In this document: piece by piece, positions 1-64,000 of the stretch
Layout of the letters: each line of letters begins with the position of its first letter
Numbering within the stretch: the stretch's first letter is position 1
Source of the DNA: Nitrospirota bacterium
Lineage (GTDB): Bacteria; JACPQY01
Reading direction: 5' to 3'
DNA length: 64,000 bases
Assembly: GCA_016180645.1 (NCBI GenBank)
Contig: JACPAV010000009.1
Span: forward strand, 1 to 64,000
Notes under the pieces: model-generated
The model's input: the letters and a program-made list of their open reading frames with translations, nothing else
What the model was told of the DNA's origin: nothing
Databases searched by the model: none
Translations under genes and position numbers: made by a program

Positions 1-14
1 GGAGCATCTTCAGA

Positions 15-95
15 TGCTCCCTCTTGTCGGGAGGGTCTGAAGACCCTCCCCTACTTGCTCCCTCTTGTCGGGAGGGTCTGAAGACCCTCCCCTAC
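15..95 (-). repeat. Tandem pair of 40-bp GTAG-type REP-like palindromes
   Basis: TGCTCCCTCTTGTCGGGAGGGTCTGAAGACCCTCCCCTAC at 15-54 and 56-95. The minus strand reads GTAG followed by the hairpin GGGAGGGTCT-TC-AGACCCTCCC; a further hairpin lies at 1-20. Confidence 0.8.
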
Positions 96-299
96 GCATG
101 ATGACCAACATAAGCCTTTCAAAGAATGGCAAAAGTCGAGCTAAGGACGACTTCAGCACCGAAAGAGCGCCTGAAGGCCATGGTCGATGCCGTACCCTCC
201 GTGGTACGGGGCCCGGCTACGCTGAGTTTTCCATCCATGCCGGACGCACCCTCAATCTGATCGAATTCCCCCCCCCGGTGTGTTAGAATTTCCCGCCCT

Positions 300-494
300 A
301 TGGCACTCCGGTGTCCGACCTGCAAAAAGGAGATCGTTTGGGAGGGGAACGTCAGCCGACCCTTCTGCTCCGACCACTGCCGGAACGTGGATCTCGGACG
401 ATGGCTCCATGAAGAGTACGCCGTTCGGCATGATCAAGATGCGGATGCCGAATCGGGATCGCGCCTCCCGGCCAACGATCCCCGAAAGTCCTGA
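300..494 (+). CDS. yacG: DNA gyrase inhibitor YacG
   Basis: CPTC...RPFCSDHCRNVDLGRWLHEEY matches the YacG zinc-finger signature. Confidence 0.92.
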   Translation: MALRCPTCKKEIVWEGNVSRPFCSDHCRNVDLGRWLHEEYAVRHDQDADAESGSRLPANDPRKS

Positions 495-497
495 TCC

Positions 498-3400
498 ATG
501 GTCCGCCGCATCATCATCCTTGTCGTCTCTTTGGCCATCGTCGCCGTCGCGCCGCTCCTCCTCGTCCGGACCCAATTCGCCCAGGAGTGGCTCAAGCGTC
601 GAATTCACTCCGCACTCGCCGATGCCGGCATCGACGGCACCATCGGAAGCCTCGAAGTAAAACCCCTGCCGCTCGAACTGAGGGTCCGGGATCTCTCCCT
701 GCAATTCACGGCGAAATCGTCCCTCGATGTGCGCCTCAAGATTCCGACCGCGCTCGCACGCCCCTCTCTCCTCGGACTGGCTCGCCGCGAACTGCGCCTG
801 GACGAACTGGAAATCGACTCCCCCCACGCGGAGGTCGTCCTCTCCAAGGGTTCCCCCTCAACCAAACCCGTCGGCGCCACGTCGAAACCGAAGTTGTCCG
901 TCGGTCGATTCGTCCTCACCCGCGGCGAGCTGTCCTTTCATCATGCAACCGAAGGGTATGGGGCGAGCCTTTCCGGCCTGAACCTCAAGTACGAAGAATC
1001 CCCATCCCAACACGTCGAATGGAGCGTCGATTCCGCGGCGATGAGCGCGCATGAATCCGTGCAAATAGGCTCCATGCGCGGACGGGGAAAGGCATCGATC
1101 GAGAAAGGTCGATACCGGATCGAAGACGTCGAGTGGGTCAGCGGGGAACAGACGCTGCATTTTTCCGGTGAGATGGTTCCGGACCAGGACGCCACGTTGG
1201 AGGCCCGAATCCGTTCCGACCTTTCCGAATGGGCTCGCTTTTATCCCCCCATCGCGGAGGTCGCCTTCGCAAAGGAGGGAGAACCCCTTCAAGGGCGCCT
1301 GGAAGCCGATCTGAAGTTGCGCCTCCCCAAGCTGGATGCCGGCGCCTTGATCGTGGATGCGGACATGCGGCTTGAGGAGTTCCGCTGGGGCCTGGCCCAC
1401 GTGCCCCGGGCCGAAGGCAAGTTCCAATGGGAAAAGGACTCCCTCACCCTGAACCCCCTCACACTCATCGCGCAAAATGGCGGGGCGCCGCCCGCGAAGG
1501 CCGTGATCAAGGGAACGGTCAAGCGCAAATCGGACGGAATGTTTGAGGCGGTGGCCGACATCGAGGGAGAGAATCTGACTTCGGCGCCGCTCCAGCGGTG
1601 GATCCCCTTGCTGACGGACATCCGGCGCCACGGACCGCTCACCGCGCACCTCGATCTCAGCGGGCCCCGCCCGAAAGCAGGCGAACCTTGGGAGTGGAAA
1701 GGTTCCGTCGAGGGGCGGATGCCCTTCGTCGATCTCGCGCGAAATGGCGAGGAGATCTCGCATTTGCGGGAAATTCGTCTCGGCTCGTCGGTCATTTTCA
1801 GCGAATCCGAAGTGCGGCTGCCTTCCGCCCACCTTCAAGCCGCGGGGCTGGACCTTCGCGGAAACGCCCACCTTGACAAAACGGCCGCCCGCGTGGAGTT
1901 CAGTTCAGTCGAGGCCGATCTCGCGAAGCTTTCTCCCATCATGGGCCTGCCGGTCACCGGCAAGGTCCAAGTGGGAGGCGTTCTGACGAAACAGGAGTCG
2001 GACGTGCGGTTCACCGGAGCCGTCCACGCCGGCGGCCTGACGGTGAACAAGCGGGAGTTCCAGTCGGTCGAGGGCGACGTGCGGCTGGAGGGCGGCAAAT
2101 GGACCGCCGAGCGCCTTGTGATCAAGATGCCGAAAACCACTCTCCAGGCCGTCGGCGAAATGGACGTTTTGGACACGCGTTTCCGTGCCACGCTCGACGT
2201 GCAGGATGGCGAATTCCGGGACGTGGCGATGCTTGCGGGAGTCAGCCCGGAAATGCTGGAAAAGTTCTCAGGCCGGAGCTACGGGCAGGTCGTCATTTCC
2301 GGCCAGTTCAAGCCGTCCGTTCGCATCGTGAGCAACGGCAAGATCATCGTGGAGGATCCGGTCATCGCCGGCGAGAGCTTCGAGGCCGCCGGGATCCAGT
2401 GGTCCAGTTCGCCCCATCCGACGGGAGAATCCGCGATGCCACCCCCCCCCACCCCGGCCGGGGCGGAGCGCGACCCGACCCGGGTGACGGATGCGGACAT
2501 CGACATGAAAGCCCAGGTACGGCACAAGGAAGGAACGATCGAGCTGAAAGGTCGGATTCAGCCGGACGGCAAAATGGACGGCGAGTGGATCGTCACCTCT
2601 TTCCCGATGGACCGCTTCTGGCCGCCCGAATACGCGGAGTACGAATTGCGGGGCCGGCTGGAAGGCCGTGGATCGTTCGGCGGGACCGTATTCGAACCGT
2701 ATTTCAGCGGCCAGTTCGAGACTCGGAATTTCATTCTGGACGGAGAGAACGTGGCCGACTCCGTTCTGTGGCTCGAACGGACGCCCGAGGGGGTCCGAAT
2801 CCTCGCCAGCCTCATGGGCGACGAAGTGAAACTGGACGGCTTCATCGATCCGAAGCGTGACAACGTCTTCAAGGCCCGGGTGGACCTCGCCAATTTCCGC
2901 GTCCAGCATCTCATCAACGTCTTCGGACCGATGACGGAATTCAAGGGCTACGTGGACGGCCACGTCGATCTCGCGGGACATCTCCTCCAAATGAACACTT
3001 GGACAGGTCGCGTGGATCTCCGCCACATTGAATTCGTCGATCATGGACTCCTAGGCACCGTCACCGCGCCCCTCGTTCTTAACCTCGAGAACGGGTTCGC
3101 CCACCTCGATCCCTACGTGATCGAAACCTCCGTCGGCCAGATCACCGCCCACGGCGAGATTCAGTTGCCCGACCGCGTGGATCTCGAAGCCTCCGGCCGC
3201 GTCGGGCTCAGCATCCTGGAATCCATCTTTCCCACGATCATCGCCCAGGCGGACGGCCTCGTCGAAATGCGCGCGAAGCTCCACGGCCCGCTCGATCTCA
3301 AAGGACTCCTCCTCGTGCTCGATGCGGACGTCACTCAGGGCCGGATCAGTTTTCGGGAATACCCGCACCCCGTCGAGGCCCTCCACGCAAAGGTGGAGAT

Positions 3401-4604
3401 CACCCAAAACGGATTCACGTTCGAACGCATGGAGGGACTCATGGGCGGCGGCCTCGTCAAGGGCCAGGGCCGCATCGATATGGACCACTTCTACCTGGGC
3501 GAGATGTATCTCTCCGCCTCCACTCGACGCGCCCAACTTCGTTTCCCCTCGTGGATTTCCTCGACGGCCGACTCGGACCTCGTTCTAGCCGGTCCCGTTC
3601 GCTCCCCGCTGCTCACCGGCGAGGTCAAGCTCCTCACCGCGCAAGTGGTGGAAAATCTGGACTGGAGACAGGAGCTGGTGGGCCTGGTGGACTTCCGGCG
3701 CCGCGGCTCCAGCGTGGAGACCATCGATCGGATCCCGGACCATGGCATCCGTCATGACGTCCATGTCTATGGCGGCATCAACGTGCGCAACAATATCGCC
3801 CGGGGCGACTTCCTCACGGACGTGCGCGTGGTCGGCATCAACCAGTACATCAACCTGTTCGGCGAGGTGAAGGGCACGCGGGGAACCTTCGATTTCAAGG
3901 GCCATGAATTCCGGGCCGACCGGGCGGTCGTCTTCTTCAACAATCCGGTCCGGATCGACCCTGAGGTGGAGCTGTACGGGAGCACCGTTGTGGAGGACGT
4001 GCCCCAGCGCTGCCTGTGCGAATTCAGCGGCGGCGTGGAGAATGTGGCCGACCAGGGCCGGGCCCAGGAGAAGGTGGACCTGAACGTCTCGTTCACGGCG
4101 CGCGGACGGCCGCTCTACGAGGAGGAGGGGGCCTTTCGCCTCCAGTTCTATGCGGATCGATGCGTAGCCGACAACGACCTCTACAGCCTGATCTATTTCA
4201 ACCAGTGCTTCGGAGACGCCTTCAAATCCGCCGGCGCCGCGAGTCTTGAAATTTACACCATCATTCTCAATCAGATTACTCGTGAGATCGCCCAGGGCCC
4301 CCTGCGTCAATTTCTGGGTCTGGAATCCATCGAATTCGACCCCGCCCAGTCACGATCGGGAGAGCAGTTCCTGTCGCTCGTGGTGACCAAACCGGTGGAT
4401 CGCGGTCGCGAGTTCTGTTCGCAGGATTTGAAGTGGCGCGGTGTCTTGAATGTGAAGGAGTACCAGAATGGAAGCCGGATCGAGCTCGACTGCCGGCTGT
4501 TCCCGAATCTCTCGGTCGACCTGTTCGGCCAGAGCTCGGGAGTGCAGGGGAACAAGCCATTCCAAGCGGGGGCAGAGATGAAAGTCCGCTTTGAGTTCTG
4601 GTAA
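498..4604 (+). CDS. tamB: Translocation/assembly module TamB (AsmA-like/DUF490) protein
   Basis: 1368 aa, N-terminal TM anchor, beta-rich repeats, C-terminal PLLTGEV...DPEVEL...RFEFW, adjacent to an Omp85 gene. Confidence 0.8.
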   Translation: MVRRIIILVVSLAIVAVAPLLLVRTQFAQEWLKRRIHSALADAGIDGTIGSLEVKPLPLELRVRDLSLQFTAKSSLDVRLKIPTALARPSLLGLARRELRLDELEIDSPHAEVVLSKGSPSTKPVGATSKPKLSVGRFVLTRGELSFHHATEGYGASLSGLNLKYEESPSQHVEWSVDSAAMSAHESVQIGSMRGRGKASIEKGRYRIEDVEWVSGEQTLHFSGEMVPDQDATLEARIRSDLSEWARFYPPIAEVAFAKEGEPLQGRLEADLKLRLPKLDAGALIVDADMRLEEFRWGLAHVPRAEGKFQWEKDSLTLNPLTLIAQNGGAPPAKAVIKGTVKRKSDGMFEAVADIEGENLTSAPLQRWIPLLTDIRRHGPLTAHLDLSGPRPKAGEPWEWKGSVEGRMPFVDLARNGEEISHLREIRLGSSVIFSESEVRLPSAHLQAAGLDLRGNAHLDKTAARVEFSSVEADLAKLSPIMGLPVTGKVQVGGVLTKQESDVRFTGAVHAGGLTVNKREFQSVEGDVRLEGGKWTAERLVIKMPKTTLQAVGEMDVLDTRFRATLDVQDGEFRDVAMLAGVSPEMLEKFSGRSYGQVVISGQFKPSVRIVSNGKIIVEDPVIAGESFEAAGIQWSSSPHPTGESAMPPPPTPAGAERDPTRVTDADIDMKAQVRHKEGTIELKGRIQPDGKMDGEWIVTSFPMDRFWPPEYAEYELRGRLEGRGSFGGTVFEPYFSGQFETRNFILDGENVADSVLWLERTPEGVRILASLMGDEVKLDGFIDPKRDNVFKARVDLANFRVQHLINVFGPMTEFKGYVDGHVDLAGHLLQMNTWTGRVDLRHIEFVDHGLLGTVTAPLVLNLENGFAHLDPYVIETSVGQITAHGEIQLPDRVDLEASGRVGLSILESIFPTIIAQADGLVEMRAKLHGPLDLKGLLLVLDADVTQGRISFREYPHPVEALHAKVEITQNGFTFERMEGLMGGGLVKGQGRIDMDHFYLGEMYLSASTRRAQLRFPSWISSTADSDLVLAGPVRSPLLTGEVKLLTAQVVENLDWRQELVGLVDFRRRGSSVETIDRIPDHGIRHDVHVYGGINVRNNIARGDFLTDVRVVGINQYINLFGEVKGTRGTFDFKGHEFRADRAVVFFNNPVRIDPEVELYGSTVVEDVPQRCLCEFSGGVENVADQGRAQEKVDLNVSFTARGRPLYEEEGAFRLQFYADRCVADNDLYSLIYFNQCFGDAFKSAGAASLEIYTIILNQITREIAQGPLRQFLGLESIEFDPAQSRSGEQFLSLVVTKPVDRGREFCSQDLKWRGVLNVKEYQNGSRIELDCRLFPNLSVDLFGQSSGVQGNKPFQAGAEMKVRFEFW

Positions 4605-7488
4605 GCCGCCCGGACCGGGAAGCGCGGCGCTCGTCCGCATCCTTTCGCTCCTCCTCCTGCTCCAAACCTCATCGGTTTTCGCCCAGCCCCTTTCGGAATT
4701 CGAGGTCGTGCCGGAGGATCCCCTCCTGCGCGCCCAGATTGAGACCGCCATCCGGGAGGAAGGACTCGATCAGGCAGACCCGGAGTCGCTGCAACGTCTG
4801 CAAAAACACCTCGAAGAGCGATTCCCCGACCTCCGCTTCACCTACATCGAACGAGTACCGGGCCCCCGGGGCGCCTTCATCCGGATCCACGCCGCCCGGT
4901 ACGACGTCATCATCGACATGGTTTTCCACGGGCACCGGGCGATCCGCTCCGGCGAACTTCAGTCGGCCCTGCGCCTGAAAAAGGGGGAACTGTTTTCGCC
5001 GGAGAAATTGGGAGGGGCCGAGGAGGCCCTCCGGCAGGTCTATGCCAGCTATGGGTTTTATCACGCGGAAATCAGCACCCGGACTGAAAAGACCCAGAAC
5101 GGAGTGATCGTCCACTTCGATATCGAGGAGAACCGACGGGCCGTCCTCAACAGCCTGACCTGCGAAGGTGAACTGCAACCGTACTCCCAGGCTTGGATCC
5201 GGGGAGCCAGCCGTCTCCGGCGCCGGGATCCTTATTCGGAAGATGCGGTCTACCGCGGGGTCCGAGAAATTCGCCGCGCCTATTTCCGGAAGAAGCGATT
5301 CGGCGCCACGGTGGAACCGCGGAAGGAGATCAACGAAGCGGGGGACGTCGACCTGACCCTGGTGATCCACTCCGGGAAGCCGTTCGAGTTGGTCTTTCAG
5401 GGCGATCCACGCTCGCGAGACCGGGACCTGCTCGGCTTCCTTCAGTTGGAAAAAATGGATCGATATGACGCCGGTACGCTCGAAGGGTGGGCCGCCTCCG
5501 TGAAGGACGGACTTCAGAAACGAGGGTACGCCTTCGCCAAAGTCACCCTCCGCGAACAAGACAGCCCGGAGGTGCGATATCTCGTTTTCCAGGTGGACAC
5601 CGGCGACAAAGTGGCCATCCGCTCCGTCCAGTTGGAAGGGAATGTCTCCTTCAAGTCACGGAGAATCACGCAGCTCCTCCAGACACGAAAGGCAAGCCGC
5701 TTCCCGCTCCTCGCCAAGGGCACGCTGGTCGAAAGCGACCTCAAGCGCGACCACCAACGCATCGTCGATTTCTACAAGGCACGGGGGTTTCTCGACGCCC
5801 GCGTCCTTCGCCACGTGGTCGAAAAGGATCTGCGCCAACCCTATCTGGATGTCACCTTCGTCCTGCAGGAAGGCCGCCAGGCCCGCGTGGGCAGGGTGGA
5901 GTTCGATGGCGTACCGGATCACCTTCAGTCGGGCGTCGCCCGGGAAATCCAGCTCAAGACAGAGGCGCCCTTCAACCCGGTGGAACTGAAAGAAGATGAA
6001 CTGAAGGTCCTCACGTTCATGACGGCCCACGGCTATCTGGATGCCATCGTGAACAGCTCCTTCGCCATCGAGGGAGAGCCCCCCCGGGCCAGGATCCGAA
6101 TGAGGGTCATGGCCGGAGAGCCCAGTTATGTCGGCCGCATCGTCCTCCAGAGGATCGGTGAGCATTCAAAGACACACGACCGGGTCGTGCTCCGCGAGAT
6201 CAAGCTGGCAACGGGGCAACTCGTCGATCAGCAGAAAGTGGCCGAAGGCCAGCTCCGGGTGTTCCGGCTGGGATTCTTCCGCGAAGTGCAGGTTCGCCCC
6301 TCTTCAATGGCTTACATGGACGCCGAAGGCCGCAGCCTGAGGGATATCGTGATCGCCATCGAAGAAAGGAAATCCAAGGAGATCGCTTTTGGCCCGGGCT
6401 ACGACACGGACAACGAATTCGGCGGTTTCGTGGAGGGAGGCCTCCGGAATCTTTTCGGAACGGGACGCGCATTGAGCGCGAGGGGGCAATTCACCCAGAA
6501 GGACCGCTTCTACCGCGCCACGTACAGCGAACCGTGGATTTTCGACTTCGATCTGACGCTTCGCTCAACGGCCTCGTACGAAAAAGACGTCGATACGGCC
6601 GGAGGGGGTCGCGTGGGATTCGACCGGTCGGAATACGCGTTGACCGTAGGTACGGAAAAGCGGTTCGACAACCTGACGGTCACCCTGCAGCAGCGCGTGG
6701 CCCGAACCTTCAGAACCGGCGAAAAGGTTCGTCAGGGTGAAGTGGACGACAAGACGCTCAAATCCTTCCTCACTCCGGGAATGATCTACGACCGGCGGGA
6801 CGACTTCTTCAACCCCCGAACCGGCTATCTCCTTTCGAGCACCGTGGATTTCGCCCCCATGTTCCTCGGATCAGAGGTCGAATTCATCCGGCCGACGGCG
6901 CGGGCCTCCCGCTACTTCAACCCGTGGGGGCAAATCGTGCTGGCTTCAGGGTTACGCGCCTCCACCCTCATCCCCCTCACGGGCCTCGGCACCGTTTCAA
7001 GAGAAGCAGACGAAGAACTCCTCCGCCTCGGGGGAAGAGACTCTCTCCGTGGATTCGGACAGAGCAAAGTGGGCATCCCTCATGTCGAACCTTCCGCGGA
7101 CGATGCCGATCTCGTTGAAACTCGAACTCTGGGCGGAAGCATCGCCGCGCACGCCAGCCAGGAATTCCGATTCCCCATTCCCACGATTCTGCCCTTCAAG
7201 ATGGGCGGCGTTTTGTTCGCCGACGCCGGGAATGTCTGGCGCACCCCAGGTCAAGGAGACGCGAACAACGGCTTCGAAGTGAGGACCGACGCGGGGTTCG
7301 CCCTCCGGATCATCACGCCGATCGGACCGATCTCCGGCTACGTGGCCTTCAATCTGCAGCCCAAGGAGTTGGTCGAAGTGAAAACGACGTCGGCCGCCGA
7401 ACAGGAGGCGGGCGCGGGTGCGTTCAAGCAGGTGGAGGGGATGGAAAGCCCGTTTCAGATCGGCTTCGCGATCGGGGAGTTCTTCTAG
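4591..7488 (+). CDS. Omp85 family (BamA/TamA-like) outer membrane protein with multiple POTRA domains
   Basis: Signal peptide, repeated POTRA motifs (YASYGFYHA, YKARGFLDA, HGYLDA), RNLFGTG, LGGRDSLRGF, FADAGNVW, terminal Phe. Confidence 0.88.
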   Translation: MSSGKPPGPGSAALVRILSLLLLLQTSSVFAQPLSEFEVVPEDPLLRAQIETAIREEGLDQADPESLQRLQKHLEERFPDLRFTYIERVPGPRGAFIRIHAARYDVIIDMVFHGHRAIRSGELQSALRLKKGELFSPEKLGGAEEALRQVYASYGFYHAEISTRTEKTQNGVIVHFDIEENRRAVLNSLTCEGELQPYSQAWIRGASRLRRRDPYSEDAVYRGVREIRRAYFRKKRFGATVEPRKEINEAGDVDLTLVIHSGKPFELVFQGDPRSRDRDLLGFLQLEKMDRYDAGTLEGWAASVKDGLQKRGYAFAKVTLREQDSPEVRYLVFQVDTGDKVAIRSVQLEGNVSFKSRRITQLLQTRKASRFPLLAKGTLVESDLKRDHQRIVDFYKARGFLDARVLRHVVEKDLRQPYLDVTFVLQEGRQARVGRVEFDGVPDHLQSGVAREIQLKTEAPFNPVELKEDELKVLTFMTAHGYLDAIVNSSFAIEGEPPRARIRMRVMAGEPSYVGRIVLQRIGEHSKTHDRVVLREIKLATGQLVDQQKVAEGQLRVFRLGFFREVQVRPSSMAYMDAEGRSLRDIVIAIEERKSKEIAFGPGYDTDNEFGGFVEGGLRNLFGTGRALSARGQFTQKDRFYRATYSEPWIFDFDLTLRSTASYEKDVDTAGGGRVGFDRSEYALTVGTEKRFDNLTVTLQQRVARTFRTGEKVRQGEVDDKTLKSFLTPGMIYDRRDDFFNPRTGYLLSSTVDFAPMFLGSEVEFIRPTARASRYFNPWGQIVLASGLRASTLIPLTGLGTVSREADEELLRLGGRDSLRGFGQSKVGIPHVEPSADDADLVETRTLGGSIAAHASQEFRFPIPTILPFKMGGVLFADAGNVWRTPGQGDANNGFEVRTDAGFALRIITPIGPISGYVAFNLQPKELVEVKTTSAAEQEAGAGAFKQVEGMESPFQIGFAIGEFF

Positions 7489-7584
7489 GGCAGTCCCTCT
7501 ACGTCCCCTTCCCCCTCCTCACAAAGAAGGGGGATCTTCGTCCTCCCCTTTGTATGGGGAAGAGCGGTGGGGTAGACAGTTGGT

Positions 7585-7995
7585 CTACGCGGCCTGGTGG
7601 AAAAGGAGCCCGGCGATCTTCTGGATCTGCTCGTGCATCTTGAGGATCTGATCCTGCGGAATCTGCCGTTCAACCTTTCCGCTTTCCGGATCCCGGATCT
7701 GCACGACCAACGCGCCCGTATCCCGGTCGACGGAGAATCTCACGTCGCGACCCACCAACCCCAGCGTGCGCCGGGCGTCGTTGAGGGCGGCGTCGTCCTC
7801 TTCCCCCTTCTCGACCGGCTCAATATTCGGTCGCTGATCCTGCGCCAACTCGCCGTGAGACCCGCTCTCCCCCATATTGGACTGGACCGCCTGTGCCGGA
7901 TCCAATGCAACCGTGTCGCCCCCCAAGTTGACGGCGGGCCGCGGCTGAATGGCCGGTCCGATCGCGGCTTTTGCTGCTTCGATTCTTTGTGCCAT
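7585..7995 (-). CDS. flaG: Flagellar protein FlaG family
   Basis: C-terminus VRFSVDRDTGALVVQIRDPESGKVERQIP...GLLFHQAA is FlaG-like. Start placed at ATG 7995, behind a GGAGG. Confidence 0.8.
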   Translation of the reverse strand: MAQRIEAAKAAIGPAIQPRPAVNLGGDTVALDPAQAVQSNMGESGSHGELAQDQRPNIEPVEKGEEDDAALNDARRTLGLVGRDVRFSVDRDTGALVVQIRDPESGKVERQIPQDQILKMHEQIQKIAGLLFHQAA

Positions 7996-8312
7996 CTTCA
8001 TCCCTCCTTGGATGTCTGGTTCTCCAAATAGAGTCATCGACACCTTCCTCCAGATCTTTAATCCGCCTGGCCACGCCAGATCCGGCCCGTTCCGGGCCGC
8101 ATCCTCTCGTGGTCCCATGCCGTTCCACGCATGGGGAGACGGACTTCTCGGGTCCCCACTGTCGATGCCCGCGACGCGAAGCCCCTATGGCAAATCCTCT
8201 CGTCGTCCCGGTGCCAATCCCCATGCCCTTCCGATCACCGTCCCCGGAGGGGGTCGAAGCGGAGAGAAGAGGGCGGCTTCCGTCGTCTCACACGCCGCGG
8301 GTCCACTATCAT

Positions 8313-8340
8313 TCATCGGCCGAACAAAGAGCTTACTTTA
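8313..8340 (-). promoter_or_regulatory. Sigma-28 (FliA/SigD)-type promoter upstream of flaG
   Basis: Minus strand TAAA-N16-GCCGATGA, oriented toward a flagellar gene. Confidence 0.7.
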
Positions 8341-8390
8341 GGTTCGTATCGCATTGACTTCGCTCGAAAAATCAAAGATAAGGGGGCGCG

Positions 8391-8786
8391 ATGCCGGGCA
8401 AACCTCAGGAGTCGATCGAAGTTTTCCCCAACGCCCATCCGGATCGGGACTATGTCGTCCGGATGGACTGCCCCGAATTCACCAGCCTCTGCCCCAAAAC
8501 CGGCCAACCGGATTTCGGACGGCTGATCATCGAATACGTGCCGGACCGCCGGTGCATCGAGTTGAAGTCGCTCAAGCTCTACCTCTGGTCCTTCCGCAAC
8601 AAGGGGATCTTCTATGAAGACGCGGTCAACCGGATTCTCAAGCATCTCACGGTTTTGAGCCGGCCCCGCTGGATGCGAGTGACCGGTCGTTTCAATGTTC
8701 GCGGCGGAATCGGCACGGACGTGACCGCTACGCAAGCCCGGAAGGGATTCGACGTGGACCGTCTTGTTCGCGCAGGAACCCTGTGA
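8391..8786 (+). CDS. queF: preQ1 synthase (7-cyano-7-deazaguanine reductase)
   Basis: [31 protein letters not shown]. Confidence 0.95.
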
Positions 8787-8810
8787 TAGTTTCCGAGAGG
8801 AGTTGACCCC

Positions 8811-9464
8811 ATGCGGATCATCGGCGGCGAAAAGGGAGGATTGACCCTGAGTCACCCAGGGCGGCGCGTGCGCGTGACCCTGGACAGTGTCCGCGAGACT
8901 CTTTTCAATATCCTCGGCGCATCCGTGGAGGGCGCTGCCGTTCTGGACCTTTTCGCCGGCAGCGGAAGTCTGGGGATCGAAGCACTGAGCCGGGGCGCCG
9001 CCCACTGCACCTTCGTCGAGAGGGATCGTTCGCTCACGCGCCTGCTCGCCGGAAATCTCGCCAGGCTCGGGCTGGAAAGTCGCGCACGAGTGATCACAGC
9101 CGACCTACGCCGCGTCCGCACGCCGGCCTGGCTCAAAGACCGCCCCTACGACGCGGTCTTCATGGATCCTCCCTACGAACGCGGGCTCACGGACATCTGC
9201 ATGGACCTCCTGGCGCGGATCCAGTTCGGAGAGGAGCCTTGGGTCGTCTTGGAAAGCGGCTCGCGCGAAGAAGTGGTCCTACCCGAGGGCTGGGTCCTCG
9301 CACGCGACAAGAAATTCGGCCAGACCCGAGTGCGTTTTCTCGCTCCTGTCCCGGCCCAGGTTCGATCCGCCCTCACCACGGCCCTGAAGGCGGCGGCGGA
9401 TTGGCCGGAGTGTGACACCGATGGCCGTCTGTGGAGCAACCCGGAAGGGACGACCCGTGCGTAG
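8811..9464 (+). CDS. rsmD: 16S rRNA (guanine966-N2)-methyltransferase
   Basis: MRIIGG, VRETLFNIL, LDLFAGSGSLGIEALSRGA, DPPY. Confidence 0.92.
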   Translation: MRIIGGEKGGLTLSHPGRRVRVTLDSVRETLFNILGASVEGAAVLDLFAGSGSLGIEALSRGAAHCTFVERDRSLTRLLAGNLARLGLESRARVITADLRRVRTPAWLKDRPYDAVFMDPPYERGLTDICMDLLARIQFGEEPWVVLESGSREEVVLPEGWVLARDKKFGQTRVRFLAPVPAQVRSALTTALKAAADWPECDTDGRLWSNPEGTTRA

Positions 9465-10032
9465 AAGTCTGCGACAGGACAGTCGCGGTGCCGCGGGCGG
9501 CAGGAGGACCAACTCCCCGGAGGGGAGCCGCCGAAGGCGGGGCGGCCTCGCCGTCTACCCGGGATCCTTCGATCCCATGACGCTGGGCCATGTCGACATC
9601 GTCCGTCGCGGCCTGAAAATCTTCGACCGCCTGATTATCGCCGTGGCGCGCAACGTGCGGAAGGAGCCTCTCTTCACCGCTCCCGAACGAATGAAAATGA
9701 TCCGTCAGGTCTTCTCGGGCGAATCGAGAATCCGGGTCGAATCCTTCGACGGCCTCCTGGTGGATTTCTGCCGGGCGCGGGGAGCGCGGGTCATCATCCG
9801 TGGGCTCCGAGCCGTATCCGATTTCGAATACGAATTCCAGATGGCGCTCACCAACCGGAAAATGGAAGCCCAGGTCGAAACGTTTTTCATGATGGCCAAC
9901 GAATCCTATTCCCACCTGAGCTCCATGCTCGTGAAGGAAATCGCCGGGTTGGGCGGCTCCGTGGAAAAAATGGTGCCGCCCATCGTTCATCGGATGCTCA
10001 AGGCCAGATTGAAAAAAGGAGGGAAGCGATGA
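9457..10032 (+). CDS. coaD: Phosphopantetheine adenylyltransferase
   Basis: YPGSFDPMTLGH, RGLRAVSDFEYEFQMA, SSMLVKE. Start uncertain (GTG 9457 used). Confidence 0.95.
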   Translation: MRRSLRQDSRGAAGGRRTNSPEGSRRRRGGLAVYPGSFDPMTLGHVDIVRRGLKIFDRLIIAVARNVRKEPLFTAPERMKMIRQVFSGESRIRVESFDGLLVDFCRARGARVIIRGLRAVSDFEYEFQMALTNRKMEAQVETFFMMANESYSHLSSMLVKEIAGLGGSVEKMVPPIVHRMLKARLKKGGKR

Positions 10033-10053
10033 TTCCCCGCTTTCTTTTGTTTG

Positions 10054-10083
10054 ATCTGAAATCTGAAATCTCAAATCTCAAAT
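10054..10083. repeat. Heptamer tandem repeat ATCT(G/C)AA
   Basis: atctgaa atctgaa atctcaa atctcaa; a related array lies at 15531-15561. Confidence 0.7.
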
Positions 10084-10096
10084 GGGGAGAATGCCG

Positions 10097-11296
10097 ATGA
10101 GGGGTCCGCTCGCCGACCGCGTCAAAGAACTGAAGCCCTCGCCCACGCTCGCCATCACGGCCAAGGCCCGTGAGCTGCGCGCACAAGGCCACGACGTGGT
10201 GAGTTTCGGCGCCGGAGAACCGGATTTCGACACCCCGCAGAACGTGAAGGACGCCGCCTCCGCCGCTCTCCGCGCCGGCTTCACCAAGTACACGGCCGTG
10301 GGAGGGATCGACGACCTCAAAGCGGCCATCCGCGACCGTTTCCAGAAAGACTACACCCTCACGTACAAGCCGGAACAGATCGTCGTCTCCTGCGGAGCCA
10401 AGCACTCCCTGATGAACCTCTTCTGGGTCCTCCTCAATTCCGGCGATGAAGTCATCATCCCCGGCCCATACTGGGTGTCCTACCCGGAAATGGTGGCCCT
10501 CACCGGCGCCAAGCCCGTTCGGGTCATGGCCGAAGAGTCGGCCGGTTTCAAGGTCTCCGCGGATGCCGTGGCGCGCGCCGCCTCCAAACACACGAAGATG
10601 CTCATCCTCAACAGCCCGTGCAATCCCACCGGGGCCACCTACGCCAAATCGGATCTCGAGGAGATCGCCCGGGTCTGCTCCGAACACGACCTGTGGGTCA
10701 TCTCGGATGAGATATATGACAAACTCATCTACGGCGGCGCCGTGCACACGTCCTTCCCCACTTTGTCGCCGGACGCGTACGAACGAACCCTTCTTGTGAA
10801 TGGCGTGAGCAAGACGTACGCGATGACGGGGTGGCGGATCGGCTATGCGGCCGGGCGCGCGGACGTGATGAAAAGCGTTGCCGCTCTCCAGGGGCAAATG
10901 ACATCCAACCCGACCTCGATCGCGCAAAAAGCCGCCGCCGAGGCCCTCAAGGGCGAACAGAAAGCCGTGGGCGAAATGGTCCGGGCCTTCGACGAGCGCC
11001 GTAGGTACATGCACGAGCGGCTGGTCCGCATGGAAAGCGTTCGTTGCTACGAATCGAAGGGAGCCTTTTACCTCTTCCCCAACTTCTCCTTCTACTATGG
11101 GAAGAAAAAGAACGGATTCGCCGTCAACAACTCCACGGAGCTGACCCGCTATCTCCTGGAAGAAGCCAAGGTGGCCGTGGTGCCCGGCGTGGAATTCGGG
11201 GACGACCGGTGCGTGCGGCTCTCCTACGCTATTTCACTGGACGAGATCAAGAAAGGCATGGATCGAATTGAAGCGGCGCTGGCGCAACTGAAGTGA
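10097..11296 (+). CDS. aspC: PLP-dependent aminotransferase class I/II (aspartate aminotransferase)
   Basis: GAGEPDFDTP, NSPCNPTG, SDEIY, SKTYAMTGWRIGY. Confidence 0.9.
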   Translation: MRGPLADRVKELKPSPTLAITAKARELRAQGHDVVSFGAGEPDFDTPQNVKDAASAALRAGFTKYTAVGGIDDLKAAIRDRFQKDYTLTYKPEQIVVSCGAKHSLMNLFWVLLNSGDEVIIPGPYWVSYPEMVALTGAKPVRVMAEESAGFKVSADAVARAASKHTKMLILNSPCNPTGATYAKSDLEEIARVCSEHDLWVISDEIYDKLIYGGAVHTSFPTLSPDAYERTLLVNGVSKTYAMTGWRIGYAAGRADVMKSVAALQGQMTSNPTSIAQKAAAEALKGEQKAVGEMVRAFDERRRYMHERLVRMESVRCYESKGAFYLFPNFSFYYGKKKNGFAVNNSTELTRYLLEEAKVAVVPGVEFGDDRCVRLSYAISLDEIKKGMDRIEAALAQLK

Positions 11297-11306
11297 AGTG
11301 TGATGA

Positions 11307-11888
11307 GTGAAGAGTGAAGTGAAATCCAGGAAGAAGAAATCCAGATCCTCCGCCTCTCGTCACCCATCACCCATCACCCATCACGGAGCGCCCCGGCTCC
11401 CGCGGCTGTGGGCTCCCTGGCGGATGGAATACATTCAACGGGGCAATTCCGGCGGATGCATCTTCTGCACGCTCCCGGCCGCCAAGCGGGACGAAGAAAA
11501 CCTCATCCTCGCGCGGGCCCGGCACGGATTCGTGATCATGAACCGCTACCCCTATAGCAACGCGCACGTGATGGTTGCGCCGTATGAGCATACTTCGGAT
11601 CTCCTGGGCGTGAGCGAAGAGGCGCGCGGATCCCTCATGACTCTCGTCGGGCACGCCATTCGCATCCTTCAAACGGCCTACAAGGCCGACGGACTTAATA
11701 TCGGCGCAAACCTGGGCCGGGCAGCCGGCGCGGGCTACGACGGCCATCTCCATTTCCACGTCGTTCCCCGATGGCTGGGGGACACCAACTTCATGCCGAT
11801 TCTCGGTGAGACGAAAGTCATCACGCAATCTCTTTCCGATACCTACCGACAGCTCCTGCCCCACTTCCAAGCCGTTTCGACTGCGTGA
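11307..11888 (+). CDS. HIT domain protein (Ap4A phosphorylase-like)
   Basis: LWAPWRMEYI, CIFC, NRYPY, HLHFHVVPRW. The true start may lie downstream. Confidence 0.9.
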   Translation: MKSEVKSRKKKSRSSASRHPSPITHHGAPRLPRLWAPWRMEYIQRGNSGGCIFCTLPAAKRDEENLILARARHGFVIMNRYPYSNAHVMVAPYEHTSDLLGVSEEARGSLMTLVGHAIRILQTAYKADGLNIGANLGRAAGAGYDGHLHFHVVPRWLGDTNFMPILGETKVITQSLSDTYRQLLPHFQAVSTA

Positions 11889-11984
11889 ATGTGCATGGGT
11901 GAAGGGAATTCGACCCGTCAATACCGGCAAGATTCAGGACTGACCGCAAGCATCGCCGCTCACGGGATCACGGGGTCACGAGTC

Positions 11985-12746
11985 ATGAACATCCCAAGCC
12001 TACGGCCCACGGCTCGAAAACCCAACGGGCTGGCCGTGGAATTCCTGACCCGTCGCGGAGGAACCAGCCCGGTCCCCTACAACGATCTGAATCTCGGCAA
12101 CCGGGTGGGCGACGAGGAGTCCAACGTTCAACGGAACTTCGAACTCGTGGATACAGCCTTCGGCATCCGCCCCGGCCACCTGAAGGTGCTCCACCAGGTG
12201 CACGGAAATCGAATCCTGGTCGCGGGAATGGCGAAAAGCGAGAACGGAACCGCCGAGCCGGAAGCCGATGGATGGATAACGGATCAACCCGGACTCTTCA
12301 TCGGCATCCGAACGGCGGACTGTCTCCCCATCCTCGCGTGGGATGCGCAACGGGGCATCGTGGGCGCGGCCCACGCGGGCTGGAGAGGCACGCACGCCGG
12401 CATCGCCGGAGAACTCGTGAACCGATTCGGCAGGGATTTCGGATGCCGGCCATCCGATCTCCACTTCGCCCTGGGTCCGGCCATCGGCCCCTGCTGCTAC
12501 CACGTGGGAAAGGATTTGCTCGACACGATTGGAACGGCCGGAAAACCGTTTCTCTATGAAGCCCGCGGCTTCGTCTCGGTCGACCTCTGGGCCTGGAATC
12601 GAAGCCAACTCGTATCGGCTGGGGTGGAGCCGAAATCCATCGAGGCCATCAGCTTCTGCACCTCCTGCACCCCCGACCAGTTCTTCTCCAACCGTCGCGA
12701 CGGTCCCCGTACCGGCCGCCAGCTCTCCTTCATCGGACTCTCCTGA
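11985..12746 (+). CDS. pgeF: PgeF/YfiH family protein
   Basis: TRRGG, QVHG, TADCLP, HAGWRG, GPAIGPCCY, FFSNRR. Confidence 0.9.
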   Translation: MNIPSLRPTARKPNGLAVEFLTRRGGTSPVPYNDLNLGNRVGDEESNVQRNFELVDTAFGIRPGHLKVLHQVHGNRILVAGMAKSENGTAEPEADGWITDQPGLFIGIRTADCLPILAWDAQRGIVGAAHAGWRGTHAGIAGELVNRFGRDFGCRPSDLHFALGPAIGPCCYHVGKDLLDTIGTAGKPFLYEARGFVSVDLWAWNRSQLVSAGVEPKSIEAISFCTSCTPDQFFSNRRDGPRTGRQLSFIGLS

Positions 12747-12747
12747 C

Positions 12748-13935
12748 ATGTCGCGTCCCCGGACTCGAATCCTTGTTTATGTTGGAAAGGGCGGCGTGGG
12801 GAAGACCACGATGTCGGCGGCGACGGGACTGCATCTCGCGAAGCGAGGCGTAATGACACTCGTTGTCAGCACCGACCCCGCCCATACGCTTGGAGATCTT
12901 CTCGGCCGGCCTGTCCTCGGCGAGATCACCCGCCTAGCCCCGAACCTGGAGGCGTTGGAGATCAATCCATATCGTGAGATTGAGCGGCGATCCAAGGAGA
13001 TCCTCCGATATCTCCGCCACCTTATGGCCGGCCGGGGCTACCACGACATGATGATCCAGGAACTCCTCACCTTTCCGGGAGTCGACGAAATCGTTTCCCT
13101 CATGCGGCTCAAGGAGCTTCACGCCGACGGGCGTTGGGAGGCTATCGTGGTCGATACCGCTCCCTCCGGAGGCGCGCTCAAGCTCTTCGTCCTCCCCGAA
13201 GCTGCTCACTGGTACATGAACAAGATCTACCCGGGAGAGAAGAAACTCCTCCTTCTCCTCAAGCCGCTGGCAGATCGAATCACGGCCTCCGCACTCCCCG
13301 ATGCGCCCGTCTACGACGCGCTCGAAAGCCTCTACGGCGATCTCGTGGACATCAAGGACATCCTGAAAGACCGAAAAACAACCTCCTTCCGGCTCGTGCT
13401 CACCCCCGAGCAACTCGTTCTCCAGGAAAGCATGCGCGTATACGCTTACTTGTCCCTCCACGGATTTCAGACCGATTGCGTGATTGTGAACAAAGACCGA
13501 GGCGCGTTGCCCCGCCGGAACGGGAGTCCGGGCGAATCCGTTTCTGAAAAGATTCGCGAAACGTTCCCCGATCTCAAGATCCTCCGACTGGAACACGCCC
13601 GCCGAGATCCCACCGATCGACAAGTTCTCCTTGGGTTCGCCCGCGAAGTCTACCGACAGGCGGATCCGCTCAGGGTCATGTCGCGTACCAATCCCATCGA
13701 ATATGAGATAGACGGCGGCGGAATCAAGCTGTTTGTCCGCATGCCCGGACTGCGCAAGAGCGAACTGAAACTCCACACTCACAATCGGCATCTCGTTCTG
13801 GAAGCACGGAACGTCCGACGGATCGTCCCCCTGCCCGACTCGTTCTCGGAGTACCAGGCGGATGGAGCGCGACTTGAGGGCGGAATCCTCCGCGTGGATT
13901 TCAAGCCCAACGTCATCCGGAAACTGCACCCATGA
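12748..13935 (+). CDS. ArsA/Get3 family ATPase with C-terminal HSP20-like domain
   Basis: GKGGVGKTT, STDPAH, DTAPSG; the C-terminus RRIVPLP...ARLEGGILRVDF is alpha-crystallin-like. Confidence 0.85.
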   Translation: MSRPRTRILVYVGKGGVGKTTMSAATGLHLAKRGVMTLVVSTDPAHTLGDLLGRPVLGEITRLAPNLEALEINPYREIERRSKEILRYLRHLMAGRGYHDMMIQELLTFPGVDEIVSLMRLKELHADGRWEAIVVDTAPSGGALKLFVLPEAAHWYMNKIYPGEKKLLLLLKPLADRITASALPDAPVYDALESLYGDLVDIKDILKDRKTTSFRLVLTPEQLVLQESMRVYAYLSLHGFQTDCVIVNKDRGALPRRNGSPGESVSEKIRETFPDLKILRLEHARRDPTDRQVLLGFAREVYRQADPLRVMSRTNPIEYEIDGGGIKLFVRMPGLRKSELKLHTHNRHLVLEARNVRRIVPLPDSFSEYQADGARLEGGILRVDFKPNVIRKLHP

Positions 13936-14423
13936 GCGTTTCCAAATCGACCACCCCCCGCACCCGCCGAAGCTCCCGTCGTCCCCTTCCGCCGGCCGGC
14001 TCGGAATTCATCGAGGAATCGCGCGACCATTTCTACCGCGCGGGGATGGAATTCCTCCTGGCCCTCCGGACTTTTGGAGAAGGCTGGCTCGCCCGGATGG
14101 ACATAAGCACGGAGCGCCCGGATTCATGGACGGATTCGCTCCGGACGATCCTCAATGAAATCGCGCATCTCACAGAGACCTACGCGAAGGGGGGGCCGGA
14201 TATCCGCCAGGGAAACGCCCTTCAGGAACTGATCGAGGTGCTCGACGCCGAGCTGGATGCCATCACCCCCCCGATGGACGAGCACAAGCGGGCCTATCGC
14301 GATGCACTCCTTGGGGTCAAACGTGTCCTCGCCCGGCGGGGTGTATCCCACCGCTCTCCTGAATCGGCAAAAACCTCATCGACGGTCGCCAGGACGGGCT
14401 TCCGCCCTGTGCGTATTGATTGA
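13932..14423 (+). CDS. Hypothetical helical protein coupled to the ArsA gene
   Basis: ATGA overlap with the ArsA stop; ends VRID. Confidence 0.6.
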   Translation: MSVSKSTTPRTRRSSRRPLPPAGSEFIEESRDHFYRAGMEFLLALRTFGEGWLARMDISTERPDSWTDSLRTILNEIAHLTETYAKGGPDIRQGNALQELIEVLDAELDAITPPMDEHKRAYRDALLGVKRVLARRGVSHRSPESAKTSSTVARTGFRPVRID

Positions 14424-14461
14424 TCGATCCCCCGGAAATCGGTCTCGCAGCCGAGGCTGGA

Positions 14462-14641
14462 TCAATCCGAGGTCCTGGAACCGAGGAACCAGCCCACGCC
14501 GAAGATGGCCGAGCCGATGGATAGAAGGACATAGTCAAGAAAGCCCCCCGGGCCGGGCGCCATGAACCGGAAGGCCGCCACAGCCCCTACGAACAACCCA
14601 GTGATTTCGAAGCCCAATGGGATGCTCCGCACAAGAAACAA
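14462..14641 (-). CDS. Possible small membrane protein (59 aa)
   Basis: TTG-start ORF with two hydrophobic stretches (ITGLFVGAVAAF; YVLLSIGSAIFGVGWFLG), just below the ORF-track cutoff. Confidence 0.3.
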   Translation of the reverse strand: MFLVRSIPLGFEITGLFVGAVAAFRFMAPGPGGFLDYVLLSIGSAIFGVGWFLGSRTSD

Positions 14642-14702
14642 TAGTAGCGCGCTTCCGCACGATCTTCAAATCCCTCCCCATCGGAGATAGAATAGGCGCG
14701 AC

Positions 14703-15527
14703 ATGAGAGCCTCCAGCCTCACCGCCGTCTCCGGCCAATGGATCGAGAACTTGGGCGGTGGGCTTCTCGAGCGGATGGAGCAGTTCCGCGGTGTATCCTC
14801 CCTTCTCCGTGAATCCCTCTGGAAAGCCATTCGAATGGGCGGAACGGGCCGGCGCACGCTCTGGCGGGTCTTCACCCGTCAATTCTATTTCACGGGCGTC
14901 CAGGCGTTCGGCATCGTGGGCGTGGTCAGCCTCGTCATCGGCATCGTCCTCGTAGTGGAAGTCATGAGCCTGGCGCGCGATGCCGCCGCTCAAGGACTTC
15001 TGGGGAATCTCATGGTGTGGATCGTGTTCCGGGAACTCGCGCCGCTCCTCACCATGCTGCTCGTCATTGCGCGGAGCGGAACGGCGATTAGTTCCGAAAT
15101 GGCCACGATGAAACTGGGCGGCGAAATTCAGGAATTGGAATTCATGGGAATTGATCCCGTTCACTATCTTGTCGTGCCGCGCCTCCTGGCCGCGTCGCTT
15201 TCCATGGTCTGCCTCAATTTCTCCTTTTCGCTCATCGCGATCCTGGGCGGTATCACCATGGCGTGGGCCCTCATGGATGCATCGTGGGGAAACCTCGTGG
15301 GCGACGTCCTCGGCACGATGAAGCTGTCCGGCATTTTCTTCAGTTTCCTCAAGTCCTTCCTCTCCGGACTCCTCGTGGCCGCGATTTGCTGCTACCGGGG
15401 CCTGCAAGTCCAACAGAGCCCGACTGAAATTCCGCGGGAGACGGCGCGGGCCGTGGTGGAAAGCCTCACCGCCGCTTTCGCCGTCAGCGGCCTTGTGTCC
15501 GCCGTTTTCTATCTCTTCTTCGCCTGA
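14703..15527 (+). CDS. mlaE: MlaE-family ABC permease
   Basis: RELAPLLT, ARSGTAISSEMATM, MGIDPVHYLVVPR. Confidence 0.9.
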   Translation: MRASSLTAVSGQWIENLGGGLLERMEQFRGVSSLLRESLWKAIRMGGTGRRTLWRVFTRQFYFTGVQAFGIVGVVSLVIGIVLVVEVMSLARDAAAQGLLGNLMVWIVFRELAPLLTMLLVIARSGTAISSEMATMKLGGEIQELEFMGIDPVHYLVVPRLLAASLSMVCLNFSFSLIAILGGITMAWALMDASWGNLVGDVLGTMKLSGIFFSFLKSFLSGLLVAAICCYRGLQVQQSPTEIPRETARAVVESLTAAFAVSGLVSAVFYLFFA

Positions 15528-15582
15528 TGGATCTGCGATCTCAAATCTCAAATCTGAAATCACCGGACCACGAGGTCGTGGG

Positions 15583-16254
15583 GTGATCGATATCCTGGAT
15601 CTCCAAGTCACAAACAAGGACGGCCATCCCGTCTTCGATCACGCGGAACTGCGTCTGGATAAGGGGGTGCGCGTCGGCGTGCACGGTCACCACGGCACTG
15701 GGAAGACTCTCCTGATCCAACTTCTCATGGGCGAGGCCAGACCGACCCGGGGAGAGATCAAGCTGGACGGACTATCACTCTTTTCACTTCCGAGGCCTGA
15801 ACTTTTCAGGTTGCGAAAGAACGTCGGCTACATACCCAGAGACGACGCCCTGATCAACAATCTGCCGATCCTTGAAAATCTGGTGTTTCCCGCCTTGTAT
15901 CACGCCCTCTGCGCGGAAGCGGAGGCGTTGGAACGGGCGCTGGCCGCTATTGATATCATCGGCATGCGGGGAATTCTCCACCAGATGCCGGGCGCCATCT
16001 CGCAGGGGCAGCGCCGCATCCTCTCCGCGGTTCGCGCGCTGGTGGGGCGCCCTAAGTTCATGTTCGGCGACGACATCACTTTCGGCCTCCAGGCGGCGGA
16101 TCTCAAAATCCTGGCCTCCCTGATCGAATGGTCGGGACGGGTTTTCCCGGACCTGTGCTGGTTCGTCACCTCTCTCAACCACCTTTCATTGGAACACCTC
16201 GGACTGAATCGGATCCTGGCCATCGAGCACGGCCGGTTCAAAGGGGCAAATTGA
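15583..16254 (+). CDS. MlaF-like ABC ATP-binding protein with degenerate motifs
   Basis: Walker A GHHGTGKT, signature ISQGQ, Walker B FMFGDD; lies between mlaE and the MCE gene. Confidence 0.75.
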   Translation: MIDILDLQVTNKDGHPVFDHAELRLDKGVRVGVHGHHGTGKTLLIQLLMGEARPTRGEIKLDGLSLFSLPRPELFRLRKNVGYIPRDDALINNLPILENLVFPALYHALCAEAEALERALAAIDIIGMRGILHQMPGAISQGQRRILSAVRALVGRPKFMFGDDITFGLQAADLKILASLIEWSGRVFPDLCWFVTSLNHLSLEHLGLNRILAIEHGRFKGAN

Positions 16255-18026
16255 TGGCCGACGCGACGCTCCAGACTCCCGCCTACAAACGGATGAAACG
16301 CCGCGCGGGCCTCCTGGGCTTGTTGGTGTCGGGTACTCTGATTGTAGCGGGTGTGTTCATCGCGCGCGAAAAAGGACTCTTCACTCAAACACGGGAGTAT
16401 CGAATCCGAGCGAAAACAGGAAATGATTTGTTCGTCGGGATGGACGTCAAGCTCCTGGGCGTCAAGATCGGCACGCTCAAAGAGCTCCGCATGACGCCGG
16501 AAGCCAAGATTTCAGGCGTGGTCGAAGTCGATTCCGCGTTTGAGCGATGGGTTCGAGCGGACTCCGAACTTCAAATTCTGAAGTCCGGCTTTATCGGCGG
16601 GGCCTACCTGGAAATGACAAAGGGGACTCCCGAGGCTCCCGCCCTTCCCGTGATGGGAACGATCGATGTCCGCGCGGTGGGCGGGTTGGAGGATATCGCC
16701 GAAAATGTCAGCCAACTCATCGGAAGGTTGAACAAGGTGGTGGAGTACATCGACGACCCCGGCGGCGACGTAAAGAAAACCCTCGTCCATGCCGAGCACA
16801 TCGCGGGGGACGTGGAACTGATGATGGCCGACATCCACAAGGCGTCGCCGGATGTGCCGAAAATTTCCAAGAATGTCGCGGATGCCACCGAAAAGGCCAA
16901 TGCGCTGATCGCTTCCACGCAGGAAACCGTCGAGAAAATGACGCAGATCGCCGAGCGACTCGATGAAGTGATGGTGCTGGTGAAGGAAACCGCCTCGAAG
17001 ATTACCCTCGCGGCACAGGACGCGCAGAAAATGATCGGCGACGTCGGCCGCGTCGCCTCCACCCTTCCGGAAACGGTGGATACCGCCGAACGCGCCCTGC
17101 GGGAAGTGACCAACCTGAGCCGGGACCTCCGCGAAGGGTGGCTGGTCAAATCCATCTCCAAGGAGGAAGGCGACAAGGGCGGACCGAAGCTTCAGACGGT
17201 GAAAAGACTGCTCGCCGACACCGAGATCGCAATCTCGGAGGAGAAATTCGATACGGCGCTGGCCAAATTGGCCCGGGCACTCGAAACGGCAAGAAGCATC
17301 GATGACCAGGAGGGCATTCTTCGAGGGCTCACGCTGCTCGGGAGCGTGTATCAGCAGATCGACCGCGAGAATGAAGCGGAGAAGCCATTGAAGGAAGCGT
17401 ATGCGCGATCGGCTTCGATGACGCTCTCTCCTCAAGCCGCAGAGGCGGCGATCCGATGGGCCGAGTGGAACGTGAACCGGAGCGACTTCGCCGAGGCATC
17501 GACCGCGCTCCGGCGCGCTGAACCTTTCGCCGAGAAGCAGAAAGACAGCCCCGCCGCTCTTCGGTTTCGCTGGGTGCGCGCGCTCACCCTCGCCGGCCAG
17601 GGCCAACTCGATTCCGCCGGCTCCGAAATTCAACTCGCGGTGAAAAGGGCGGACAGGGTCTTGAAACCGCTGGATCGCGGACGAGTCTACGAAGCGGCGG
17701 GCGACATTGCAGTGATACAGGGGCGGGCAGGCGAATCGGTATCTCTATACGATGCGGCCCTGCAAAGTTACAAGAACTCCGCAACGTCCGTGAAAATCGG
17801 CCGAACCCTGGTGAAGTTGGCCCAAGCCTATCAATCGCAGAAACAACCGGAACGATCGCTCGAACACCTCGCGCGGGCGTACGACGTCCAGAAGGCCAGC
17901 GGCCAGAATGACTCGGCCCTGCAGACGCTTGACACGATGGTGCCCATCCTCAAGGAGAAAAAGGCCGCCGACCAGCTCTCCTGGGTGGAGCAGGAAAAGA
18001 AAACACTCCGCCGCCCGGGGAAGTAG
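16254..18026 (+). CDS. MCE/MlaD protein with helical stalk and C-terminal TPR-like repeats
   Basis: TM helix, LFVGMDVKLLGVKIG, GFIGGAYLEMTKG, coiled region, then TPR-like helices. Confidence 0.8.
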   Translation: MADATLQTPAYKRMKRRAGLLGLLVSGTLIVAGVFIAREKGLFTQTREYRIRAKTGNDLFVGMDVKLLGVKIGTLKELRMTPEAKISGVVEVDSAFERWVRADSELQILKSGFIGGAYLEMTKGTPEAPALPVMGTIDVRAVGGLEDIAENVSQLIGRLNKVVEYIDDPGGDVKKTLVHAEHIAGDVELMMADIHKASPDVPKISKNVADATEKANALIASTQETVEKMTQIAERLDEVMVLVKETASKITLAAQDAQKMIGDVGRVASTLPETVDTAERALREVTNLSRDLREGWLVKSISKEEGDKGGPKLQTVKRLLADTEIAISEEKFDTALAKLARALETARSIDDQEGILRGLTLLGSVYQQIDRENEAEKPLKEAYARSASMTLSPQAAEAAIRWAEWNVNRSDFAEASTALRRAEPFAEKQKDSPAALRFRWVRALTLAGQGQLDSAGSEIQLAVKRADRVLKPLDRGRVYEAAGDIAVIQGRAGESVSLYDAALQSYKNSATSVKIGRTLVKLAQAYQSQKQPERSLEHLARAYDVQKASGQNDSALQTLDTMVPILKEKKAADQLSWVEQEKKTLRRPGK

Positions 18027-18033
18027 CCGAATT

Positions 18034-20256
18034 CTACCGATTTTCCGGGGGAAGAGGGACAGACGCAGTCGTCCGGCCGAAATCGGAAATCGGGTTTACC
18101 TTTACGCCCCGATTGGAAAGCGTGACCACATCGTCTTGAATCACGATGCTTCGAGTGGGATTGACGTAGCAGTAGGAATACTGCTTCGGCGTCGGTTCCG
18201 TGCAAAACTCCCAATGGTCCACCTGGCCGAGAAGTTGGAAGCCCGATGCAGTCGTCACGTTGTAAACTTGGTGCCCCGAAAAGCCTGACGTCCGGTAGGA
18301 ACCCTTCCCTTTTTCATAGCTCCACTCGCTCCATTCCAAGGGAAGAGCCAGCAAGTTTTTCGGCGCGAAATAGTTGAAGGCCAGGTGATCATAGGTCGCT
18401 TTCGAATACCCTGTCGGAATGCTGAGCTTGTGGATCCGCAGGGGATTATTCAGGTCTCCCACGTCGAACATCGAGAGCGCCAAGCCCAGGATTCGACCGT
18501 CGGCGTCCCCGTCGTACCCGATGGATAGCAGATGCGTATCATCCATGGGGTGCAGGTAGGTCGAATACCCCGGCAGTTCCAATTTGCCGGCGAGTTTGGG
18601 AGCGGTGGGATCTTTCAAATCGATGACAAAAAGCGGATCCGTCTGCCGGAACGTGACGACGTAGCCGGCGTCCCCGATGAATCGCGCCGCATAGAGCGAT
18701 TCGTTGGCGGCAAAGCCCCTGGCCTCGCCGACGATGGCCAATGCACCCCCCTGCTGCTGCAAGACAAAGACGTTGTTCTTCGGCGCCCATTCACCAGTTC
18801 CCCAGGTGCGTCCCTCGGTCGTCGCCGCGCGGAGCAAGTTCCGAAATTCGCCCATGCTGAACTGATTTAGGAGATGACCCGGCACCGATCCGCTGGCCAC
18901 GTAGGCCGGATTCACGGGATCCGAAGCCAGATCGAACTTGTGGATACTCGTGCTTTCCTCGCCGGGCTCCCGTGCGGCGCCGTTGGTGTACCAGAAATAA
19001 GGGGGAAAATATGATTGCGTGATGTAGAGGCTGTTCGTAGAGGCATACGCGATGCCCGGATACCCGATGATGGAGGTATGCCCCAAGTCCCCTTGCGAAT
19101 CTTCCATGGGATAGGAGTAGACGCTGATGAAGCCCTGGCCGGCGTCGTCGGTCGAAGGGAGGAAGAACCGGCTGCAATCGGTCTCCGTGTAGTCTTTCAC
19201 AACCGTTTCGGCGCCAGGAGGGCTTGCCGTGCCTGGAGCGCCAGGGACGGCGGCGGAGGGTGCGGTGCCGATCAGGATCTTGACCCTCACCTTCGGGATG
19301 TATCGCTCCAGCTCAAGGGCGTACGCGCCGATGAAATAGGGATCGTCCCGCGATGGATCGTAGCCGATCATTTCCGAGGGATTGAAGTTGGCAAGGGAGA
19401 GAACCAGCACGGCACGGCTTCCGATCATTCTGGACGTCGAGTAACCGCCTTCAAGGTAAGTCTCCCGCACCACCTTGGGCTGCGTACGATCGGATACGTC
19501 CAGCATGGTCAGCTTGGTCAGCGGCCGATAGAGATAGGAAGCACCGTATGGATTGAAATATGCCATGGACTTCGGGGTGGATTCCTCCTTCCTACGCGCC
19601 ACGATCCGGTGACCCGTGGAGAACACCACGACGCGATTCCCCTTCAAATACATGTCACGGGCGCTGCCCTCGATCGCCGTACGGGAAAGAAGGCGGGTGC
19701 TTTCCGCGGGACGGGAAGCGAGGATCACCAGATGGCCGTTTGAAAGGAGGTAGATAAAGTTTCCGTCGGTCTTGACGAAGTCGGCTTCGTCCACCCCCGC
19801 CTCCTGAACGTTCGTGGTGCTGTAGTCTACGCCGGCCGTGAGGGGCTGCTCCCCACCGCTCTTGCCGCTCCCGGAACCCACGTCGGAGGAAACGACTGAA
19901 GTGTCCAGTACGCTGATGCCCCCCTCAGGGATTCCCCCGGCAGCATAGCCGTATGAGCCTTCCAAGCAGGACCAGGACTTCGAGAAAAGACTGTCACCCT
20001 GTTGCGCTTCGCTCACGCACTTCGCGTACTGCGCATTGGCCTCGTCCACGATGGATTGAAGATACCGCCTCAGCGATTCCCGAATCTCGTCGCACGATTC
20101 GGCCTTCCGAAGGGGAGCCGGATTCACCTGGAGAGACGGCAGAAGATTCTTCGGACCCTCGCCAAGCGAATTCCCCTGGGATGCCGAGTCCCCTTGGCAA
20201 GAGGACATCGCCGAGAGGATCCCGGCGATGAGGAACAATTGCCGGACTCGAATCAT
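18034..20256 (-). CDS. Secreted beta-propeller domain lipoprotein
   Basis: Lipobox-like SSC, YSTTNVQEAGVDEADFVKTDG, LLNQFSM, VTFRQTDPLFVIDL, PGYSTYLHP. Confidence 0.85.
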   Translation of the reverse strand: MIRVRQLFLIAGILSAMSSCQGDSASQGNSLGEGPKNLLPSLQVNPAPLRKAESCDEIRESLRRYLQSIVDEANAQYAKCVSEAQQGDSLFSKSWSCLEGSYGYAAGGIPEGGISVLDTSVVSSDVGSGSGKSGGEQPLTAGVDYSTTNVQEAGVDEADFVKTDGNFIYLLSNGHLVILASRPAESTRLLSRTAIEGSARDMYLKGNRVVVFSTGHRIVARRKEESTPKSMAYFNPYGASYLYRPLTKLTMLDVSDRTQPKVVRETYLEGGYSTSRMIGSRAVLVLSLANFNPSEMIGYDPSRDDPYFIGAYALELERYIPKVRVKILIGTAPSAAVPGAPGTASPPGAETVVKDYTETDCSRFFLPSTDDAGQGFISVYSYPMEDSQGDLGHTSIIGYPGIAYASTNSLYITQSYFPPYFWYTNGAAREPGEESTSIHKFDLASDPVNPAYVASGSVPGHLLNQFSMGEFRNLLRAATTEGRTWGTGEWAPKNNVFVLQQQGGALAIVGEARGFAANESLYAARFIGDAGYVVTFRQTDPLFVIDLKDPTAPKLAGKLELPGYSTYLHPMDDTHLLSIGYDGDADGRILGLALSMFDVGDLNNPLRIHKLSIPTGYSKATYDHLAFNYFAPKNLLALPLEWSEWSYEKGKGSYRTSGFSGHQVYNVTTASGFQLLGQVDHWEFCTEPTPKQYSYCYVNPTRSIVIQDDVVTLSNRGVKVNPISDFGRTTASVPLPPENR

Positions 20257-21971
20257 GAATTCCCCCTTTCAGCCCCCCCATCCCCAAGGGGAGGCAGCCT
20301 CTGCAGGATACCACTCGGATCGGCAGGCGCAACGATGGAAGCCGCACATCGGAGCGCGAGCGCCTGGATCGTCAGTGTGGGGTTGTACGCCGTCGAAGTG
20401 ACAAACGTGCTCGCATCGGCACACCAGAGGTTTTCCAGATCGTGGAATTTCCCGAACGGGTCCGTGACCGATTTCTCCGGGTCCGTTCCCATCCGGGCCG
20501 TTCCGTGCATGTGAAACGTCTGAGGAATTCCGCCGCTCAGAAATTCGCGCGATGCGGTGAAAACGGATTGGGCCCCCGCGGCCGTCACGATCTGCTCCAA
20601 CCGGGAATTGTATCGCTCCATCAAGGCGAGATCCCGCGGATGCGAACGGTAGGTCAGTCGCGGCACCGGGAGTCCGTACACATCGCGGACCGAAGGATCC
20701 AAGTCGATTCGATTCGAGGGCACCGGCACATCCTCCGCAATCATCGAAGCCGTGGCAATCTTCTTCCAGAAGTCTCCCTGCCGCATCAGCAGGGAATGGA
20801 GCGGACCCCGCGGGAGGGTCTTCCCAACGGAAATCGGCAGGATCGAACCGCCCAATTCCACGATCCCGCCCCGAACGTAATCGCTCTCATTCCGCGAATT
20901 CACGGTAAAGTCCGCCAGCGCGTGGGTAATGGTTCGACCGCGATAGGGATGGGTCTCCTTCTCAAAAATACCCACGGTCACGGAAATGACGTGAAACGTC
21001 AGGTGGCGTCCGAGCCATCCGCTGGAATTGCCGATGCCGTTTGGGAATGTTGAGTGGCTGGACATGAGCAGCAGCCGCGTCGTTCCGATCGGGTTGCCTG
21101 CGAGAATCACTCGATCCGCGGGCTGGACCCGTCGCTCACCCTCGGCGTCGAAATAGTGCACCGAGGTCACACGCCTCCCGGCATCGTCCAGCTCGATCCG
21201 ATAGGCCATCGAATCGGGACGCAGTTCGCATCGCCCCGTCAGCATGGCCTCCTGAAGCGCCGTGATCGCCGAGTTTCCCATCGCCTGGATCGGGCAGCCC
21301 GTGCTGCAAAAGCCGCAGTCGTTGCACATCGGCCGATCGCGGTACACTCTCGAGTTGATGGCCATCGGAAAGGGAAAAGGGTGCAGGCCGAGTTTCCTTG
21401 CTCCTTCCGCCACGATGAGGCCGTCCAGCTTGGGGGGTCCCGGCGGCATCGGAAACGGCGCCGAACGCCGCCCCTCGAACGGATTCGCTCCCTGTTCCCC
21501 TTGTACGCCGATAATGTATTCCACCGCCGTGTAGAAGGGTTCCAGTTCGTCGTACGAAAGCGGCCAATCCTGCACGTCGGCGCCCTCCACGGCTCCATAC
21601 AAACTCCGCATTCTGAAATCGTCCGGCTGGCAACGGGGACTGTCCGCATCATAGTGGATCGTCCCTCCGCCCACCGTGTTGGGGATGGCCTGAACGGGAC
21701 CCACATAGGTGCGGTCCACGTCTTCCCGATCGCGGAAGGACCGGGGCTCACCGAGCGGATCATTCCCATGAAATCCGCGCAGGCTTTTCAGCTCGTCGTT
21801 GCTGCATAGCGTGGTGAGATTCCGCGTGGGCCCTCCCAATCCGACGATCCGGTTGCGCCCTTTTTCCAGCACCACGACCTGCTGCCCGGCCTCGGCCAGA
21901 ACTTTCGCGACCATCGAACCGGCCGCGCCGCTTCCCACGATCACCGCATCCACAGCCTCCAGCGATTTCAC
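20253..21971 (-). CDS. GMC family flavoprotein oxidoreductase (gluconate 2-dehydrogenase alpha-like)
   Basis: IVGSGAAG, VGGGT, CNDCGFCSTGC, HMHGTARMG, NPTLT. Confidence 0.9.
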   Translation of the reverse strand: MKSLEAVDAVIVGSGAAGSMVAKVLAEAGQQVVVLEKGRNRIVGLGGPTRNLTTLCSNDELKSLRGFHGNDPLGEPRSFRDREDVDRTYVGPVQAIPNTVGGGTIHYDADSPRCQPDDFRMRSLYGAVEGADVQDWPLSYDELEPFYTAVEYIIGVQGEQGANPFEGRRSAPFPMPPGPPKLDGLIVAEGARKLGLHPFPFPMAINSRVYRDRPMCNDCGFCSTGCPIQAMGNSAITALQEAMLTGRCELRPDSMAYRIELDDAGRRVTSVHYFDAEGERRVQPADRVILAGNPIGTTRLLLMSSHSTFPNGIGNSSGWLGRHLTFHVISVTVGIFEKETHPYRGRTITHALADFTVNSRNESDYVRGGIVELGGSILPISVGKTLPRGPLHSLLMRQGDFWKKIATASMIAEDVPVPSNRIDLDPSVRDVYGLPVPRLTYRSHPRDLALMERYNSRLEQIVTAAGAQSVFTASREFLSGGIPQTFHMHGTARMGTDPEKSVTDPFGKFHDLENLWCADASTFVTSTAYNPTLTIQALALRCAASIVAPADPSGILQRLPPLGDGGAERGNS

Positions 21972-22756
21972 AAGTCGAACTCTCCCACTTCCTTGGATGA
22001 GTAACCGATTGGTTGCCGATCCCCCTCGAACCCAATACCCTCCCAGCCCCGCGCATCACGATTTCCCCCGTAGACCGGGTCGCCATACATCGCTTCGACC
22101 GCATGCTCATAGAGCACTTTGGCGAATTCTTCCGAAAGGGATTGGACGAGTTCCAGTCGCGTGTTCTGGCTGAGGTCCGCCACCGCTTTCCCAAAGACTG
22201 AGCGGGCCACCTCGCGCGCCTCGGCCAACCCCTTGACGTAGGCTTCCTGATAGCCGATCACCGTCCCGTTGAATTCCCTCTCGGGAATCCCCTTCGATCC
22301 CTCAATCCTCGTCCGCCAGATCAGTTCTTCGGCTCTGGAGAGCGGGACAAAATGGCTGAAGAGATCGGCCCCCCCGCTCCGTCCGCTGAACGGCCCGCCC
22401 GCAAAGATCCGCGGAGGATCGAACCCAAGAGCGTTCAGGAGCGTTTCGATGTACTCCACTCCTCCCAGGTCTACAACCCCGGGGGACCCGCCTGCCGGGA
22501 TCAACGAATCAAGAAGCGCCGCAAGTGTATCCCGTTCTTCCGGGGTGAATCTGAATCCCGCGCTCTGCGGAGCCGCGCACGACCACCCTCGAAGGGAAAC
22601 GACAGCTCCCGATGCCGCCATCCACTTCAAGAAATCCCTCCGATGTATATCGTCCAGACCAGTTCCTACACAATCCTGGCTGCGAGGCCCGCCCGATATT
22701 TTTCCCCTCTCCCCTGGCGGGAGAGGGTGGGGGTGAGGGGGCTCTTTCATGCGCAT
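21968..22756 (-). CDS. Gluconate 2-dehydrogenase subunit 3 family protein with Tat signal
   Basis: HRRDFLK Tat motif and YGDPVYGGNRDARGWEGIGFEG. Start uncertain. Confidence 0.82.
   Translation of the reverse strand: MRMKEPPHPHPLPPGERGKISGGPRSQDCVGTGLDDIHRRDFLKWMAASGAVVSLRGWSCAAPQSAGFRFTPEERDTLAALLDSLIPAGGSPGVVDLGGVEYIETLLNALGFDPPRIFAGGPFSGRSGGADLFSHFVPLSRAEELIWRTRIEGSKGIPEREFNGTVIGYQEAYVKGLAEAREVARSVFGKAVADLSQNTRLELVQSLSEEFAKVLYEHAVEAMYGDPVYGGNRDARGWEGIGFEGDRQPIGYSSKEVGEFDL
22704..22741 (-). repeat. CCCTCACCCC...CCCTCTCCC/GGGAGAGGG palindromic REP-like repeat
   Basis: Hairpin CCCTCTCCC-N-GGGAGAGGG lying within the 5' part of the subunit-3 ORF. Confidence 0.65.
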
Positions 22757-23724
22757 CACCAGACGTGCAGCGCCCCGCCCTTGCCGCCCGTCACCAACCG
22801 GCACCCATCGGGGGAGAACGCAGAGGCAAAAGTGCCCCCCGTGTGGCCCTTCAATTCCGCCAGCCGTTTGCCCTCCGGTACCGACCAGATGATCACCATC
22901 TCGTCCCCCCCCCCGGATACGATCCATTTCCCGTTCGGAGACATCGAAACCGTGGCCACCGCCGCCTTGTGTCCATACATCGTCTTGAGCACGCTGCCCG
23001 TGACGACGTCCCACAGCTTGACCGTGAAATCCGAGCTTCCCGAAACGAGCTTCGAGCCGTCTGCGCTGAATCGTGCCACGTACACCGAGCCTTTGTGTCC
23101 TTCCAGATCACGCGCCGGCCGCTGAACGGGAACCGGCCACATCCGGATCGTATCGTCCGCGCCTGCCGTGGCGATGCTCTTTCCGTCCGGCGACACGGCA
23201 ATGGAATAGACGGCGCCTTCATGGGCTTGAATCTTGAGCGATTCCTTCCCATCCGGAAGCGTCCAGACTCGAATCGTTCCATCCCATCCACCCGAGAGAA
23301 TGTCGTTCGGCGAAAGGCCGACCACCGCGAACACAAACTCGCGGTGCCCCTTGAGAATCAGAGGCGGGCCGCCACTCATCGACCACACTCGAACGGTTCC
23401 ATCCCGGCTCGCCGAGGCGATCCGGCCGGGATCCGGCAAGACCGCGGCAGCATCCACCACGTTCGTGTGTCCTTCGAATTCCTGGACCAGCTTCCACGTC
23501 GCCGTATCCCACACTTTGACTTTTCGATCCCGACCCGACGTCACCATGCGCTTCCCATCGGGAAAAAAGGCGATTGATGCCGTGCTCTCCTGATGCCCCG
23601 CGATGATCTTGATCGGTTCCTTCGCCGTCCCCGGATCGAAGCACGGCTGCGCGAAGGCGAGGCGGCCCGAGACGACCCAGGCCGATATTCCAAGACCCCA
23701 TTTCCAAATATTCTGAACGACCAT
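22756..23724 (-). CDS. Secreted WD40-repeat protein
   Basis: About 7 GH...WD/W repeats after a signal-like N-terminus. Confidence 0.92.
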   Translation of the reverse strand: MVVQNIWKWGLGISAWVVSGRLAFAQPCFDPGTAKEPIKIIAGHQESTASIAFFPDGKRMVTSGRDRKVKVWDTATWKLVQEFEGHTNVVDAAAVLPDPGRIASASRDGTVRVWSMSGGPPLILKGHREFVFAVVGLSPNDILSGGWDGTIRVWTLPDGKESLKIQAHEGAVYSIAVSPDGKSIATAGADDTIRMWPVPVQRPARDLEGHKGSVYVARFSADGSKLVSGSSDFTVKLWDVVTGSVLKTMYGHKAAVATVSMSPNGKWIVSGGGDEMVIIWSVPEGKRLAELKGHTGGTFASAFSPDGCRLVTGGKGGALHVW

Positions 23725-23782
23725 GCAAAGATCCGACTCCCTTACTCAGTCCTCATCGCTTAGTCCTCAGCATTTCTTAGTG

Positions 23783-23855
23783 TGGAGGCGACCGGGATCG
23801 AACCGGTGGCCTCCCGGTTGCAAACCGGGTGCTCTCCCAGCTGAGCTACGCCCCC
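23783..23855 (-). tRNA. tRNA-Ala(TGC)
   Basis: GGGGGCGTAGCTCAGCTGGGAGAGC...TTGCAA...GTTCGATCC...CGCCTCCA; G3:U70 pair; CCA not encoded. Confidence 0.97.
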
Positions 23856-23966
23856 AATCATACAGTCCTGAGTCCTGAGCAATGAGTCCTGGGTCCTGAC
23901 GACGAATTCCCCTCCCACACTTCTTTCGTACTCATTACTCAGCGCTCGGCACTCAGCACTTTGGAA

Positions 23967-24042
23967 TGGGCCCGGGTGGACTTGAACCACCGACCTCCCG
24001 CTTATCAGGCGGACGCTCTAAAACCACCTGAGCTACGGGCCC
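23967..24042 (-). tRNA. tRNA-Ile(GAT)
   Basis: GGGCCCGTAGCTCAGGTGG...CTGATAA...GTTCAAGTCC...CGGGCCCA; CCA not encoded. Confidence 0.97.
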
Positions 24043-24127
24043 GATATTTCAATACGTTGCCTGGTTCACGGGGCCTTTCAGAGTCTGGTCCCAGTGCGGT
24101 TCGCAGTGCCGGGGCCAGAGTCTACGC

Positions 24128-24391
24128 TCAAGAAAGACCCCTGTAAACTTCCTTGCGATGCCTCACTCGCGTGAGCACGACCAACCGCGCCGCGTCATCG
24201 ATGGCGTAAACGATACGGTAGTCCCCTACGCGAATACGCCAATACCCGCTCCCAATGAGCTGCTTGCATCCTGCCGGTCTCGGATCTTCCTCAAGACCAA
24301 GAATCTTCTCGTGCACCCTGATCTGGGTAGCGTTGGGAAGAGCGCTGACTTCTTTTTCAACGCTTCGGGGGATTTCGACTCGGTACTTCAG
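24128..24391 (-). CDS. RelE/ParE family toxin
   Basis: KYRVEI...LEEDPRPAGCKQL...WRIRVGDYRIVYAIDD...VRHRKEVY. The full-length frame begins at a CTG overlapping the upstream TGA. Confidence 0.85.
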   Translation of the reverse strand: MKYRVEIPRSVEKEVSALPNATQIRVHEKILGLEEDPRPAGCKQLIGSGYWRIRVGDYRIVYAIDDAARLVVLTRVRHRKEVYRGLS

Positions 24392-24600
24392 GCTCTTGCC
24401 TTCTTCAGCTTCTCCCAGAAATCCCTGTAGCTGCGACGCGGCTCACGATTTCGAGAAATGGACACCAGAACGTCCGACAAGTCCTCAAGGAAATCCTTGC
24501 GTTGCTTCCCGAGCTCCGACCAGAATTCTCGAAGCGCTTCCGGTCCAAGGTTTCTCAGAGCTCTGGCCAGCAACCTTGCCTCACGTAGTTCGGTAGCCAC
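24388..24600 (-). CDS. Putative antitoxin
   Basis: Small ORF whose stop overlaps the RelE start; FLEDLSD...EPRRSY resembles antitoxin C-termini. Confidence 0.65.
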   Translation of the reverse strand: MATELREARLLARALRNLGPEALREFWSELGKQRKDFLEDLSDVLVSISRNREPRRSYRDFWEKLKKARA

Positions 24601-24607
24601 GAAATCA

Positions 24608-24636
24608 AGCATAATCGCAGACCCCTGTCGGGTCAA
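24608..24636 (-). promoter_or_regulatory. Sigma-70 promoter of the toxin-antitoxin pair
   Basis: TTGACC-N17-TATGCT, 7 nt upstream of GTG 24600. Confidence 0.55.
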
Positions 24637-24931
24637 CGGTATCTAAACCTCCGCGATTTAAGATCACGCCCCCAACTGGGGCGCGGTGCAAGGCATCCGC
24701 ACCGCCCGCCATGACATGGTTTCCGCCAAAGGCGGAGAGGCCTCGAAATGTTCCGATGCAAGATCCGGATGGCCGCTCCGATCATCATCCCCGCCGGAAC
24801 GGATTGGGGGCGTAACCGGATTGTCACGCGCCCCCGGTCCGCGCCGAACGGCGCGTCTTCCAAAGCCGCCGCCCTGATGAACGCACTTCTCAACAGGAGA
24901 ATTACGCAGAGGCCAGCCCGGAGGGGCCCTC

Positions 24932-25273
24932 CTACTTGAAAGTACGATCAGTCAAAAGTTTGCTACAACGAGCCGCGATGGTTCCGTAAAACCAGACCTG
25001 GAACCCGCAAAGGAAAAGCATGACCCCGGTAGCAATGGCCATCGGACTCAAATGAGCGGCTACGTTGATGGCCTTGACATAGCCCGGCCCCACTTCCGCC
25101 ACGCCAATACTCCAGTACCAAGCAGCGACCAAGGAATAGCCGCCAATGAGGCCCAGCGCCCAATTCGGCATCTCGGCCAAATGACGCCTTCTACTGGATC
25201 TACGTGAGACAGCAAGTTTCACGTAGCTCACGAGTAGGGATCCCATGTTTCTTCCAAATGGAATCAGTGCCAT
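24932..25273 (-). CDS. Hypothetical membrane protein
   Basis: AAGGAGG RBS before the ATG; two hydrophobic segments; directly downstream of the restriction enzyme. Confidence 0.55.
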   Translation of the reverse strand: MALIPFGRNMGSLLVSYVKLAVSRRSSRRRHLAEMPNWALGLIGGYSLVAAWYWSIGVAEVGPGYVKAINVAAHLSPMAIATGVMLFLCGFQVWFYGTIAARCSKLLTDRTFK

Positions 25274-25299
25274 CTCTCCTCCTTCCGCCAGATGACGGT

Positions 25300-26202
25300 T
25301 CAGATCGCCAAGTCGAAGGGTAGGTCGCTGATGTCGCGGAGCCGATGGCCCTCGATCAGCGTGGAGAGCTGTTCCTCTTGGTCGTCACGTCCCGACTCTC
25401 TTAGGGCAACGACCAATTCGTGCAGCGCAGCGTGATAGGTGCAGTCGATGTCCCCAGTCCCCCTGGCAATCGACGCGATCCTTGATGGCATTGGTTCCAT
25501 CGTGACGGCCACGATATGGGGCGTCTGGCCCTTGCGATTCCGAATCAGATTCAATGCTTCCGTTCGGATGTTCTGACTTCTGTCGCTCCTGATCGTCCAC
25601 TTGCATGAAACACTTGCATGCAGGATCGCCTTGCGTTCAGGGAAGTTCGACTTCCGTAACGGCGTCGCCTTTGCTACAGGTTCACGTTCCGAGACGATCA
25701 GGCCTTCAACGTTAATTTCCTCGTCGGTTGCCGACGCCCGGGCGACAATAATGTCAGGCGTTATCAGATAATCGCCCCCCAGCGTCGCAGAAAGTTGGGG
25801 ATATTTCTTGAGAACTTCCTGAAGGGTACGCAGATGCTCGTACTGATCAAATCCGCCTATCCGGGTTTCGCTGGGAGAAGTCGAGAAGACCCACTTTCCA
25901 GGTCGTAAATGGACCAGAAGACGGAATGCGTCCCGCAGGAACTGCGCAGTCACGGAGGTGAATAAAGATCCGGCCTCCTGCTCCTTCAGGGGGGCAGAAC
26001 GAAGCGGATGACCGAGGATCCGCACGAGCCGACTGGCAAGATCAATGCTCGTCTTGCTACCGCTGTCGGCGATAGAGTAGGTTCCCTCCTCGCCCCTTTC
26101 CGACAGGACCTCCCCACAGAGTTTTCGTTGATAATCAATCCTCAGTTCGGCCAGCGCACTACGTTTCACGGGTGGCCTCCAGTACCCTTCGGACTTTCCC
26201 AC
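25300..26202 (-). CDS. NgoMIV-family type II restriction endonuclease
   Basis: QYEHL, DYLITPDI, LHASVSCKWTIRSDRSQN, EALNLIRNRKG, GTGDIDCTYH. Confidence 0.9.
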   Translation of the reverse strand: MGKSEGYWRPPVKRSALAELRIDYQRKLCGEVLSERGEEGTYSIADSGSKTSIDLASRLVRILGHPLRSAPLKEQEAGSLFTSVTAQFLRDAFRLLVHLRPGKWVFSTSPSETRIGGFDQYEHLRTLQEVLKKYPQLSATLGGDYLITPDIIVARASATDEEINVEGLIVSEREPVAKATPLRKSNFPERKAILHASVSCKWTIRSDRSQNIRTEALNLIRNRKGQTPHIVAVTMEPMPSRIASIARGTGDIDCTYHAALHELVVALRESGRDDQEEQLSTLIEGHRLRDISDLPFDLAI

Positions 26203-26581
26203 TCACATTTGCTTCGTCCTTCAACTGACATTGCCAAACGACTATACGTCTCCATCCCCGTTTCCTCAACGCAATCCCATTTTTCCTGTCTCGTGCGGCA
26301 TTTCCCGTCAATTTCCTACACCAGAAAGTTCGATTGGAAGTCGGGATAGTCGCCTTCTTGCATCCTCGGTGACCGTGCCAGAAACAGCCGTTGACGAAGA
26401 TGGCGACTTTCCGGTCGGGAAGGATGAAATCGGGATTACCGGGGAGAGTACGAACATGACGTCGGAATTTCAGTCCGAGGCGTCGGAGGATTCTTGCGAG
26501 TGATTTTTCCGGGGACGTATCCCGTCCCCGGATTCGGGACATTATCTCAGAGCGTTTCTCGCGGGTGAAAACATCCGCCAC
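26159..26581 (-). CDS. vsr: Very short patch repair endonuclease
   Basis: MADVFTREKRSEIMSRI, LPGNPDF, FVNGCFWHGH, WQCQL. Confidence 0.95.
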   Translation of the reverse strand: MADVFTREKRSEIMSRIRGRDTSPEKSLARILRRLGLKFRRHVRTLPGNPDFILPDRKVAIFVNGCFWHGHRGCKKATIPTSNRTFWCRKLTGNAARDRKNGIALRKRGWRRIVVWQCQLKDEANVSGKVRRVLEATRET

Positions 26582-26583
26582 AT

Positions 26584-28038
26584 TTACGAGGCAGCCGCAA
26601 AGACTTGAGATTCAACAGCCAATCCGGAATCGAGCGTGGCGGCAAGAGATTCGGCAATTCGTTGAGCCAGTATCGGCGGGACGGCATTGCCGATCTGCAT
26701 GGCGACGGCGATCTTCGTCCCGTGGAAAATGAAATCATCCGGGAAGCTCTGTAGACGGGCGGCTTCCCGATGGGTGATTGGCCGGTGTTGTGCCGGATGC
26801 AGGTATCGGCCCTTTTCCGGCTTGAAGAACTCCGTTCGTATCGTGAAAGCCGGCCGGTCCCACCAGAGACGACCGAACAGGTCCGTCCCCCCGCTCTTCT
26901 TTCGAATCCAGCAGCCCGGCGTCAAGTCGGGCCGTTTTCTTTGCAGATCGAACCGATTTCCGCCCTCGGGGATGCACTTGTATCGGATCAGACTTTCTTT
27001 CGTCGGTGTCCGTCCGAAATGGAGGTCCATCGGCGGGTCTGCCTTTCCCACGCGGATTTCGGTGCCTTCCGGTACGGGAAGGTCACCGATGCCGCGGCGC
27101 ACGGACTCCCAGGGGAGTAATCCGCTTGCGAACAGGCTTCCTTTCTTCGCTGGATCGGCATGTGTCGGCTTGGGCAATTGGGGCACACCTACCCGCGACG
27201 CGACAACAATGGCCCGCTTGCGTCTCTCCGGAACACCGTAGTCGGCCGCATTCAAGACGTCCGCCACGACCTTGTACCCGAGGTTCTCGGACATCTTACG
27301 AATCTGTTGGAATTCGAACGAGGCAAGAAGCTCCGATACATTTTCCATCACGTAGGCTAACGGGCGGACGCGCTTGACCACCTCCATGAACGCTACCCAT
27401 AGCTGCTTCCGGGAGTCCGTAGCCCGCTGCTTGTTCAGGAGGCTGAACCCTTGGCACGGTGGACCGCCAATCACCACATCGCCAGCGGGGATGACGAAAT
27501 CCTTCCTCGCCAGCAATTCATTGATGTCGCCCGCCACGCAATGCTCACCGAAGTTCGCGTTGTAGGTCTTTACCGACCACGGATCGAAATCATTGGCGAA
27601 TACCGAGCGGAATATCCCGGACCTAGCGAATCCAAGGCTGAAACCACCTGCGCCGGCAAAAAGATCGATCAGGCGGAAGGCGCGGTATGAGCCTTGCTCG
27701 GTTTCGTCCGATGGAGTGAGCGGTCCGTGTGGTTCCGGGATTCGGTAGACCTTGAACGACTTCCGGACCACTGCCACCGCCTCTTTCGGGTGTTCTGCGA
27801 AAATCCGCGCCACATCCTTCGGGAGACTCCCCGCTAGAACATGCAATTCCTCTCGCCGTGTATGGAGAACCTTGGCGATCCTGTCGAGAAGCTTGGCTGA
27901 GGGAGGGACCTTCCCTGATTCAATCCGGCTAACATGTGCCGGATCGACCTTGAGGAGTTTTGCAAGATTCTTGAGACTGACCTTCCGCAGTTTTCGGAGA
28001 GACCTGATCCGTTGTCCAAGCTCTTTCGCCGCTTCCAT
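26584..28038 (-). CDS. XRE-HTH-fused DNA (cytosine-5) methyltransferase
   Basis: N-terminal HTH (LKNLAKLL...HVSRIESG); DLFAGAGG, GGPPCQGFS, MENV, QIGNAVPP. Confidence 0.93.
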   Translation of the reverse strand: MEAAKELGQRIRSLRKLRKVSLKNLAKLLKVDPAHVSRIESGKVPPSAKLLDRIAKVLHTRREELHVLAGSLPKDVARIFAEHPKEAVAVVRKSFKVYRIPEPHGPLTPSDETEQGSYRAFRLIDLFAGAGGFSLGFARSGIFRSVFANDFDPWSVKTYNANFGEHCVAGDINELLARKDFVIPAGDVVIGGPPCQGFSLLNKQRATDSRKQLWVAFMEVVKRVRPLAYVMENVSELLASFEFQQIRKMSENLGYKVVADVLNAADYGVPERRKRAIVVASRVGVPQLPKPTHADPAKKGSLFASGLLPWESVRRGIGDLPVPEGTEIRVGKADPPMDLHFGRTPTKESLIRYKCIPEGGNRFDLQRKRPDLTPGCWIRKKSGGTDLFGRLWWDRPAFTIRTEFFKPEKGRYLHPAQHRPITHREAARLQSFPDDFIFHGTKIAVAMQIGNAVPPILAQRIAESLAATLDSGLAVESQVFAAAS

Positions 28039-28049
28039 GTGATGAGCCC

Positions 28050-28079
28050 AATCTATCAAGGTTGACTGTTCTTGTCAAC
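28050..28079 (-). promoter_or_regulatory. Sigma-70 promoter overlapped by a palindromic operator
   Basis: TTGACA(28078-28073)-N17-TAGATT(28055-28050); inverted repeat GTTGAC-N7-GTCAAC at 28061-28079. Confidence 0.75.
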
Positions 28080-28203
28080 TCAACGACAATTGCACTTTGA
28101 TAGGGGCGCTGATAGAGTGCCCTCGATGTGGTGGTAGACAACGTGTTTCATCATCGGTCCTCCAGTCCATGTGACCTGGGAATGTAGCGATTTCGTCTGA
28201 ACG

Positions 28204-30369
28204 ATGGTCACGGACCCTCTCGCGAGCGACTTCGATCCCATTCCCTTTCGGATACATCCACGCGTTTTCGCGGCGCTCGGAGCAGACCTGGTCACAAATG
28301 ACGTCGTTGCGGTCATCGAGTTGGTTAAGAACTCATATGATGCCTTTGCCTCAAATGTTTGGATTCGCTTCAAAACAGATCTGGAAGAAGGCCCCTTCAT
28401 CGAAATTGAGGATGATGGCCAAGGAATGTCAAAAGAGATCATCGAGGACGTGTGGTGTGTGGTGGCAACGCCGCACAAGGAGAAAAATCCCTACGCCCGG
28501 AGTGGTGGCAAGCGGCGGCGTGTAGCCGGCAAGAAAGGACTTGGGAGGCTATCGGCCGGTCGCCTGGGCGAGAGTCTCCAGGTGCTAACTCAACCCACGG
28601 GACAAGCATGCTGGGAAGTCAAAGTCAGCTGGAGCGATCTCGCTGGCCATACAGCGCTATCATCCTGTATTGCCCAGCTTCGAAGGTACCCCAAGGAATC
28701 TCCGTTCAACGTGTCGGGCACAAGGCTCCGGATATTCGGGCTCACACTCCCGTGGGACGCTTCGAAAGTTGCCGACTTGGAGGACAACCTTACGCGGCTC
28801 ATATCTCCCTTTGCCGCTGTCGGTACGTTCAACATCTTCCTAGTGGGGCCAGACTCATCCGGTGCTGCACCGCTAAGCATTCAACCGCCAGAATTCCTGA
28901 ACGCTCCCAAGTACGTGATCCTCGGTGAGGCAGACTCAGGCGGTAAGGTGATCGCGGAATACAGATTCGACCCGATTCGGGATGGAAAAGGAAGAACCAA
29001 GCGGGTTTCCCTCACGTGGCAACAGGCCTACGATTCCATGAAGGAGCGCTGGCAATCTCTTGGGAGGAAGAGATTCCTATTTGATGAAAAAGGGCCAAAG
29101 TGCGGGCAGTTCTCATTCGAAATCCGAGCATGGGACATTGACCCCGAAGGGACCAAGGAGATCCAGGATCGCTTCGACTACCAAAAAAGCAAGGTTCGTA
29201 GGGCAATCCGAGCGCACAAGGGTATCTCGGTCTACCGGGATGGGATTCTGATACTCCCCAAATCGGAGACATCGCGGGACTGGCTTGGTTTGGACTTAAG
29301 GCGCGTAAGCCGGGTTGGTGGCCGCCTGAGCACGAATCAGATCGTCGGATACGTTGCCCTTACGGCAGCAAACAACCCCGATATCGAGGACACCAGTGAC
29401 CGCGAGAGGCTCGTGGATAATCTCGCGGTCGCGCAGTTCGAAGAAATTCTCATCACTGTGGTCCAGCTTCTCGAAAACGAACGTGATGGCGACAGATCTC
29501 AAAAACCACCCTCGCAGCCACTTGTCGAACTATTCTCGCGTCTGCATGCGGACAGTGTCGTTTCTGAGACCGAAGAGATTGTCCAAAGCGAAGGCCCGGC
29601 CTCTGACGTCCTGCCCCTTCTAAAGCAGTTCAACGATGAACTGAAGACAACGGCCAAGGAGCTTCAGCAGCGCTTCACTTTCTACAGCCAGATGGCTACG
29701 GTCGGCACCATCGCCCAAATCCTCGTGCATGAGATACGAAATCGAACGACATCATTTGGTCATTTCGTCCGCATGGTAAGAGACAGGCTTGGTCCGCTGA
29801 AGGATCCTGATGTTGCCGAGGCAGCAACGTGGGCTGAGGAGGCAATTCATTCACTGGAGAATCTTGCCGATACGTTCGCTCCCTTGGCGAGCCGAAGCTT
29901 CAGGCGGCGCATTAGAGATTCCGTCGTGGAGGAACGCATTCGCGCCTGCTTTGAACTCCTCCGGGGTGATTTTAGGAAGAAGAAGGTGGATTGTACTTTT
30001 CCAGAGGGAAAAACACGGGTGGCAATGGACCCAGGTGAACTCGACGCCGTTGTTCTGAATCTCATGACCAACTCACTATACTGGCTTGGAAGCGTCAATG
30101 ACAAACATGGAAAACTCCTGTTCCAGCTTGAGAAAATAGATCGTGGATCTCGCGTTCGTGTTTGGGCGCACGACAACGGCCCTGGCGTCGCCAAGGAGGA
30201 CGCTCCGAAGATTTTCGATCCTGGATTCACAAGAAAACCGGGGGGTATCGGCATGGGGTTAACTGTTGCGAGCGAGCTGGTGCGCGAATATGGTGGGCAG
30301 ATGCAGATTTCATCAGGCAAGCTGGGAGGTGCGTCCTTCGGTTTCGACCTCCCAGCCAGGAAGGACTGA
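28204..30369 (+). CDS. MORC/MutL-like GHKL ATPase fused to a histidine kinase
   Basis: N-terminal ELVKNSYDA, DDGQGM, GKKGLGR, GTRL; C-terminal H-box HEIRN, NLMTNS, DNGPG, FDPGFT, GIGMGL. No TM segment. Confidence 0.88.
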   Translation: MVTDPLASDFDPIPFRIHPRVFAALGADLVTNDVVAVIELVKNSYDAFASNVWIRFKTDLEEGPFIEIEDDGQGMSKEIIEDVWCVVATPHKEKNPYARSGGKRRRVAGKKGLGRLSAGRLGESLQVLTQPTGQACWEVKVSWSDLAGHTALSSCIAQLRRYPKESPFNVSGTRLRIFGLTLPWDASKVADLEDNLTRLISPFAAVGTFNIFLVGPDSSGAAPLSIQPPEFLNAPKYVILGEADSGGKVIAEYRFDPIRDGKGRTKRVSLTWQQAYDSMKERWQSLGRKRFLFDEKGPKCGQFSFEIRAWDIDPEGTKEIQDRFDYQKSKVRRAIRAHKGISVYRDGILILPKSETSRDWLGLDLRRVSRVGGRLSTNQIVGYVALTAANNPDIEDTSDRERLVDNLAVAQFEEILITVVQLLENERDGDRSQKPPSQPLVELFSRLHADSVVSETEEIVQSEGPASDVLPLLKQFNDELKTTAKELQQRFTFYSQMATVGTIAQILVHEIRNRTTSFGHFVRMVRDRLGPLKDPDVAEAATWAEEAIHSLENLADTFAPLASRSFRRRIRDSVVEERIRACFELLRGDFRKKKVDCTFPEGKTRVAMDPGELDAVVLNLMTNSLYWLGSVNDKHGKLLFQLEKIDRGSRVRVWAHDNGPGVAKEDAPKIFDPGFTRKPGGIGMGLTVASELVREYGGQMQISSGKLGGASFGFDLPARKD

Positions 30370-30373
30370 AGTC

Positions 30374-31429
30374 GTGCGGAAGCTGAGAGTACTCTTCGTC
30401 GACGATATCGAAGTGAGTATCGGTCCTGCGATGAAGTGGGTCAAAGAGTCTCACGACTGCGACTGCATACCGTTTGATACTTTTGAGACCGAGATCGAGG
30501 TTCGCCAACCCCATATTATCATCATAGACCGATTCCAAGGCACGCCTGTAAGTGGCAGTGATGAGGGCAGCAAGGTCTTCGACATGATTTGGCTCCGGCG
30601 TTTTTGCCCCGTTGTGATTTACTCGGCGTTTCCCGATGAAGTGACGGATGATCGCGAGAGACATCCGTTCGTGAAACACGTCAAGAAGGATCAGGACCTT
30701 GGAAAGTTCAAGGAGGCGGTGACAGCGATGGTTGCACACGCGCAAACCATCGAGGGAGTCGAGCGACATATCAGGACCCAATTCGCCGTGGCCATGCGCG
30801 AGGTCGCGCCTTATGCCTCTTCAGTCTCCTCAAATAAGAAGGAATACGACGATGCCGTCACCAGACATGCCCGACGACGACTTGCAGCACTGATGGACCA
30901 AATGAGTCTGGGAGCCCTGAGAAGTTGGGAACAATACATCTTCCCTCCTGTCAGCAAGGACCCAAAACTCGGAGATATTATCAGAAAAAAAGATGGTAAA
31001 ACCGATGATGTGCAGGCATTTCGACTCGTTCTCACACCTTCGTGCGACATGGCAGCGGGACAAAGCAACAGAACCGAGCAAATACTGGTAGCCAGCTGCA
31101 TCTCCAATAAGATCGGGCTCAAGGCTCTTGGAATGGATGGTGCAAAACAGGAGAAAATAAAGGGAAATCTGATTACAGTGGGCCATCGAGACGGAATCCT
31201 GCCGCTTCCGGGTCTGAAAGGACACTTTCCCTCAATGATGGCGGATCTAAAACAATTGGAGCTTTTGCAACGAGACGATGTGACGGAGGAGAAGACATAT
31301 TTGCGGATCGCTTCAATTGACAGCCCATTCCGGGAGCTCGTAGCCTGGGCGTATCTAAGCGTTGCGTGCCGGCCCGGCCTGCCTGTACGAGATTTTGATG
31401 GGTGGGCCAGTCAGATAGCCAGCGAGTGA
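30374..31429 (+). CDS. Receiver-domain protein with uncharacterised C-terminal domain
   Basis: VLFVDD, IIIID (phospho-acceptor position), IYSA, VKK; C-terminal LGDII...VLTPSCD. Confidence 0.8.
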   Translation: MRKLRVLFVDDIEVSIGPAMKWVKESHDCDCIPFDTFETEIEVRQPHIIIIDRFQGTPVSGSDEGSKVFDMIWLRRFCPVVIYSAFPDEVTDDRERHPFVKHVKKDQDLGKFKEAVTAMVAHAQTIEGVERHIRTQFAVAMREVAPYASSVSSNKKEYDDAVTRHARRRLAALMDQMSLGALRSWEQYIFPPVSKDPKLGDIIRKKDGKTDDVQAFRLVLTPSCDMAAGQSNRTEQILVASCISNKIGLKALGMDGAKQEKIKGNLITVGHRDGILPLPGLKGHFPSMMADLKQLELLQRDDVTEEKTYLRIASIDSPFRELVAWAYLSVACRPGLPVRDFDGWASQIASE

Positions 31430-31447
31430 ATTTCGCTCTACCAGAAA

Positions 31448-32485
31448 ATGGAACTCGCTGCATTTGATTTTTTTTGTGGCGCAGGTGGTCTTACACGCGG
31501 TCTATTGGATGCCGGGATCACGGTTCTCGCCGGTTTCGATGCTGATGGAAGCTGCGCTGAGACCTATGAACGAAACAACTCCCCATCAAGGTACGTAGAA
31601 GCGGATATTCGGACTTTGGCGATGAAAGACCTTCGGAACAGTTCCAAGGGAGCAATCATGTCAGAGATGTTGTTTGTTGGCTGTGCACCATGTCAGCCCT
31701 TCACCAAGCAGGTCAAGAACGGCAATTCCGCACCCGTCGAGACACTCCTGGGCGCGTTTGGACGATTGATTGAGATGGCAACTCCCAGAACTGTTCTGAT
31801 GGAGAATGTGCCTGGAATTGCGAGAGTGCGGGGGAACAGCACGTTCAAGCGATTCCTTCGTTGCCTGGAGAGTAACGGCTATCTCGTCGATGTCGGCGTG
31901 CTGGACGCAAAGAAACTGGGAGTCCCTCAAACCCGAAGGCGTCTGATATTGATTGCCATGCGCGGAAGAAAGCCGACATTGCCGAAACCAATCTCTAGTG
32001 CCGGACTCCGACCTTACAGGACAGTCCGGCAGGCAATCGGGCACTTTCCCCCGATCGAAGCCGGCGAAAGCCATCTCACAGTGCCGAATCATACGGCGGC
32101 CTCGCTCAGCCCCACCAACCTGGAACGAATAAAGCACACCCCTAAAGACGGAGGAGATCGGCGTTCATGGCCCCCTTATCTGCGGCTGGAGTGTCACAAT
32201 GAAAACCATCAGGGACACACAGACGTGTACGGAAGGATGAGGTGGGACGCTCCTGCCCCAACCCTTACGGGGAGATGCAACAGCCTTTCCAATGGCAGAT
32301 ATGGCCATCCAACTCAAGACAGAGCGATCAGCCTTCGGGAGGCTGCTGCCCTCCAATCGTTTCCGGATCGATACGTGTTTTCCGGTACCGATCAGCATAT
32401 TGCCAAGCAAATTGGGAACGCGGTCCCAGTTGCTCTCGCCAAAAGCCTTGGCGAGCACATTCTAAAAATCCAGGCTTCATCATGA
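31448..32485 (+). CDS. DNA (cytosine-5) methyltransferase
   Basis: DFFCGAGG, CAPCQPF, MENVPG, GVPQTRRR, QIGNAVP. Confidence 0.93.
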   Translation: MELAAFDFFCGAGGLTRGLLDAGITVLAGFDADGSCAETYERNNSPSRYVEADIRTLAMKDLRNSSKGAIMSEMLFVGCAPCQPFTKQVKNGNSAPVETLLGAFGRLIEMATPRTVLMENVPGIARVRGNSTFKRFLRCLESNGYLVDVGVLDAKKLGVPQTRRRLILIAMRGRKPTLPKPISSAGLRPYRTVRQAIGHFPPIEAGESHLTVPNHTAASLSPTNLERIKHTPKDGGDRRSWPPYLRLECHNENHQGHTDVYGRMRWDAPAPTLTGRCNSLSNGRYGHPTQDRAISLREAAALQSFPDRYVFSGTDQHIAKQIGNAVPVALAKSLGEHILKIQASS

Positions 32486-32902
32486 TCCAACCGTGAAAAC
32501 CATACACAAGTATGGTTGCAGTAGTGATCGCAGTGGATTGTGAGATGCAGGGCAAAACTGGGCAAAGGACGGCAAAGTGAAGGGGCACGAGTAGGGCGGT
32601 TTTCGCTCGTAGGGACGCGAGGTTATCGAAGAGCTGCAAAGAGCGGCAAACTACGGCGAGAAAGGCGTGAGCGGCTCACTGCGATTCGTTGCCCGGCCGT
32701 CGTAGCCGGGCCTGAAGCGCAGTACTGCGCCCTCCTTGGCCCTGTATCAGGCGGACGCTCTCCCGCGTTCTGCGCGACCCGTCCTGGACCGCTCTGTTGC
32801 GCAGGACCACACCATCCTCAGCGAGGTAAAACCACCCCTTGCGACGGGGGGACGGTGGGCAAGGAGGAGGGCACCTTGTACATGCTCTCAATTACCGCCC
32901 GC

Positions 32903-33760
32903 TCATCTCTTGGCCGCCCTGCCGTGTGGCTCCGATCGGAAAACTTCGATCTCCAACAGCCGGCCCTCCGGGTCGTAGGAGAAGATGACCGGGAACTTTC
33001 GAAGGAGTCTTCTTGGAAGCTCGTAGGCAAAGCCGCCGTAGACGGGCGTCCTCCCCGCCCTCTTCCGCCGAGAGTCGCCCCGGGAGCGTCGAAGGAACCG
33101 AATGCCAGCCAAGTGATCGTCCACAAAAGCCTCGATCTCGCCTTCGCGCAATCGAATGGAACGGTCCGATGCAATGTTGATCTTTCCCCCGGCCCATCGG
33201 GATTCGTATGCATGATTCACGCGGACGGCCAGTTTCGTCCCGTGAAACCCGATCTCGTCATCAAGCAGCGTCGCCTCCGTGCGGTGCTTCCGCACGGCTC
33301 CACTGCTACGGGGCGACGGGATGAATCGACCGATCCGCTTCCTGCCCTTTGCGGGCAAGAGATATTCGGGGTTAGACGTTCCCTTGATTTGACCGCAGGT
33401 GCGGCAGGCATGTTGACCGCCGCCGATGCGTCGGTATCCCTTCGGATGGCGGCACTGAAGCCCGTAGTAATGCCAGGCCGTCCCGAGCTCCTGATAGATA
33501 TTGTAGAAAAGATCCGCCCGGCGACCGTCTTGAAATGGTTTCCCTCGCAGCCACTTCTCCGATACGTAGTCCATCGCCCGCAGAACCCTCCGTATGGCCT
33601 CGCCGACCTCCTTGGAGCTTTGCACGGAGAAAGGGGGCGTCGAACGAAGGAACTTCACGGAAGACTGTCCCTTCGTCCGATTCAGCGGATTCATCCGACA
33701 CCGTTTCCCATGCTCATCCCTGGTCTTCTTTTCGCCAAATGAGGAAGATTGGCGACGCAA
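32903..33760 (-). CDS. Hypothetical protein
   Basis: Long ORF with a C-x-H...CxxC cluster; no family recognised; start uncertain. Confidence 0.45.
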   Translation of the reverse strand: MRRQSSSFGEKKTRDEHGKRCRMNPLNRTKGQSSVKFLRSTPPFSVQSSKEVGEAIRRVLRAMDYVSEKWLRGKPFQDGRRADLFYNIYQELGTAWHYYGLQCRHPKGYRRIGGGQHACRTCGQIKGTSNPEYLLPAKGRKRIGRFIPSPRSSGAVRKHRTEATLLDDEIGFHGTKLAVRVNHAYESRWAGGKINIASDRSIRLREGEIEAFVDDHLAGIRFLRRSRGDSRRKRAGRTPVYGGFAYELPRRLLRKFPVIFSYDPEGRLLEIEVFRSEPHGRAAKR

Positions 33761-33902
33761 CGGTATTTCTTCTCAAATCGCCGGATTCTGCTCTGAAATT
33801 GAGAGGCCGCCAGCGAGGACGTATCCAAAACCCTTCGCCTGCCGTTCGTCTCCCCGAGCAATCTCATTTCTTCAGCACAACTTCCAACAAGGGGATGATT
33901 TG

Positions 33903-34328
33903 CTATTTCGGCGGGCCTGAAACGGATCCCCTGAGCCGATCCAGGCTCCATGTGCCCGGGCCGTAACAGGCGATGAAGAGAAAGACGAAGGAGTAGAGCG
34001 CGGCCGGTTCGCCCTTGTTGACGGCGGGGAAAAAGTTGGAGTCCAATTGGAATTTCCAGTGGAATTGGATGTAGGCGACGGCCATGGTTCCGCTCGCAAG
34101 GAAGGCCGCCCAAGTGGTGAACAAACCCAGGGCCATGGCGAGACCCGTCACCAGCTCGATGATGCCACCAAACCAGAGCTGCGTTCCGAACTCCGGCTGG
34201 AAATCGGACAGGACGCCGAAGATCTTCTGCATGCCGTGGAAAGCAAACATGAGTCCGCTCACGATGCGAAGGGTCGCGTATGCGGCTTCAGTCTTTGGTG
34301 CCAGAAATCGAACAATCATACCCATCAC
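33903..34328 (-). CDS. DoxX family membrane protein
   Basis: LRIVSGLMFAFHGMQK, GLFTTWAAFLASGTMAVAY, NKGE, GPGTWSLD. Confidence 0.92.
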   Translation of the reverse strand: MMGMIVRFLAPKTEAAYATLRIVSGLMFAFHGMQKIFGVLSDFQPEFGTQLWFGGIIELVTGLAMALGLFTTWAAFLASGTMAVAYIQFHWKFQLDSNFFPAVNKGEPAALYSFVFLFIACYGPGTWSLDRLRGSVSGPPK

Positions 34329-34415
34329 CTCCTCTTCAGATCATTTCTGTAGCGTGGAGACATAAAAGTCAAACCTCACGCCGTAACGGCGCACACGTTC
34401 AGACCACAGACGTAG

Positions 34416-34655
34416 ATGATGGAATCGAGAGTCATTTTGTACACGGCGGACGGGTGACAGAGCTGCGAGGCGGCGAAGGTGTATCTTTCGCAAAAGGGAG
34501 TCGCGTTCGAGACTAGGAATGTGAGTCACGACGAGCAGGCCTTCCGTGAGCTGCGCGACGTCTACAACGCCACGGGTACTCCAATCATCGTGATCGGCGA
34601 TCAGGTTGTGCGCGGATTCGATCTCGGCCGCATCCGCCGCTTGTTGAACCTCTGA
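34416..34655 (+). CDS. Glutaredoxin-like selenoprotein (UxxC)
   Basis: MMESRVILYTADG-TGA-QSCEAAKVYLSQKGVAF...GTPIIVIGDQVVRGFD; the in-frame TGA (34455-34457) sits at the first Cys position of CxxC. Confidence 0.85.
34473..34491 (+). promoter_or_regulatory. Putative bacterial SECIS hairpin
   Basis: GCGAAGG-TGTAT-CTTTCGC stem-loop starting 15 nt after the UGA, with GU in the apical loop. Confidence 0.6.
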
Positions 34656-34948
34656 TGGCCGCGGAAATCGTCTGTCCCTTCTGCGGCCAATTCCTTCCGC
34701 TGCCCGCGGGAGCCACGGAAGGCAATACTTTCTCCTGCCCCCGATGCGCCGGATCGCGGCTGCGCGTTCTCCGAAACGGGTCTTCTTTTTCTCTACAGCC
34801 GATCCCCACCGCCAGTTGTGCCGTGTGCGGAGACATTCTCGATCTTCCAAATTCGATCCGGACCGGCGACCTCACCACACATTGCAATACATCGCAGAAA
34901 GTCGAACAGGAGTTGGGCGCCTTCGCCCTGACCCCCATTCAATCTTGA
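34655..34948 (+). CDS. Double zinc-ribbon (LysW-like) small protein
   Basis: CPFC...CPRC and CAVC...HC; TGATG overlap with the glutaredoxin. Confidence 0.65.
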   Translation: MAAEIVCPFCGQFLPLPAGATEGNTFSCPRCAGSRLRVLRNGSSFSLQPIPTASCAVCGDILDLPNSIRTGDLTTHCNTSQKVEQELGAFALTPIQS

Positions 34949-34956
34949 TCTGATTC

Positions 34957-35331
34957 ATGCCGTTCAGCGAGGGATTGGCCGAGAGAGTCCGAAAAGTATT
35001 GCATTCCCGCAATGGGATCGTCGAAAAACGGATGTTCGGCGGGATCGCCTTCATGCTGAACGGAAAGATGTGTTGCGGGGTGCTGAAAGATGATCTTGTC
35101 GTCCGCGTTGACCCGACCAATCAGGACGCGATGCTCAAGGAGCGCGGCGCACGACCGATGGACTTCACGGGTCGCCCGATGAAGGGCTACCTTTACATTA
35201 ACCCCGGTGGCTGCGATACGGCAGCTCTCTTGAGGAAATGGCTCGACCGCGCGATCCGCTTCACTGAAAGTCTTAGCGCGCCCTCGCAACGATCGAAGCG
35301 TAGATCGAATCGCTCCAAGCGGTCCGCCTGA
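34957..35331 (+). CDS. TfoX/Sxy N-terminal domain protein
   Basis: EKRMFGGIAFMLNGKMCCGV, MDFTGRPMKGY. Confidence 0.88.
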   Translation: MPFSEGLAERVRKVLHSRNGIVEKRMFGGIAFMLNGKMCCGVLKDDLVVRVDPTNQDAMLKERGARPMDFTGRPMKGYLYINPGGCDTAALLRKWLDRAIRFTESLSAPSQRSKRRSNRSKRSA

Positions 35332-36217
35332 CCTTCGAATAGTAGACGCGGAGACTGTCATCCACCGTCTGCGGATCGCGGCCCAGGACTTGCCGGAGCG
35401 TATCCGGCGCACAGTGATACCCGTGCTCCGCCATCATCTCCAGGAACAAGTATGACTCGTAGGCATTGAAGGACACCGGCCTGAGAAGAGTGCCGAGCGT
35501 CCTCAACATTCCGCGCGGGATGGCCGCCACCCGCACGGTTCTATTCAAGATTGAGCCTATCTTAGCCGCTCCCTGTCGAAGGGTGAGCCCCTCACTCCCG
35601 CCCAGTTCGTAGAAACGATTGCGGGGAGGCTGACCGGCGATCTTCACGATGGCCTCGGCCAGGTCCGCCGTCGAAATGAATGAGATCGGACCCGAGTCCG
35701 GCGCGGGAATGACGACCAAGCCCCATCGCTCGATTGGCGGACCCAACATGCCGACCAGACTGTTCGGGCCAGTCATGAAGGTGGACGGACGCAGAATCGA
35801 GTAGCCCAATCCAATCTCGCGCAGCGCCTTCTCCGCTTCCCGCTTCGCCGGCAGGATCACGGGGGCGTAGTCGCGGTCGGCCCAGAGCAACGACATCAGC
35901 ACGAAATGCTGAACACCGGCGTCTTTCGCGGCACGGATCAGATTCCTATTGCCCTCCGCGTCCGTGGCAAACAGTATTTCTTTCGTTCGGGCGTAATGCC
36001 GACCGACGAGCGAGATGACCGTCTCCGACCCTTTGCAAGCCAGGGGAAGCGTCTCCGGCGAGCACACGTCCCCTTTGACGGCCTCGGCCCCGAGTTCATG
36101 GAACTCATGCGCTGCTGAATCGGAACGCACCATGACCCTGACGCACCGCCTCTCCTCGATGAGTCGGCGGACCACCCTCCGTCCGACCTCAGTGGTTGCA
36201 CCTGCAATCAGAATCAT
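35273..36217 (-). CDS. NAD(P)-binding SDR/NmrA-like oxidoreductase
   Basis: ILIAGAT, GNRNLIRAAKDAGVQHFV, ILRPS. Confidence 0.85.
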   Translation of the reverse strand: MILIAGATTEVGRRVVRRLIEERRCVRVMVRSDSAAHEFHELGAEAVKGDVCSPETLPLACKGSETVISLVGRHYARTKEILFATDAEGNRNLIRAAKDAGVQHFVLMSLLWADRDYAPVILPAKREAEKALREIGLGYSILRPSTFMTGPNSLVGMLGPPIERWGLVVIPAPDSGPISFISTADLAEAIVKIAGQPPRNRFYELGGSEGLTLRQGAAKIGSILNRTVRVAAIPRGMLRTLGTLLRPVSFNAYESYLFLEMMAEHGYHCAPDTLRQVLGRDPQTVDDSLRVYYSKVRRTAWSDSIYASIVARAR

Positions 36218-36285
36218 GCAGGGGAACTATCATGGACGCGCACCCTCAGCCAACTCTCCGCCGGCCAAGGACGATCGGACGGCAT

Positions 36286-38454
36286 TCAGCCGCCGTTTTC
36301 CACCAAATGACGCCGCCGCGGGATATTGACCGCCTCCCGGCGCTCCTCCAGGACTTCCGTCCCCTTGGGCGTCAGCATCAGCTTCCTGCCACTTCCGGGC
36401 GCATCGCAGAGGTACCCCTTGGCGCGCATGGAAAGGACATCGGCCATCACCTCCTCGTACGTCGTGCCCTTCAGGACACCAAAGAGTTCGGAACGGAGGA
36501 GATCCGGATGGGCATGCACCGCGTCGCAGGTGCGGGAACCCTGCAGGACACCCGCGATTCCCGACGGCGCCAACGATCCGCTCACGGTTTCGACAAGGCG
36601 GAGGATGGAGACACCGATCTTTCGGGGGACCGTCCTTTTTTCCAAGTCGACGGCATGGACGGTGGCGCGTGCCGTGGCGCCCGCCCCTCCGCGCTTCTCG
36701 GCGGGCCTCACGATTCGTGCGACCTTTCCCGCTCCCACCCGCGATCGGCGATGAGCATTCTCACCGAGGACTTTCGCCGACAGCGATCGCAGGACCTTGA
36801 TCGGAAAATGCGAGAGGGCGCCGAAACCGGCGAGATTCCGCCAGGCGGGTGGGATCCTCTTCGAGGAACTGCCGCCGAGGAACCGCGCGAACATTGTCGC
36901 GCCGAGTCGCCCCTTCGATTCCAACACCTCGCGATGGCGTTCGAGAATACGCGACGTCTCCGTCGGGGTATCCGTTCGATGAATCGGCGCCTTGCCGCCT
37001 GCGCAGGCGGAGCAGTTCCCGCAGCGGTAGCCGGGGGGAAGCTTCTCCCCGAAGTAGCGAAGGAGGCCGGCGCGGTGGCAGAGGCGGTCCTCCGCATAGG
37101 AAATCACGGACTTGAGCCTCGCGTAGTCGGCCACTTTTCGGGCATACATCGTGTCGAGGTTGAGGCGCGACCCGGCGGCTCCGTCCTTCTCCCTCGTGAG
37201 GCGATCTCCCTCCTCCCTCCGGATCAGCCCCTGCTCCAGGAGCACGAGCAAGGCGACATTGAACTGCTCGTCGGTCATCCCGCCGGCGCCGGCCCGCAAC
37301 TCCTCCGCGGGGGTGCCCGCAGCCGAGACGGCCTCCAGGACGGCCAACACCTGTTCCCGGTTCGGGTAGCGGTTTCGGATAAAATAGTGGGCGAGGGACA
37401 CATCTTTCCGGCTGAAGAGCATGACACAGCGGGCCGGCGCGCCGTCGCGTCCCGCGCGACCGGCCTCCTGATAATAGGCTTCGAGAGAGGCGGGATGCTG
37501 ATAGTGGATCACCGCCCGAACGTCCGGGTTGTCGATGCCCATGCCGAAGGCCACGGTGGCCACCGCGATCGGCTTTTCGCCGGACAACCATGCCTCTTGC
37601 GCGGCCTTGCGATCTTCGGCCCTCATCCCCGCATGGTATGCAACGGCCTTGAATCCATTCCGGCGCAAGTCCTCCGCAATCTCGTCCGCATCCCTCCGGC
37701 GCCCCACGTAGATGATCCCGGATTCCCGCGAACGCGGGGGCGATCCCCCGTCCGTCGGCTCGCCGAGTAGTCCGTACAAGCGGCGCATCTTGTCCCCCGG
37801 CCCGCACGTCTGCACTTCGAAACGAAGATTCGGGCGGTCGAAGGGTGCGACCATCGTCAGCGGTTCCACCAGTCCGAGGCGGTGCGCGATATCGACGCGC
37901 GTGTCGGGCGTGGCGGTGGCGGTGAGGGCCAGCACCGGACATGGCCGCAAGCCGGCAATCGTCCCACGAAGGGAGAGGTAGGACGGCCGGAAGTCGTAGC
38001 CCCACCGGCTGACACAGTGCGCTTCGTCTACGACGAAAAGTTTCGGGGCAAGGCCGAAGATCCGTTCCCGGTAGCCGGACAACTCCAGACGCTCTGGAGC
38101 GACGTACAGGAGTGCCACACCACGGCTCACTTGGGCGAGCGCCGCCGAGACCTCGACGGAGGAAAGATTCGAATGGAGGGCCACGGCCTGCGCGCGATGC
38201 CTGCGATTGAACGCATCCACCTGATCTTTCATGAGCGCAATGAGAGGGGATGCGACCACGGTCAGCCCATTCAGGACGGAGGCCGGAAGTTGATACGTAA
38301 GGGATTTTCCCCCGCCCGTCGGCAGGACTCCCAAGGCATCGCGGCCGGCGAGCACAGCCTGGATCAGATCCCTTTGACCCGGCAGGAACGATTCGAAGCC
38401 GAACTCCCCTTTGAGAACATCGTCGATGGGAGGAAGAGGTCCCGAGAGGGTCAT
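36286..38454 (-). CDS. recQ: RecQ family ATP-dependent DNA helicase
   Basis: PTGGGKSLTYQLP, DEAHC, TATAT, ATVAFGMGID, QEAGRAGRDG, Zn-binding C...CGNCSAC. Confidence 0.92.
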   Translation of the reverse strand: MTLSGPLPPIDDVLKGEFGFESFLPGQRDLIQAVLAGRDALGVLPTGGGKSLTYQLPASVLNGLTVVASPLIALMKDQVDAFNRRHRAQAVALHSNLSSVEVSAALAQVSRGVALLYVAPERLELSGYRERIFGLAPKLFVVDEAHCVSRWGYDFRPSYLSLRGTIAGLRPCPVLALTATATPDTRVDIAHRLGLVEPLTMVAPFDRPNLRFEVQTCGPGDKMRRLYGLLGEPTDGGSPPRSRESGIIYVGRRRDADEIAEDLRRNGFKAVAYHAGMRAEDRKAAQEAWLSGEKPIAVATVAFGMGIDNPDVRAVIHYQHPASLEAYYQEAGRAGRDGAPARCVMLFSRKDVSLAHYFIRNRYPNREQVLAVLEAVSAAGTPAEELRAGAGGMTDEQFNVALLVLLEQGLIRREEGDRLTREKDGAAGSRLNLDTMYARKVADYARLKSVISYAEDRLCHRAGLLRYFGEKLPPGYRCGNCSACAGGKAPIHRTDTPTETSRILERHREVLESKGRLGATMFARFLGGSSSKRIPPAWRNLAGFGALSHFPIKVLRSLSAKVLGENAHRRSRVGAGKVARIVRPAEKRGGAGATARATVHAVDLEKRTVPRKIGVSILRLVETVSGSLAPSGIAGVLQGSRTCDAVHAHPDLLRSELFGVLKGTTYEEVMADVLSMRAKGYLCDAPGSGRKLMLTPKGTEVLEERREAVNIPRRRHLVENGG

Positions 38455-38742
38455 CACCGACTCTGCCCTCTCCTTGACGGAGGCAGCCCACCGTATCCTT
38501 CTTGCCTTCGCACAACGTGACTCTACCACAGGCACAGTCGGCTCCCCAACGGAATTGATTCGAGAAAACCCGACGTATCCCCTGTCCAAATCCGTTCAGG
38601 GGTCCGGCGGAAGTGGCTGAAACCGACCAAAGCTCTGCCGTTGGAATCGTGGAGTGGAAACGGCTGCGCAACGCTCCGCTTCGATGGGCAGTTTCACGCG
38701 CCCCTCGTGGGAGGTGGCGTCCAGATTGCGCTACGAGACTGT

Positions 38743-39696
38743 ATGTTGAACAACCGAGTCCGATTCCAAATCGTCGCCGCCGCGCTGGCTGCGTTGGCTG
38801 TAATTCCATCCAAAGCCTTCTCGTGGGGAACTGCTCATTCGCACATGACCGAGACCGTCGCCGAGGCCGGCCTGCAGGGACTCGATCGCGGTCTGTACGC
38901 CCCGCTTCTCGGCGACCTCGCCGTGTGGGCGGACGGGAAAGAGCCCGAGGATTTCAAGGGCACCTTGGGAATCGATGAGGAGATCAATCCCCCGCCGGAC
39001 CTTCGCCTCGGCGGCGCCGATCCCGACCACTGGCTCGACATTTTCAACCTCGATCACGGGCTTCAGCCGCAGGGAGTAGCGCAGATGGACTTCGCCCTCT
39101 TCATTGGAAACGCGAAGAAAGCTTTCGAGTCGGGCGACAAGGAGAAGGGATTTCTGCTTCTCGGCCGCGGCATTCACTACCTTGAGGACATCGGGATGCC
39201 CTACCACGTGGTGCTTTGGGAAAACCTCGATTTCCTTCATGGCCATTCGGCGTATGAGAGCTGGGCCGATGGTCAGTGGGACGCGCTACAGCTTGCTTCA
39301 TGGGTGAGGGATGGCACGCAGTTTTCGTCTGAGATTAAGATCACCGATCCCGCCAACCTCGTTATCGAAATGGCGCGAATCAGCCGTCCCTACCTCGACC
39401 GCATCAAGGGCGGAAAGTGGACGAGCGACACGAAGGCCACCCAGGAGTTGATGTTCAGCCTCGGCCAACGCATCGCCGCCACGTTCAGCTACGTCGCCCC
39501 GGAGCAGTTCACATTCCCGAAGCCGAGCAGCGGAAAGAATGGCGGCAACACGGGCACGACCCCCTCCACTCCCCCCGCCGGCGCCGGCGGCTGCAGCATG
39601 GTGGATTTCGCTTCGCCAGTTTCCTTCGGCGGCCTGGGACTGCTCCTCTTCCCCGCCGCCTACTTCCTCCGCCGGCGCTCTTCCGTTCGCTCGTAG
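38743..39696 (+). CDS. Secreted Zn-dependent phospholipase C/P1-nuclease-like protein with GGC-type C-terminal sorting signal
   Basis: Signal peptide then mature WGTAH, HYLEDIGMPYH, HSAYE; linker, GGCS, TM helix, RRR. Confidence 0.75.
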   Translation: MLNNRVRFQIVAAALAALAVIPSKAFSWGTAHSHMTETVAEAGLQGLDRGLYAPLLGDLAVWADGKEPEDFKGTLGIDEEINPPPDLRLGGADPDHWLDIFNLDHGLQPQGVAQMDFALFIGNAKKAFESGDKEKGFLLLGRGIHYLEDIGMPYHVVLWENLDFLHGHSAYESWADGQWDALQLASWVRDGTQFSSEIKITDPANLVIEMARISRPYLDRIKGGKWTSDTKATQELMFSLGQRIAATFSYVAPEQFTFPKPSSGKNGGNTGTTPSTPPAGAGGCSMVDFASPVSFGGLGLLLFPAAYFLRRRSSVRS

Positions 39697-39822
39697 TCGC
39701 AGCCTTCAGCCCGCGTCCGTAGACGCACCCATGAAGGCCATGATCCATGCCGTGCCGTCCGCAGGACGGCGACTTCCCATGCCCCCATACCGTCCTCGGC
39801 ACGGGGGTGCGCCTGTTCCACG

Positions 39823-40224
39823 CTACCTCCCGCTCCGGCAGGCACGGAGAACCTGGGCCGCGAGTTGGACGGCCCCGGCGGCCTGCCCTCTTGTGAAGGC
39901 CTCATAAGGAGCGCCGCCCGGCAGTCCGTTGGGGTAGCGTGTTGGGATGTAGTACCCATCCAGAATCTTCGCTTTTTCAGTGAGCGGATCGAATTTCTTC
40001 TCGTATTTCGCGCACCAGCGGCCCAACTCTATGACCGAATGGGTCTTGATGAGTTCTTCACCCCTTGAATACAGAAAACCTTTGAGAGACTTTTCCGCCA
40101 CCTGCTGGCTCACGAAACACGTCAATGCAAATCCGCCCTCTCGGAGAAGAATCCGGGCATATTTCAGGTCATCCGCCGCTTGGCGAAGCCAGGAAACGGC
40201 CTCTTTATCAGGGTCGTTTTGCAT
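39823..40224 (-). CDS. HEPN domain protein
   Basis: WLRQAADDL, SQQVAEKSLK, KTHS, YYIPTRYPN. Confidence 0.9.
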   Translation of the reverse strand: MQNDPDKEAVSWLRQAADDLKYARILLREGGFALTCFVSQQVAEKSLKGFLYSRGEELIKTHSVIELGRWCAKYEKKFDPLTEKAKILDGYYIPTRYPNGLPGGAPYEAFTRGQAAGAVQLAAQVLRACRSGR

Positions 40225-40555
40225 GGAGCAACTTCGCTGTTTTCAAAGCGTGCTTGAGAAAGGGTCTGGCACGCATGCCCTCGTACTCTTCGGGGGTGTA
40301 GACAAGAAGATCAACATTCGCCGGACCCAGGCGCATGTACAGCCGCCTTAATCGTTCAACGAACGGGAGTTTCGACGGCATCACGGCAACCATGTCCGCA
40401 TCGCTGAAGAGATTCGCGGTGCCGTTGGCGAGGGAGCCGATGAGCCAGATTTTCCGGGCTCCTTTCTTCTTCAACTCCGAGGTCAACCGGCGGACTTCAG
40501 CGCGAAGCGCCGCCAGGTGCTTCCTTCTCTCGCGGTGGAGTTGATCCGGCGTCAC
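40208..40555 (-). CDS. Minimal nucleotidyltransferase (MNT), partner of HEPN
   Basis: LIGSLANG...SDADM, VDLLVYTPEE. Confidence 0.88.
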   Translation of the reverse strand: MTPDQLHRERRKHLAALRAEVRRLTSELKKKGARKIWLIGSLANGTANLFSDADMVAVMPSKLPFVERLRRLYMRLGPANVDLLVYTPEEYEGMRARPFLKHALKTAKLLHAKRP

Positions 40556-40766
40556 CCCGCACTTCTCCTTTCAGTCGCATTTTCAGGGTTCAACCTATGC
40601 GCGTCGTCAACGACTGTGCTTTCTCCAAAAGGTTGGCTCTGCGCCGCCGTTTCCGAAAATGCGAGAAGATCGGCCCCAAGATAGGCAGCCTTAAGGCCAA
40701 GCCGCTTCCAAGTCGACCTACGCAAGTCCCGTTGAGCATTTTCGTGAAAGGATAGGTGCGGGGTCA
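40552..40766. mobile_element. MITE-like element with 20-bp imperfect terminal inverted repeats
   Basis: TCACCCCGCACTTCTCCTTT (40552-40571) matches the reverse complement of 40747-40766 at 17/20; the end motif is shared with the element at 63136-63432. Confidence 0.5.
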
Positions 40767-41070
40767 TGGGGGTATTGTGCCACAGTGTCGGAAGATCGCC
40801 ACGCCTATGACGGTACAGATCATGACTGCGAAAGGGATCAGGAGCCAAGCCGCCATGATCCAAGCTTCGATTTGAAAGTGCCCCGGCTTCTGGCGGATGT
40901 ACCACCTTGCCGACGACTTCCGCGCCTCCAATCGGCTATGCCGCGCTGCTCTTCCTTCCGACTCTCTTCTTCGGCACCCGCCGACGCCTCCCTCTCCGCT
41001 CATAGATTGAGAGCGCAAGGTGAGAGAGCTACGTCAGGGGAGTCCCAAAATCCGACAGCCCCACAATTCA

Positions 41071-41778
41071 CTATTTTGAGCCAGTCAGGTCCGAGCAGTC
41101 CTCAACGTAATACGGGTATTCAGTAACAACTTGGCAACGCTCCGCTGGGACCCGTTTTCCAAAAACCGTATTCCGCGCCTCCCCCTCGCCACAGTTGGAG
41201 CTGTTTTGACGATAGCCTGAACTGGATGTACAGTACGAAAACTCCATCGCGCCGCCACCAATTTTTCCGGCCGCGGAAACGCTCGTATTCACCCACCCCT
41301 CGAAGAAAGTGTCATACCCACCAGAGCACGAAGCGGTGAAGGTGCCCCCATCTGCGATGTACTTCCCTTTCCAGCGGGTGCACCCCACCGTAAAGGGTGG
41401 CTGAATAGCGTACTTTTCAGCACCATGGAAACACAGCGTGAAAGAATCGGAAACAGCGGAGGCAGTGACTTGGGATGGACCTCTCATTATCTTCTCAACC
41501 TCATAGCAGCCGCTCACATCCTCGACCGCTTGAACCGCCGCCTTATCGCCCGAATTCTCCAGGGTGATTTCCTGCCGAGCATCCAAACCCTGCCCTGGTG
41601 ATCCCGCGTCATCGTCTTGGCCGTTCTCAATAGTGATTTCCCGTCGAGCGTCCAAATCTTCAGCGTCTTCTACGGAACAGGTAATGAGAAGGGCAAGATT
41701 GATCAGGAAACATACGATAGCCGCGCCTTGCTTCGTCAGGCTCGTCGCTTCCCTCATTGCTTGCTGCTCACGGCTCAC
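41071..41778 (-). CDS. Hypothetical Cys-containing lipoprotein
   Basis: Hydrophobic stretch ending ITC; internal repeat LDARREITIENG/LDARQEITLENS. Confidence 0.55.
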   Translation of the reverse strand: MSREQQAMREATSLTKQGAAIVCFLINLALLITCSVEDAEDLDARREITIENGQDDDAGSPGQGLDARQEITLENSGDKAAVQAVEDVSGCYEVEKIMRGPSQVTASAVSDSFTLCFHGAEKYAIQPPFTVGCTRWKGKYIADGGTFTASCSGGYDTFFEGWVNTSVSAAGKIGGGAMEFSYCTSSSGYRQNSSNCGEGEARNTVFGKRVPAERCQVVTEYPYYVEDCSDLTGSK

Positions 41779-41982
41779 GAGGAAGGAAAGGATTCCTTCA
41801 AAATCGAATAGCGTGTCCCCACCGCCCTTGCGGGCGATGGGGCGAAGGGCCCCCGCGTTTCAGGTTCGGGTTACTCTTGCATCACCCCGCGCTCGCCGCC
41901 GAAGCGGAAAGCGCTAAGACGCTGCAGAGGTTGAAAAGACACCGTATGGTCTTTGGCCGAAGCCAAAGGACCGTACTCCTTG

Positions 41983-43529
<1,547 letters not shown>

Positions 43530-43634
43530 AATTCTTCCGAATCACTTCGTTCCTCCACCACCTGGCGGAGGCGGGCTTAATCCGGTTGAACCAAAAACAA
43601 ATCCCGCTCACCCATTGGCGAACGGGACAATTAG

Positions 43635-44882
<1,248 letters not shown>

Positions 44883-44896
44883 ACCGGTTTTCCCAC

Positions 44897-46024
44897 ATGA
44901 ATCTCGACCGCAAGGAAGTTCTGCATCACGCCCGGCGCGTGGTGGTGAAAGTGGGCGCGAGCGTGCTCGCTCCGGATGGAAAACCGAAGGCGGCGGTCTT
45001 TTCCACGCTGGCACGGCAGATTGCCGGCCTTTCCGGACGGAAGATTCAGGTCGTGCTCGTCAGCTCCGGGGCCGTGGCCTCAGGCAGGCCGGTGCTGGGG
45101 TATTCAAGCAATTCCATTTCGCTGGAAGACAAACAGGCGGCCGCCGCCGTCGGGCAAAGCCTCTTGATGGAGGCGTACCGCAAGGCCTTCTCACGGCTGC
45201 GGGGCACCGTGGCGCAGGTGCTCCTCACGCACGATGACTTTGCGAACCGCCGTCGATTCCTGAATGCCCGCAGCACGCTGAACATTCTTCTTGAGCGCCG
45301 CATTCTGCCGATCGTCAATGAGAACGATACCGTGGCCACGGAGGAGATTTCGATCGGCGACAATGACAATCTCTCCGCGCTCGTGGCTTCCATGATCGAG
45401 GCGGATGTGCTCATCCTTCTCACCAACACGAATGGCCTGCACGACCAGGACCCGAATCGATCGAAGGACGCCCAGCGCATCCCCCTTATCGTGGATGTGG
45501 ACGAAACCACGGCGCGGAAGGCCGGAGGCACGGCAAGCCCCTATACCGTGGGCGGAATGCTCACCAAAGTCGAGGCGGCGAAGAAGGCTGCGTTGTCGGG
45601 GATTCCCACAGTGGTGGCGGACGGACGGAACGCCGGGGTCCTTCCCCGCCTGCTGAAAGGGGAAGATTTGGGCACGCTGTTTCTGCCCAGCCCCAAAGCC
45701 CTCAAGAGCCGCAAGCAGTGGATCGCGTTCTCGGTGAAACCGAAGGGAAAACTGATTCTTGATGAAGGGGCATGCCGGGCCGTCCAGGAACAACGGAAAA
45801 GCCTGTTGCCTTCCGGCATCAGTCACGTCGAAGGCGACTTCGATCGGGGCGATGCAGTCTCGCTGGCCACGATCGCCGGCCAGGAGATCGCGCGTGGATT
45901 GACTAACTACAGCTCCAAGGAACTGTCGCGGATCCGAGGCGTGAAGTCGTCGTCCATCGAATCCATCCTCGGGTACAAGATCTCTGACGAAGTCGTACAC
46001 CGGGACAATCTGGTGACGCTTTAG
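44897..46024 (+). CDS. proB: Glutamate 5-kinase
   Basis: VVKVG, VSSGAV, NENDTV, GDNDNLSA, GGMLTK, PUA domain. Confidence 0.96.
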   Translation: MNLDRKEVLHHARRVVVKVGASVLAPDGKPKAAVFSTLARQIAGLSGRKIQVVLVSSGAVASGRPVLGYSSNSISLEDKQAAAAVGQSLLMEAYRKAFSRLRGTVAQVLLTHDDFANRRRFLNARSTLNILLERRILPIVNENDTVATEEISIGDNDNLSALVASMIEADVLILLTNTNGLHDQDPNRSKDAQRIPLIVDVDETTARKAGGTASPYTVGGMLTKVEAAKKAALSGIPTVVADGRNAGVLPRLLKGEDLGTLFLPSPKALKSRKQWIAFSVKPKGKLILDEGACRAVQEQRKSLLPSGISHVEGDFDRGDAVSLATIAGQEIARGLTNYSSKELSRIRGVKSSSIESILGYKISDEVVHRDNLVTL

Positions 46025-46034
46025 GCAGGGATCA

Positions 46035-46553
46035 GTGGTCAGGGGTCGGGAATCGGATCGGCAGTGGTTGATACTTTGGGTTCTTCTCATCGCCGCATTT
46101 CCAGGTTGCTCCAGCGCCTCCATCGACAAGACGCCCCCCCCCCCACCACCGGAACTCCCGGAAGTATTTGAGAGCATGGAGACGAAGTCGATCAATTTCA
46201 TCACGGAGCGGGGCGAGGAAATTACCCTGGACGCACGGTTCGCGGCCAGCGCGGTCCAGCAAGCGGCGGGATACCAGAATGTCCCGGCCGCAATCATTCA
46301 AAAGACGTTTATCCTTTTCGTTTTCGCCGGCGATCACACGTCGCCCTTTCACATGCGAAACGTGCTCGCTTCCCTGGACATCTTCTTTCTCGACTCCGCC
46401 GGGAAGGTCGTGAGCCTCCAGCGGATGGATCCAGATCCGCAGAGATTGTGGTCGGCGGGTGGAACCTACAGATATGCGCTGGAGGGTCCCGCCGGGTTTG
46501 CGTCGGAACGCGGCCTCGGAGCGGATTCCCATCTCGAACTCCCCCTCCCGTGA
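46035..46553 (+). CDS. DUF192 family lipoprotein
   Basis: Lipobox FPGC; LFVF...FHMRNVLASLDIFFLD...RYALE. Confidence 0.8.
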   Translation: MVRGRESDRQWLILWVLLIAAFPGCSSASIDKTPPPPPPELPEVFESMETKSINFITERGEEITLDARFAASAVQQAAGYQNVPAAIIQKTFILFVFAGDHTSPFHMRNVLASLDIFFLDSAGKVVSLQRMDPDPQRLWSAGGTYRYALEGPAGFASERGLGADSHLELPLP

Positions 46554-47416
46554 TCGAGCGGGCGATCCAAGCCGGACCGATTTCCTTCCACTGCCTCGAA
46601 GCCGGCAAAGGGCCGATCGTTCTTCTGCTTCACGGATTTCCCGACCACAGCCGGACGTTCAAACACCAGATTCCGGCCCTGGCCAAGGCCGGGTTCCGGG
46701 CCATTGCGCCGAACCTGCCGGGCTACGCGCCAACCTCTCCTTCGACGGGAAACGACTACCACCTGAGCTGCATCTCGGAACACATCGGAAGGCTCATCGA
46801 CACCTTGGGGGAGAAAAAGGTTCATTTGGTCGGTCACGATTGGGGTGCGGGGATCGCCTATGTTTCCGCAGTCCTGTTTCCCGAGAAGCTTCATTCCATC
46901 ACCACCATGGCGGTGCCGCATCTGCGGGCGGTTCCCGTTGGATTTCGCAAACAGCCCGGACAATTCCGTCGCTCGTGGTACATGATTTTTTTCCAACTGC
47001 CGTTCTTTCCGGAACGTGCCCTCCGCGCCAACAATTTCCGGTTGATCGAATGGTTCTGGACACACTGGTCGCCCGGCTGGAGTTGGCCCAAGGAAGACAT
47101 GGAGGCGCTGAAAGACACCTTCCGGAATCCTGGTGTCGTCGAAGCGGCGATTGAGTACTACCGCGCGCTGAGGGATGTTGCCTCGCCCGAGGGCCGAAGT
47201 ACGCGGAAGCTCGGTTTCTCACCTGTCCCCGTCCAGACGTTGGCCCTCACGGGTGCAACGGACGGCTGCGTGACGACGAAACTGTTCGACTACATGGATC
47301 CCAGATTCTTCCCCGCCGGACTGACAATCCATCGCCTCCCCGGTGCGGGGCACTTTCTACACCTGGAAAAACCTGAAGAAACGACTCGCCGGATTCTAGA
47401 TTTCCTCCGGGAATAG
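46550..47416 (+). CDS. Alpha/beta hydrolase (epoxide hydrolase-like)
   Basis: LLHGFPD, GHDWG, GHFLHLEKP. Confidence 0.9.
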   Translation: MIERAIQAGPISFHCLEAGKGPIVLLLHGFPDHSRTFKHQIPALAKAGFRAIAPNLPGYAPTSPSTGNDYHLSCISEHIGRLIDTLGEKKVHLVGHDWGAGIAYVSAVLFPEKLHSITTMAVPHLRAVPVGFRKQPGQFRRSWYMIFFQLPFFPERALRANNFRLIEWFWTHWSPGWSWPKEDMEALKDTFRNPGVVEAAIEYYRALRDVASPEGRSTRKLGFSPVPVQTLALTGATDGCVTTKLFDYMDPRFFPAGLTIHRLPGAGHFLHLEKPEETTRRILDFLRE

Positions 47417-47421
47417 GGCCT

Positions 47422-47742
47422 TCAGTCCAGTCCCAGGGCGAAGCGGAGGGCGGTGTTGACCGCTTCCATCTTCTCCGAGCCGAGCGTTGTTATCCGGTTC
47501 ATGAGCCACGCCTTTGGAACGGTGTGCAGAACGTCGACGTTTACCACACATTCCTTCGAGAGGCCGTCCTCCGGCCCCAGCCGAACCTCAACCGGGAGTT
47601 GCCGGATCGCTCCCGTGACCACGGCGACAACGATCGAACGACGAGTCTGAATGGCTCTTTCTCTTGAAACGAGGACGACCGGACGCCTCCCCGATGGGGG
47701 AGGCAGGTTCGCCCACCAGATTTCACCCCGCTGCATCACCAC
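47422..47742 (-). CDS. MazF/PemK family toxin
   Basis: RGEIWWANL...RRPVVLVS...ALRFALGL. Confidence 0.9.
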   Translation of the reverse strand: MVMQRGEIWWANLPPPSGRRPVVLVSRERAIQTRRSIVVAVVTGAIRQLPVEVRLGPEDGLSKECVVNVDVLHTVPKAWLMNRITTLGSEKMEAVNTALRFALGLD

Positions 47743-47990
47743 TTCTCTCGCGGCAGGGATTTGGTGGCCGCTTTCGCGAGGCTCTCGATTTCCTTGAGGT
47801 CCTCCGGGACCTTCCGGTAACCTTCCACATACCTCCTCTCCAACTCCGCGATCTCCCGGCTCCTATGCCACGACCGTAGGGCCTCACGAATGATCTCGCT
47901 GCGGGGCTTCTTCAATCGTTTCCGCGTCCTCTCCAAGGCTTCAAAATCCTCCGCGGGCAAACTGATAGCCGTGCGGACCGCTCTCGCCAT
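47736..47990 (-). CDS. Ribbon-helix-helix antitoxin
   Basis: TAISLP...RSEIIREAL...YVEGY; overlaps the toxin start. Confidence 0.85.
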   Translation of the reverse strand: MARAVRTAISLPAEDFEALERTRKRLKKPRSEIIREALRSWHRSREIAELERRYVEGYRKVPEDLKEIESLAKAATKSLPREKW

Positions 47991-48015
47991 GTCAGAACCC
48001 CCTTCCCTTCTTATT

Positions 48016-48045
48016 CATACTACTGCACATACTATCATCATACTA
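48016..48045. promoter_or_regulatory. Putative RHH operator (three CATACTA repeats)
   Basis: CATACTA at 48016, 48028 and 48039, just upstream of the antitoxin gene. Confidence 0.5.
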
Positions 48046-48120
48046 GATTATGAGCGGATTGTGCAGGTGGCCCGCTTGATCTTGTTCCCAGCCGGCAAGA
48101 CCCGGCTCAGCAGATACCTG

Positions 48121-48438
48121 TCAGCGGGAAGCGATCTGCCGAAGTCCCCACCGTTCCATAGCTTCCAGAATCGGCTTCAGGCTGCGACCGAGCGGAGTCA
48201 GGGAGTAGTCCACCCGCGGGGGGATTTGGGCGAAGACCTTGCGCCTAACGATGCCATCCTCCTCCAACTCGCGGAGCTCCTGAGTCAACATGCGCTGGGA
48301 GATTCCGCGGATGCCTTTGGCCAATTGGCCGAAGCGCCGGACGCCGGGGAAGAGTTCCCGCAGAATCAATATCTTCCAGCGACCTCCAATGACCCGCAGG
48401 GTCGATTCATACGGGCAGTCTGAGCGATGAGCTTTCAT
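48121..48438 (-). CDS. HxlR family transcriptional regulator
   Basis: CP...GGRWKILIL, ISQRMLTQELRELE, PPRVDYSLT. Confidence 0.92.
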   Translation of the reverse strand: MKAHRSDCPYESTLRVIGGRWKILILRELFPGVRRFGQLAKGIRGISQRMLTQELRELEEDGIVRRKVFAQIPPRVDYSLTPLGRSLKPILEAMERWGLRQIASR

Positions 48439-48566
48439 GGCGCCATATACTTACTATTAGTAATTAACAGTGGATTCATTATTTCCATACTATTGTTAGT
48501 GTACCAGGCGGCGAGATTGTAACATTTGGTCGCCATGATACACCCACTCTCCAAAAGGAGGCCATC

Positions 48567-49166
48567 ATGGACCTGAAAAAGACTCTCCGGGCCGCGGTGC
48601 CGGCCCTTCTGCTCGCGCCACAACTCGCGTTCGCCGCGAATTACAAAGTCGATCCCTCCCATTCCAGCGTCGGTTTCACCATCGCGCACCTGGTGATCGC
48701 CGAAGTCGAGGGGCGCTTCGACCGGTTCGAGGCGACGTTTGCCTACGACGAAAAGAACCCCTCGAAATCGTCGCTTGAAGCCAAAGCGTATACCGAGAGC
48801 ATCAACACGAATGAGAAGAAGCGCGACGAGCATCTTCGCTCGGGTGATTTCTTCGACGCGAAGAAGTTTCCTGAAATGACGTTCAAGAGCTCCAAGGTGG
48901 TGCCTTCCACCGATGGAAAGTCAGGCCAGATTTTCGGCACGCTCACGATCCGCGACGTATCGAAGGAAGTCGTATTCGATGTGAAACTCAAGGGCAAGAT
49001 CAAAGATCCTTGGGGAAACGAGAGGGCCGTCTTCGATGCAAGCACCAAGATCAATCGTACCGACTTCGGTCTGAAATGGAACAAGGCCCTCGATGCAGGT
49101 GGCGTGGTGGTGGGCGAAGAAGTCACCATCCGGCTCAAGATTGAAGGTGTAGCCGACAAGAGTTGA
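48567..49166 (+). CDS. YceI family periplasmic protein
   Basis: DPSHSSVGF, RDEHLRSGDFFD, DPWGN, INRTDFG. Confidence 0.93.
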   Translation: MDLKKTLRAAVPALLLAPQLAFAANYKVDPSHSSVGFTIAHLVIAEVEGRFDRFEATFAYDEKNPSKSSLEAKAYTESINTNEKKRDEHLRSGDFFDAKKFPEMTFKSSKVVPSTDGKSGQIFGTLTIRDVSKEVVFDVKLKGKIKDPWGNERAVFDASTKINRTDFGLKWNKALDAGGVVVGEEVTIRLKIEGVADKS

Positions 49167-49308
49167 CTCTTCGCCGGCGCAGGAATTCCCCCTTCGCAAG
49201 AACCCCCGATCGCCCCGCAAGGCAGGGCCTCGGGGGTTTCTCGTTCCAGCCCGGCCCGGCCGCGCTTGACGACGCCGCCTGGAACGTTTACACGATATCC
49301 ATCCACTC

Positions 49309-50142
49309 ATGGCCAAACCTTCCGGCAAGCGAAAGAAGAAAGGGCGTCCGATCCCTTTGGCGAAAATCATCGCCGCGTCGGGACGGACGATCGCTACGGG
49401 GGGGCAGTTCGTCGGCCACAAGATTGCCGAGTGGTATGGAAAGGTCGATCCCGACGTCTCGCGCCATCTCCTTCAAGTTCCGCTCCTCAGTTACTCGCTG
49501 TTCTCCTCGCGACAGGAAGAGGTCGAGCCGGGCGAACCGGACGGACATCCCCCCCTGATCCTCGTCTACGGCCTCGGGGGAAACCGGGGCAATTTCCTCC
49601 TGATGTCGTGGTACCTCCGGATCTACGGGCGGAAACGGATCTATCGCGTCGCGTTCAATCCCGAGCAGACCATCCGGCAACGGGCAACCGCGTTGGGCAA
49701 ATTCATCGAAAAAGTGGCCGACGCCAATCACGAGTCCCAGGTGGACGTGGTGGCCCACAGCCTTGGCGGGGTCGTCGCCCGACTGGCCGTTTCCAGAGAA
49801 AAGACGGCCAAGCGCGTTCATACGTTGATTACGTTGGGTGCGCCTCACGGAGGAACCTACCCGGCCCGGTTTGCCAATACGAAGATCACGAAGGATCTCC
49901 GGCCCGACAGCCCGCTTATGCGCGGACTTCGGCGCCAGCCGTGGCCCCGACGCGTTCGAGGCGTAACTTTGTGGAGCAAGAATGATCTGTTTGTTCTCCC
50001 CCCGGAGTCGGCCACTCTCCAAGGCACGAAGAAAATCGACATGACTCCTTTCACACACTACAGCTACCTGATCGAACCCAAGAGTTGGGAAACGGTCCGC
50101 CGGGAACTGGGCCGACCGAACGGCGCGCGAAAAGAATTGTGA
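49309..50142 (+). CDS. Lipase/esterase (alpha/beta fold)
   Basis: AHSLGG nucleophile elbow, ITLGAPHGG. Confidence 0.82.
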   Translation: MAKPSGKRKKKGRPIPLAKIIAASGRTIATGGQFVGHKIAEWYGKVDPDVSRHLLQVPLLSYSLFSSRQEEVEPGEPDGHPPLILVYGLGGNRGNFLLMSWYLRIYGRKRIYRVAFNPEQTIRQRATALGKFIEKVADANHESQVDVVAHSLGGVVARLAVSREKTAKRVHTLITLGAPHGGTYPARFANTKITKDLRPDSPLMRGLRRQPWPRRVRGVTLWSKNDLFVLPPESATLQGTKKIDMTPFTHYSYLIEPKSWETVRRELGRPNGARKEL

Positions 50143-51143
50143 AGCGTCTCGCCGCTCTCGCGGCCGTGGTCCTACTCCCTGCCTGTTCGGGGTCGGATGC
50201 GGCCAGTCCATTCGGCTATTCTCTCGACGGCGTCCTCCGGCTCAATCACCTCCAGGCCAAGGGGACGCACAACAGCTATCACATCGCGCCGAGTCCCTTT
50301 CTGCTCGCCGATTTGGACTACTCGCAGGGTCCGCTGGACGTTCAACTCGGCGATCAAGGCGTGAGGCAGTTTGAGCTCGACGTCCATCGAGACGCCTCCA
50401 CGGGGAAGTTTCGCGTGTATCACATTCCGGTGGTGGATGAAGGCGTCACCTGTTACTGGTTCACCGACTGCCTCCAGGTGATGAGGACGTGGTCGGATGC
50501 TCACCTCGGGCATCACCCCATCTTCACGATGATTGAGTTCAAGGATGAGGTGGACACGGCCCGGATCACCGGGCACTACGATGAATTCGACGCGGAGATT
50601 CGATCCGTTTGGCCGGAGGATCGGCTGATCACGCCCGATTTGGTGCAGGGATCTTCACCGGACTTGGAAACCGCAGTGCTGACCCGTGGATGGCCCACGC
50701 TGGGGGAAAGCCGGGGCAAAGCTTTCTTCATGATCCTGGATGACGAGCCGCACAGGACGTACTACACGGACGGCGACCGGACGCTGAAGGGCCGCGCCGC
50801 GTTCATGATGGCGGACGAGCGGTTTCCGTATGCGGTAGTTCGAGCGATCGATGATCCGATTGCGCAGGAAGCGCGGATTCGGGAGCAGGTCGCAGCGGGC
50901 TATCTTGTCCGTACGCGGGCGGACGCGCTGGACGAGCCGCGGGTGGGGGACACTCGCCGGCTTGAAGCCGCCCTTCGGAGCGGCGCCCATTTCCTCAGCA
51001 CGGACTACCCCGCCCCCGGCATGATCGCCAACTATTCCGTGGAGATTCCCGGCGGCTCGCCCTCCCGCTGCAATCCCGTCTCCGCCCCGCCGGAATGCAC
51101 TTCTTCCGACATCGAAGATCCGTCGCGGTTAACAGCGCGATAA
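50139..51143 (+). CDS. Ca2+-dependent phosphoinositide-specific phospholipase C-like lipoprotein
   Basis: Lipobox LPAC; GTHNSYH, GVRQFELD, WPTL, VRTRAD, STDYP. Confidence 0.85.
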   Translation: MKRLAALAAVVLLPACSGSDAASPFGYSLDGVLRLNHLQAKGTHNSYHIAPSPFLLADLDYSQGPLDVQLGDQGVRQFELDVHRDASTGKFRVYHIPVVDEGVTCYWFTDCLQVMRTWSDAHLGHHPIFTMIEFKDEVDTARITGHYDEFDAEIRSVWPEDRLITPDLVQGSSPDLETAVLTRGWPTLGESRGKAFFMILDDEPHRTYYTDGDRTLKGRAAFMMADERFPYAVVRAIDDPIAQEARIREQVAAGYLVRTRADALDEPRVGDTRRLEAALRSGAHFLSTDYPAPGMIANYSVEIPGGSPSRCNPVSAPPECTSSDIEDPSRLTAR

Positions 51144-51170
51144 GACCGCCTTCCGCGCCATAGGCTCTAG

Positions 51171-51258
51171 CGGTCAACTCCATACACCTGACAGAACCGA
51201 AAGCTGGGATAGTCCTACGGAATGGGAACACCTTGTGTACAGAGTATAGAGTTGACCC
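51171..51258. mobile_element. 88-bp non-coding element with terminal inverted repeats (copy 1)
   Basis: GGTCAACTC...GAGTTGACC ends; about 8 mismatches against the copy at 53828-53915. Confidence 0.75.
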
Positions 51259-51314
51259 TAGTTGCTAGTTGCCCAACTACTTGATTGGTCACACCTGGTT
51301 TGCCCGCCGTGATG

Positions 51315-51343
51315 TTGACATAAAGCACACATTGTCATAGTAT
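51315..51343 (+). promoter_or_regulatory. Sigma-70 promoter of the BrnT-type toxin-antitoxin pair
   Basis: TTGACA-N17-TAGTAT with an internal TGACA...TGTCA inverted repeat; ATG 5 nt downstream. Confidence 0.65.
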
Positions 51344-51348
51344 TGGGC

Positions 51349-51642
51349 ATGGCTGGAGGATATGAGTTTGAGTTCGATCCGAACAAGAACAAGGCCCTCA
51401 TGCGGGGAAGGGGAATCAGTTTTGAAGAGATCATCCTGCTCATCGATGAAGGACATCTGCTCGATGTCGTCGAGCATCCGAACAAGGCCCGTTACCCAGA
51501 CCAGCAGATGTACGTCGTTGACGTGGGCGGATATGTCTACCTCGTCCCCTTTGTGAGGGAAGGCAACAGAGTCACTCTCAAGACCGTCTATCCGAGCCGA
51601 AAGGCGACGAAAGAATACCGGGCAAAGGAGGAACAGCCGTGA
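51349..51642 (+). CDS. BrnT-like toxin
   Basis: FEFDPNKN...RGISFEEI...YVYLVPFV...LKTVYPSRKATK. Confidence 0.85.
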   Translation: MAGGYEFEFDPNKNKALMRGRGISFEEIILLIDEGHLLDVVEHPNKARYPDQQMYVVDVGGYVYLVPFVREGNRVTLKTVYPSRKATKEYRAKEEQP

Positions 51643-51914
51643 AGAGAATGAACCAGGACGAAGAAATCGAGGCTCTCAAGGCCCTAGACCGGGGGAAACT
51701 GGCGCGTTCCAAGGACGCCGCAAGAGAGATTCAAGTCGCCCGGGAAGCGGCGGGGGCCTACCTCAGGAAGGATGAGCGGATCAATATCCGCCTATCGGGG
51801 CCGGACCTGAAGCTTCTGAAGCGAAGAGCTGCGGAGGAGGGGATTCCCTACCAGACGCTCGTTGCGAGTGTGCTGCACAAGTTTGTTTCCGGCCGACTCC
51901 AGACCAGAGGTTGA
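51639..51914 (+). CDS. CopG/BrnA-like antitoxin
   Basis: KDERINIRLS...AAEEGIPYQTLVASVLH. Confidence 0.88.
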   Translation: MKRMNQDEEIEALKALDRGKLARSKDAAREIQVAREAAGAYLRKDERINIRLSGPDLKLLKRRAAEEGIPYQTLVASVLHKFVSGRLQTRG

Positions 51915-52078
51915 CTCAGCCGCTGGCCACGAACGAAACTCCTGTGCGTCCGCCCGCTGGCCAACTGACGTCGTCGGAACCCCCCCCTCCGGCTCCGCCT
52001 TCAACCTCAAGATTCCGCGCAAGCTCCATCCAAAAGCGCCACCCCCCAGGCCCGATCCCGACCGCCGCGAAATGTCCA

Positions 52079-52096
52079 GTGTATAGAGTTGACCCC
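52079..52096. repeat. Solo terminal repeat of the 88-bp element family
   Basis: GTGTATAGAGTTGACCC is the exact reverse complement of 53828-53844. Confidence 0.75.
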
Positions 52097-52118
52097 ACTA
52101 GCCCCCACTAGCCCGTCG

Positions 52119-53633
52119 CTACCCCTCAACATTCGCCCTCGACTGCAATCGGGCAGTTTTCCTCCAACTGGGCATGACTTCGTCAAGTCGACCTGCTTTC
52201 CGGACAATATTGTAGGTCGTGCCATTCCCAACCTGCCAATGCTTTCGAGATGCGAAACGCTTACCCTCGTGCATTGCCGATTCAATCGTCCACCGATTTC
52301 GGGTCCGTGGGACTACTTCATCCAGTCGACCTGCCTCCCGAACCAAGTTGTAGCTTGTGAACTGCGCCACTTTCCACTCCTGGCGGTTTTTGTATTTCTC
52401 CCCCTCTCCAAGCGCACGCTCAAGCGTCCATTTTCGCGTGTCCCTTGGACGGAGAACCGTTCGAAGAAGGCCCGCTCGGCGGACGAGATCATATGAACCA
52501 GGATGACTGCGTGCCCATTCAGTAAGGCTCTGCTGAATTCTTCCGATGGAGATCGCTTTCTCAAGACTCAGGGGCCTCCGCTTTGGCAGGACCTCGTCCA
52601 ATAACCCTGCCTGTCTAACAATCTGAAATGCCCGGCTGGATTTCCTCTGAGCACGATCGCGGTTCGGATATGTCTTTAGCTGATCCACGGCTGCCTGCAG
52701 CGACCACTTGCGGTATCGCGGTTCCATGTGGCTGCAACACCTCGCGAGCATGCCCCGGCGGCGTGCAGCCTGATAGGACGCCGCATGATCCATCTGCCAT
52801 GCATATTTCGACTCGTATTTCCGTGCGATCAATCGGAGTTCTCGGTCTGTGTAGGGTCTAGCTGAGCCCAGCGAACCGGCGCGCGTTCGATTCAGAATCG
52901 TCCATCCTGCCTGCGCATACCAGCGGATTGCTCGTTCCTCTGCGACTTGGGATTGCTTTGGCGTGAGTCCACGTGCTCGAATCCGGATGGTCGGCAACAC
53001 GCCTCCAAGCGAGTCGATTCGATCACGTACGGTTCGATGCCGCCTATTGGCCCTGAAATGATCTGCAATCCGAAACCGGGGGTTCAACGAAATTCCGACG
53101 TAGGCGCTTCCGTCAATGAATTCGAGCGCATACACAGACCGGGGTTTTGCCGTGTTTGGTATCCAATGTGGCCGTCGCATATGCCTGCAAACATCATCCA
53201 GAATTCCTCGATAGTGTGCCGCATCATAGAGGCTGGGAGCCCTCTCCCGGAATTCTTTTCTCGATCGGTACTTGAGCGCCCCCTCGTGGATCTCTCTCTT
53301 GGAGTAGCGGGAATGGAGCCCACGACGCATGTGCTGAGTGGCATCTTGATGGATGCCAAGTCGGAAGCTACTCTGATACGCAACGTTTGAACCCTTTCGC
53401 CAACCCTCCAACGTCTTGTACCTACCGGCATCTCCCAGAACTTTCTCACGCGTCCAAATAAGCGGGCCCATCTTTGGTTTCGGCATATGGGAAGTTGCGC
53501 GCTCATGTATCCCGCTCTGGATGGCGATTCGGTACGCATAGGCGGAGTTCTCTTTCCATTCACTCCTCGAATGAAACCGCCTGGCGTCTGTGAGAATTCG
53601 GCTGGCCGTCCAGTATCTCCTTCGCTTTCGCAT
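52119..53633 (-). CDS. GIY-YIG nuclease with eight ~45-50-aa helical repeats
   Basis: Central SVYALEF...AYVGIS...RIADH...E...N; three repeats before and five after, pattern W(T/S)xE...A(R/K)KY...W...AY...R.G.LD. Confidence 0.75.
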   Translation of the reverse strand: MRKRRRYWTASRILTDARRFHSRSEWKENSAYAYRIAIQSGIHERATSHMPKPKMGPLIWTREKVLGDAGRYKTLEGWRKGSNVAYQSSFRLGIHQDATQHMRRGLHSRYSKREIHEGALKYRSRKEFRERAPSLYDAAHYRGILDDVCRHMRRPHWIPNTAKPRSVYALEFIDGSAYVGISLNPRFRIADHFRANRRHRTVRDRIDSLGGVLPTIRIRARGLTPKQSQVAEERAIRWYAQAGWTILNRTRAGSLGSARPYTDRELRLIARKYESKYAWQMDHAASYQAARRRGMLARCCSHMEPRYRKWSLQAAVDQLKTYPNRDRAQRKSSRAFQIVRQAGLLDEVLPKRRPLSLEKAISIGRIQQSLTEWARSHPGSYDLVRRAGLLRTVLRPRDTRKWTLERALGEGEKYKNRQEWKVAQFTSYNLVREAGRLDEVVPRTRNRWTIESAMHEGKRFASRKHWQVGNGTTYNIVRKAGRLDEVMPSWRKTARLQSRANVEG

Positions 53634-53727
53634 GCGGAGAGTATATACGGGTCGAGCCAGTGCGGTGTACGTCGCCCCCCCGCCAAAACCTATCCTGGGA
53701 CTCTGAAACCAGAAGGTCCCGGCCCAG

Positions 53728-53806
53728 CTACGGCTTCAGAATGATCTTGCCGTGGGTTTTCCGGCCGGCGAGGTCGCGGAGGGCTTCGCGGGCGCGGTCG
53801 AGAGGG
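53728..53806 (-). pseudogene. Orphan 3' fragment of a quinone oxidoreductase gene
   Basis: Encodes PLDRAREALRDLAGRKTHGKIILKP*, versus [25 protein letters not shown] for the gene ending at 55385. Confidence 0.75.
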
Positions 53807-53827
53807 CGCACGGGCGAGAGGGCGCAC

Positions 53828-53915
53828 GGGTCAACTCTATACACGTGACAGAACCGACAGCTGGGATAGTCCTACGGAATAGGAGTACCTTGTGTACAGA
53901 GTCTAGAGTTGACCC
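53828..53915. mobile_element. 88-bp non-coding element with terminal inverted repeats (copy 2)
   Basis: GGGTCAACTCTA...TAGAGTTGACCC; interrupts the cassette ORF. Confidence 0.75.
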
Positions 53916-54446
53916 TAATTGCACGAGTTTCAGAACGTACAGACCGAAGTCGAACTTGAAATGGCGAATCTCTGGGATTCTCAGTGCCCTTGGATCGAAT
54001 GCACGGACGACCTCGCCCCATCTCTTGTCCGTGTCGGCAAGGGCGATCTTGAATATGGGCCCAGTGCGCCGCACATCGTACAGAACAAGGTCCTGGCCAT
54101 TGCAAAGACCATACGTGTTGCAGCGGACCTCAGGGTGAATCGCGTAGCTGAACGCCTGCTCGACGTGATGAGACTTTACGATGGACTCACCGGGCCGCTT
54201 GGCGTCCAGAACGAGCAAGGGCTCGTCGTCGACGAGCAAGGTGTAGTCCGGAACGATATTAACGGGATACCGCTTAGAACCGATCATCACAAACGGGTGG
54301 ACCAGGGCTTTGCTGCGCACGACCTTGAAACGCCCGGTCGGTGAGTAGCCAAGCCGCTTAAGCAATGGAGCGACCAGCTCTTCCCGGACCGCGTCTTCCT
54401 TGAAAGCAGGCTCGTCAAGAGCGCTGAAATCGAAGTCTCCGAACAT
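53916..54446 (-). pseudogene. HsdR N-terminal-like PD-(D/E)XK nuclease cassette gene, truncated by the 88-bp element
   Basis: EDAVREELVAPLLKRLGY, PDY, LDAK, QAFSYA, LCNG; the frame runs into the repeat element. Confidence 0.7.
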
Positions 54447-54455
54447 GCGGTTACC

Positions 54456-54547
54456 GGCTAACGATCCGGTAAGCTGCGGCGCGCTTGCGCAACCTCGATT
54501 CCGCCACCGACCTCCCGCGCGCCGTCAGCTTCAGCCGGATGTTAAGC
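54456..54547 (-). mobile_element. Integron attC site
   Basis: Minus strand GCTTAAC-atccggc-TGAAGCTGAC...GCAGCTTA-ccggatc-GTTAGCC, an imperfect palindrome with extrahelical bases between two same-strand ORFs. Confidence 0.85.
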
Positions 54548-54574
54548 CCGCTGCTGACTTGGCATCCATGAACT

Positions 54575-55000
54575 TCAGCGTTCCCTTCCCCAGGACCCCT
54601 GTGAGTTCGCTACAGGCTGGGCCCGGAATCTGGCGGCAAAGACTCTGATTATCAAACTTTCGAGCGACCGTGGTGACCGGCGTCGTGAGCACGGCACAAT
54701 GGCAAATCGAGCACCGAAGGCGGCCGCGTATTCGTAGCGGGGCCAATATCGGGACAAGGGTCGCGACCCCCGGGCCTCTCGCATGTACTTGAGATGTTGG
54801 ACGAGTCGCTTGCGGAGACCGGAAGCTTGGCCAATGTAGAAAACCGCTGAACGTCCCCTTGGATACTGGAACTTGGTACTACCTGCTGTCACCAGAACGT
54901 ACACGCCAGCCTGGTTCGGGACAGTCTGGATCGCGCGCTTCCGGAGCGGAAGGAGGCCACTCGCTCGGTATCTTGTGGGGATGAACTTTAGGTCGCTCAT
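54575..55000 (-). CDS. GIY-YIG nuclease-like integron cassette gene
   Basis: PNQAGVYVL...FYIGQASGLRKRLVQH; bounded by GTTAGGC and attC. Confidence 0.75.
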   Translation of the reverse strand: MSDLKFIPTRYRASGLLPLRKRAIQTVPNQAGVYVLVTAGSTKFQYPRGRSAVFYIGQASGLRKRLVQHLKYMREARGSRPLSRYWPRYEYAAAFGARFAIVPCSRRRSPRSLESLIIRVFAARFRAQPVANSQGSWGRER

Positions 55001-55013
55001 GTTTTCAGAATGG

Positions 55014-55080
55014 GCCTAACCATTGATTAACTTGCTATTGTGCCCTGATAATGTGATTTCTTCCAAGCAGTTTTGCCATA
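55014..55080 (-). mobile_element. attI-like site
   Basis: Core GTTAGGC at 55020-55014, preceded by AT-rich, non-palindromic sequence; no intI adjacent. Confidence 0.5.
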
Positions 55081-55295
55081 TGCCCATTATGAATCAGGCC
55101 CGCGTTCCCAGAGCACCCGCACGAAGGTGACTATATGCCCGACTCAACCAGAACTCAAAAGCCCAAACTCCTCGATGAAGCACGACGGGTGCTCCGTCTG
55201 CACCACTATTCCATTCACACCGTCGCCCCCGCTTCGCTCCGGGGACGATGAGTAGAAGAATCACGGGATCTTTGCATCGAGCGATCCTACGTGGA

Positions 55296-55352
55296 GTAGA
55301 CGCACCCATTACGGGTGCGCCTTCGGACGCAGGCTAAAGCCTGCGGCTACCG
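55296..55352. repeat. GTAG-type REP doublet
   Basis: GTAGACGCACCC...GGGTGCG and CGCAGGCTAAAGCCTGCGGCTAC; relatives near 39693-39737 and 57088-57179. Confidence 0.7.
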
Positions 55353-55384
55353 GTCCAACGCGTTTTCAAACAGAGCCTAGTCGA

Positions 55385-56356
55385 TCAGGGCTGGAGGATG
55401 ATCTTGCCGTGGGTCCTGCGGTCGGCGAGTTCGGCGAGGGCTTGGCGGGCGTCGGAGAGCGGATAGGTCTTGTAGATCACGGGGCGGATCTGGCCCGCGG
55501 CATACATTCGATAGAGTTCGTCCTGCGTTCGATCGACGAGGGCGTTGTCATGACGGCGATACTCACCCCAATGGATGCCCATAACGGCAATGTTTTTGAG
55601 GAGGATGCGATTGGCGGCGACTTGGGGAATTCGGCCCGACGTAAAGCCGACGATCACCGCGCGTCCTTCCCAGGCGATGCACTTGAGACTGAGATCGAGG
55701 AAATCGCCGCCGACGGCGTCGCAGATGACATCCGCGCCATGATCGCCGGTGATGTCCTTCACCTTTTGCACCCAGTCGCCATCCCGATAGGAAATGGCAT
55801 GATGCGCGCCGTTCTCCAGGCAGACTGAAAATTTCTCCTCGCTGCCTACTGCCGCGATGACCTTGGCGCCCAACGCTCTCCCGATTTGGACAGCCGCGAG
55901 GCCCACTCCGCCCGCCGCGGCTGAAACGAGGAGCCATTCTCCCTTCATCAATTGCGCGCGATGGACCAGGCCGAAGTACGAGGTCTGGTAGACCGCCTGA
56001 AACGCCGCCGCATGCTCGAAGGACATCTCGTCCGGAAGTTTGTAGGTCGTCAGGTCCGGCGCGAGGGCCTGTTCCGCGTAGCCGCCGGTAAGGAGCAGCG
56101 ACATGATTCGGTCACCGGGTTTGAACCTCGATCCCGGTCCGGCCTCCTCCACCACGCCGGAGATCTCGTTTCCGGGCGTAAACGGCAGCGGCGGTTTCAT
56201 CTGGTACTTTCCCTGGATCATCAGGATGTCGTAGAAATTGAGCGCCGAGGCTTCCACGCGCACGCGCGTCCACCCATAATCCGGCTTCGGCTCGGGAAGA
56301 TCCACGAGCTTCATGTCCTCCGGCTCGCACCACTCGCTCACCTGCCATGCACGCAT
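55385..56356 (-). CDS. NADPH:quinone oxidoreductase (MDR family)
   Basis: [37 protein letters not shown]. Confidence 0.92.
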
Positions 56357-56450
56357 TCCTTTCCCATACCCGATGTCGGATCGCATTTCCAGACCAAACA
56401 GGTCATCGATTCGAGTTGCGGTGGCCGACAATCCTCATTATCATCCGGCG

Positions 56451-57065
56451 ATGAAAAAGAGATTTTTCCTTCGCGGATTGATTCTGTTCTTCGCGCTCGC
56501 CGTAACTTCGGCGCAGGCGCAGGAAGGAAAGAAGGCCGAAAAGGTGGCGAAAGCCAAAGGAGGGCATCCCGTGGTCGTACTTGAAACATCACTTGGAAAC
56601 ATCGAAGTTGAACTGGATGAAGTGAAGGCCCCGATCTCCACCAAGAATTTTCTCAGCTACGTGAATTCCGGGCACTACAACGGAACAATCTTCCATCGGG
56701 TCATCAAGGACTTCATGATCCAGGGTGGTGGATTCACCAAGGAGATGTCTCAAAAGCCCACCGAGGCGTCGATCAAGAACGAGGCCGGGAATGGGCTCAA
56801 GAATCTTCGGGGGACTCTCGCCATGGCTCGGACCGGCGTGGTGGATTCGGCCACGGCGCAATTCTTTATCAATGTGGTGGACAACGGCTTCCTCGATCAC
56901 GCGGACGAGTCGCCGCGCGGCTTTGGCTATGCGGTGTTTGGGAAAGTGACGTCCGGCATGGATGCGGTGGACAAGATCCGAGCGGTGAAGACCGGCTCGA
57001 AAAACGGAATGGGGGACGTGCCGGTCGAGACCGTCGAGATCAAGAAGGCGTACGTAAAGAAGTAG
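56451..57065 (+). CDS. ppiA: Periplasmic cyclophilin-type peptidyl-prolyl isomerase
   Basis: Signal peptide; [31 protein letters not shown]. Confidence 0.93.
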
Positions 57066-57087
57066 AGCAAAGCCCTGCGGGATCCGG

Positions 57088-57179
57088 GTAGCCGCGGGCT
57101 TAATGCCCGCGAAAGAAACGCAGCTTGAAAGCTGCGGCTACCGGGTTCAGGCCATCGCCGCCTAAAGGCTGCGCCTACC
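57088..57179. repeat. GTAG-type REP cluster between convergent genes
   Basis: GTAGCCGCGGGC...GCCCGCG and CGCAGCTTGAAAGCTGCGGCTAC. Confidence 0.7.
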
Positions 57180-57477
57180 GTATTCTGAGGACTTCCCGGT
57201 AGATCGCGTCGGCGGCTTTCGCCCACTCCAGATCTTTTTGCGTCACGCCGTTCTCGCTGTGCGTCGTAATGGAAATCACGACGGTCGTGTACCGAATGGT
57301 GACATCCGGGTGATGGTCGACGCTTTCCGAGTGGTCGGCGATTCGATTCACAAACTCAATGGATTTCCGGAAGGTTGAAAGTTTGTAGCTCTTCGTGATC
57401 TCGTTCGACCTGTATTTCCAGTCTTTGACCTCCTCAAGCCCCGTTCGAACGTCCGCGGGTGTGAGTGCGGGGGTCAT
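57175..57477 (-). CDS. phhB: Pterin-4-alpha-carbinolamine dehydratase
   Basis: DHHPD...TTHS...GVTQKD. Confidence 0.9.
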   Translation of the reverse strand: MTPALTPADVRTGLEEVKDWKYRSNEITKSYKLSTFRKSIEFVNRIADHSESVDHHPDVTIRYTTVVISITTHSENGVTQKDLEWAKAADAIYREVLRIR

Positions 57478-60164
57478 GCCCCTCCGCCGAGCGAAATAAG
57501 GACGTGGTGCGTCGGCTGGATGTATTTCCGGATAATGCGCTCGACCTCTTTCATCGTCACCTTGTTGATCTCAGTCTCATAATTCCGGAAGCGGTCGTAG
57601 CCCAGTCCCAAGGCCTCATCGATGGCTGTGGTGAAGCTTTTGTCCATGTTCTTCTGAAGATGGATCTGATACGAGCCGACGAGATACCGCCTGGCTGCGT
57701 TGAGTTCTTCGGCCGTGATCCCCTTGTCCAAGAGCACCTGCATTTCACGCAGCATGCCCTGTTTGGCCTGCGCGCTTTTCGCGGGATCGCACGCGAGATA
57801 GAGCGCCACATACCCCGTGTCAATCCCGTAGAAAACCTGAAAATACACCGTGTAGGCCAATGCTTCTTTGTCCCGCAGGTTGATGAACAGCCGGCCGCTT
57901 TGGTTCGACAAGCCGGCATCCAGGACGTCCAATACGGCCCGGTCGGGCGAATTCACGGCCGGCCCCGGATACCCCACAATCAAGTGAGTCTGATTGCTCT
58001 CCAAGGAGTAGGTCTTGTCGGTCACCGCAGCCGGCGTGGGGGGAGCGGCGGCAGGCAACGTAACTTCCTTGGGGGCCGCACCCTGCGCAGCCGTCCCTGG
58101 CGCTCCGGGTACGGCCAGCCGTCCTGGCGCCGAGGTTTTCCATGCCTCCAGCCGGGGTTTGACCGTCTTGAGAAAATGATCGGAATCAAAATCACCCACC
58201 ACCGACAGAACCAGGTTTGGGGGCGTCGCCCAGCGGTCATAGTAGGACAGGAGATCCGATCGCGTAAGCTTCTTCACGGACTCCGGCCGGCCCATCGAGT
58301 CCAGGCGGTAGGGATGATCCGGAAAAAGATTTTCCCGAAATCTTTGAAAGGTCAGGCGGGCAAGATCCCGCTGGTTCGATTGGAGCATGGAGATCTGGCG
58401 ATCCACGGCCTTCTTCACTTCTTCATCTGGGAAATCGGCCTCAAACAGCGTTTCCCAGTAAAGGTCCGCGGTTTCCCTGAACCCCGTCGAGAGGGCCTGC
58501 GCCTTCAGGCCGAAACTGTTCATTCCCGAGAATCCTTCGATGGAGGAGCCGATCTCCTCCAGCCGTTGAGCCATCGCATCCCCGTCCCTTTTTCCGGTTC
58601 CGCGCGTCCATGTTTCCGACAGGAGAGAACTCACGCCGTTCGTCGACGACGATTCCGCCCGCACTCCGCCGCGGAAGATACCCGTCATCGCCACGGTCGG
58701 CGCGGAGGTGGTTTCCCAGAGGATGAGACGGATCCCGTTCTTGAGGGTCAGCTTGCGCAGGGCCGTGGCCTCCAGCCCGGAGAGCTGGACGACGTGCCGG
58801 AGCATTTCTTCCACCGCTTCGCGGCTCTTTCCCGCCGATTCGGGATAGACGACAGCCACCGTGGCCCGGGGTATTTGAAGATACTTTCGCGCCGCTTCCT
58901 TCACGCGCTGTTCCGAGATCCCTTTCAAGGAATCGAGGTACCGGTCCTCGTAGCGAGGATCGTTGTACAGGGCGGCGGCGGTCGCCATGGCCCGCGCCTT
59001 CCCCTGCATGGTTTCCCTCCTTTCGATGATCGATCTTTCGAGCGTGAACTTTCCACGCGCCACGTCCTTGGGGTCGACGGATTTCTTCACCTGGTTGACG
59101 ATGTCCAGGATCACCTTCGTCGCATCCCCCAGTTTGTCCGGATCCGCTTCCGCGCCGATGACGAACAGGCCGGGGTCCGCCGGTGTATCGGCGTAGGCGT
59201 AGATGCCGGGGACCAGCGCGTCGCGGTATTTGAGCCGCCGGGTCAGAAGCGCGCTCTCCCCCCCCCCGAGAACGGAGGCCAGGACATCCAACGCCTGTGC
59301 GTCCTCGTGGACCGCGTTGACGATGGGAAACGCGATGGCCACTTGGCACGTCTCGGTCTTGTCCAGAACCACCGAGACCTTCCCGGGCCGATCCGAGGCA
59401 TCCAATTCCACGAGCGCCTGGGCGGGCGCACGTTTCTTCACGCCTTTGACGAAGGTTTCTATTCGGCCCCGGATGTCCGGGATGCGGACATCGCCCACGA
59501 CGACGGCGATCATGTTGCTCGCGGAGTACCAGCGCTGGTGATAGTCGGCAACGTTGCCGCGCGTGATCGCCCGAAGCGTTAATTCCGTGCCCAGGACGGG
59601 CCTCGCGTAGGGATGCTTTTCGTAGGCGGACCGGGAAAGCACGTCGTACAACCGTCTCTCGGGAGAATCGAGCGAACGGCGAAGCTCTTCCAGAACCACC
59701 TCCCGCTCTTTCTCCAGCTCGGTGGGATCAAACTTGGGATGAAAGACTCCATCGAGAAGGACGTCCAGTCCCGTCGCCACCTCCGCGCTCGGCACGATGG
59801 CCCAATAGACGGTTTCATCGTTGCTGGTGTAGGCGTTCAGCTCCCCGCCCCGTTCCTCAATTTCGCGGGCCACCTGCCCCACCGGCCTGCGGTCCGTCCC
59901 TTTGAAAATCATATGCTCAATGAGATGGCTGATCCCTCCCCATTCCGGGGGCTCGTTCCGCGATCCCGCCTTGACGTAGATGTTGATCGCGGCGACGGCA
60001 GCGGAATGGTCCTCCTTGATCAACACGGACAGGCCGTTGGACATTTTGCCGAAGTAGAGCCCCTCTTCGGCCACCTCGCCGCGATGAAGCACGCGAACAC
60101 TGCACGTCGAAATGATTGCTCCCGAGGCCAAGACCAAAAGGGCGCGCACCATCTCTCTTTTCAT
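57474..60164 (-). CDS. M16 (pitrilysin-like) zinc peptidase
   Basis: HLIEHMIFKGT (HxxEH), NAYTS, duplicated M16 halves. Start approximate. Confidence 0.92.
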   Translation of the reverse strand: MKREMVRALLVLASGAIISTCSVRVLHRGEVAEEGLYFGKMSNGLSVLIKEDHSAAVAAINIYVKAGSRNEPPEWGGISHLIEHMIFKGTDRRPVGQVAREIEERGGELNAYTSNDETVYWAIVPSAEVATGLDVLLDGVFHPKFDPTELEKEREVVLEELRRSLDSPERRLYDVLSRSAYEKHPYARPVLGTELTLRAITRGNVADYHQRWYSASNMIAVVVGDVRIPDIRGRIETFVKGVKKRAPAQALVELDASDRPGKVSVVLDKTETCQVAIAFPIVNAVHEDAQALDVLASVLGGGESALLTRRLKYRDALVPGIYAYADTPADPGLFVIGAEADPDKLGDATKVILDIVNQVKKSVDPKDVARGKFTLERSIIERRETMQGKARAMATAAALYNDPRYEDRYLDSLKGISEQRVKEAARKYLQIPRATVAVVYPESAGKSREAVEEMLRHVVQLSGLEATALRKLTLKNGIRLILWETTSAPTVAMTGIFRGGVRAESSSTNGVSSLLSETWTRGTGKRDGDAMAQRLEEIGSSIEGFSGMNSFGLKAQALSTGFRETADLYWETLFEADFPDEEVKKAVDRQISMLQSNQRDLARLTFQRFRENLFPDHPYRLDSMGRPESVKKLTRSDLLSYYDRWATPPNLVLSVVGDFDSDHFLKTVKPRLEAWKTSAPGRLAVPGAPGTAAQGAAPKEVTLPAAAPPTPAAVTDKTYSLESNQTHLIVGYPGPAVNSPDRAVLDVLDAGLSNQSGRLFINLRDKEALAYTVYFQVFYGIDTGYVALYLACDPAKSAQAKQGMLREMQVLLDKGITAEELNAARRYLVGSYQIHLQKNMDKSFTTAIDEALGLGYDRFRNYETEINKVTMKEVERIIRKYIQPTHHVLISLGGGA

Positions 60165-60275
60165 GGCCATGATGAAGAATTTATCTTCTCCTGACGGTTT
60201 TTTCCACTCTGCGAAGCGAATCGAGTTGACGCAAAGCGTTATTCTCGATATCATATGCATCCATTCATGGCCCGT

Positions 60276-61412
60276 ATGATCCCACCCGTACCCGGCAAAC
60301 GGAGAACCACTCGCCCCAGGGCATCTGAAGAGGAAGCCAAGGCCCAGATTTACGAGCCTGGGGCCGCTCCCTCGGGGCTGGAGGAAGAAACGGCGGAAGC
60401 GGGCCCCGGTCCAGATCGGGCAGCCCATCCAGCCGATCCGGATGAAGCACACGCACGATCCAAACCGGAGAGGGAGTGGCCCTCCATCGTGGGCCGATCA
60501 TTCCTCACCAATTTGAAAATGGGCGTCAGCGCGGTGACCGAGGCTTCCAACATCGCCAAGAACGTTCTGGATCACTCGATATCACTCACCGAGCGCCTCG
60601 CCTTCGGCAAGAGGTACATTGATGAGCGGCTGAAAGCGTATCGCGGGCAACGGCGCGTGGCTTTCCTGCTTCCCGGCTATCTCCAGGGCACGGCCGCGTT
60701 TCAGAGAATGGAACGCATCATGGAGTCGGAGCTGTTTGGGGTTTTCCCGGTGGTGCTCAGTTATCAGCCCTATTCACAGGATATGCGAAAGTCCGCCGAG
60801 AAGGCGAGAAAGACCATCGATCGGGTTCTCAAGCACGTGGAGGCGCGGCGCGTTTACCTGATCGGGCACAGCCAGGGCGGTCTCATCGCCCGCTATATCA
60901 TTCAAGTGTTGGACGGCCACACCTTCGTAAGCCATTGCATCACGCTCGCCACGCCTCATCTCGGCACGTATGCGGCGCTTCCGGGCGGGGTGGGACACGG
61001 CATCGCTACGATGCTCCTTGAACGCATGGGCCTCATCCCGCGAATCGAAGGCGAGAGCGGGCTCCAGATGGTGCCGGGAAGTCGTTTGCTGAGTGAAATG
61101 AATCACCGGCCGTTGCCTCCTTCGGTGGTGTTTACCTCCATTTACAATTACGTCGATCCGCTCGTGTGGCCACCCAGTTACGCCCGGCTTCCCTACGAGG
61201 ACGCCCACAACATTCTCCTCAAGAAAATCGGCCACTTCCATGCTCTCTACGATGTACAGGAGTTGGAAATTATTCTTCGCACGCTTCTCCTCCGCATCAA
61301 GCGCGGCCTGATTTATCGCACCCGCGTTCTCGCCGGCCAGGAGATGCTTGAAGAGCGTCACATGAAGATGGTCGGCCACCAGGTCGACGAGTTCGTCGCC
61401 GCCTCGGACTGA
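60276..61412 (+). CDS. Lipase/esterase (alpha/beta fold)
   Basis: GHSQGG, ITLATPHLGT. Confidence 0.8.
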   Translation: MIPPVPGKRRTTRPRASEEEAKAQIYEPGAAPSGLEEETAEAGPGPDRAAHPADPDEAHARSKPEREWPSIVGRSFLTNLKMGVSAVTEASNIAKNVLDHSISLTERLAFGKRYIDERLKAYRGQRRVAFLLPGYLQGTAAFQRMERIMESELFGVFPVVLSYQPYSQDMRKSAEKARKTIDRVLKHVEARRVYLIGHSQGGLIARYIIQVLDGHTFVSHCITLATPHLGTYAALPGGVGHGIATMLLERMGLIPRIEGESGLQMVPGSRLLSEMNHRPLPPSVVFTSIYNYVDPLVWPPSYARLPYEDAHNILLKKIGHFHALYDVQELEIILRTLLLRIKRGLIYRTRVLAGQEMLEERHMKMVGHQVDEFVAASD

Positions 61413-61490
61413 CGCGGAAAGCGATCAGCCGTCAGCTCTCAGGGGTCAGCTTCGGAGACGCGGGAGCGCAAGCCACGAGGGAATCACCGC

Positions 61491-62243
61491 TTATCGACCC
61501 AGAGGAGTGACGCCGGCAAGGTCGAGGGCTTTCTTGAGATCCGCGCGGGCCTCCCACTCGCTCCGGGGATTGCGCAGGAGGTAGGCCGGGTGAAACGTCG
61601 GGATGAGTTTCGTGCCTTCCCACTCGAAAACCTGTCCGCGCAGCTTGGTGATCGATCCCGTGGACTTGAGAAGCGTCTGCATGGCCGCGCTTCCGAGTGC
61701 ACAAACCACGGCGGGCCTGATGGAATGGATCTGGCGCAGTAGAAAGGGAGAGCAAGCGGTCACTTCATCCGGTTCCGGCGCACGGTTGTTCGGCGGCCGG
61801 CACTTCACAACATTGCAGATATAGACGTCTTCCCGCCGCACGCCCAAGGCCTTCAGCATGCGGGTGAGCAACTGACCGGCGCGCCCCACGAACGGAAACC
61901 CCTGCTCGTCTTCGTCCGCTCCGGGACCCTCCCCGACGAAAACGATCTTCGAACGGGGATTCCCCACGCCGAATACGATCTTCTTTCGCCCTTTGTGAAG
62001 TTTGCAGCGGGTGCATTCGCCGAGATCGGAGCGAACCTCATCGAGCGTTTCGCGGGCGCCTTCTTCCTGCATCTCCGGCGTGGAAGAATGCGGAAGAGTC
62101 ACTGATTCCGGAACCGAAGACGTGGCTGCGGATGCCGAATCCGGTCTCGGAAACAAAACGCCGGATCGGTGGAGATAGCCGAAATAGTTTTTCAAGGCTT
62201 CGACCGTCTCGCGGACCGACCCACCTTCGCCGTTGCGGCTCAC
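61491..62243 (-). CDS. Uracil-DNA glycosylase family 4
   Basis: CTRCKL, GEGPG, PFVGRAG, KCRPP, HPAYLLR. Confidence 0.93.
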
Positions 62244-62248
62244 CGGTG

Positions 62249-63124
62249 CTACTCGATGTTCTGGGCCTGTTGGCGCATTTTCTCGGTCGTTGCCTTCAAC
62301 GAGAGGACCACGGGGACCCACGCCTGTGCCTCACACTTGGCGGCCATCGTCGAGATCTCGCGGTGCATCTCTTGCAAGAGAAAATCCAGCTTGCGGCCGG
62401 CCTCTGTTTCCTTGCCAAGAATCGACTCGAACTGGGAGAGGTGGCTTTTCATGCGCGCCAACTCCTCCGTCACATCGCTCCGTTCCATCACATAGGCCAT
62501 TTCCGTCTGGAACCGCTTGGAGTCCGCCTCCTCTCCCAGGAGGTCGGCCAAGCGCGACTTCAGCCGAGCGGCCCTCAAGCCTTTTTCTTCTTCCAGGCCC
62601 GCTTCCAGCTGCGCCAGGGCGCCGCGCATCTCGCTGAGGTGATGGGTGAACTCACGGCCGAGCGTTTCTCCTTCACGTTTCCGGAGCGAAAGGAATTCAT
62701 CGAGCGCCTTTTGGAACGATTTACGAAGCGCCGGCTTCATCCCTTCGAGGCGGGCATGGTTCTCCGTGGTGGTCCGGACGGCGCCGGGCAGGGTGAGGAG
62801 ATATTCCAAGCGAACGGATCCTTCGATCTTGAGCTTCCGCCCGAGCTTGACGAACGTGTCGCGGTAGCGGCGGACGGCTGCTTCGTCCACCTCCAGATGG
62901 GGCGCGGGAGCCCCTCCGGAAACGCGAAGCGTCACATCCACACGGCCCCGCTTGCAGGCCTTTCGGATCTTGTCCTGAATCTCCTGCTCCAGATCATCCA
63001 GGCCGTCGGGCATCCGGACGTTCAGCTCGAAAAAGCGATGGTTGACTCCCTTGATGACCCACTCGGCCTCACACCCCTTTTCACGCTGGGCCGCGCGGCC
63101 GAATCCCGTCATGCTGATCAGCAT
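62249..63124 (-). CDS. yicC: YicC/YloC family endoribonuclease
   Basis: SMTGFG, VNHRF, GRKLDFLLQEMHRE, QAQNIE. Confidence 0.93.
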   Translation of the reverse strand: MLISMTGFGRAAQREKGCEAEWVIKGVNHRFFELNVRMPDGLDDLEQEIQDKIRKACKRGRVDVTLRVSGGAPAPHLEVDEAAVRRYRDTFVKLGRKLKIEGSVRLEYLLTLPGAVRTTTENHARLEGMKPALRKSFQKALDEFLSLRKREGETLGREFTHHLSEMRGALAQLEAGLEEEKGLRAARLKSRLADLLGEEADSKRFQTEMAYVMERSDVTEELARMKSHLSQFESILGKETEAGRKLDFLLQEMHREISTMAAKCEAQAWVPVVLSLKATTEKMRQQAQNIE

Positions 63125-63131
63125 CGGAACG

Positions 63132-63410
63132 TCACCCCGCACCTTTTCCGGATGGAGGACGCAGACTTTGTTCCATGCGTCGCTTCAACTGGCCGTACGC
63201 CTTCCCAAAGTACTTGAGTCTCTTCTCACGATTCTTTGCGTCCTCCGCGGAAGCATAGGCCTCATAGTACACCAATCGAACGGGCAAGTGTTCTTTTGTG
63301 GACTCAACTTTGCCTCCGCGATGCATGGCCAATCTATGCCGCAGGTCGTTTGTGTATCCAATGTACATCCAACTTTCGCTGGCGCCACAGAGTATGTAGA
63401 CGTAATGCAT
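63132..63410 (-). CDS. Small GIY-YIG nuclease
   Basis: YVYIL...YIGYTNDLRHRL...LVYYE...REKRLK. Confidence 0.9.
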   Translation of the reverse strand: MHYVYILCGASESWMYIGYTNDLRHRLAMHRGGKVESTKEHLPVRLVYYEAYASAEDAKNREKRLKYFGKAYGQLKRRMEQSLRPPSGKGAG

Positions 63411-63432
63411 CGCGATCCGGGAAAGGTGCGGG
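63136..63432. mobile_element. GIY-YIG mini-element bounded by 18-bp inverted repeats
   Basis: CCCGCACCTTTTCCGGAT (63136-63153) matches the reverse complement of 63415-63432 at 17/18. Confidence 0.6.
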
Positions 63433-63433
63433 G

Positions 63434-64000
63434 CTATAACATGTTGACCGGATCAACGTCCAGACGAACTTCGTAGCCGGCTCGACGTGGGCCTTTCGCA
63501 TCGAGAAGCCCTTCCATCACCTCATGCAGGCCTTTCGACGTGTCGGCTTTGAGCAGAATTTGCCATCGGTAGTGGCCCCGGAGTCGATACAGAGGAGCCG
63601 GAGCCGGCCCGAGAACCTCAACTCCCTTTCCGCCCGCCATCTGTTTGGTCGCTTGGAGAACGGCCAGCGCGCCTTCTCCTCCAACGACCTCATGACGCGC
63701 CCGAATTCGAATCATCGCCAATCGCTTGTAAGGGGGATAGCCCCACTGCCGGCGCAGCCGAAGTTCCGTTTCGTAGAATCGGGATTCGTCGTAGTGCTTC
63801 GCGGAGTCGATGGCATGATGGTCGGGCGACATCGTCTGGATGAAGACGCGACCCTTTTGTTCACCTCGTCCCGCCCGCCCCGCCGCCTGGAGGATTTGCT
63901 GGTAGGTGCGTTCCGCCGATCGAAAATCGGGGAGGAAGAGTCCCAAATCCGCATCCACAACGCCCACGAGCGTAATCTGCGGGTAGTGGTACCCCTTCGT
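63434..64000 (-). CDS. priA: Primosomal protein N' (3' part; truncated by the window edge)
   Basis: PDFRSAER, QAAGRAGR, YPPY, LGPAPAP, DVDP. Confidence 0.95.
   Translation of the reverse strand, partial: TKGYHYPQITLVGVVDADLGLFLPDFRSAERTYQQILQAAGRAGRGEQKGRVFIQTMSPDHHAIDSAKHYDESRFYETELRLRRQWGYPPYKRLAMIRIRARHEVVGGEGALAVLQATKQMAGGKGVEVLGPAPAPLYRLRGHYRWQILLKADTSKGLHEVMEGLLDAKGPRRAGYEVRLDVDPVNML

Follow-up and report, generated by a model that had tools for sequence, protein, structure and literature searches.

In a 64,000-nucleotide stretch of the Nitrospirota bacterium contig JACPAV010000009.1 (the window), two divergently transcribed gene units lie between positions 25300 and 32485, and the open reading frame list and profile searches of the window confirmed all six genes at the positions given by an earlier note on this DNA. 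The left unit spans 25300-28059 on the minus strand, and the right unit (28204-32485, plus strand) comprises three genes in a tight operon, here called K, R and M2. The G+C content is 0.52-0.56 over 25-32.5 kb and 0.60-0.67 in the flanks, a dip that had also been noticed earlier, and tRNA genes adjoin the region. Direct reading of the divergent intergenic region between the units (28060-28203, without strand) revealed a palindrome, GTTGAC-N7-GTCAAC, at 28061-28079, overlapped on both strands by promoter-like -35 boxes that are consensus matches only (28062-28090 on the plus strand, 28078-28050 on the minus strand); its 6-nt arms were not listed by the repeat finder at its settings. No 19-residue window in any of the six proteins reached a Kyte-Doolittle value of 1.6 (maximum 1.53, in K), which agrees with the description of K as soluble.

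The left unit was found to be a standard, self-contained type II restriction-modification system, made up of the three kinds of gene that the note had listed. It comprises an HTH-fused C5 methyltransferase of 491 aa, M1 (26584-28059), with HTH_3/HTH_31 (PF01381/PF13560) at residues 13-73 and the DNA methylase domain PF00145 at residues 128-472 (212.7 bits); a Vsr very-short-patch repair endonuclease (26159-26581; PF03852, and TIGR00632 at 130 bits); and an NgoMIV-family type II restriction endonuclease (25300-26202) matching the full NgoMIV_restric model (PF09015, 329 bits) and PADLOC REase_II. The unit shares its full NgoMIV_restric domain, C5 methylase and Vsr with other NgoMIV-type systems and shows nothing unusual relative to them. 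It is a neighbour of K, R and M2 and not a component of their module, outside which M1 also stands (34% identical to M2).

K (28204-30369, plus strand) encodes a 721-aa soluble protein in which the two GHKL folds proposed earlier were recovered as PF13589 (residues 35-150) and PF02518 (609-719). The N-terminal ATPase, of HATPase_c_3 type, has intact motifs (E39/N43, D70xGxG74 and G109-G114), as does the C-terminal histidine kinase (H-box H509, N619/N623, D657xGxG661 and G681-G685), with NCBIfam histidine-kinase models spanning residues 479-720 and kinases matched over residues 475-716 in a PDB profile search. K therefore has the H-box and the N, G1, F and G2 boxes of two-component kinases, together with the intact N-terminal GHKL ATPase in a restriction-modification context that characterises MORC/paraMORC proteins (Iyer et al. 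2008). Homologues were numerous (1568 of the 8000 candidates scored reached E<=1e-3), and an alignment of 35 had a mean column identity of 71%. The ELVKN (E39..N43) and HEIRN (H509) motifs singled out in the earlier note were invariant in 35/35 aligned sequences, as were E39, N43, D70, G72, G74, G109, G112 and G114 of the ATPase head and H509, N619, N623, D657, G659, G661, G681, G683 and G685 of the kinase. The middle region (about residues 150-480) is also highly conserved; the PDB profile search gave no match for residues 150-475, and an atlas search of the middle region gave weak leads only. Residues 16-213 matched positions 4-198 of the BbrUII/HgiDII restriction-enzyme model NF050001 (E 1.3e-20). 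The score was 73.5 bits where the cut-off is 550, and the match covered the N-terminal 200 residues only, so that K is not a member of that family.

The second gene, R (30374-31429, plus strand), encodes a 351-aa response-regulator-like protein that was characterised by PDB profile search, AlphaFold2 and Foldseek; its most likely start is the GTG at 30374, which has GGAAGGA before it. The sequence matched no Pfam, NCBIfam or PADLOC model, and on its own it fails PF00072. A family profile of 104 homologues, in contrast, gave matches to receiver domains of solved structure that cover residues 2-120 (best E 5.9e-8), bearing out the identification of a receiver protein with a further C-terminal domain. 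The receiver, at about residues 1-109, has the acidic pair D10/D11, phospho-acceptor D52, S84 and K105 of two-component receivers: D52 and K105 are present in 104/104 sequences, position 10 is acidic in 104/104, D11 is kept in 100/104 and position 84 is serine or threonine in 104/104. Residues 110-176 form a long helical hairpin with an RRRxAAxMD motif. A total of 905 homologues were found at E<=1e-3 among 2785 candidates, with the family forming 591 representative clusters at 50% identity, and the AlphaFold2 model of whole R had a pLDDT of 94.6.

Structure prediction for the C-terminal domain of R (about residues 178-351), as the earlier note had suggested, gave a model (pLDDT 93.5) with a predicted MazF/PemK fold. 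Foldseek comparison with the PDB returned 46 matches at E<=1e-3, every one among the matches listed being a MazF-family toxin (target-normalised TM 0.59-0.77), and in the viral library BFVD 12 of the best 16 matches bore PemK-like, MazF or endoribonuclease names. This predicted fold is new here. The likeness to MazF/PemK/Kid toxins is one of modelled fold and not of sequence: the R family profile did not significantly match E. coli MazF by hhalign (probability 0.5%, E 0.11), and R gave no PemK Pfam match, even at E<=10. The domain exceeds these toxins by about 60 residues, with inserted helices, and its invariant residues (C224, D225, P318, E321 and P337) differ from theirs, notably at C224, D225 and E321. 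The domain has a local pattern, GD...R-x-V-L-[ST]-P, like that with which E. coli MazF begins, and by local motif likeness alone R217, kept in 70/104 sequences, aligns with the catalytic arginine of MazF; the catalytic Arg/Thr pair of MazF was not recovered in R. The invariant S-C-D and D-S-P-F-R-E constellation is unlike MazF chemistry, and a different activity is conceivable for the domain, or a role in binding alone. These toxins belong to type II toxin-antitoxin systems, whereas the right unit has no antitoxin gene and control would fall to the fused receiver.

The third gene, M2 (31448-32485, plus strand), encodes a 345-aa C5 cytosine DNA methyltransferase, the second such enzyme expected at this locus (PF00145, 185.9 bits; TIGR00675; PADLOC MTase_II), with PCQ at residues 81-83, ENV and QIGNAVP motifs and with DNMT1, M.HaeIII and M.HhaI as solved relatives. 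Its 55 orthologues are 50-67% identical, with the variable region conserved as much as the core; they probably keep a single specificity, which fits the very high conservation of K. The PADLOC search that had been proposed returned only part of the locus: PADLOC-DB 2.0.0, which presumably contains models for the Detocs defence system, recognised the NgoMIV nuclease and M2, but has no model for R and matched K only through the ATPase heads of REase_II restriction enzymes.

To examine the conservation of the operon, 80 related K-R loci from many phyla were compared. K lay directly upstream of R in 79/80 loci, the exception being cut at the locus start, and a C5 methylase was present within the cassette in 74/80 and anywhere in the locus in 78/80, so that the neighbourhood analysis of K homologues confirmed the expected co-occurrence with methylases and M2 is the modification partner of K and R. 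Vsr was within the cassette in 47/80 loci; in the window it sits in the NgoMIV unit. The genes follow one another closely, head to tail, and their order is permuted between loci (with V for Vsr and M for the methylase: KRM 26, VKRM 21, KRMV 6, MKRV 6 and others, n=80), and in one locus Vsr is on the opposite strand (KRMv). Such an arrangement goes far beyond what chance would give, since 80 loci of many phyla have the trio of the right unit as a recurrent cassette. K-R pairs without a nearby methylase were also observed (L032, Enterobacter mori plasmid).

Distant relatives of K were found on 88 plasmid records, of which Campylobacter accounts for 41, and among plasmid-borne relatives the effector is exchanged. 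A Deinococcus plasmid carries an N6-methylase, K, a 215-aa weak receiver and an HNH nuclease; a Hymenobacter plasmid has an N6-methylase, K, a 227-aa protein and an MBL hydrolase; and a Bacteroides plasmid has K, a 209-aa weak receiver, HNH and an N6-methylase. Relatives with HNH or MBL effectors indicate that the C-terminal domain of R, a non-DNA-binding output, occupies the place of a nuclease. No likeness to R was detected in the gene that follows K in Burkholderia glumae (E 0.85). A sister family gave 1292 matches at E<=1e-3 among 3838 candidates and includes proteins with the source names Klebsiella, Serratia, Aeromonas and Neisseria. The G+C dip, tRNA neighbours, plasmid carriage and occurrence in many phyla suggest a horizontally mobile module; that the trio is mobile and autonomous forms part of the best explanation, which has about even odds.

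With an intact kinase and receiver tied to a C5 methylase, and a non-DNA-binding domain at the position of the relatives' nuclease, a phosphorelay-gated, methylation-linked defence is the best reading of the trio; we put the probability at about 0.5 that it is a restriction-modification-like system in which the kinase reports unmethylated DNA by phosphotransfer and thereby activates a MazF-fold nuclease. M2 would place 5-methylcytosine as a mark at its target site in the DNA of its own cell, and K, whose ATPase head is related to that of the BbrUII/HgiDII ('paraMORC3') restriction enzymes, may detect DNA without this mark, the histidine-kinase module standing in place of the nuclease tail of those enzymes. 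K would then autophosphorylate at His509 and pass the phosphate to Asp52 of R, a transfer for which the adjacency of K and R in 79/80 loci is circumstantial evidence. Control is presumably positive, the phosphorylated receiver acting via the helical hairpin to release the MazF/PemK-fold domain, which would cleave nucleic acid, most likely RNA. The outcome could be growth arrest, abortive infection or destruction of invader transcripts. Points against this reading are that R resembles MazF in fold only, that some K-R pairs have no methylase near them, that the gene after K in Burkholderia glumae is unlike R, and that PADLOC-DB 2.0.0 lacks a model for R. More tentatively, and with the odds against it, the trio may represent a restriction-modification analogue without a restriction endonuclease, in which a paraMORC-type ATPase reads the absence of its own 5-methylcytosine on incoming DNA and signals by His-to-Asp transfer to a MazF-fold nuclease whose Cys/Asp/Glu active site would be new. 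Self and non-self would then be told apart on DNA and the response executed on RNA as abortive infection, within a large defence class having HNH, MBL or other effectors in its sister branches.

The strongest of the alternatives, though improbable beside this, is selfish addiction, in which K and R monitor methylation of the host chromosome and kill or arrest cells in which the cassette is lost and M2 becomes diluted, mainly stabilising a mobile element rather than acting against phage. Its mechanism is the same as that of the defence reading, MazF-fold toxins are classic addiction toxins, and both the tight methylase-K-R linkage (74/80) and the plasmid carriage, prominent in Campylobacter (41 of 88 records), are consistent with it. 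The K-R pairs without a nearby methylase argue against addiction as they do against the defence reading, and are not predicted by strict restriction-like lethality unless the methylase is elsewhere; as classical restriction-modification systems do both, addiction and defence are inseparable by sequence. Somewhat less probable is a two-component system regulating the methylase or nearby restriction-modification genes, a speculation of Bellieny-Rabelo et al. 2021 (Discussion of PMC8011034). Regulation is the usual role of kinase and receiver pairs, but R lacks a DNA-binding output domain and ends instead in a predicted toxin fold; relatives place HNH or MBL nucleases at that position, and the sensor head of K is common to a restriction-enzyme family.

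A role in repair or epigenetic maintenance, with K acting like MutL alongside Vsr on T:G mismatches from 5-methylcytosine deamination and R tuning the process, appears no more probable than regulation. It draws on the Vsr genes in 47/80 cassettes, on the K head being a GHKL ATPase of the MutL/MORC/Hsp90 kind, and on the analogy with MutL and Vsr drawn by Iyer et al. 2008. Against it, Vsr is absent from 33/80 cassettes and the methylase from 6/80, Vsr accompanies C5 methylases generally, the N6-methylase variants have HNH or MBL nucleases and no Vsr, and neither a MazF-fold effector nor a kinase is expected in a repair pathway. The earlier note had joined both units into one wired island; on such a reading K would sense failure or inhibition of the adjoining NgoMIV system and trigger R as a back-up. 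This is very improbable and already disfavoured: all that favours it is that the units adjoin each other and share a divergent promoter region containing a palindrome, whereas K and R have a methylase of their own, the NgoMIV unit is complete alone and an NgoMIV homologue was near K-R in 0/80 related loci. The last two findings indicate a defence-island neighbourhood and not a wired system, and the two units are independent. The earlier interpretation is thus partly supported: its phosphorelay-gated defence stands as the best reading of the right unit, with intact catalytic residues tied to a C5 methylase, but not as a single system across the island, and sensing of restriction-modification inhibition by K is not supported by the evidence.

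Should the methylation-linked defence reading hold, epigenetic self-marking and two-component signalling, bacterial hallmarks usually studied apart, would be united in one immune module, and a common one, given the 591 R clusters, the sister family and the plasmid relatives of K. It would offer a tractable system for how a GHKL/MORC-type ATPase reads DNA methylation, a question that also concerns eukaryotic MORCs, and would extend the toxin repertoire by a MazF-fold enzyme under receiver control. For now, a trio unannotated by current defence-finders gains a specific hypothesis and a list of mutants.

A literature search found no experimental work on modules of this type. The closest description is the bioinformatic account by Bellieny-Rabelo, Pretorius and Moleleki 2021 (PMC8011034) of HEF_HK / Response_reg_2 'two-component-like' elements linked to restriction-modification, so the earlier remark that MORC-like ATPase-kinase fusions had been noted bioinformatically was right. 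HEF_HK kinases, proposed there as paraMORC descendants, have the domain order of K (HATPase_c_3, then DHp with His, then a C-terminal HATPase_c), are likewise soluble and lie beside a receiver-like protein with an unannotated remainder, with a C5 methylase and Vsr in the neighbourhood; the window has this same kinase architecture, receiver-like gene and nearby C5 methylase and Vsr. In the sections available, the paper gives the C-terminal part of the receiver no fold or role and proposes regulation. The corresponding models PF19191 (kinase) and PF19192 (receiver) had no match at E<=10 among the window proteins and none in the 34, 28, 6, 4 or 12 relatives scanned, in scans where no protein matched either model and detection by the library copy thus lacked a positive control. 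The receivers of the scanned relatives match PF00072 weakly, and the sole link to PF19192 came from the atlas, which pointed with a score of 0.75 to a cluster with this domain in 18% of its members.

The BbrUII/HgiDII enzymes (NF050001) have an ATPase head related to that of K and are also paired with a C5 methylase, but where these enzymes have their remaining parts, the nuclease among them, K has another middle region and the histidine kinase, and the nucleolytic function has presumably moved to R. A full member of that family (751 bits), labelled ParaMORC3, adjoins Dcm in the P2-like phage PhiR44_1.

The earlier note knew of no mechanism for such a combination, and in this it overlooked Detocs (DtcA/DtcB/DtcC), a tested abortive-infection defence with a phosphorelay from kinase to receiver-effector (10.1101/2023.01.24.525353) and a precedent for the relay proposed for K and R. 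K and R do not belong to Detocs: as described, that system is built of DtcA, DtcB and DtcC, with a TPR sensor where K has a GHKL ATPase and a separate third 'buffer' receiver gene that K-R-M2 lacks; its effectors are mostly PNP ATP-nucleosidases, not the predicted MazF fold of R, and it is without the C5 methylase found in 74/80 K-R cassettes. The two are alike in that phosphotransfer activates, or in K-R would activate, a cell-targeting effector fused to a receiver, with effectors exchangeable, and the logic of the Detocs His, Asp and effector-site mutants carries over to K and R.

Six genes in two divergent units were confirmed by the ORF list and by domain scans, as described in an earlier note on this DNA, and the lower G+C of the region also held (0.52-0.56, vs 0.60-0.67 outside). 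On the minus strand are an NgoMIV-family nuclease (25300-26202; PF09015, 329 bits), Vsr (26159-26581) and M1, an HTH-fused C5 methylase (26584-28059). On the plus strand are K, a GHKL ATPase-histidine kinase of 721 aa (28204-30369; HATPase_c_3 at residues 35-150 and HATPase_c at 609-719), R, a receiver protein of 351 aa (most likely starting at a GTG at 30374 and ending at 31429), and M2, a second C5 methylase (31448-32485). As the gaps between K and R and between R and M2 are only 4 and 18 bases, these three genes were taken to be one operon. No hydrophobic stretch of transmembrane strength was found in any of the six proteins, which agrees with the earlier description of K as soluble. The Vsr and nuclease ORFs as listed share 44 bases (26159-26202); the Pfam match of the nuclease starts only at residue 24, so its true start may be further downstream.

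The 144-bp divergent region contains a palindrome, GTTGAC-N7-GTCAAC (28061-28079), which was seen by eye, its 6-nt arms not being listed by the automated repeat finder. Each arm belongs to one promoter-like -35 box, one on each strand, and the palindrome is a candidate operator for the HTH of M1 that might also act on the K-R-M2 operon. Just left of the low-G+C island are tRNA-Ala(TGC) and tRNA-Ile(GAT) genes (23782-23855 and 23967-24042, both minus strand). The usual place of such a pair is the 16S-23S spacer, and no rRNA genes were found within 22000-36000 of the window; the pair could mark the integration site of the island. At the other side, 32540-33900 holds no recognisable gene, with a 400-aa ORF (32540-33742) whose translation appears non-protein-like and which, like the ORFs overlapping it, has no family match; this stretch may be the decayed end of the island. 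It is followed by a DoxX gene (33903-34328, minus strand).

The earlier note had joined both units into a single wired restriction island. When one genome per species was scanned, 87 of 97 pattern matches were confirmed, and the best 80 loci were kept; their ORFs were compared by phmmer (E<=1e-5) with the six proteins of the window, and matches 700 bases or less apart were joined as a cassette. K was directly upstream of R in 79 of the 80 loci (the exception being cut at its start), and a C5 methylase was within the cassette in 74, bearing out the expected co-occurrence with K homologues, and anywhere in the locus in 78. Vsr was within the cassette in 47/80 and anywhere in the locus in 54/80. 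A homologue of the NgoMIV nuclease was found in 0/80, so the wiring of its unit to K-R was not supported; the NgoMIV unit is an ordinary one. Vsr repairs deaminated 5-methylcytosine, which accounts for its presence beside a C5 methylase, and in this window the Vsr for K-R-M2 comes from the neighbouring NgoMIV unit.

Gene order among these best 80 loci is permuted (M, C5 methylase; V, Vsr; v, Vsr on the opposite strand), with KRM in 26, VKRM in 21, KRMV in 6 plus one KRMv, MKRV in 6, and rarer others. The record titles name Planctomycetota, Chloroflexota, Acidobacteriota, Nitrospirota, Desulfobacterota, Bacteroidota, Spirochaetota, Verrucomicrobiota, Pseudomonadota, Bacillota and other phyla. 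Two loci, from MAGs titled Rhodothermales and Enterobacteriaceae, had identical K, R and M2 scores and are probably one sequence binned twice; such MAG taxon labels need care. A distant DNA search of E. coli genomes with the K-R genes gave no match. In 55 close orthologues of M2 (50-67% identical to it), the variable region is conserved equally to the catalytic core, and we infer from these sequences that M2 orthologues probably have one common target specificity.

Histidine-kinase models covered residues 479-720 of K, and solved kinases residues 475-716. Across an alignment of 35 homologues (mean column identity 71%), both ATP-binding sites, His509 (VHEIRNRT) and the first Bergerat motif (IELVKN) were invariant, and the HEIRN His and ELVKN Glu motifs that had been noted in K were thus present throughout. 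The N-terminal 200 residues matched the BbrUII/HgiDII-family restriction-enzyme model of NCBIfam over its head (E 1.3e-20), with a score of 73.5 bits that is far under the membership cut-off of 550, and from this match the head of K is a restriction-enzyme-type ATPase. K and these enzymes have the ATPase head in common, but behind it K puts a different, highly conserved middle region and a kinase, which replace the remainder of the enzyme. Comparison with solved structures and with the atlas assigned no fold to the middle region (about residues 150-480), the best atlas look-alike (0.83) being a lead only.

Two phage records contain proteins related to parts of this architecture. In the P2-like Escherichia phage PhiR44_1 (3998-7046), a BbrUII/HgiDII-family restriction enzyme, labelled 'ParaMORC3' by the depositor and a full member of the model (751 bits), adjoins Dcm between the portal gene and replication gene A. 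The phage CP-1639 record (2738-6332) holds an E. coli 'remnant integrative element' with a 614-aa histidine-kinase-like protein that matches the middle region of K (residues 289-432, E 2e-4); the 582-aa protein just after it had no family match.

As a single sequence, R had no match in Pfam, including the PemK model, or in NCBIfam or PADLOC. Its relatives numbered 905 at E<=1e-3 among 2785 candidates, with 591 representative clusters at 50% identity, and a profile of 104 relatives matched solved receiver domains over residues 2-120. In all 104 sequences D52 and K105 were kept, position 10 was acidic and position 84 was S or T, and D11 was kept in 100. In the AlphaFold2 model of whole R (pLDDT 94.6), a hairpin of two helices (110-176) lies between the receiver and a beta-rich C-terminal domain; prediction of a two-copy complex scored 0.34 against a mark of 0.42 and weighs neither way.

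The structure of this C-terminal domain, for which the earlier note had proposed prediction, was modelled by folding residues 178-351 alone (pLDDT 93.5), and comparison of the model with the PDB and a viral library gave a MazF fold. There were 46 PDB matches at E<=1e-3, and those listed were all MazF-family toxins (E. coli, B. subtilis, S. aureus and M. tuberculosis MazF, YdcE and MoxT; target-normalised TM 0.59-0.77), while 12 of the 16 top viral rows were PemK-like, MazF or endoribonuclease. The predicted likeness to MazF is at the level of fold only; alignment of the R family profile with E. coli MazF by hhalign was not significant (probability 0.5%). The R arginine that matches by local motif the MazF arginine we take to be catalytic is kept in 70/104 sequences. 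Residues C224, D225, P318, E321 and P337 of the domain are invariant, and S223, D316, S317, R320 and R333 nearly so. Atlas look-alikes, as leads only, were a 118-aa hypothetical cluster (0.92, the best named) and a cluster with PF19192 on 18% of its members (0.75).

More distant relatives were found by tblastn with the first 480 residues of K, which matched 88 plasmid records, 41 of them Campylobacter. Among the records inspected, the order was K, R, dcm in Campylobacter jejuni; M, K, R in Acaryochloris; K, R with dcm further on in Bacillus sp.; K, R without a methylase nearby in Enterobacter mori; and K, a 397-aa protein, Vsr, M in Burkholderia glumae, where relatedness of the 397-aa protein to R was not detectable. 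R of E. mori and of C. jejuni are full-length homologues of the window R (hhalign probability 98.6-98.7%), and of 3838 candidates 1292 were relatives of the E. mori type at E<=1e-3. The K-R-dcm cassette of C. jejuni plasmid pAR-0413-1 occurs in 40 more Campylobacter plasmid records, on conjugative plasmids and adjoining type IV secretion genes.

Sister systems on three other plasmids combine a K-like kinase with an N6-adenine methylase, a receiver-like protein of about 210 aa and a nuclease (HNH or MBL-fold) that is encoded separately. In Deinococcus gobiensis the N6-methylase is followed by K, a weak receiver of 215 aa and HNH, and in Hymenobacter volaticus by K, a protein of 227 aa and an MBL hydrolase. 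In Bacteroides finegoldii K comes first, then a weak receiver of 209 aa, HNH and the N6-methylase; the Bacteroides 209-aa protein matched only the receiver of R, and weakly (E 0.0036). That bona fide nucleases in these sister systems stand at the position of the C-terminal domain of R is the strongest argument that this domain is the effector.

Starting from the observed parts list, intact motifs, cassette conservation, fold and effector exchange, our reading of K-R-M2 is as a restriction-modification-like module for which we infer the sensing, the direction of control and the substrate. M2 would mark self DNA, and the ATPase head and middle region of K would detect DNA that is unmarked. Phosphate would then go from His509 to Asp52, upon which the receiver and hairpin would free the MazF-fold domain to cleave nucleic acid, with RNA as the probable substrate. 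The phosphorelay-gated defence at the core of the earlier proposal, with its motifs intact and its link to the NgoMIV unit set aside, stands as the best hypothesis, at a probability of about 0.5.

Kinases with HATPase_c_3, HEF_HK and HATPase_c have been described beside 'Response_reg_2' proteins (91.6% linkage), with C5 methylases and Vsr enriched nearby, descent from paraMORCs proposed and a regulatory link to R-M speculated upon; that paper assigns neither fold nor role to the remainder of the Response_reg_2 protein (Bellieny-Rabelo et al. 2021, PMC8011034). ParaMORCs in R-M contexts were defined by Iyer et al. 2008. None of the proteins scanned, two from the window and 84 relatives, matched PF19191 (HEF_HK) or PF19192 (Response_reg_2), which places the window K-R pair in a sister family of that kind and not among its demonstrated members. 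Beyond these papers, searches of the open full-text literature gave no characterised version of K-R-M2 or of a MazF-like receiver effector. MADS, a methylation-linked system with a 'histidine kinase', was rejected as a relative, the kinase being an island boundary gene only; it has an N6 methylase, in contrast to the C5 methylase of K-R-M2, and is unrelated. A defensive phosphorelay has been tested in the two-component system Detocs (10.1101/2023.01.24.525353), which provides the precedent.

Follow-up and report, generated by a model that had tools for sequence, protein, structure and literature searches.

GIY-YIG homing endonucleases are well known. Their superfamily is recognised by GIY and YIG motifs on a beta hairpin, with a spacing of about 10 residues, and in I-TevI, I-BmoI and the Seg proteins of phage T4 an N-terminal nuclease is followed by a linker and by C-terminal NUMOD, zinc-finger or helix-turn-helix (HTH) parts. 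TALEs, repeat proteins considered here for comparison, are built from repeats of 33-35 aa. The gene described below lies in a stretch of 64,000 nucleotides of Nitrospirota DNA (the window) and encodes a GIY-YIG nuclease set into a variable series of copies of one small helical module, which is absent from Pfam and NCBIfam; in the freely searchable papers, this 44-aa module is not described. The product, P0001, is probably a free-standing selfish endonuclease of the homing type, whose I-TevI-like GIY-YIG core is tethered between two arms of 44-residue helical modules. The gene and its parts are arranged as follows:

52119..53633, minus strand: whole gene of the window protein P0001 (ORF list and translation; 504 aa plus stop; ATG start)
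53484..53615, minus strand: repeat R1, residues 7-50 (family profile E 4.7e-14; helices 10-17, 23-29, 31-39, 43-46)
53328..53456, minus strand: repeat R2, residues 60-102 (profile E 5.1e-12; helices 62-69, 75-81, 83-91, 95-99)
53178..53309, minus strand: repeat R3, residues 109-152 (profile E 3.4e-17; pLDDT 87.6 when folded alone)
52881..53144, minus strand: GIY-YIG catalytic core, residues 164-251 (Pfam PF01541; conserved columns; match to 1ln0_A)
52725..52853, minus strand: repeat R4, residues 261-303 (profile E 5.3e-13)
52584..52709, minus strand: repeat R5, residues 309-350 (profile E 3.6e-5; diverged subtype without the H-M end)
52449..52568, minus strand: repeat R6, residues 356-395 (profile E 5.4e-4; helices 357-366, 370-376, 378-386, 390-393)
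52308..52433, minus strand: repeat R7, residues 401-442 (profile E 6.6e-9; 52% identical to R8)
52170..52295, minus strand: repeat R8, residues 447-488 (profile E 2.1e-8)

The reading frame is intact, with 504 unbroken codons from an ATG start and all catalytic residues present. The portrayal of the product as very basic in the preliminary description holds, since P0001 carries 108 K+R against 47 D+E (net charge +61) and has a pI of 11.19 and an arginine content of 16.1%. Compared with the family medians of 6% R and 12% K, the composition of P0001 (16% R, 5% K) is shifted from lysine to arginine, which suggests a long residence in GC-rich DNA. The protein is matched by phrog_20046 of PHROGs v4 (E 3.9e-58, 198.3 bits) in four stretches, the best of which covers residues 113-295, i.e. 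R3, the core and R4; the entry itself is listed under 'unknown function' and bears no description. NCBIfam returned nothing for P0001 at E <= 1, and two Pfam matches, DDE_Tnp_1 (15.2 bits against a cut-off of 23) and PIN_11 (13.2 bits against 26.6), were rejected.

The central GIY-YIG domain recognised in the preliminary description is matched by Pfam PF01541 at residues 166-239 (E 7.1e-5), with 23.5 bits against a cut-off of 22.6. The GIY motif is located at Y168 and the YIG motif at Y178-V-G180, on strands 165-171 and 176-182 of the model. Across 68 aligned homologues, the core residues Y168, Y178, G180, R188, H192, E232 and N248 do not vary, except for H192, which is conserved in at least 90%; by analogy with I-TevI, these columns are taken to represent the GIY-YIG catalytic set. 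A structural search of the core, in which the AlphaFold2 model was compared with 48,161 PDB representatives independently of Foldseek, gave as top solved match the I-TevI catalytic domain 1ln0_A (Z 9.9, rmsd 2.4 Å), aligned over 84 of 92 residues and model residues 164-251. Second in rank was the 5hmC-specific restriction enzyme PD-T4-3 (9u75_A; Z 6.4, model residues 156-250), and further matches comprised the N-terminal domain of a plant glutaredoxin (Z 6.4), UvrC (Z 6.2), T4 EndoII (2wsh_A; Z 5.9, model residues 164-250) and SLX1-type proteins at Z 4.7 and lower. With the whole model, Foldseek found nothing in the PDB at E <= 0.001. Since I-TevI ranks first (Z 9.9 against 6.4 for the next match), the core is of the homing-endonuclease structural type; with its catalytic set intact, it also looks catalytically competent, and the original assignment as a GIY-YIG nuclease is thereby borne out.

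The arrangement of three repeats before and five after the core is equally confirmed, as each of the eight copies is detected individually at E values from 3.4e-17 to 5.4e-4. The repeat profile was seeded with eight copies chosen by eye and iterated over 155 family proteins, which yielded 1,317 instances of a 44-aa module with a usual family period of 49-52 residues. The conserved scaffold of the profile comprises W2, T3, A11, K13, Y14, F/W20, A27, Y28, A31, K/R33, G35, W36, L37, D38, C41, H43 and M44, and the motif W...KY...W...AY...R.G.LD, noted beforehand as shared by the repeats, corresponds to its positions W2, K13-Y14, F/W20, A27-Y28, K/R33, G35 and L37-D38. That the motif is common to all copies stands for the scaffold and needs refinement for the C-terminal arm, where R5-R8 form a diverged subtype missing the terminal H-M pair, the two residues of which are 96% and 100% conserved across the family. 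The repeats of P0001 are 15-52% identical to one another, the median within-array identity of the family being 41%; R6 is the most diverged of the eight, while R7 and R8 are still 70% alike across 67 nt at the DNA level.

The repeats are rightly called helical, since each copy is predicted to contain, besides three helices of 7-10 residues, a fourth that is short. In the AlphaFold2 model of P0001 (mean pLDDT 87.8), confidence dips at each linker, including those of about 10-12 residues between core and arms, and a single module folded alone yields the same bundle with a pLDDT of 87.6. Because the linker confidence drops and the pTM is only 0.41, the arms look like a string of flexibly linked small domains rather than a rigid solenoid, though the DNA-bound form could be ordered. 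No repeat was matched by Pfam or NCBIfam at E <= 1, and a PDB profile search with P0001 matched the core only. For the isolated module, Foldseek against the PDB returned no match at E <= 0.001, apart from two rows at E of about 9, and in a VIA-align comparison with 48,161 chains the best match scored Z 3.6, so that none reached Z 5. The model of the repeat unit, which had been proposed as a check, thus delivered a confident helical bundle but no convincing solved counterpart; no fold assignment follows from these searches, nor do they prove a new fold.

An exhaustive HMMER search of 1.84 billion representatives retrieved 5,049 proteins at E <= 1e-3, 2,818 at E <= 1e-10 and 393 at E <= 1e-30, where the 5,049 family proteins are representatives at 50% identity. 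The nearest of them, P0007, is 39% identical to P0001 and is the sole case of a sub-threshold match to an I-HmuI NUMOD-like domain. The 155 proteins analysed further consist of the best 150 of the 5,049, including P0001, and the five non-self matches that a word-seeded protein search returned. All 155 contain at least three modules (3-17, median 8), so that the survey of repeat number suggested by the preliminary description turned up ample variation. A GIY core is found in 131 of the 155, always singly, and it may stand anywhere in the array, its N-terminal and C-terminal ends included. Among the 24 proteins without a GIY core, 17 were scanned in Pfam: four contain SF2 helicase domains (P0014, P0142, P0149 and P0153), while a Vsr-like REase_MTES_1575 domain in two (P0055 and P0057) and a MUG113 domain in one (P0006) score below cut-off. 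Judging from these partners, all of which act on DNA, the module travels with DNA-acting enzymes. Other sub-threshold Pfam matches in homologues, such as Insulin, SERRATE_Ars2_N and AbiEi_3_N, were treated as noise driven by the repeats. The basic character is shared by the family, with a pI above 9 in 95% of the 155 proteins and a mean net charge of +2.75 per module (1,317 modules).

The relatives of P0001 are predominantly found in phages. In the nearest Atlas clusters, which are named 'hypothetical protein', the viral share is 78-88%, and tblastn located the family at 63 places in 24 phage records, most of which are T4-like Vibrio phages of about 250 kb with 2-7 places per genome; nearly all of these phage genes are annotated as hypothetical. 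The homologue P0023 is protein UOL51350.1 of phage XZ1 and shares 36% identity with P0001 (E 2.6e-57). Its gene resides in a 1,288-bp cassette between two conserved genes, flanked by a duplicated terminator hairpin. At the same place, phage ValKK3 has 104 bp, with flanks about 98% identical to those of XZ1. Four alleles occupy this one intergenic site (R, module; G, core):

XZ1 allele: RRRGRRR, 407 aa
phi-Grn1 allele: RRGRRR, 356 aa
VH7D allele: RRGRR, 304 aa
phi-ST2 allele: RGRR, 249 aa

The gaps in their alignment are clean and module-sized, and the alleles are 56-75% identical to each other in flanks 92-98% identical at the DNA level. Module number changes on short time scales. The earlier view of the repeats as modular and separable is supported both by this locus, where alleles differ by whole modules, and by the range of 3-17 among homologues. 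Since its presence is optional and its alleles differ by module lengths at one site, the gene behaves in these near-identical Vibrio phages as a mobile cassette in which whole modules are gained and lost. Free-standing homing endonuclease genes of T4-like phages present the same pattern as the XZ1 site. A published inventory of homing endonucleases in phi-Grn1 and phi-St2 names genes at other positions and does not include those described here (PMC5107563).

With respect to function, DNA binding is the most likely role of the modules, as judged from their charge, their fusion partners and the variation of helices 2 and 3. The last point derives from the 26 of 154 arrays (of at least four modules each) with an internal identity of at least 50%. 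In these arrays, 66-83% of module pairs show differences at positions 15, 18, 21, 22, 25, 29, 30, 32 and 33, and 12 positions differ in more than 60%, whereas the scaffold positions 2, 11, 20, 43 and 44 differ in no more than 6%. In helices 2 and 3, the variable positions make up the exposed faces. This fits a binding surface diversified in each module, though the pattern is only suggestive because the surface varies more than the core in any protein. A mechanism of the following kind can be envisaged for a selfish homing-type enzyme. Each module would fold on its own into a small bundle with three helices and a short fourth and would contact nucleic acid by its exposed, basic and variable helix 2-3 face, while the eight modules of P0001 would jointly anchor the enzyme to an extended site on the DNA, where the single active site would nick the strands between the two arms. 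Over evolutionary time, whole modules would be gained or lost and the helix 2-3 faces diversified, shifting target preference. In this scheme, DNA binding by the modules is inferred, as are its sequence specificity, the position of the cut between the two arms, and homing. Two observations weigh against it at the level of the module, i.e. the lack of a fold or profile match to known DNA-binding domains (Pfam, Foldseek and VIA-align) and the results of an ordinal-position test, in which between-protein module identity was flat at 31-37% whatever the position in the array. The latter offers no hint that the family conserves dedicated readers of particular subsites at set places in the array, and the idea of specialised modules beside the core was discarded on the same grounds.

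A more far-reaching proposal holds that the 44-residue module is a previously unrecognised modular DNA-reading domain, in which each copy reads its own short subsite via the helix 2-3 face, the arrays on both sides together read a long asymmetric site, and gain, loss and shuffling of whole modules retarget the nuclease. This we regard as rather unlikely; it would provide a plug-in targeting system of natural origin, already joined in nature to GIY-YIG, Vsr-like and helicase domains, with targeting rules that could be learnt from thousands of natural arrays. The 're-programmable' reader of the preliminary description, understood as a TALE-like code, was not upheld, given repeats of only 15-52% identity, about 9-12 variable positions rather than one or two, and a model that does not look like a continuous solenoid (pTM 0.41); modularity is the sole positive support of that idea.

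On the other side of the same question, the modules might merely confer non-specific affinity for nucleic acids, or bind RNA or protein partners, in which case P0001 would be a general or structure-specific nuclease, resembling T4 EndoII acting on host DNA, and no reader of long sites. The high and uniform positive charge fits non-specific backbone binding; the flat module identity, the lack of a DNA-binding fold match and the appearance of T4 EndoII among the structural matches (Z 5.9) also speak for this reading. However, young arrays diversify the helix 2-3 face while keeping the scaffold, which is unexpected for pure backbone binding; moreover, the polymorphism of the cassette at a fixed intergenic site fits site-specific mobility, and the core is clearly closer to I-TevI than to EndoII (Z 9.9 against 5.9). 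This explanation is given a small chance.

The surroundings of the window copy bear on a further alternative. Within its 4.7-Mb genome the gene is single-copy, and with a GC3 of 0.58, against 0.70-0.76 in most flanking housekeeping genes, it is compositionally atypical. It is contained in an islet of about 4 kb which lies among housekeeping genes, between a PI-PLC-like gene and a quinone oxidoreductase (QOR) gene, and which also holds BrnT/BrnA-like toxin-antitoxin (TA) genes, an HSDR_N-like ORF that additionally matches the PADLOC Type IIG REase model (E 9.5e-7), and a 141-aa GIY-YIG-like ORF with weak PDC-S14 matches. The islet carries two kinds of palindromic elements, and the features noted around the gene are:

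51172-51265: palindromic element of about 90 nt, full copy
52073-52102: palindromic element of about 90 nt, half copy
53732-53805: relic of the QOR 3' end
53829-53922: palindromic element of about 90 nt, full copy

A third full copy of the approximately 90-nt element is located upstream of sugar-nucleotide genes. The element can be folded into a hairpin, with z -3.1 and -2.8 for the plus strand, and Rfam has no match to it at E <= 1. Its reading as an integron attC site was dropped: the genome contains 16 tyrosine-recombinase matches, all on contigs other than that of the window, and 0 of 16 lie on contig C53 or C31. The 88-bp element at 55296-55383, named in the preliminary description as a possible cleavage substrate, has 44 matches across the genome including itself and no specific association with the single-copy gene.

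Such neighbours give the locus the look of a defence islet, which counts against a homing-type enzyme and in favour of a host-domesticated or island-borne nuclease for defence or inter-phage competition, the array of which would recognise foreign DNA, such as that of phages or DNA carrying modifications, to be destroyed by the core; the gene would be kept for the benefit of host or carrier and would not spread by homing. In line with this, the second-ranked core match is a restriction enzyme, PD-T4-3 (Z 6.4). On the contrary, none of the families of PADLOC-DB 2.0 matched P0001 at E <= 0.01 (0 families), the gene was not found in 300 other sampled genomes at E <= 1e-8, the nearest Atlas clusters are mostly viral, and the phage relatives are optional intergenic cassettes, so that a defence role is considered improbable. 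As far as its own genome is concerned, the gene is no more than the marker of a small accessory islet.

Single-protein scans, which reach close relatives only, found just a 42-residue fragment (E 6e-4) in 185,579 species genomes and nothing in viral contigs. No empty site or polymorphism was seen for the window copy; the one genome of the same family that was compared is not syntenic. The stretch is present in four groundwater-metagenome DNA runs of one study, three of which may be its source; none of the four contains joints that skip the gene or variant letters, and independent metagenome contigs extend across the gene and its flanking DNA and show no variants. In run X4, the word share of 0.85 reflects fragmentation at low depth. 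No RNA runs holding the stretch are listed.

Neither a Shine-Dalgarno sequence nor a promoter is recognisable upstream of the gene, which speaks against a functional selfish element at this locus; a promoter scan gave two promoter-like sites, both within the gene (0.7 expected), and a terminator scan found none past its stop. It is nevertheless very unlikely that the window copy is a stranded, non-functional remnant of a gene of phage origin, in decay at a hotspot of rearrangement, since the intact 504-codon frame with its full catalytic set, the confident folding of every domain in the model and the replacement of lysine by arginine, indicative of long evolution under selection in GC-rich DNA, stand against the missing expression signals, the diverged R5-R8 without the H-M end, the gene fragments around it (QOR relic and half palindromic element) and the want of a close relative in 185,579 species genomes.

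For a selfish homing-type endonuclease with modular arms, the allelic series of 3+3, 2+3, 2+2 and 1+2 modules plus the empty site offers a ready-made test of DNA recognition per module. If each module adds a defined recognition, it would represent a new building block for DNA targeting; otherwise, it would be another accessory domain of selfish nucleases.

Among the known systems, phrog_20046 has P0001 as a member, the PHROG being phage-derived while the window copy is chromosomal. PD-T4-3, T4 EndoII and enzymes of the R.Eco29kI type belong to the same catalytic superfamily as the core, but PD-T4-3 (Z 6.4) and T4 EndoII (Z 5.9) rank below I-TevI and their matches are confined to the catalytic core. 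TALEs, BurrH/Bat and MOrTL likewise consist of tandem helical repeats of varying number which are joined or joinable to a nuclease. However, the module of P0001 comprises 44 aa in comparison with the 33-35 aa of TALEs; its copies are only 15-52% identical and the family varies over about 9-12 positions, instead of being near-identical with one or two specificity residues, and the modules are predicted to be separate domains with linkers of low confidence (pTM 0.41). No TALE is listed among the structural matches of the P0001 model or of the module. The closest systems are I-TevI, I-BmoI and the T4 Seg proteins, which share with P0001 the catalytic fold and residues of the core (1ln0_A, Z 9.9) as well as a build of nuclease and separate targeting modules; as with the Seg proteins and the I-TevI kind, the relatives of P0001 are free-standing cassettes that may or may not be present between the genes of T4-like phages. 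P0001 has no Pfam match to a DNA-binding domain of the NUMOD, IENR1 or HTH type at E <= 1, and its repeats flank the core on both sides. Unlike the I-TevI kind, the family places its core at variable positions within an array of 3-17 copies of one and the same module.

The nuclease gene lies directly downstream of a relic of a quinone oxidoreductase (QOR) gene end, which a palindromic element cuts off. Together with the BrnTA genes, it is flanked on both sides by full copies of this element, while its stop codon is adjoined by a half copy consisting of the right arm.

Features around the nuclease gene (window coordinates unless stated otherwise)
39826-40555 (-), HEPN and nucleotidyltransferase (MNT) pair
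51172-51265, palindromic element, full copy
51343-51914 (+), BrnT/BrnA-like pair, both under Pfam cut-offs
52073-52102, palindromic element, half copy (right arm)
53732-53805, QOR 3' end relic, 74 nt, compared with 55389-55462
53736-54446 (-), HSDR_N-like ORF with a nuclease fold, matched in Pfam at E 6.7e-7 and by the PADLOC model for a Type IIG REase at E 9.5e-7
53829-53922, palindromic element, full copy
54575-55000 (-), ORF of 141 aa with a GIY...YIG-like motif
55296-55383, 88-bp dispersed repeat
G000:C31:311681-311761 (contig C31 of the same genome), palindromic element, third full copy
L002 3930-5217, cassette with the nuclease homologue in Vibrio phage XZ1
L003 3932-4035, corresponding site in the near-identical phage ValKK3

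The palindromic element is a low-copy sequence of about 90 nt with terminal stems of 12-14 bp, its copies being 91% identical. It folds into a hairpin (z about -3) and found no match in Rfam; sugar-nucleotide genes lie downstream of the third full copy. The vicinity of the nuclease gene also holds two toxin-antitoxin-like pairs, BrnT/BrnA-like and HEPN-MNT.

The 74-nt relic, which reads ...GRKTHGKIILKP*, matches the resident QOR gene at its 3' end with 78% identity, and the 1.6 kb between both copies of this end, comprising the HSDR_N-like ORF, the 141-aa ORF and repeats, may constitute a later insertion into the gene end. Because its C-terminal 60 or so codons run across the palindromic element and the relic, the HSDR_N-like gene is probably truncated or fused.

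The preliminary description had mentioned an 88-bp element, probably the repeat at 55296-55383. This repeat is REP/MITE-like, with 44 matches in the genome, itself included (of 151 first-look candidates, 40 were scored). In the metagenome runs its contigs reach very high depth, and it shows no specific link to the nuclease gene. It adjoins the single-copy 141-aa ORF, for which only weak matches were obtained (GIY_YIG_2, E 0.048; GIY-YIG, E 0.099; PADLOC PDC-S14, E 7.9e-5). The Ssn work reportedly treats a possible link of small GIY-YIG nucleases with genomic repeats. Such nucleases are the subject of the Ssn paper (PMC11893778).

In the Vibrio phages, the site in ValKK3 carries a small ORF, rich in Cys and about 34 codons long, that is devoid of annotation in the record and is replaced in XZ1 by the cassette, and the same terminator hairpin is present at either end of the latter (two copies).
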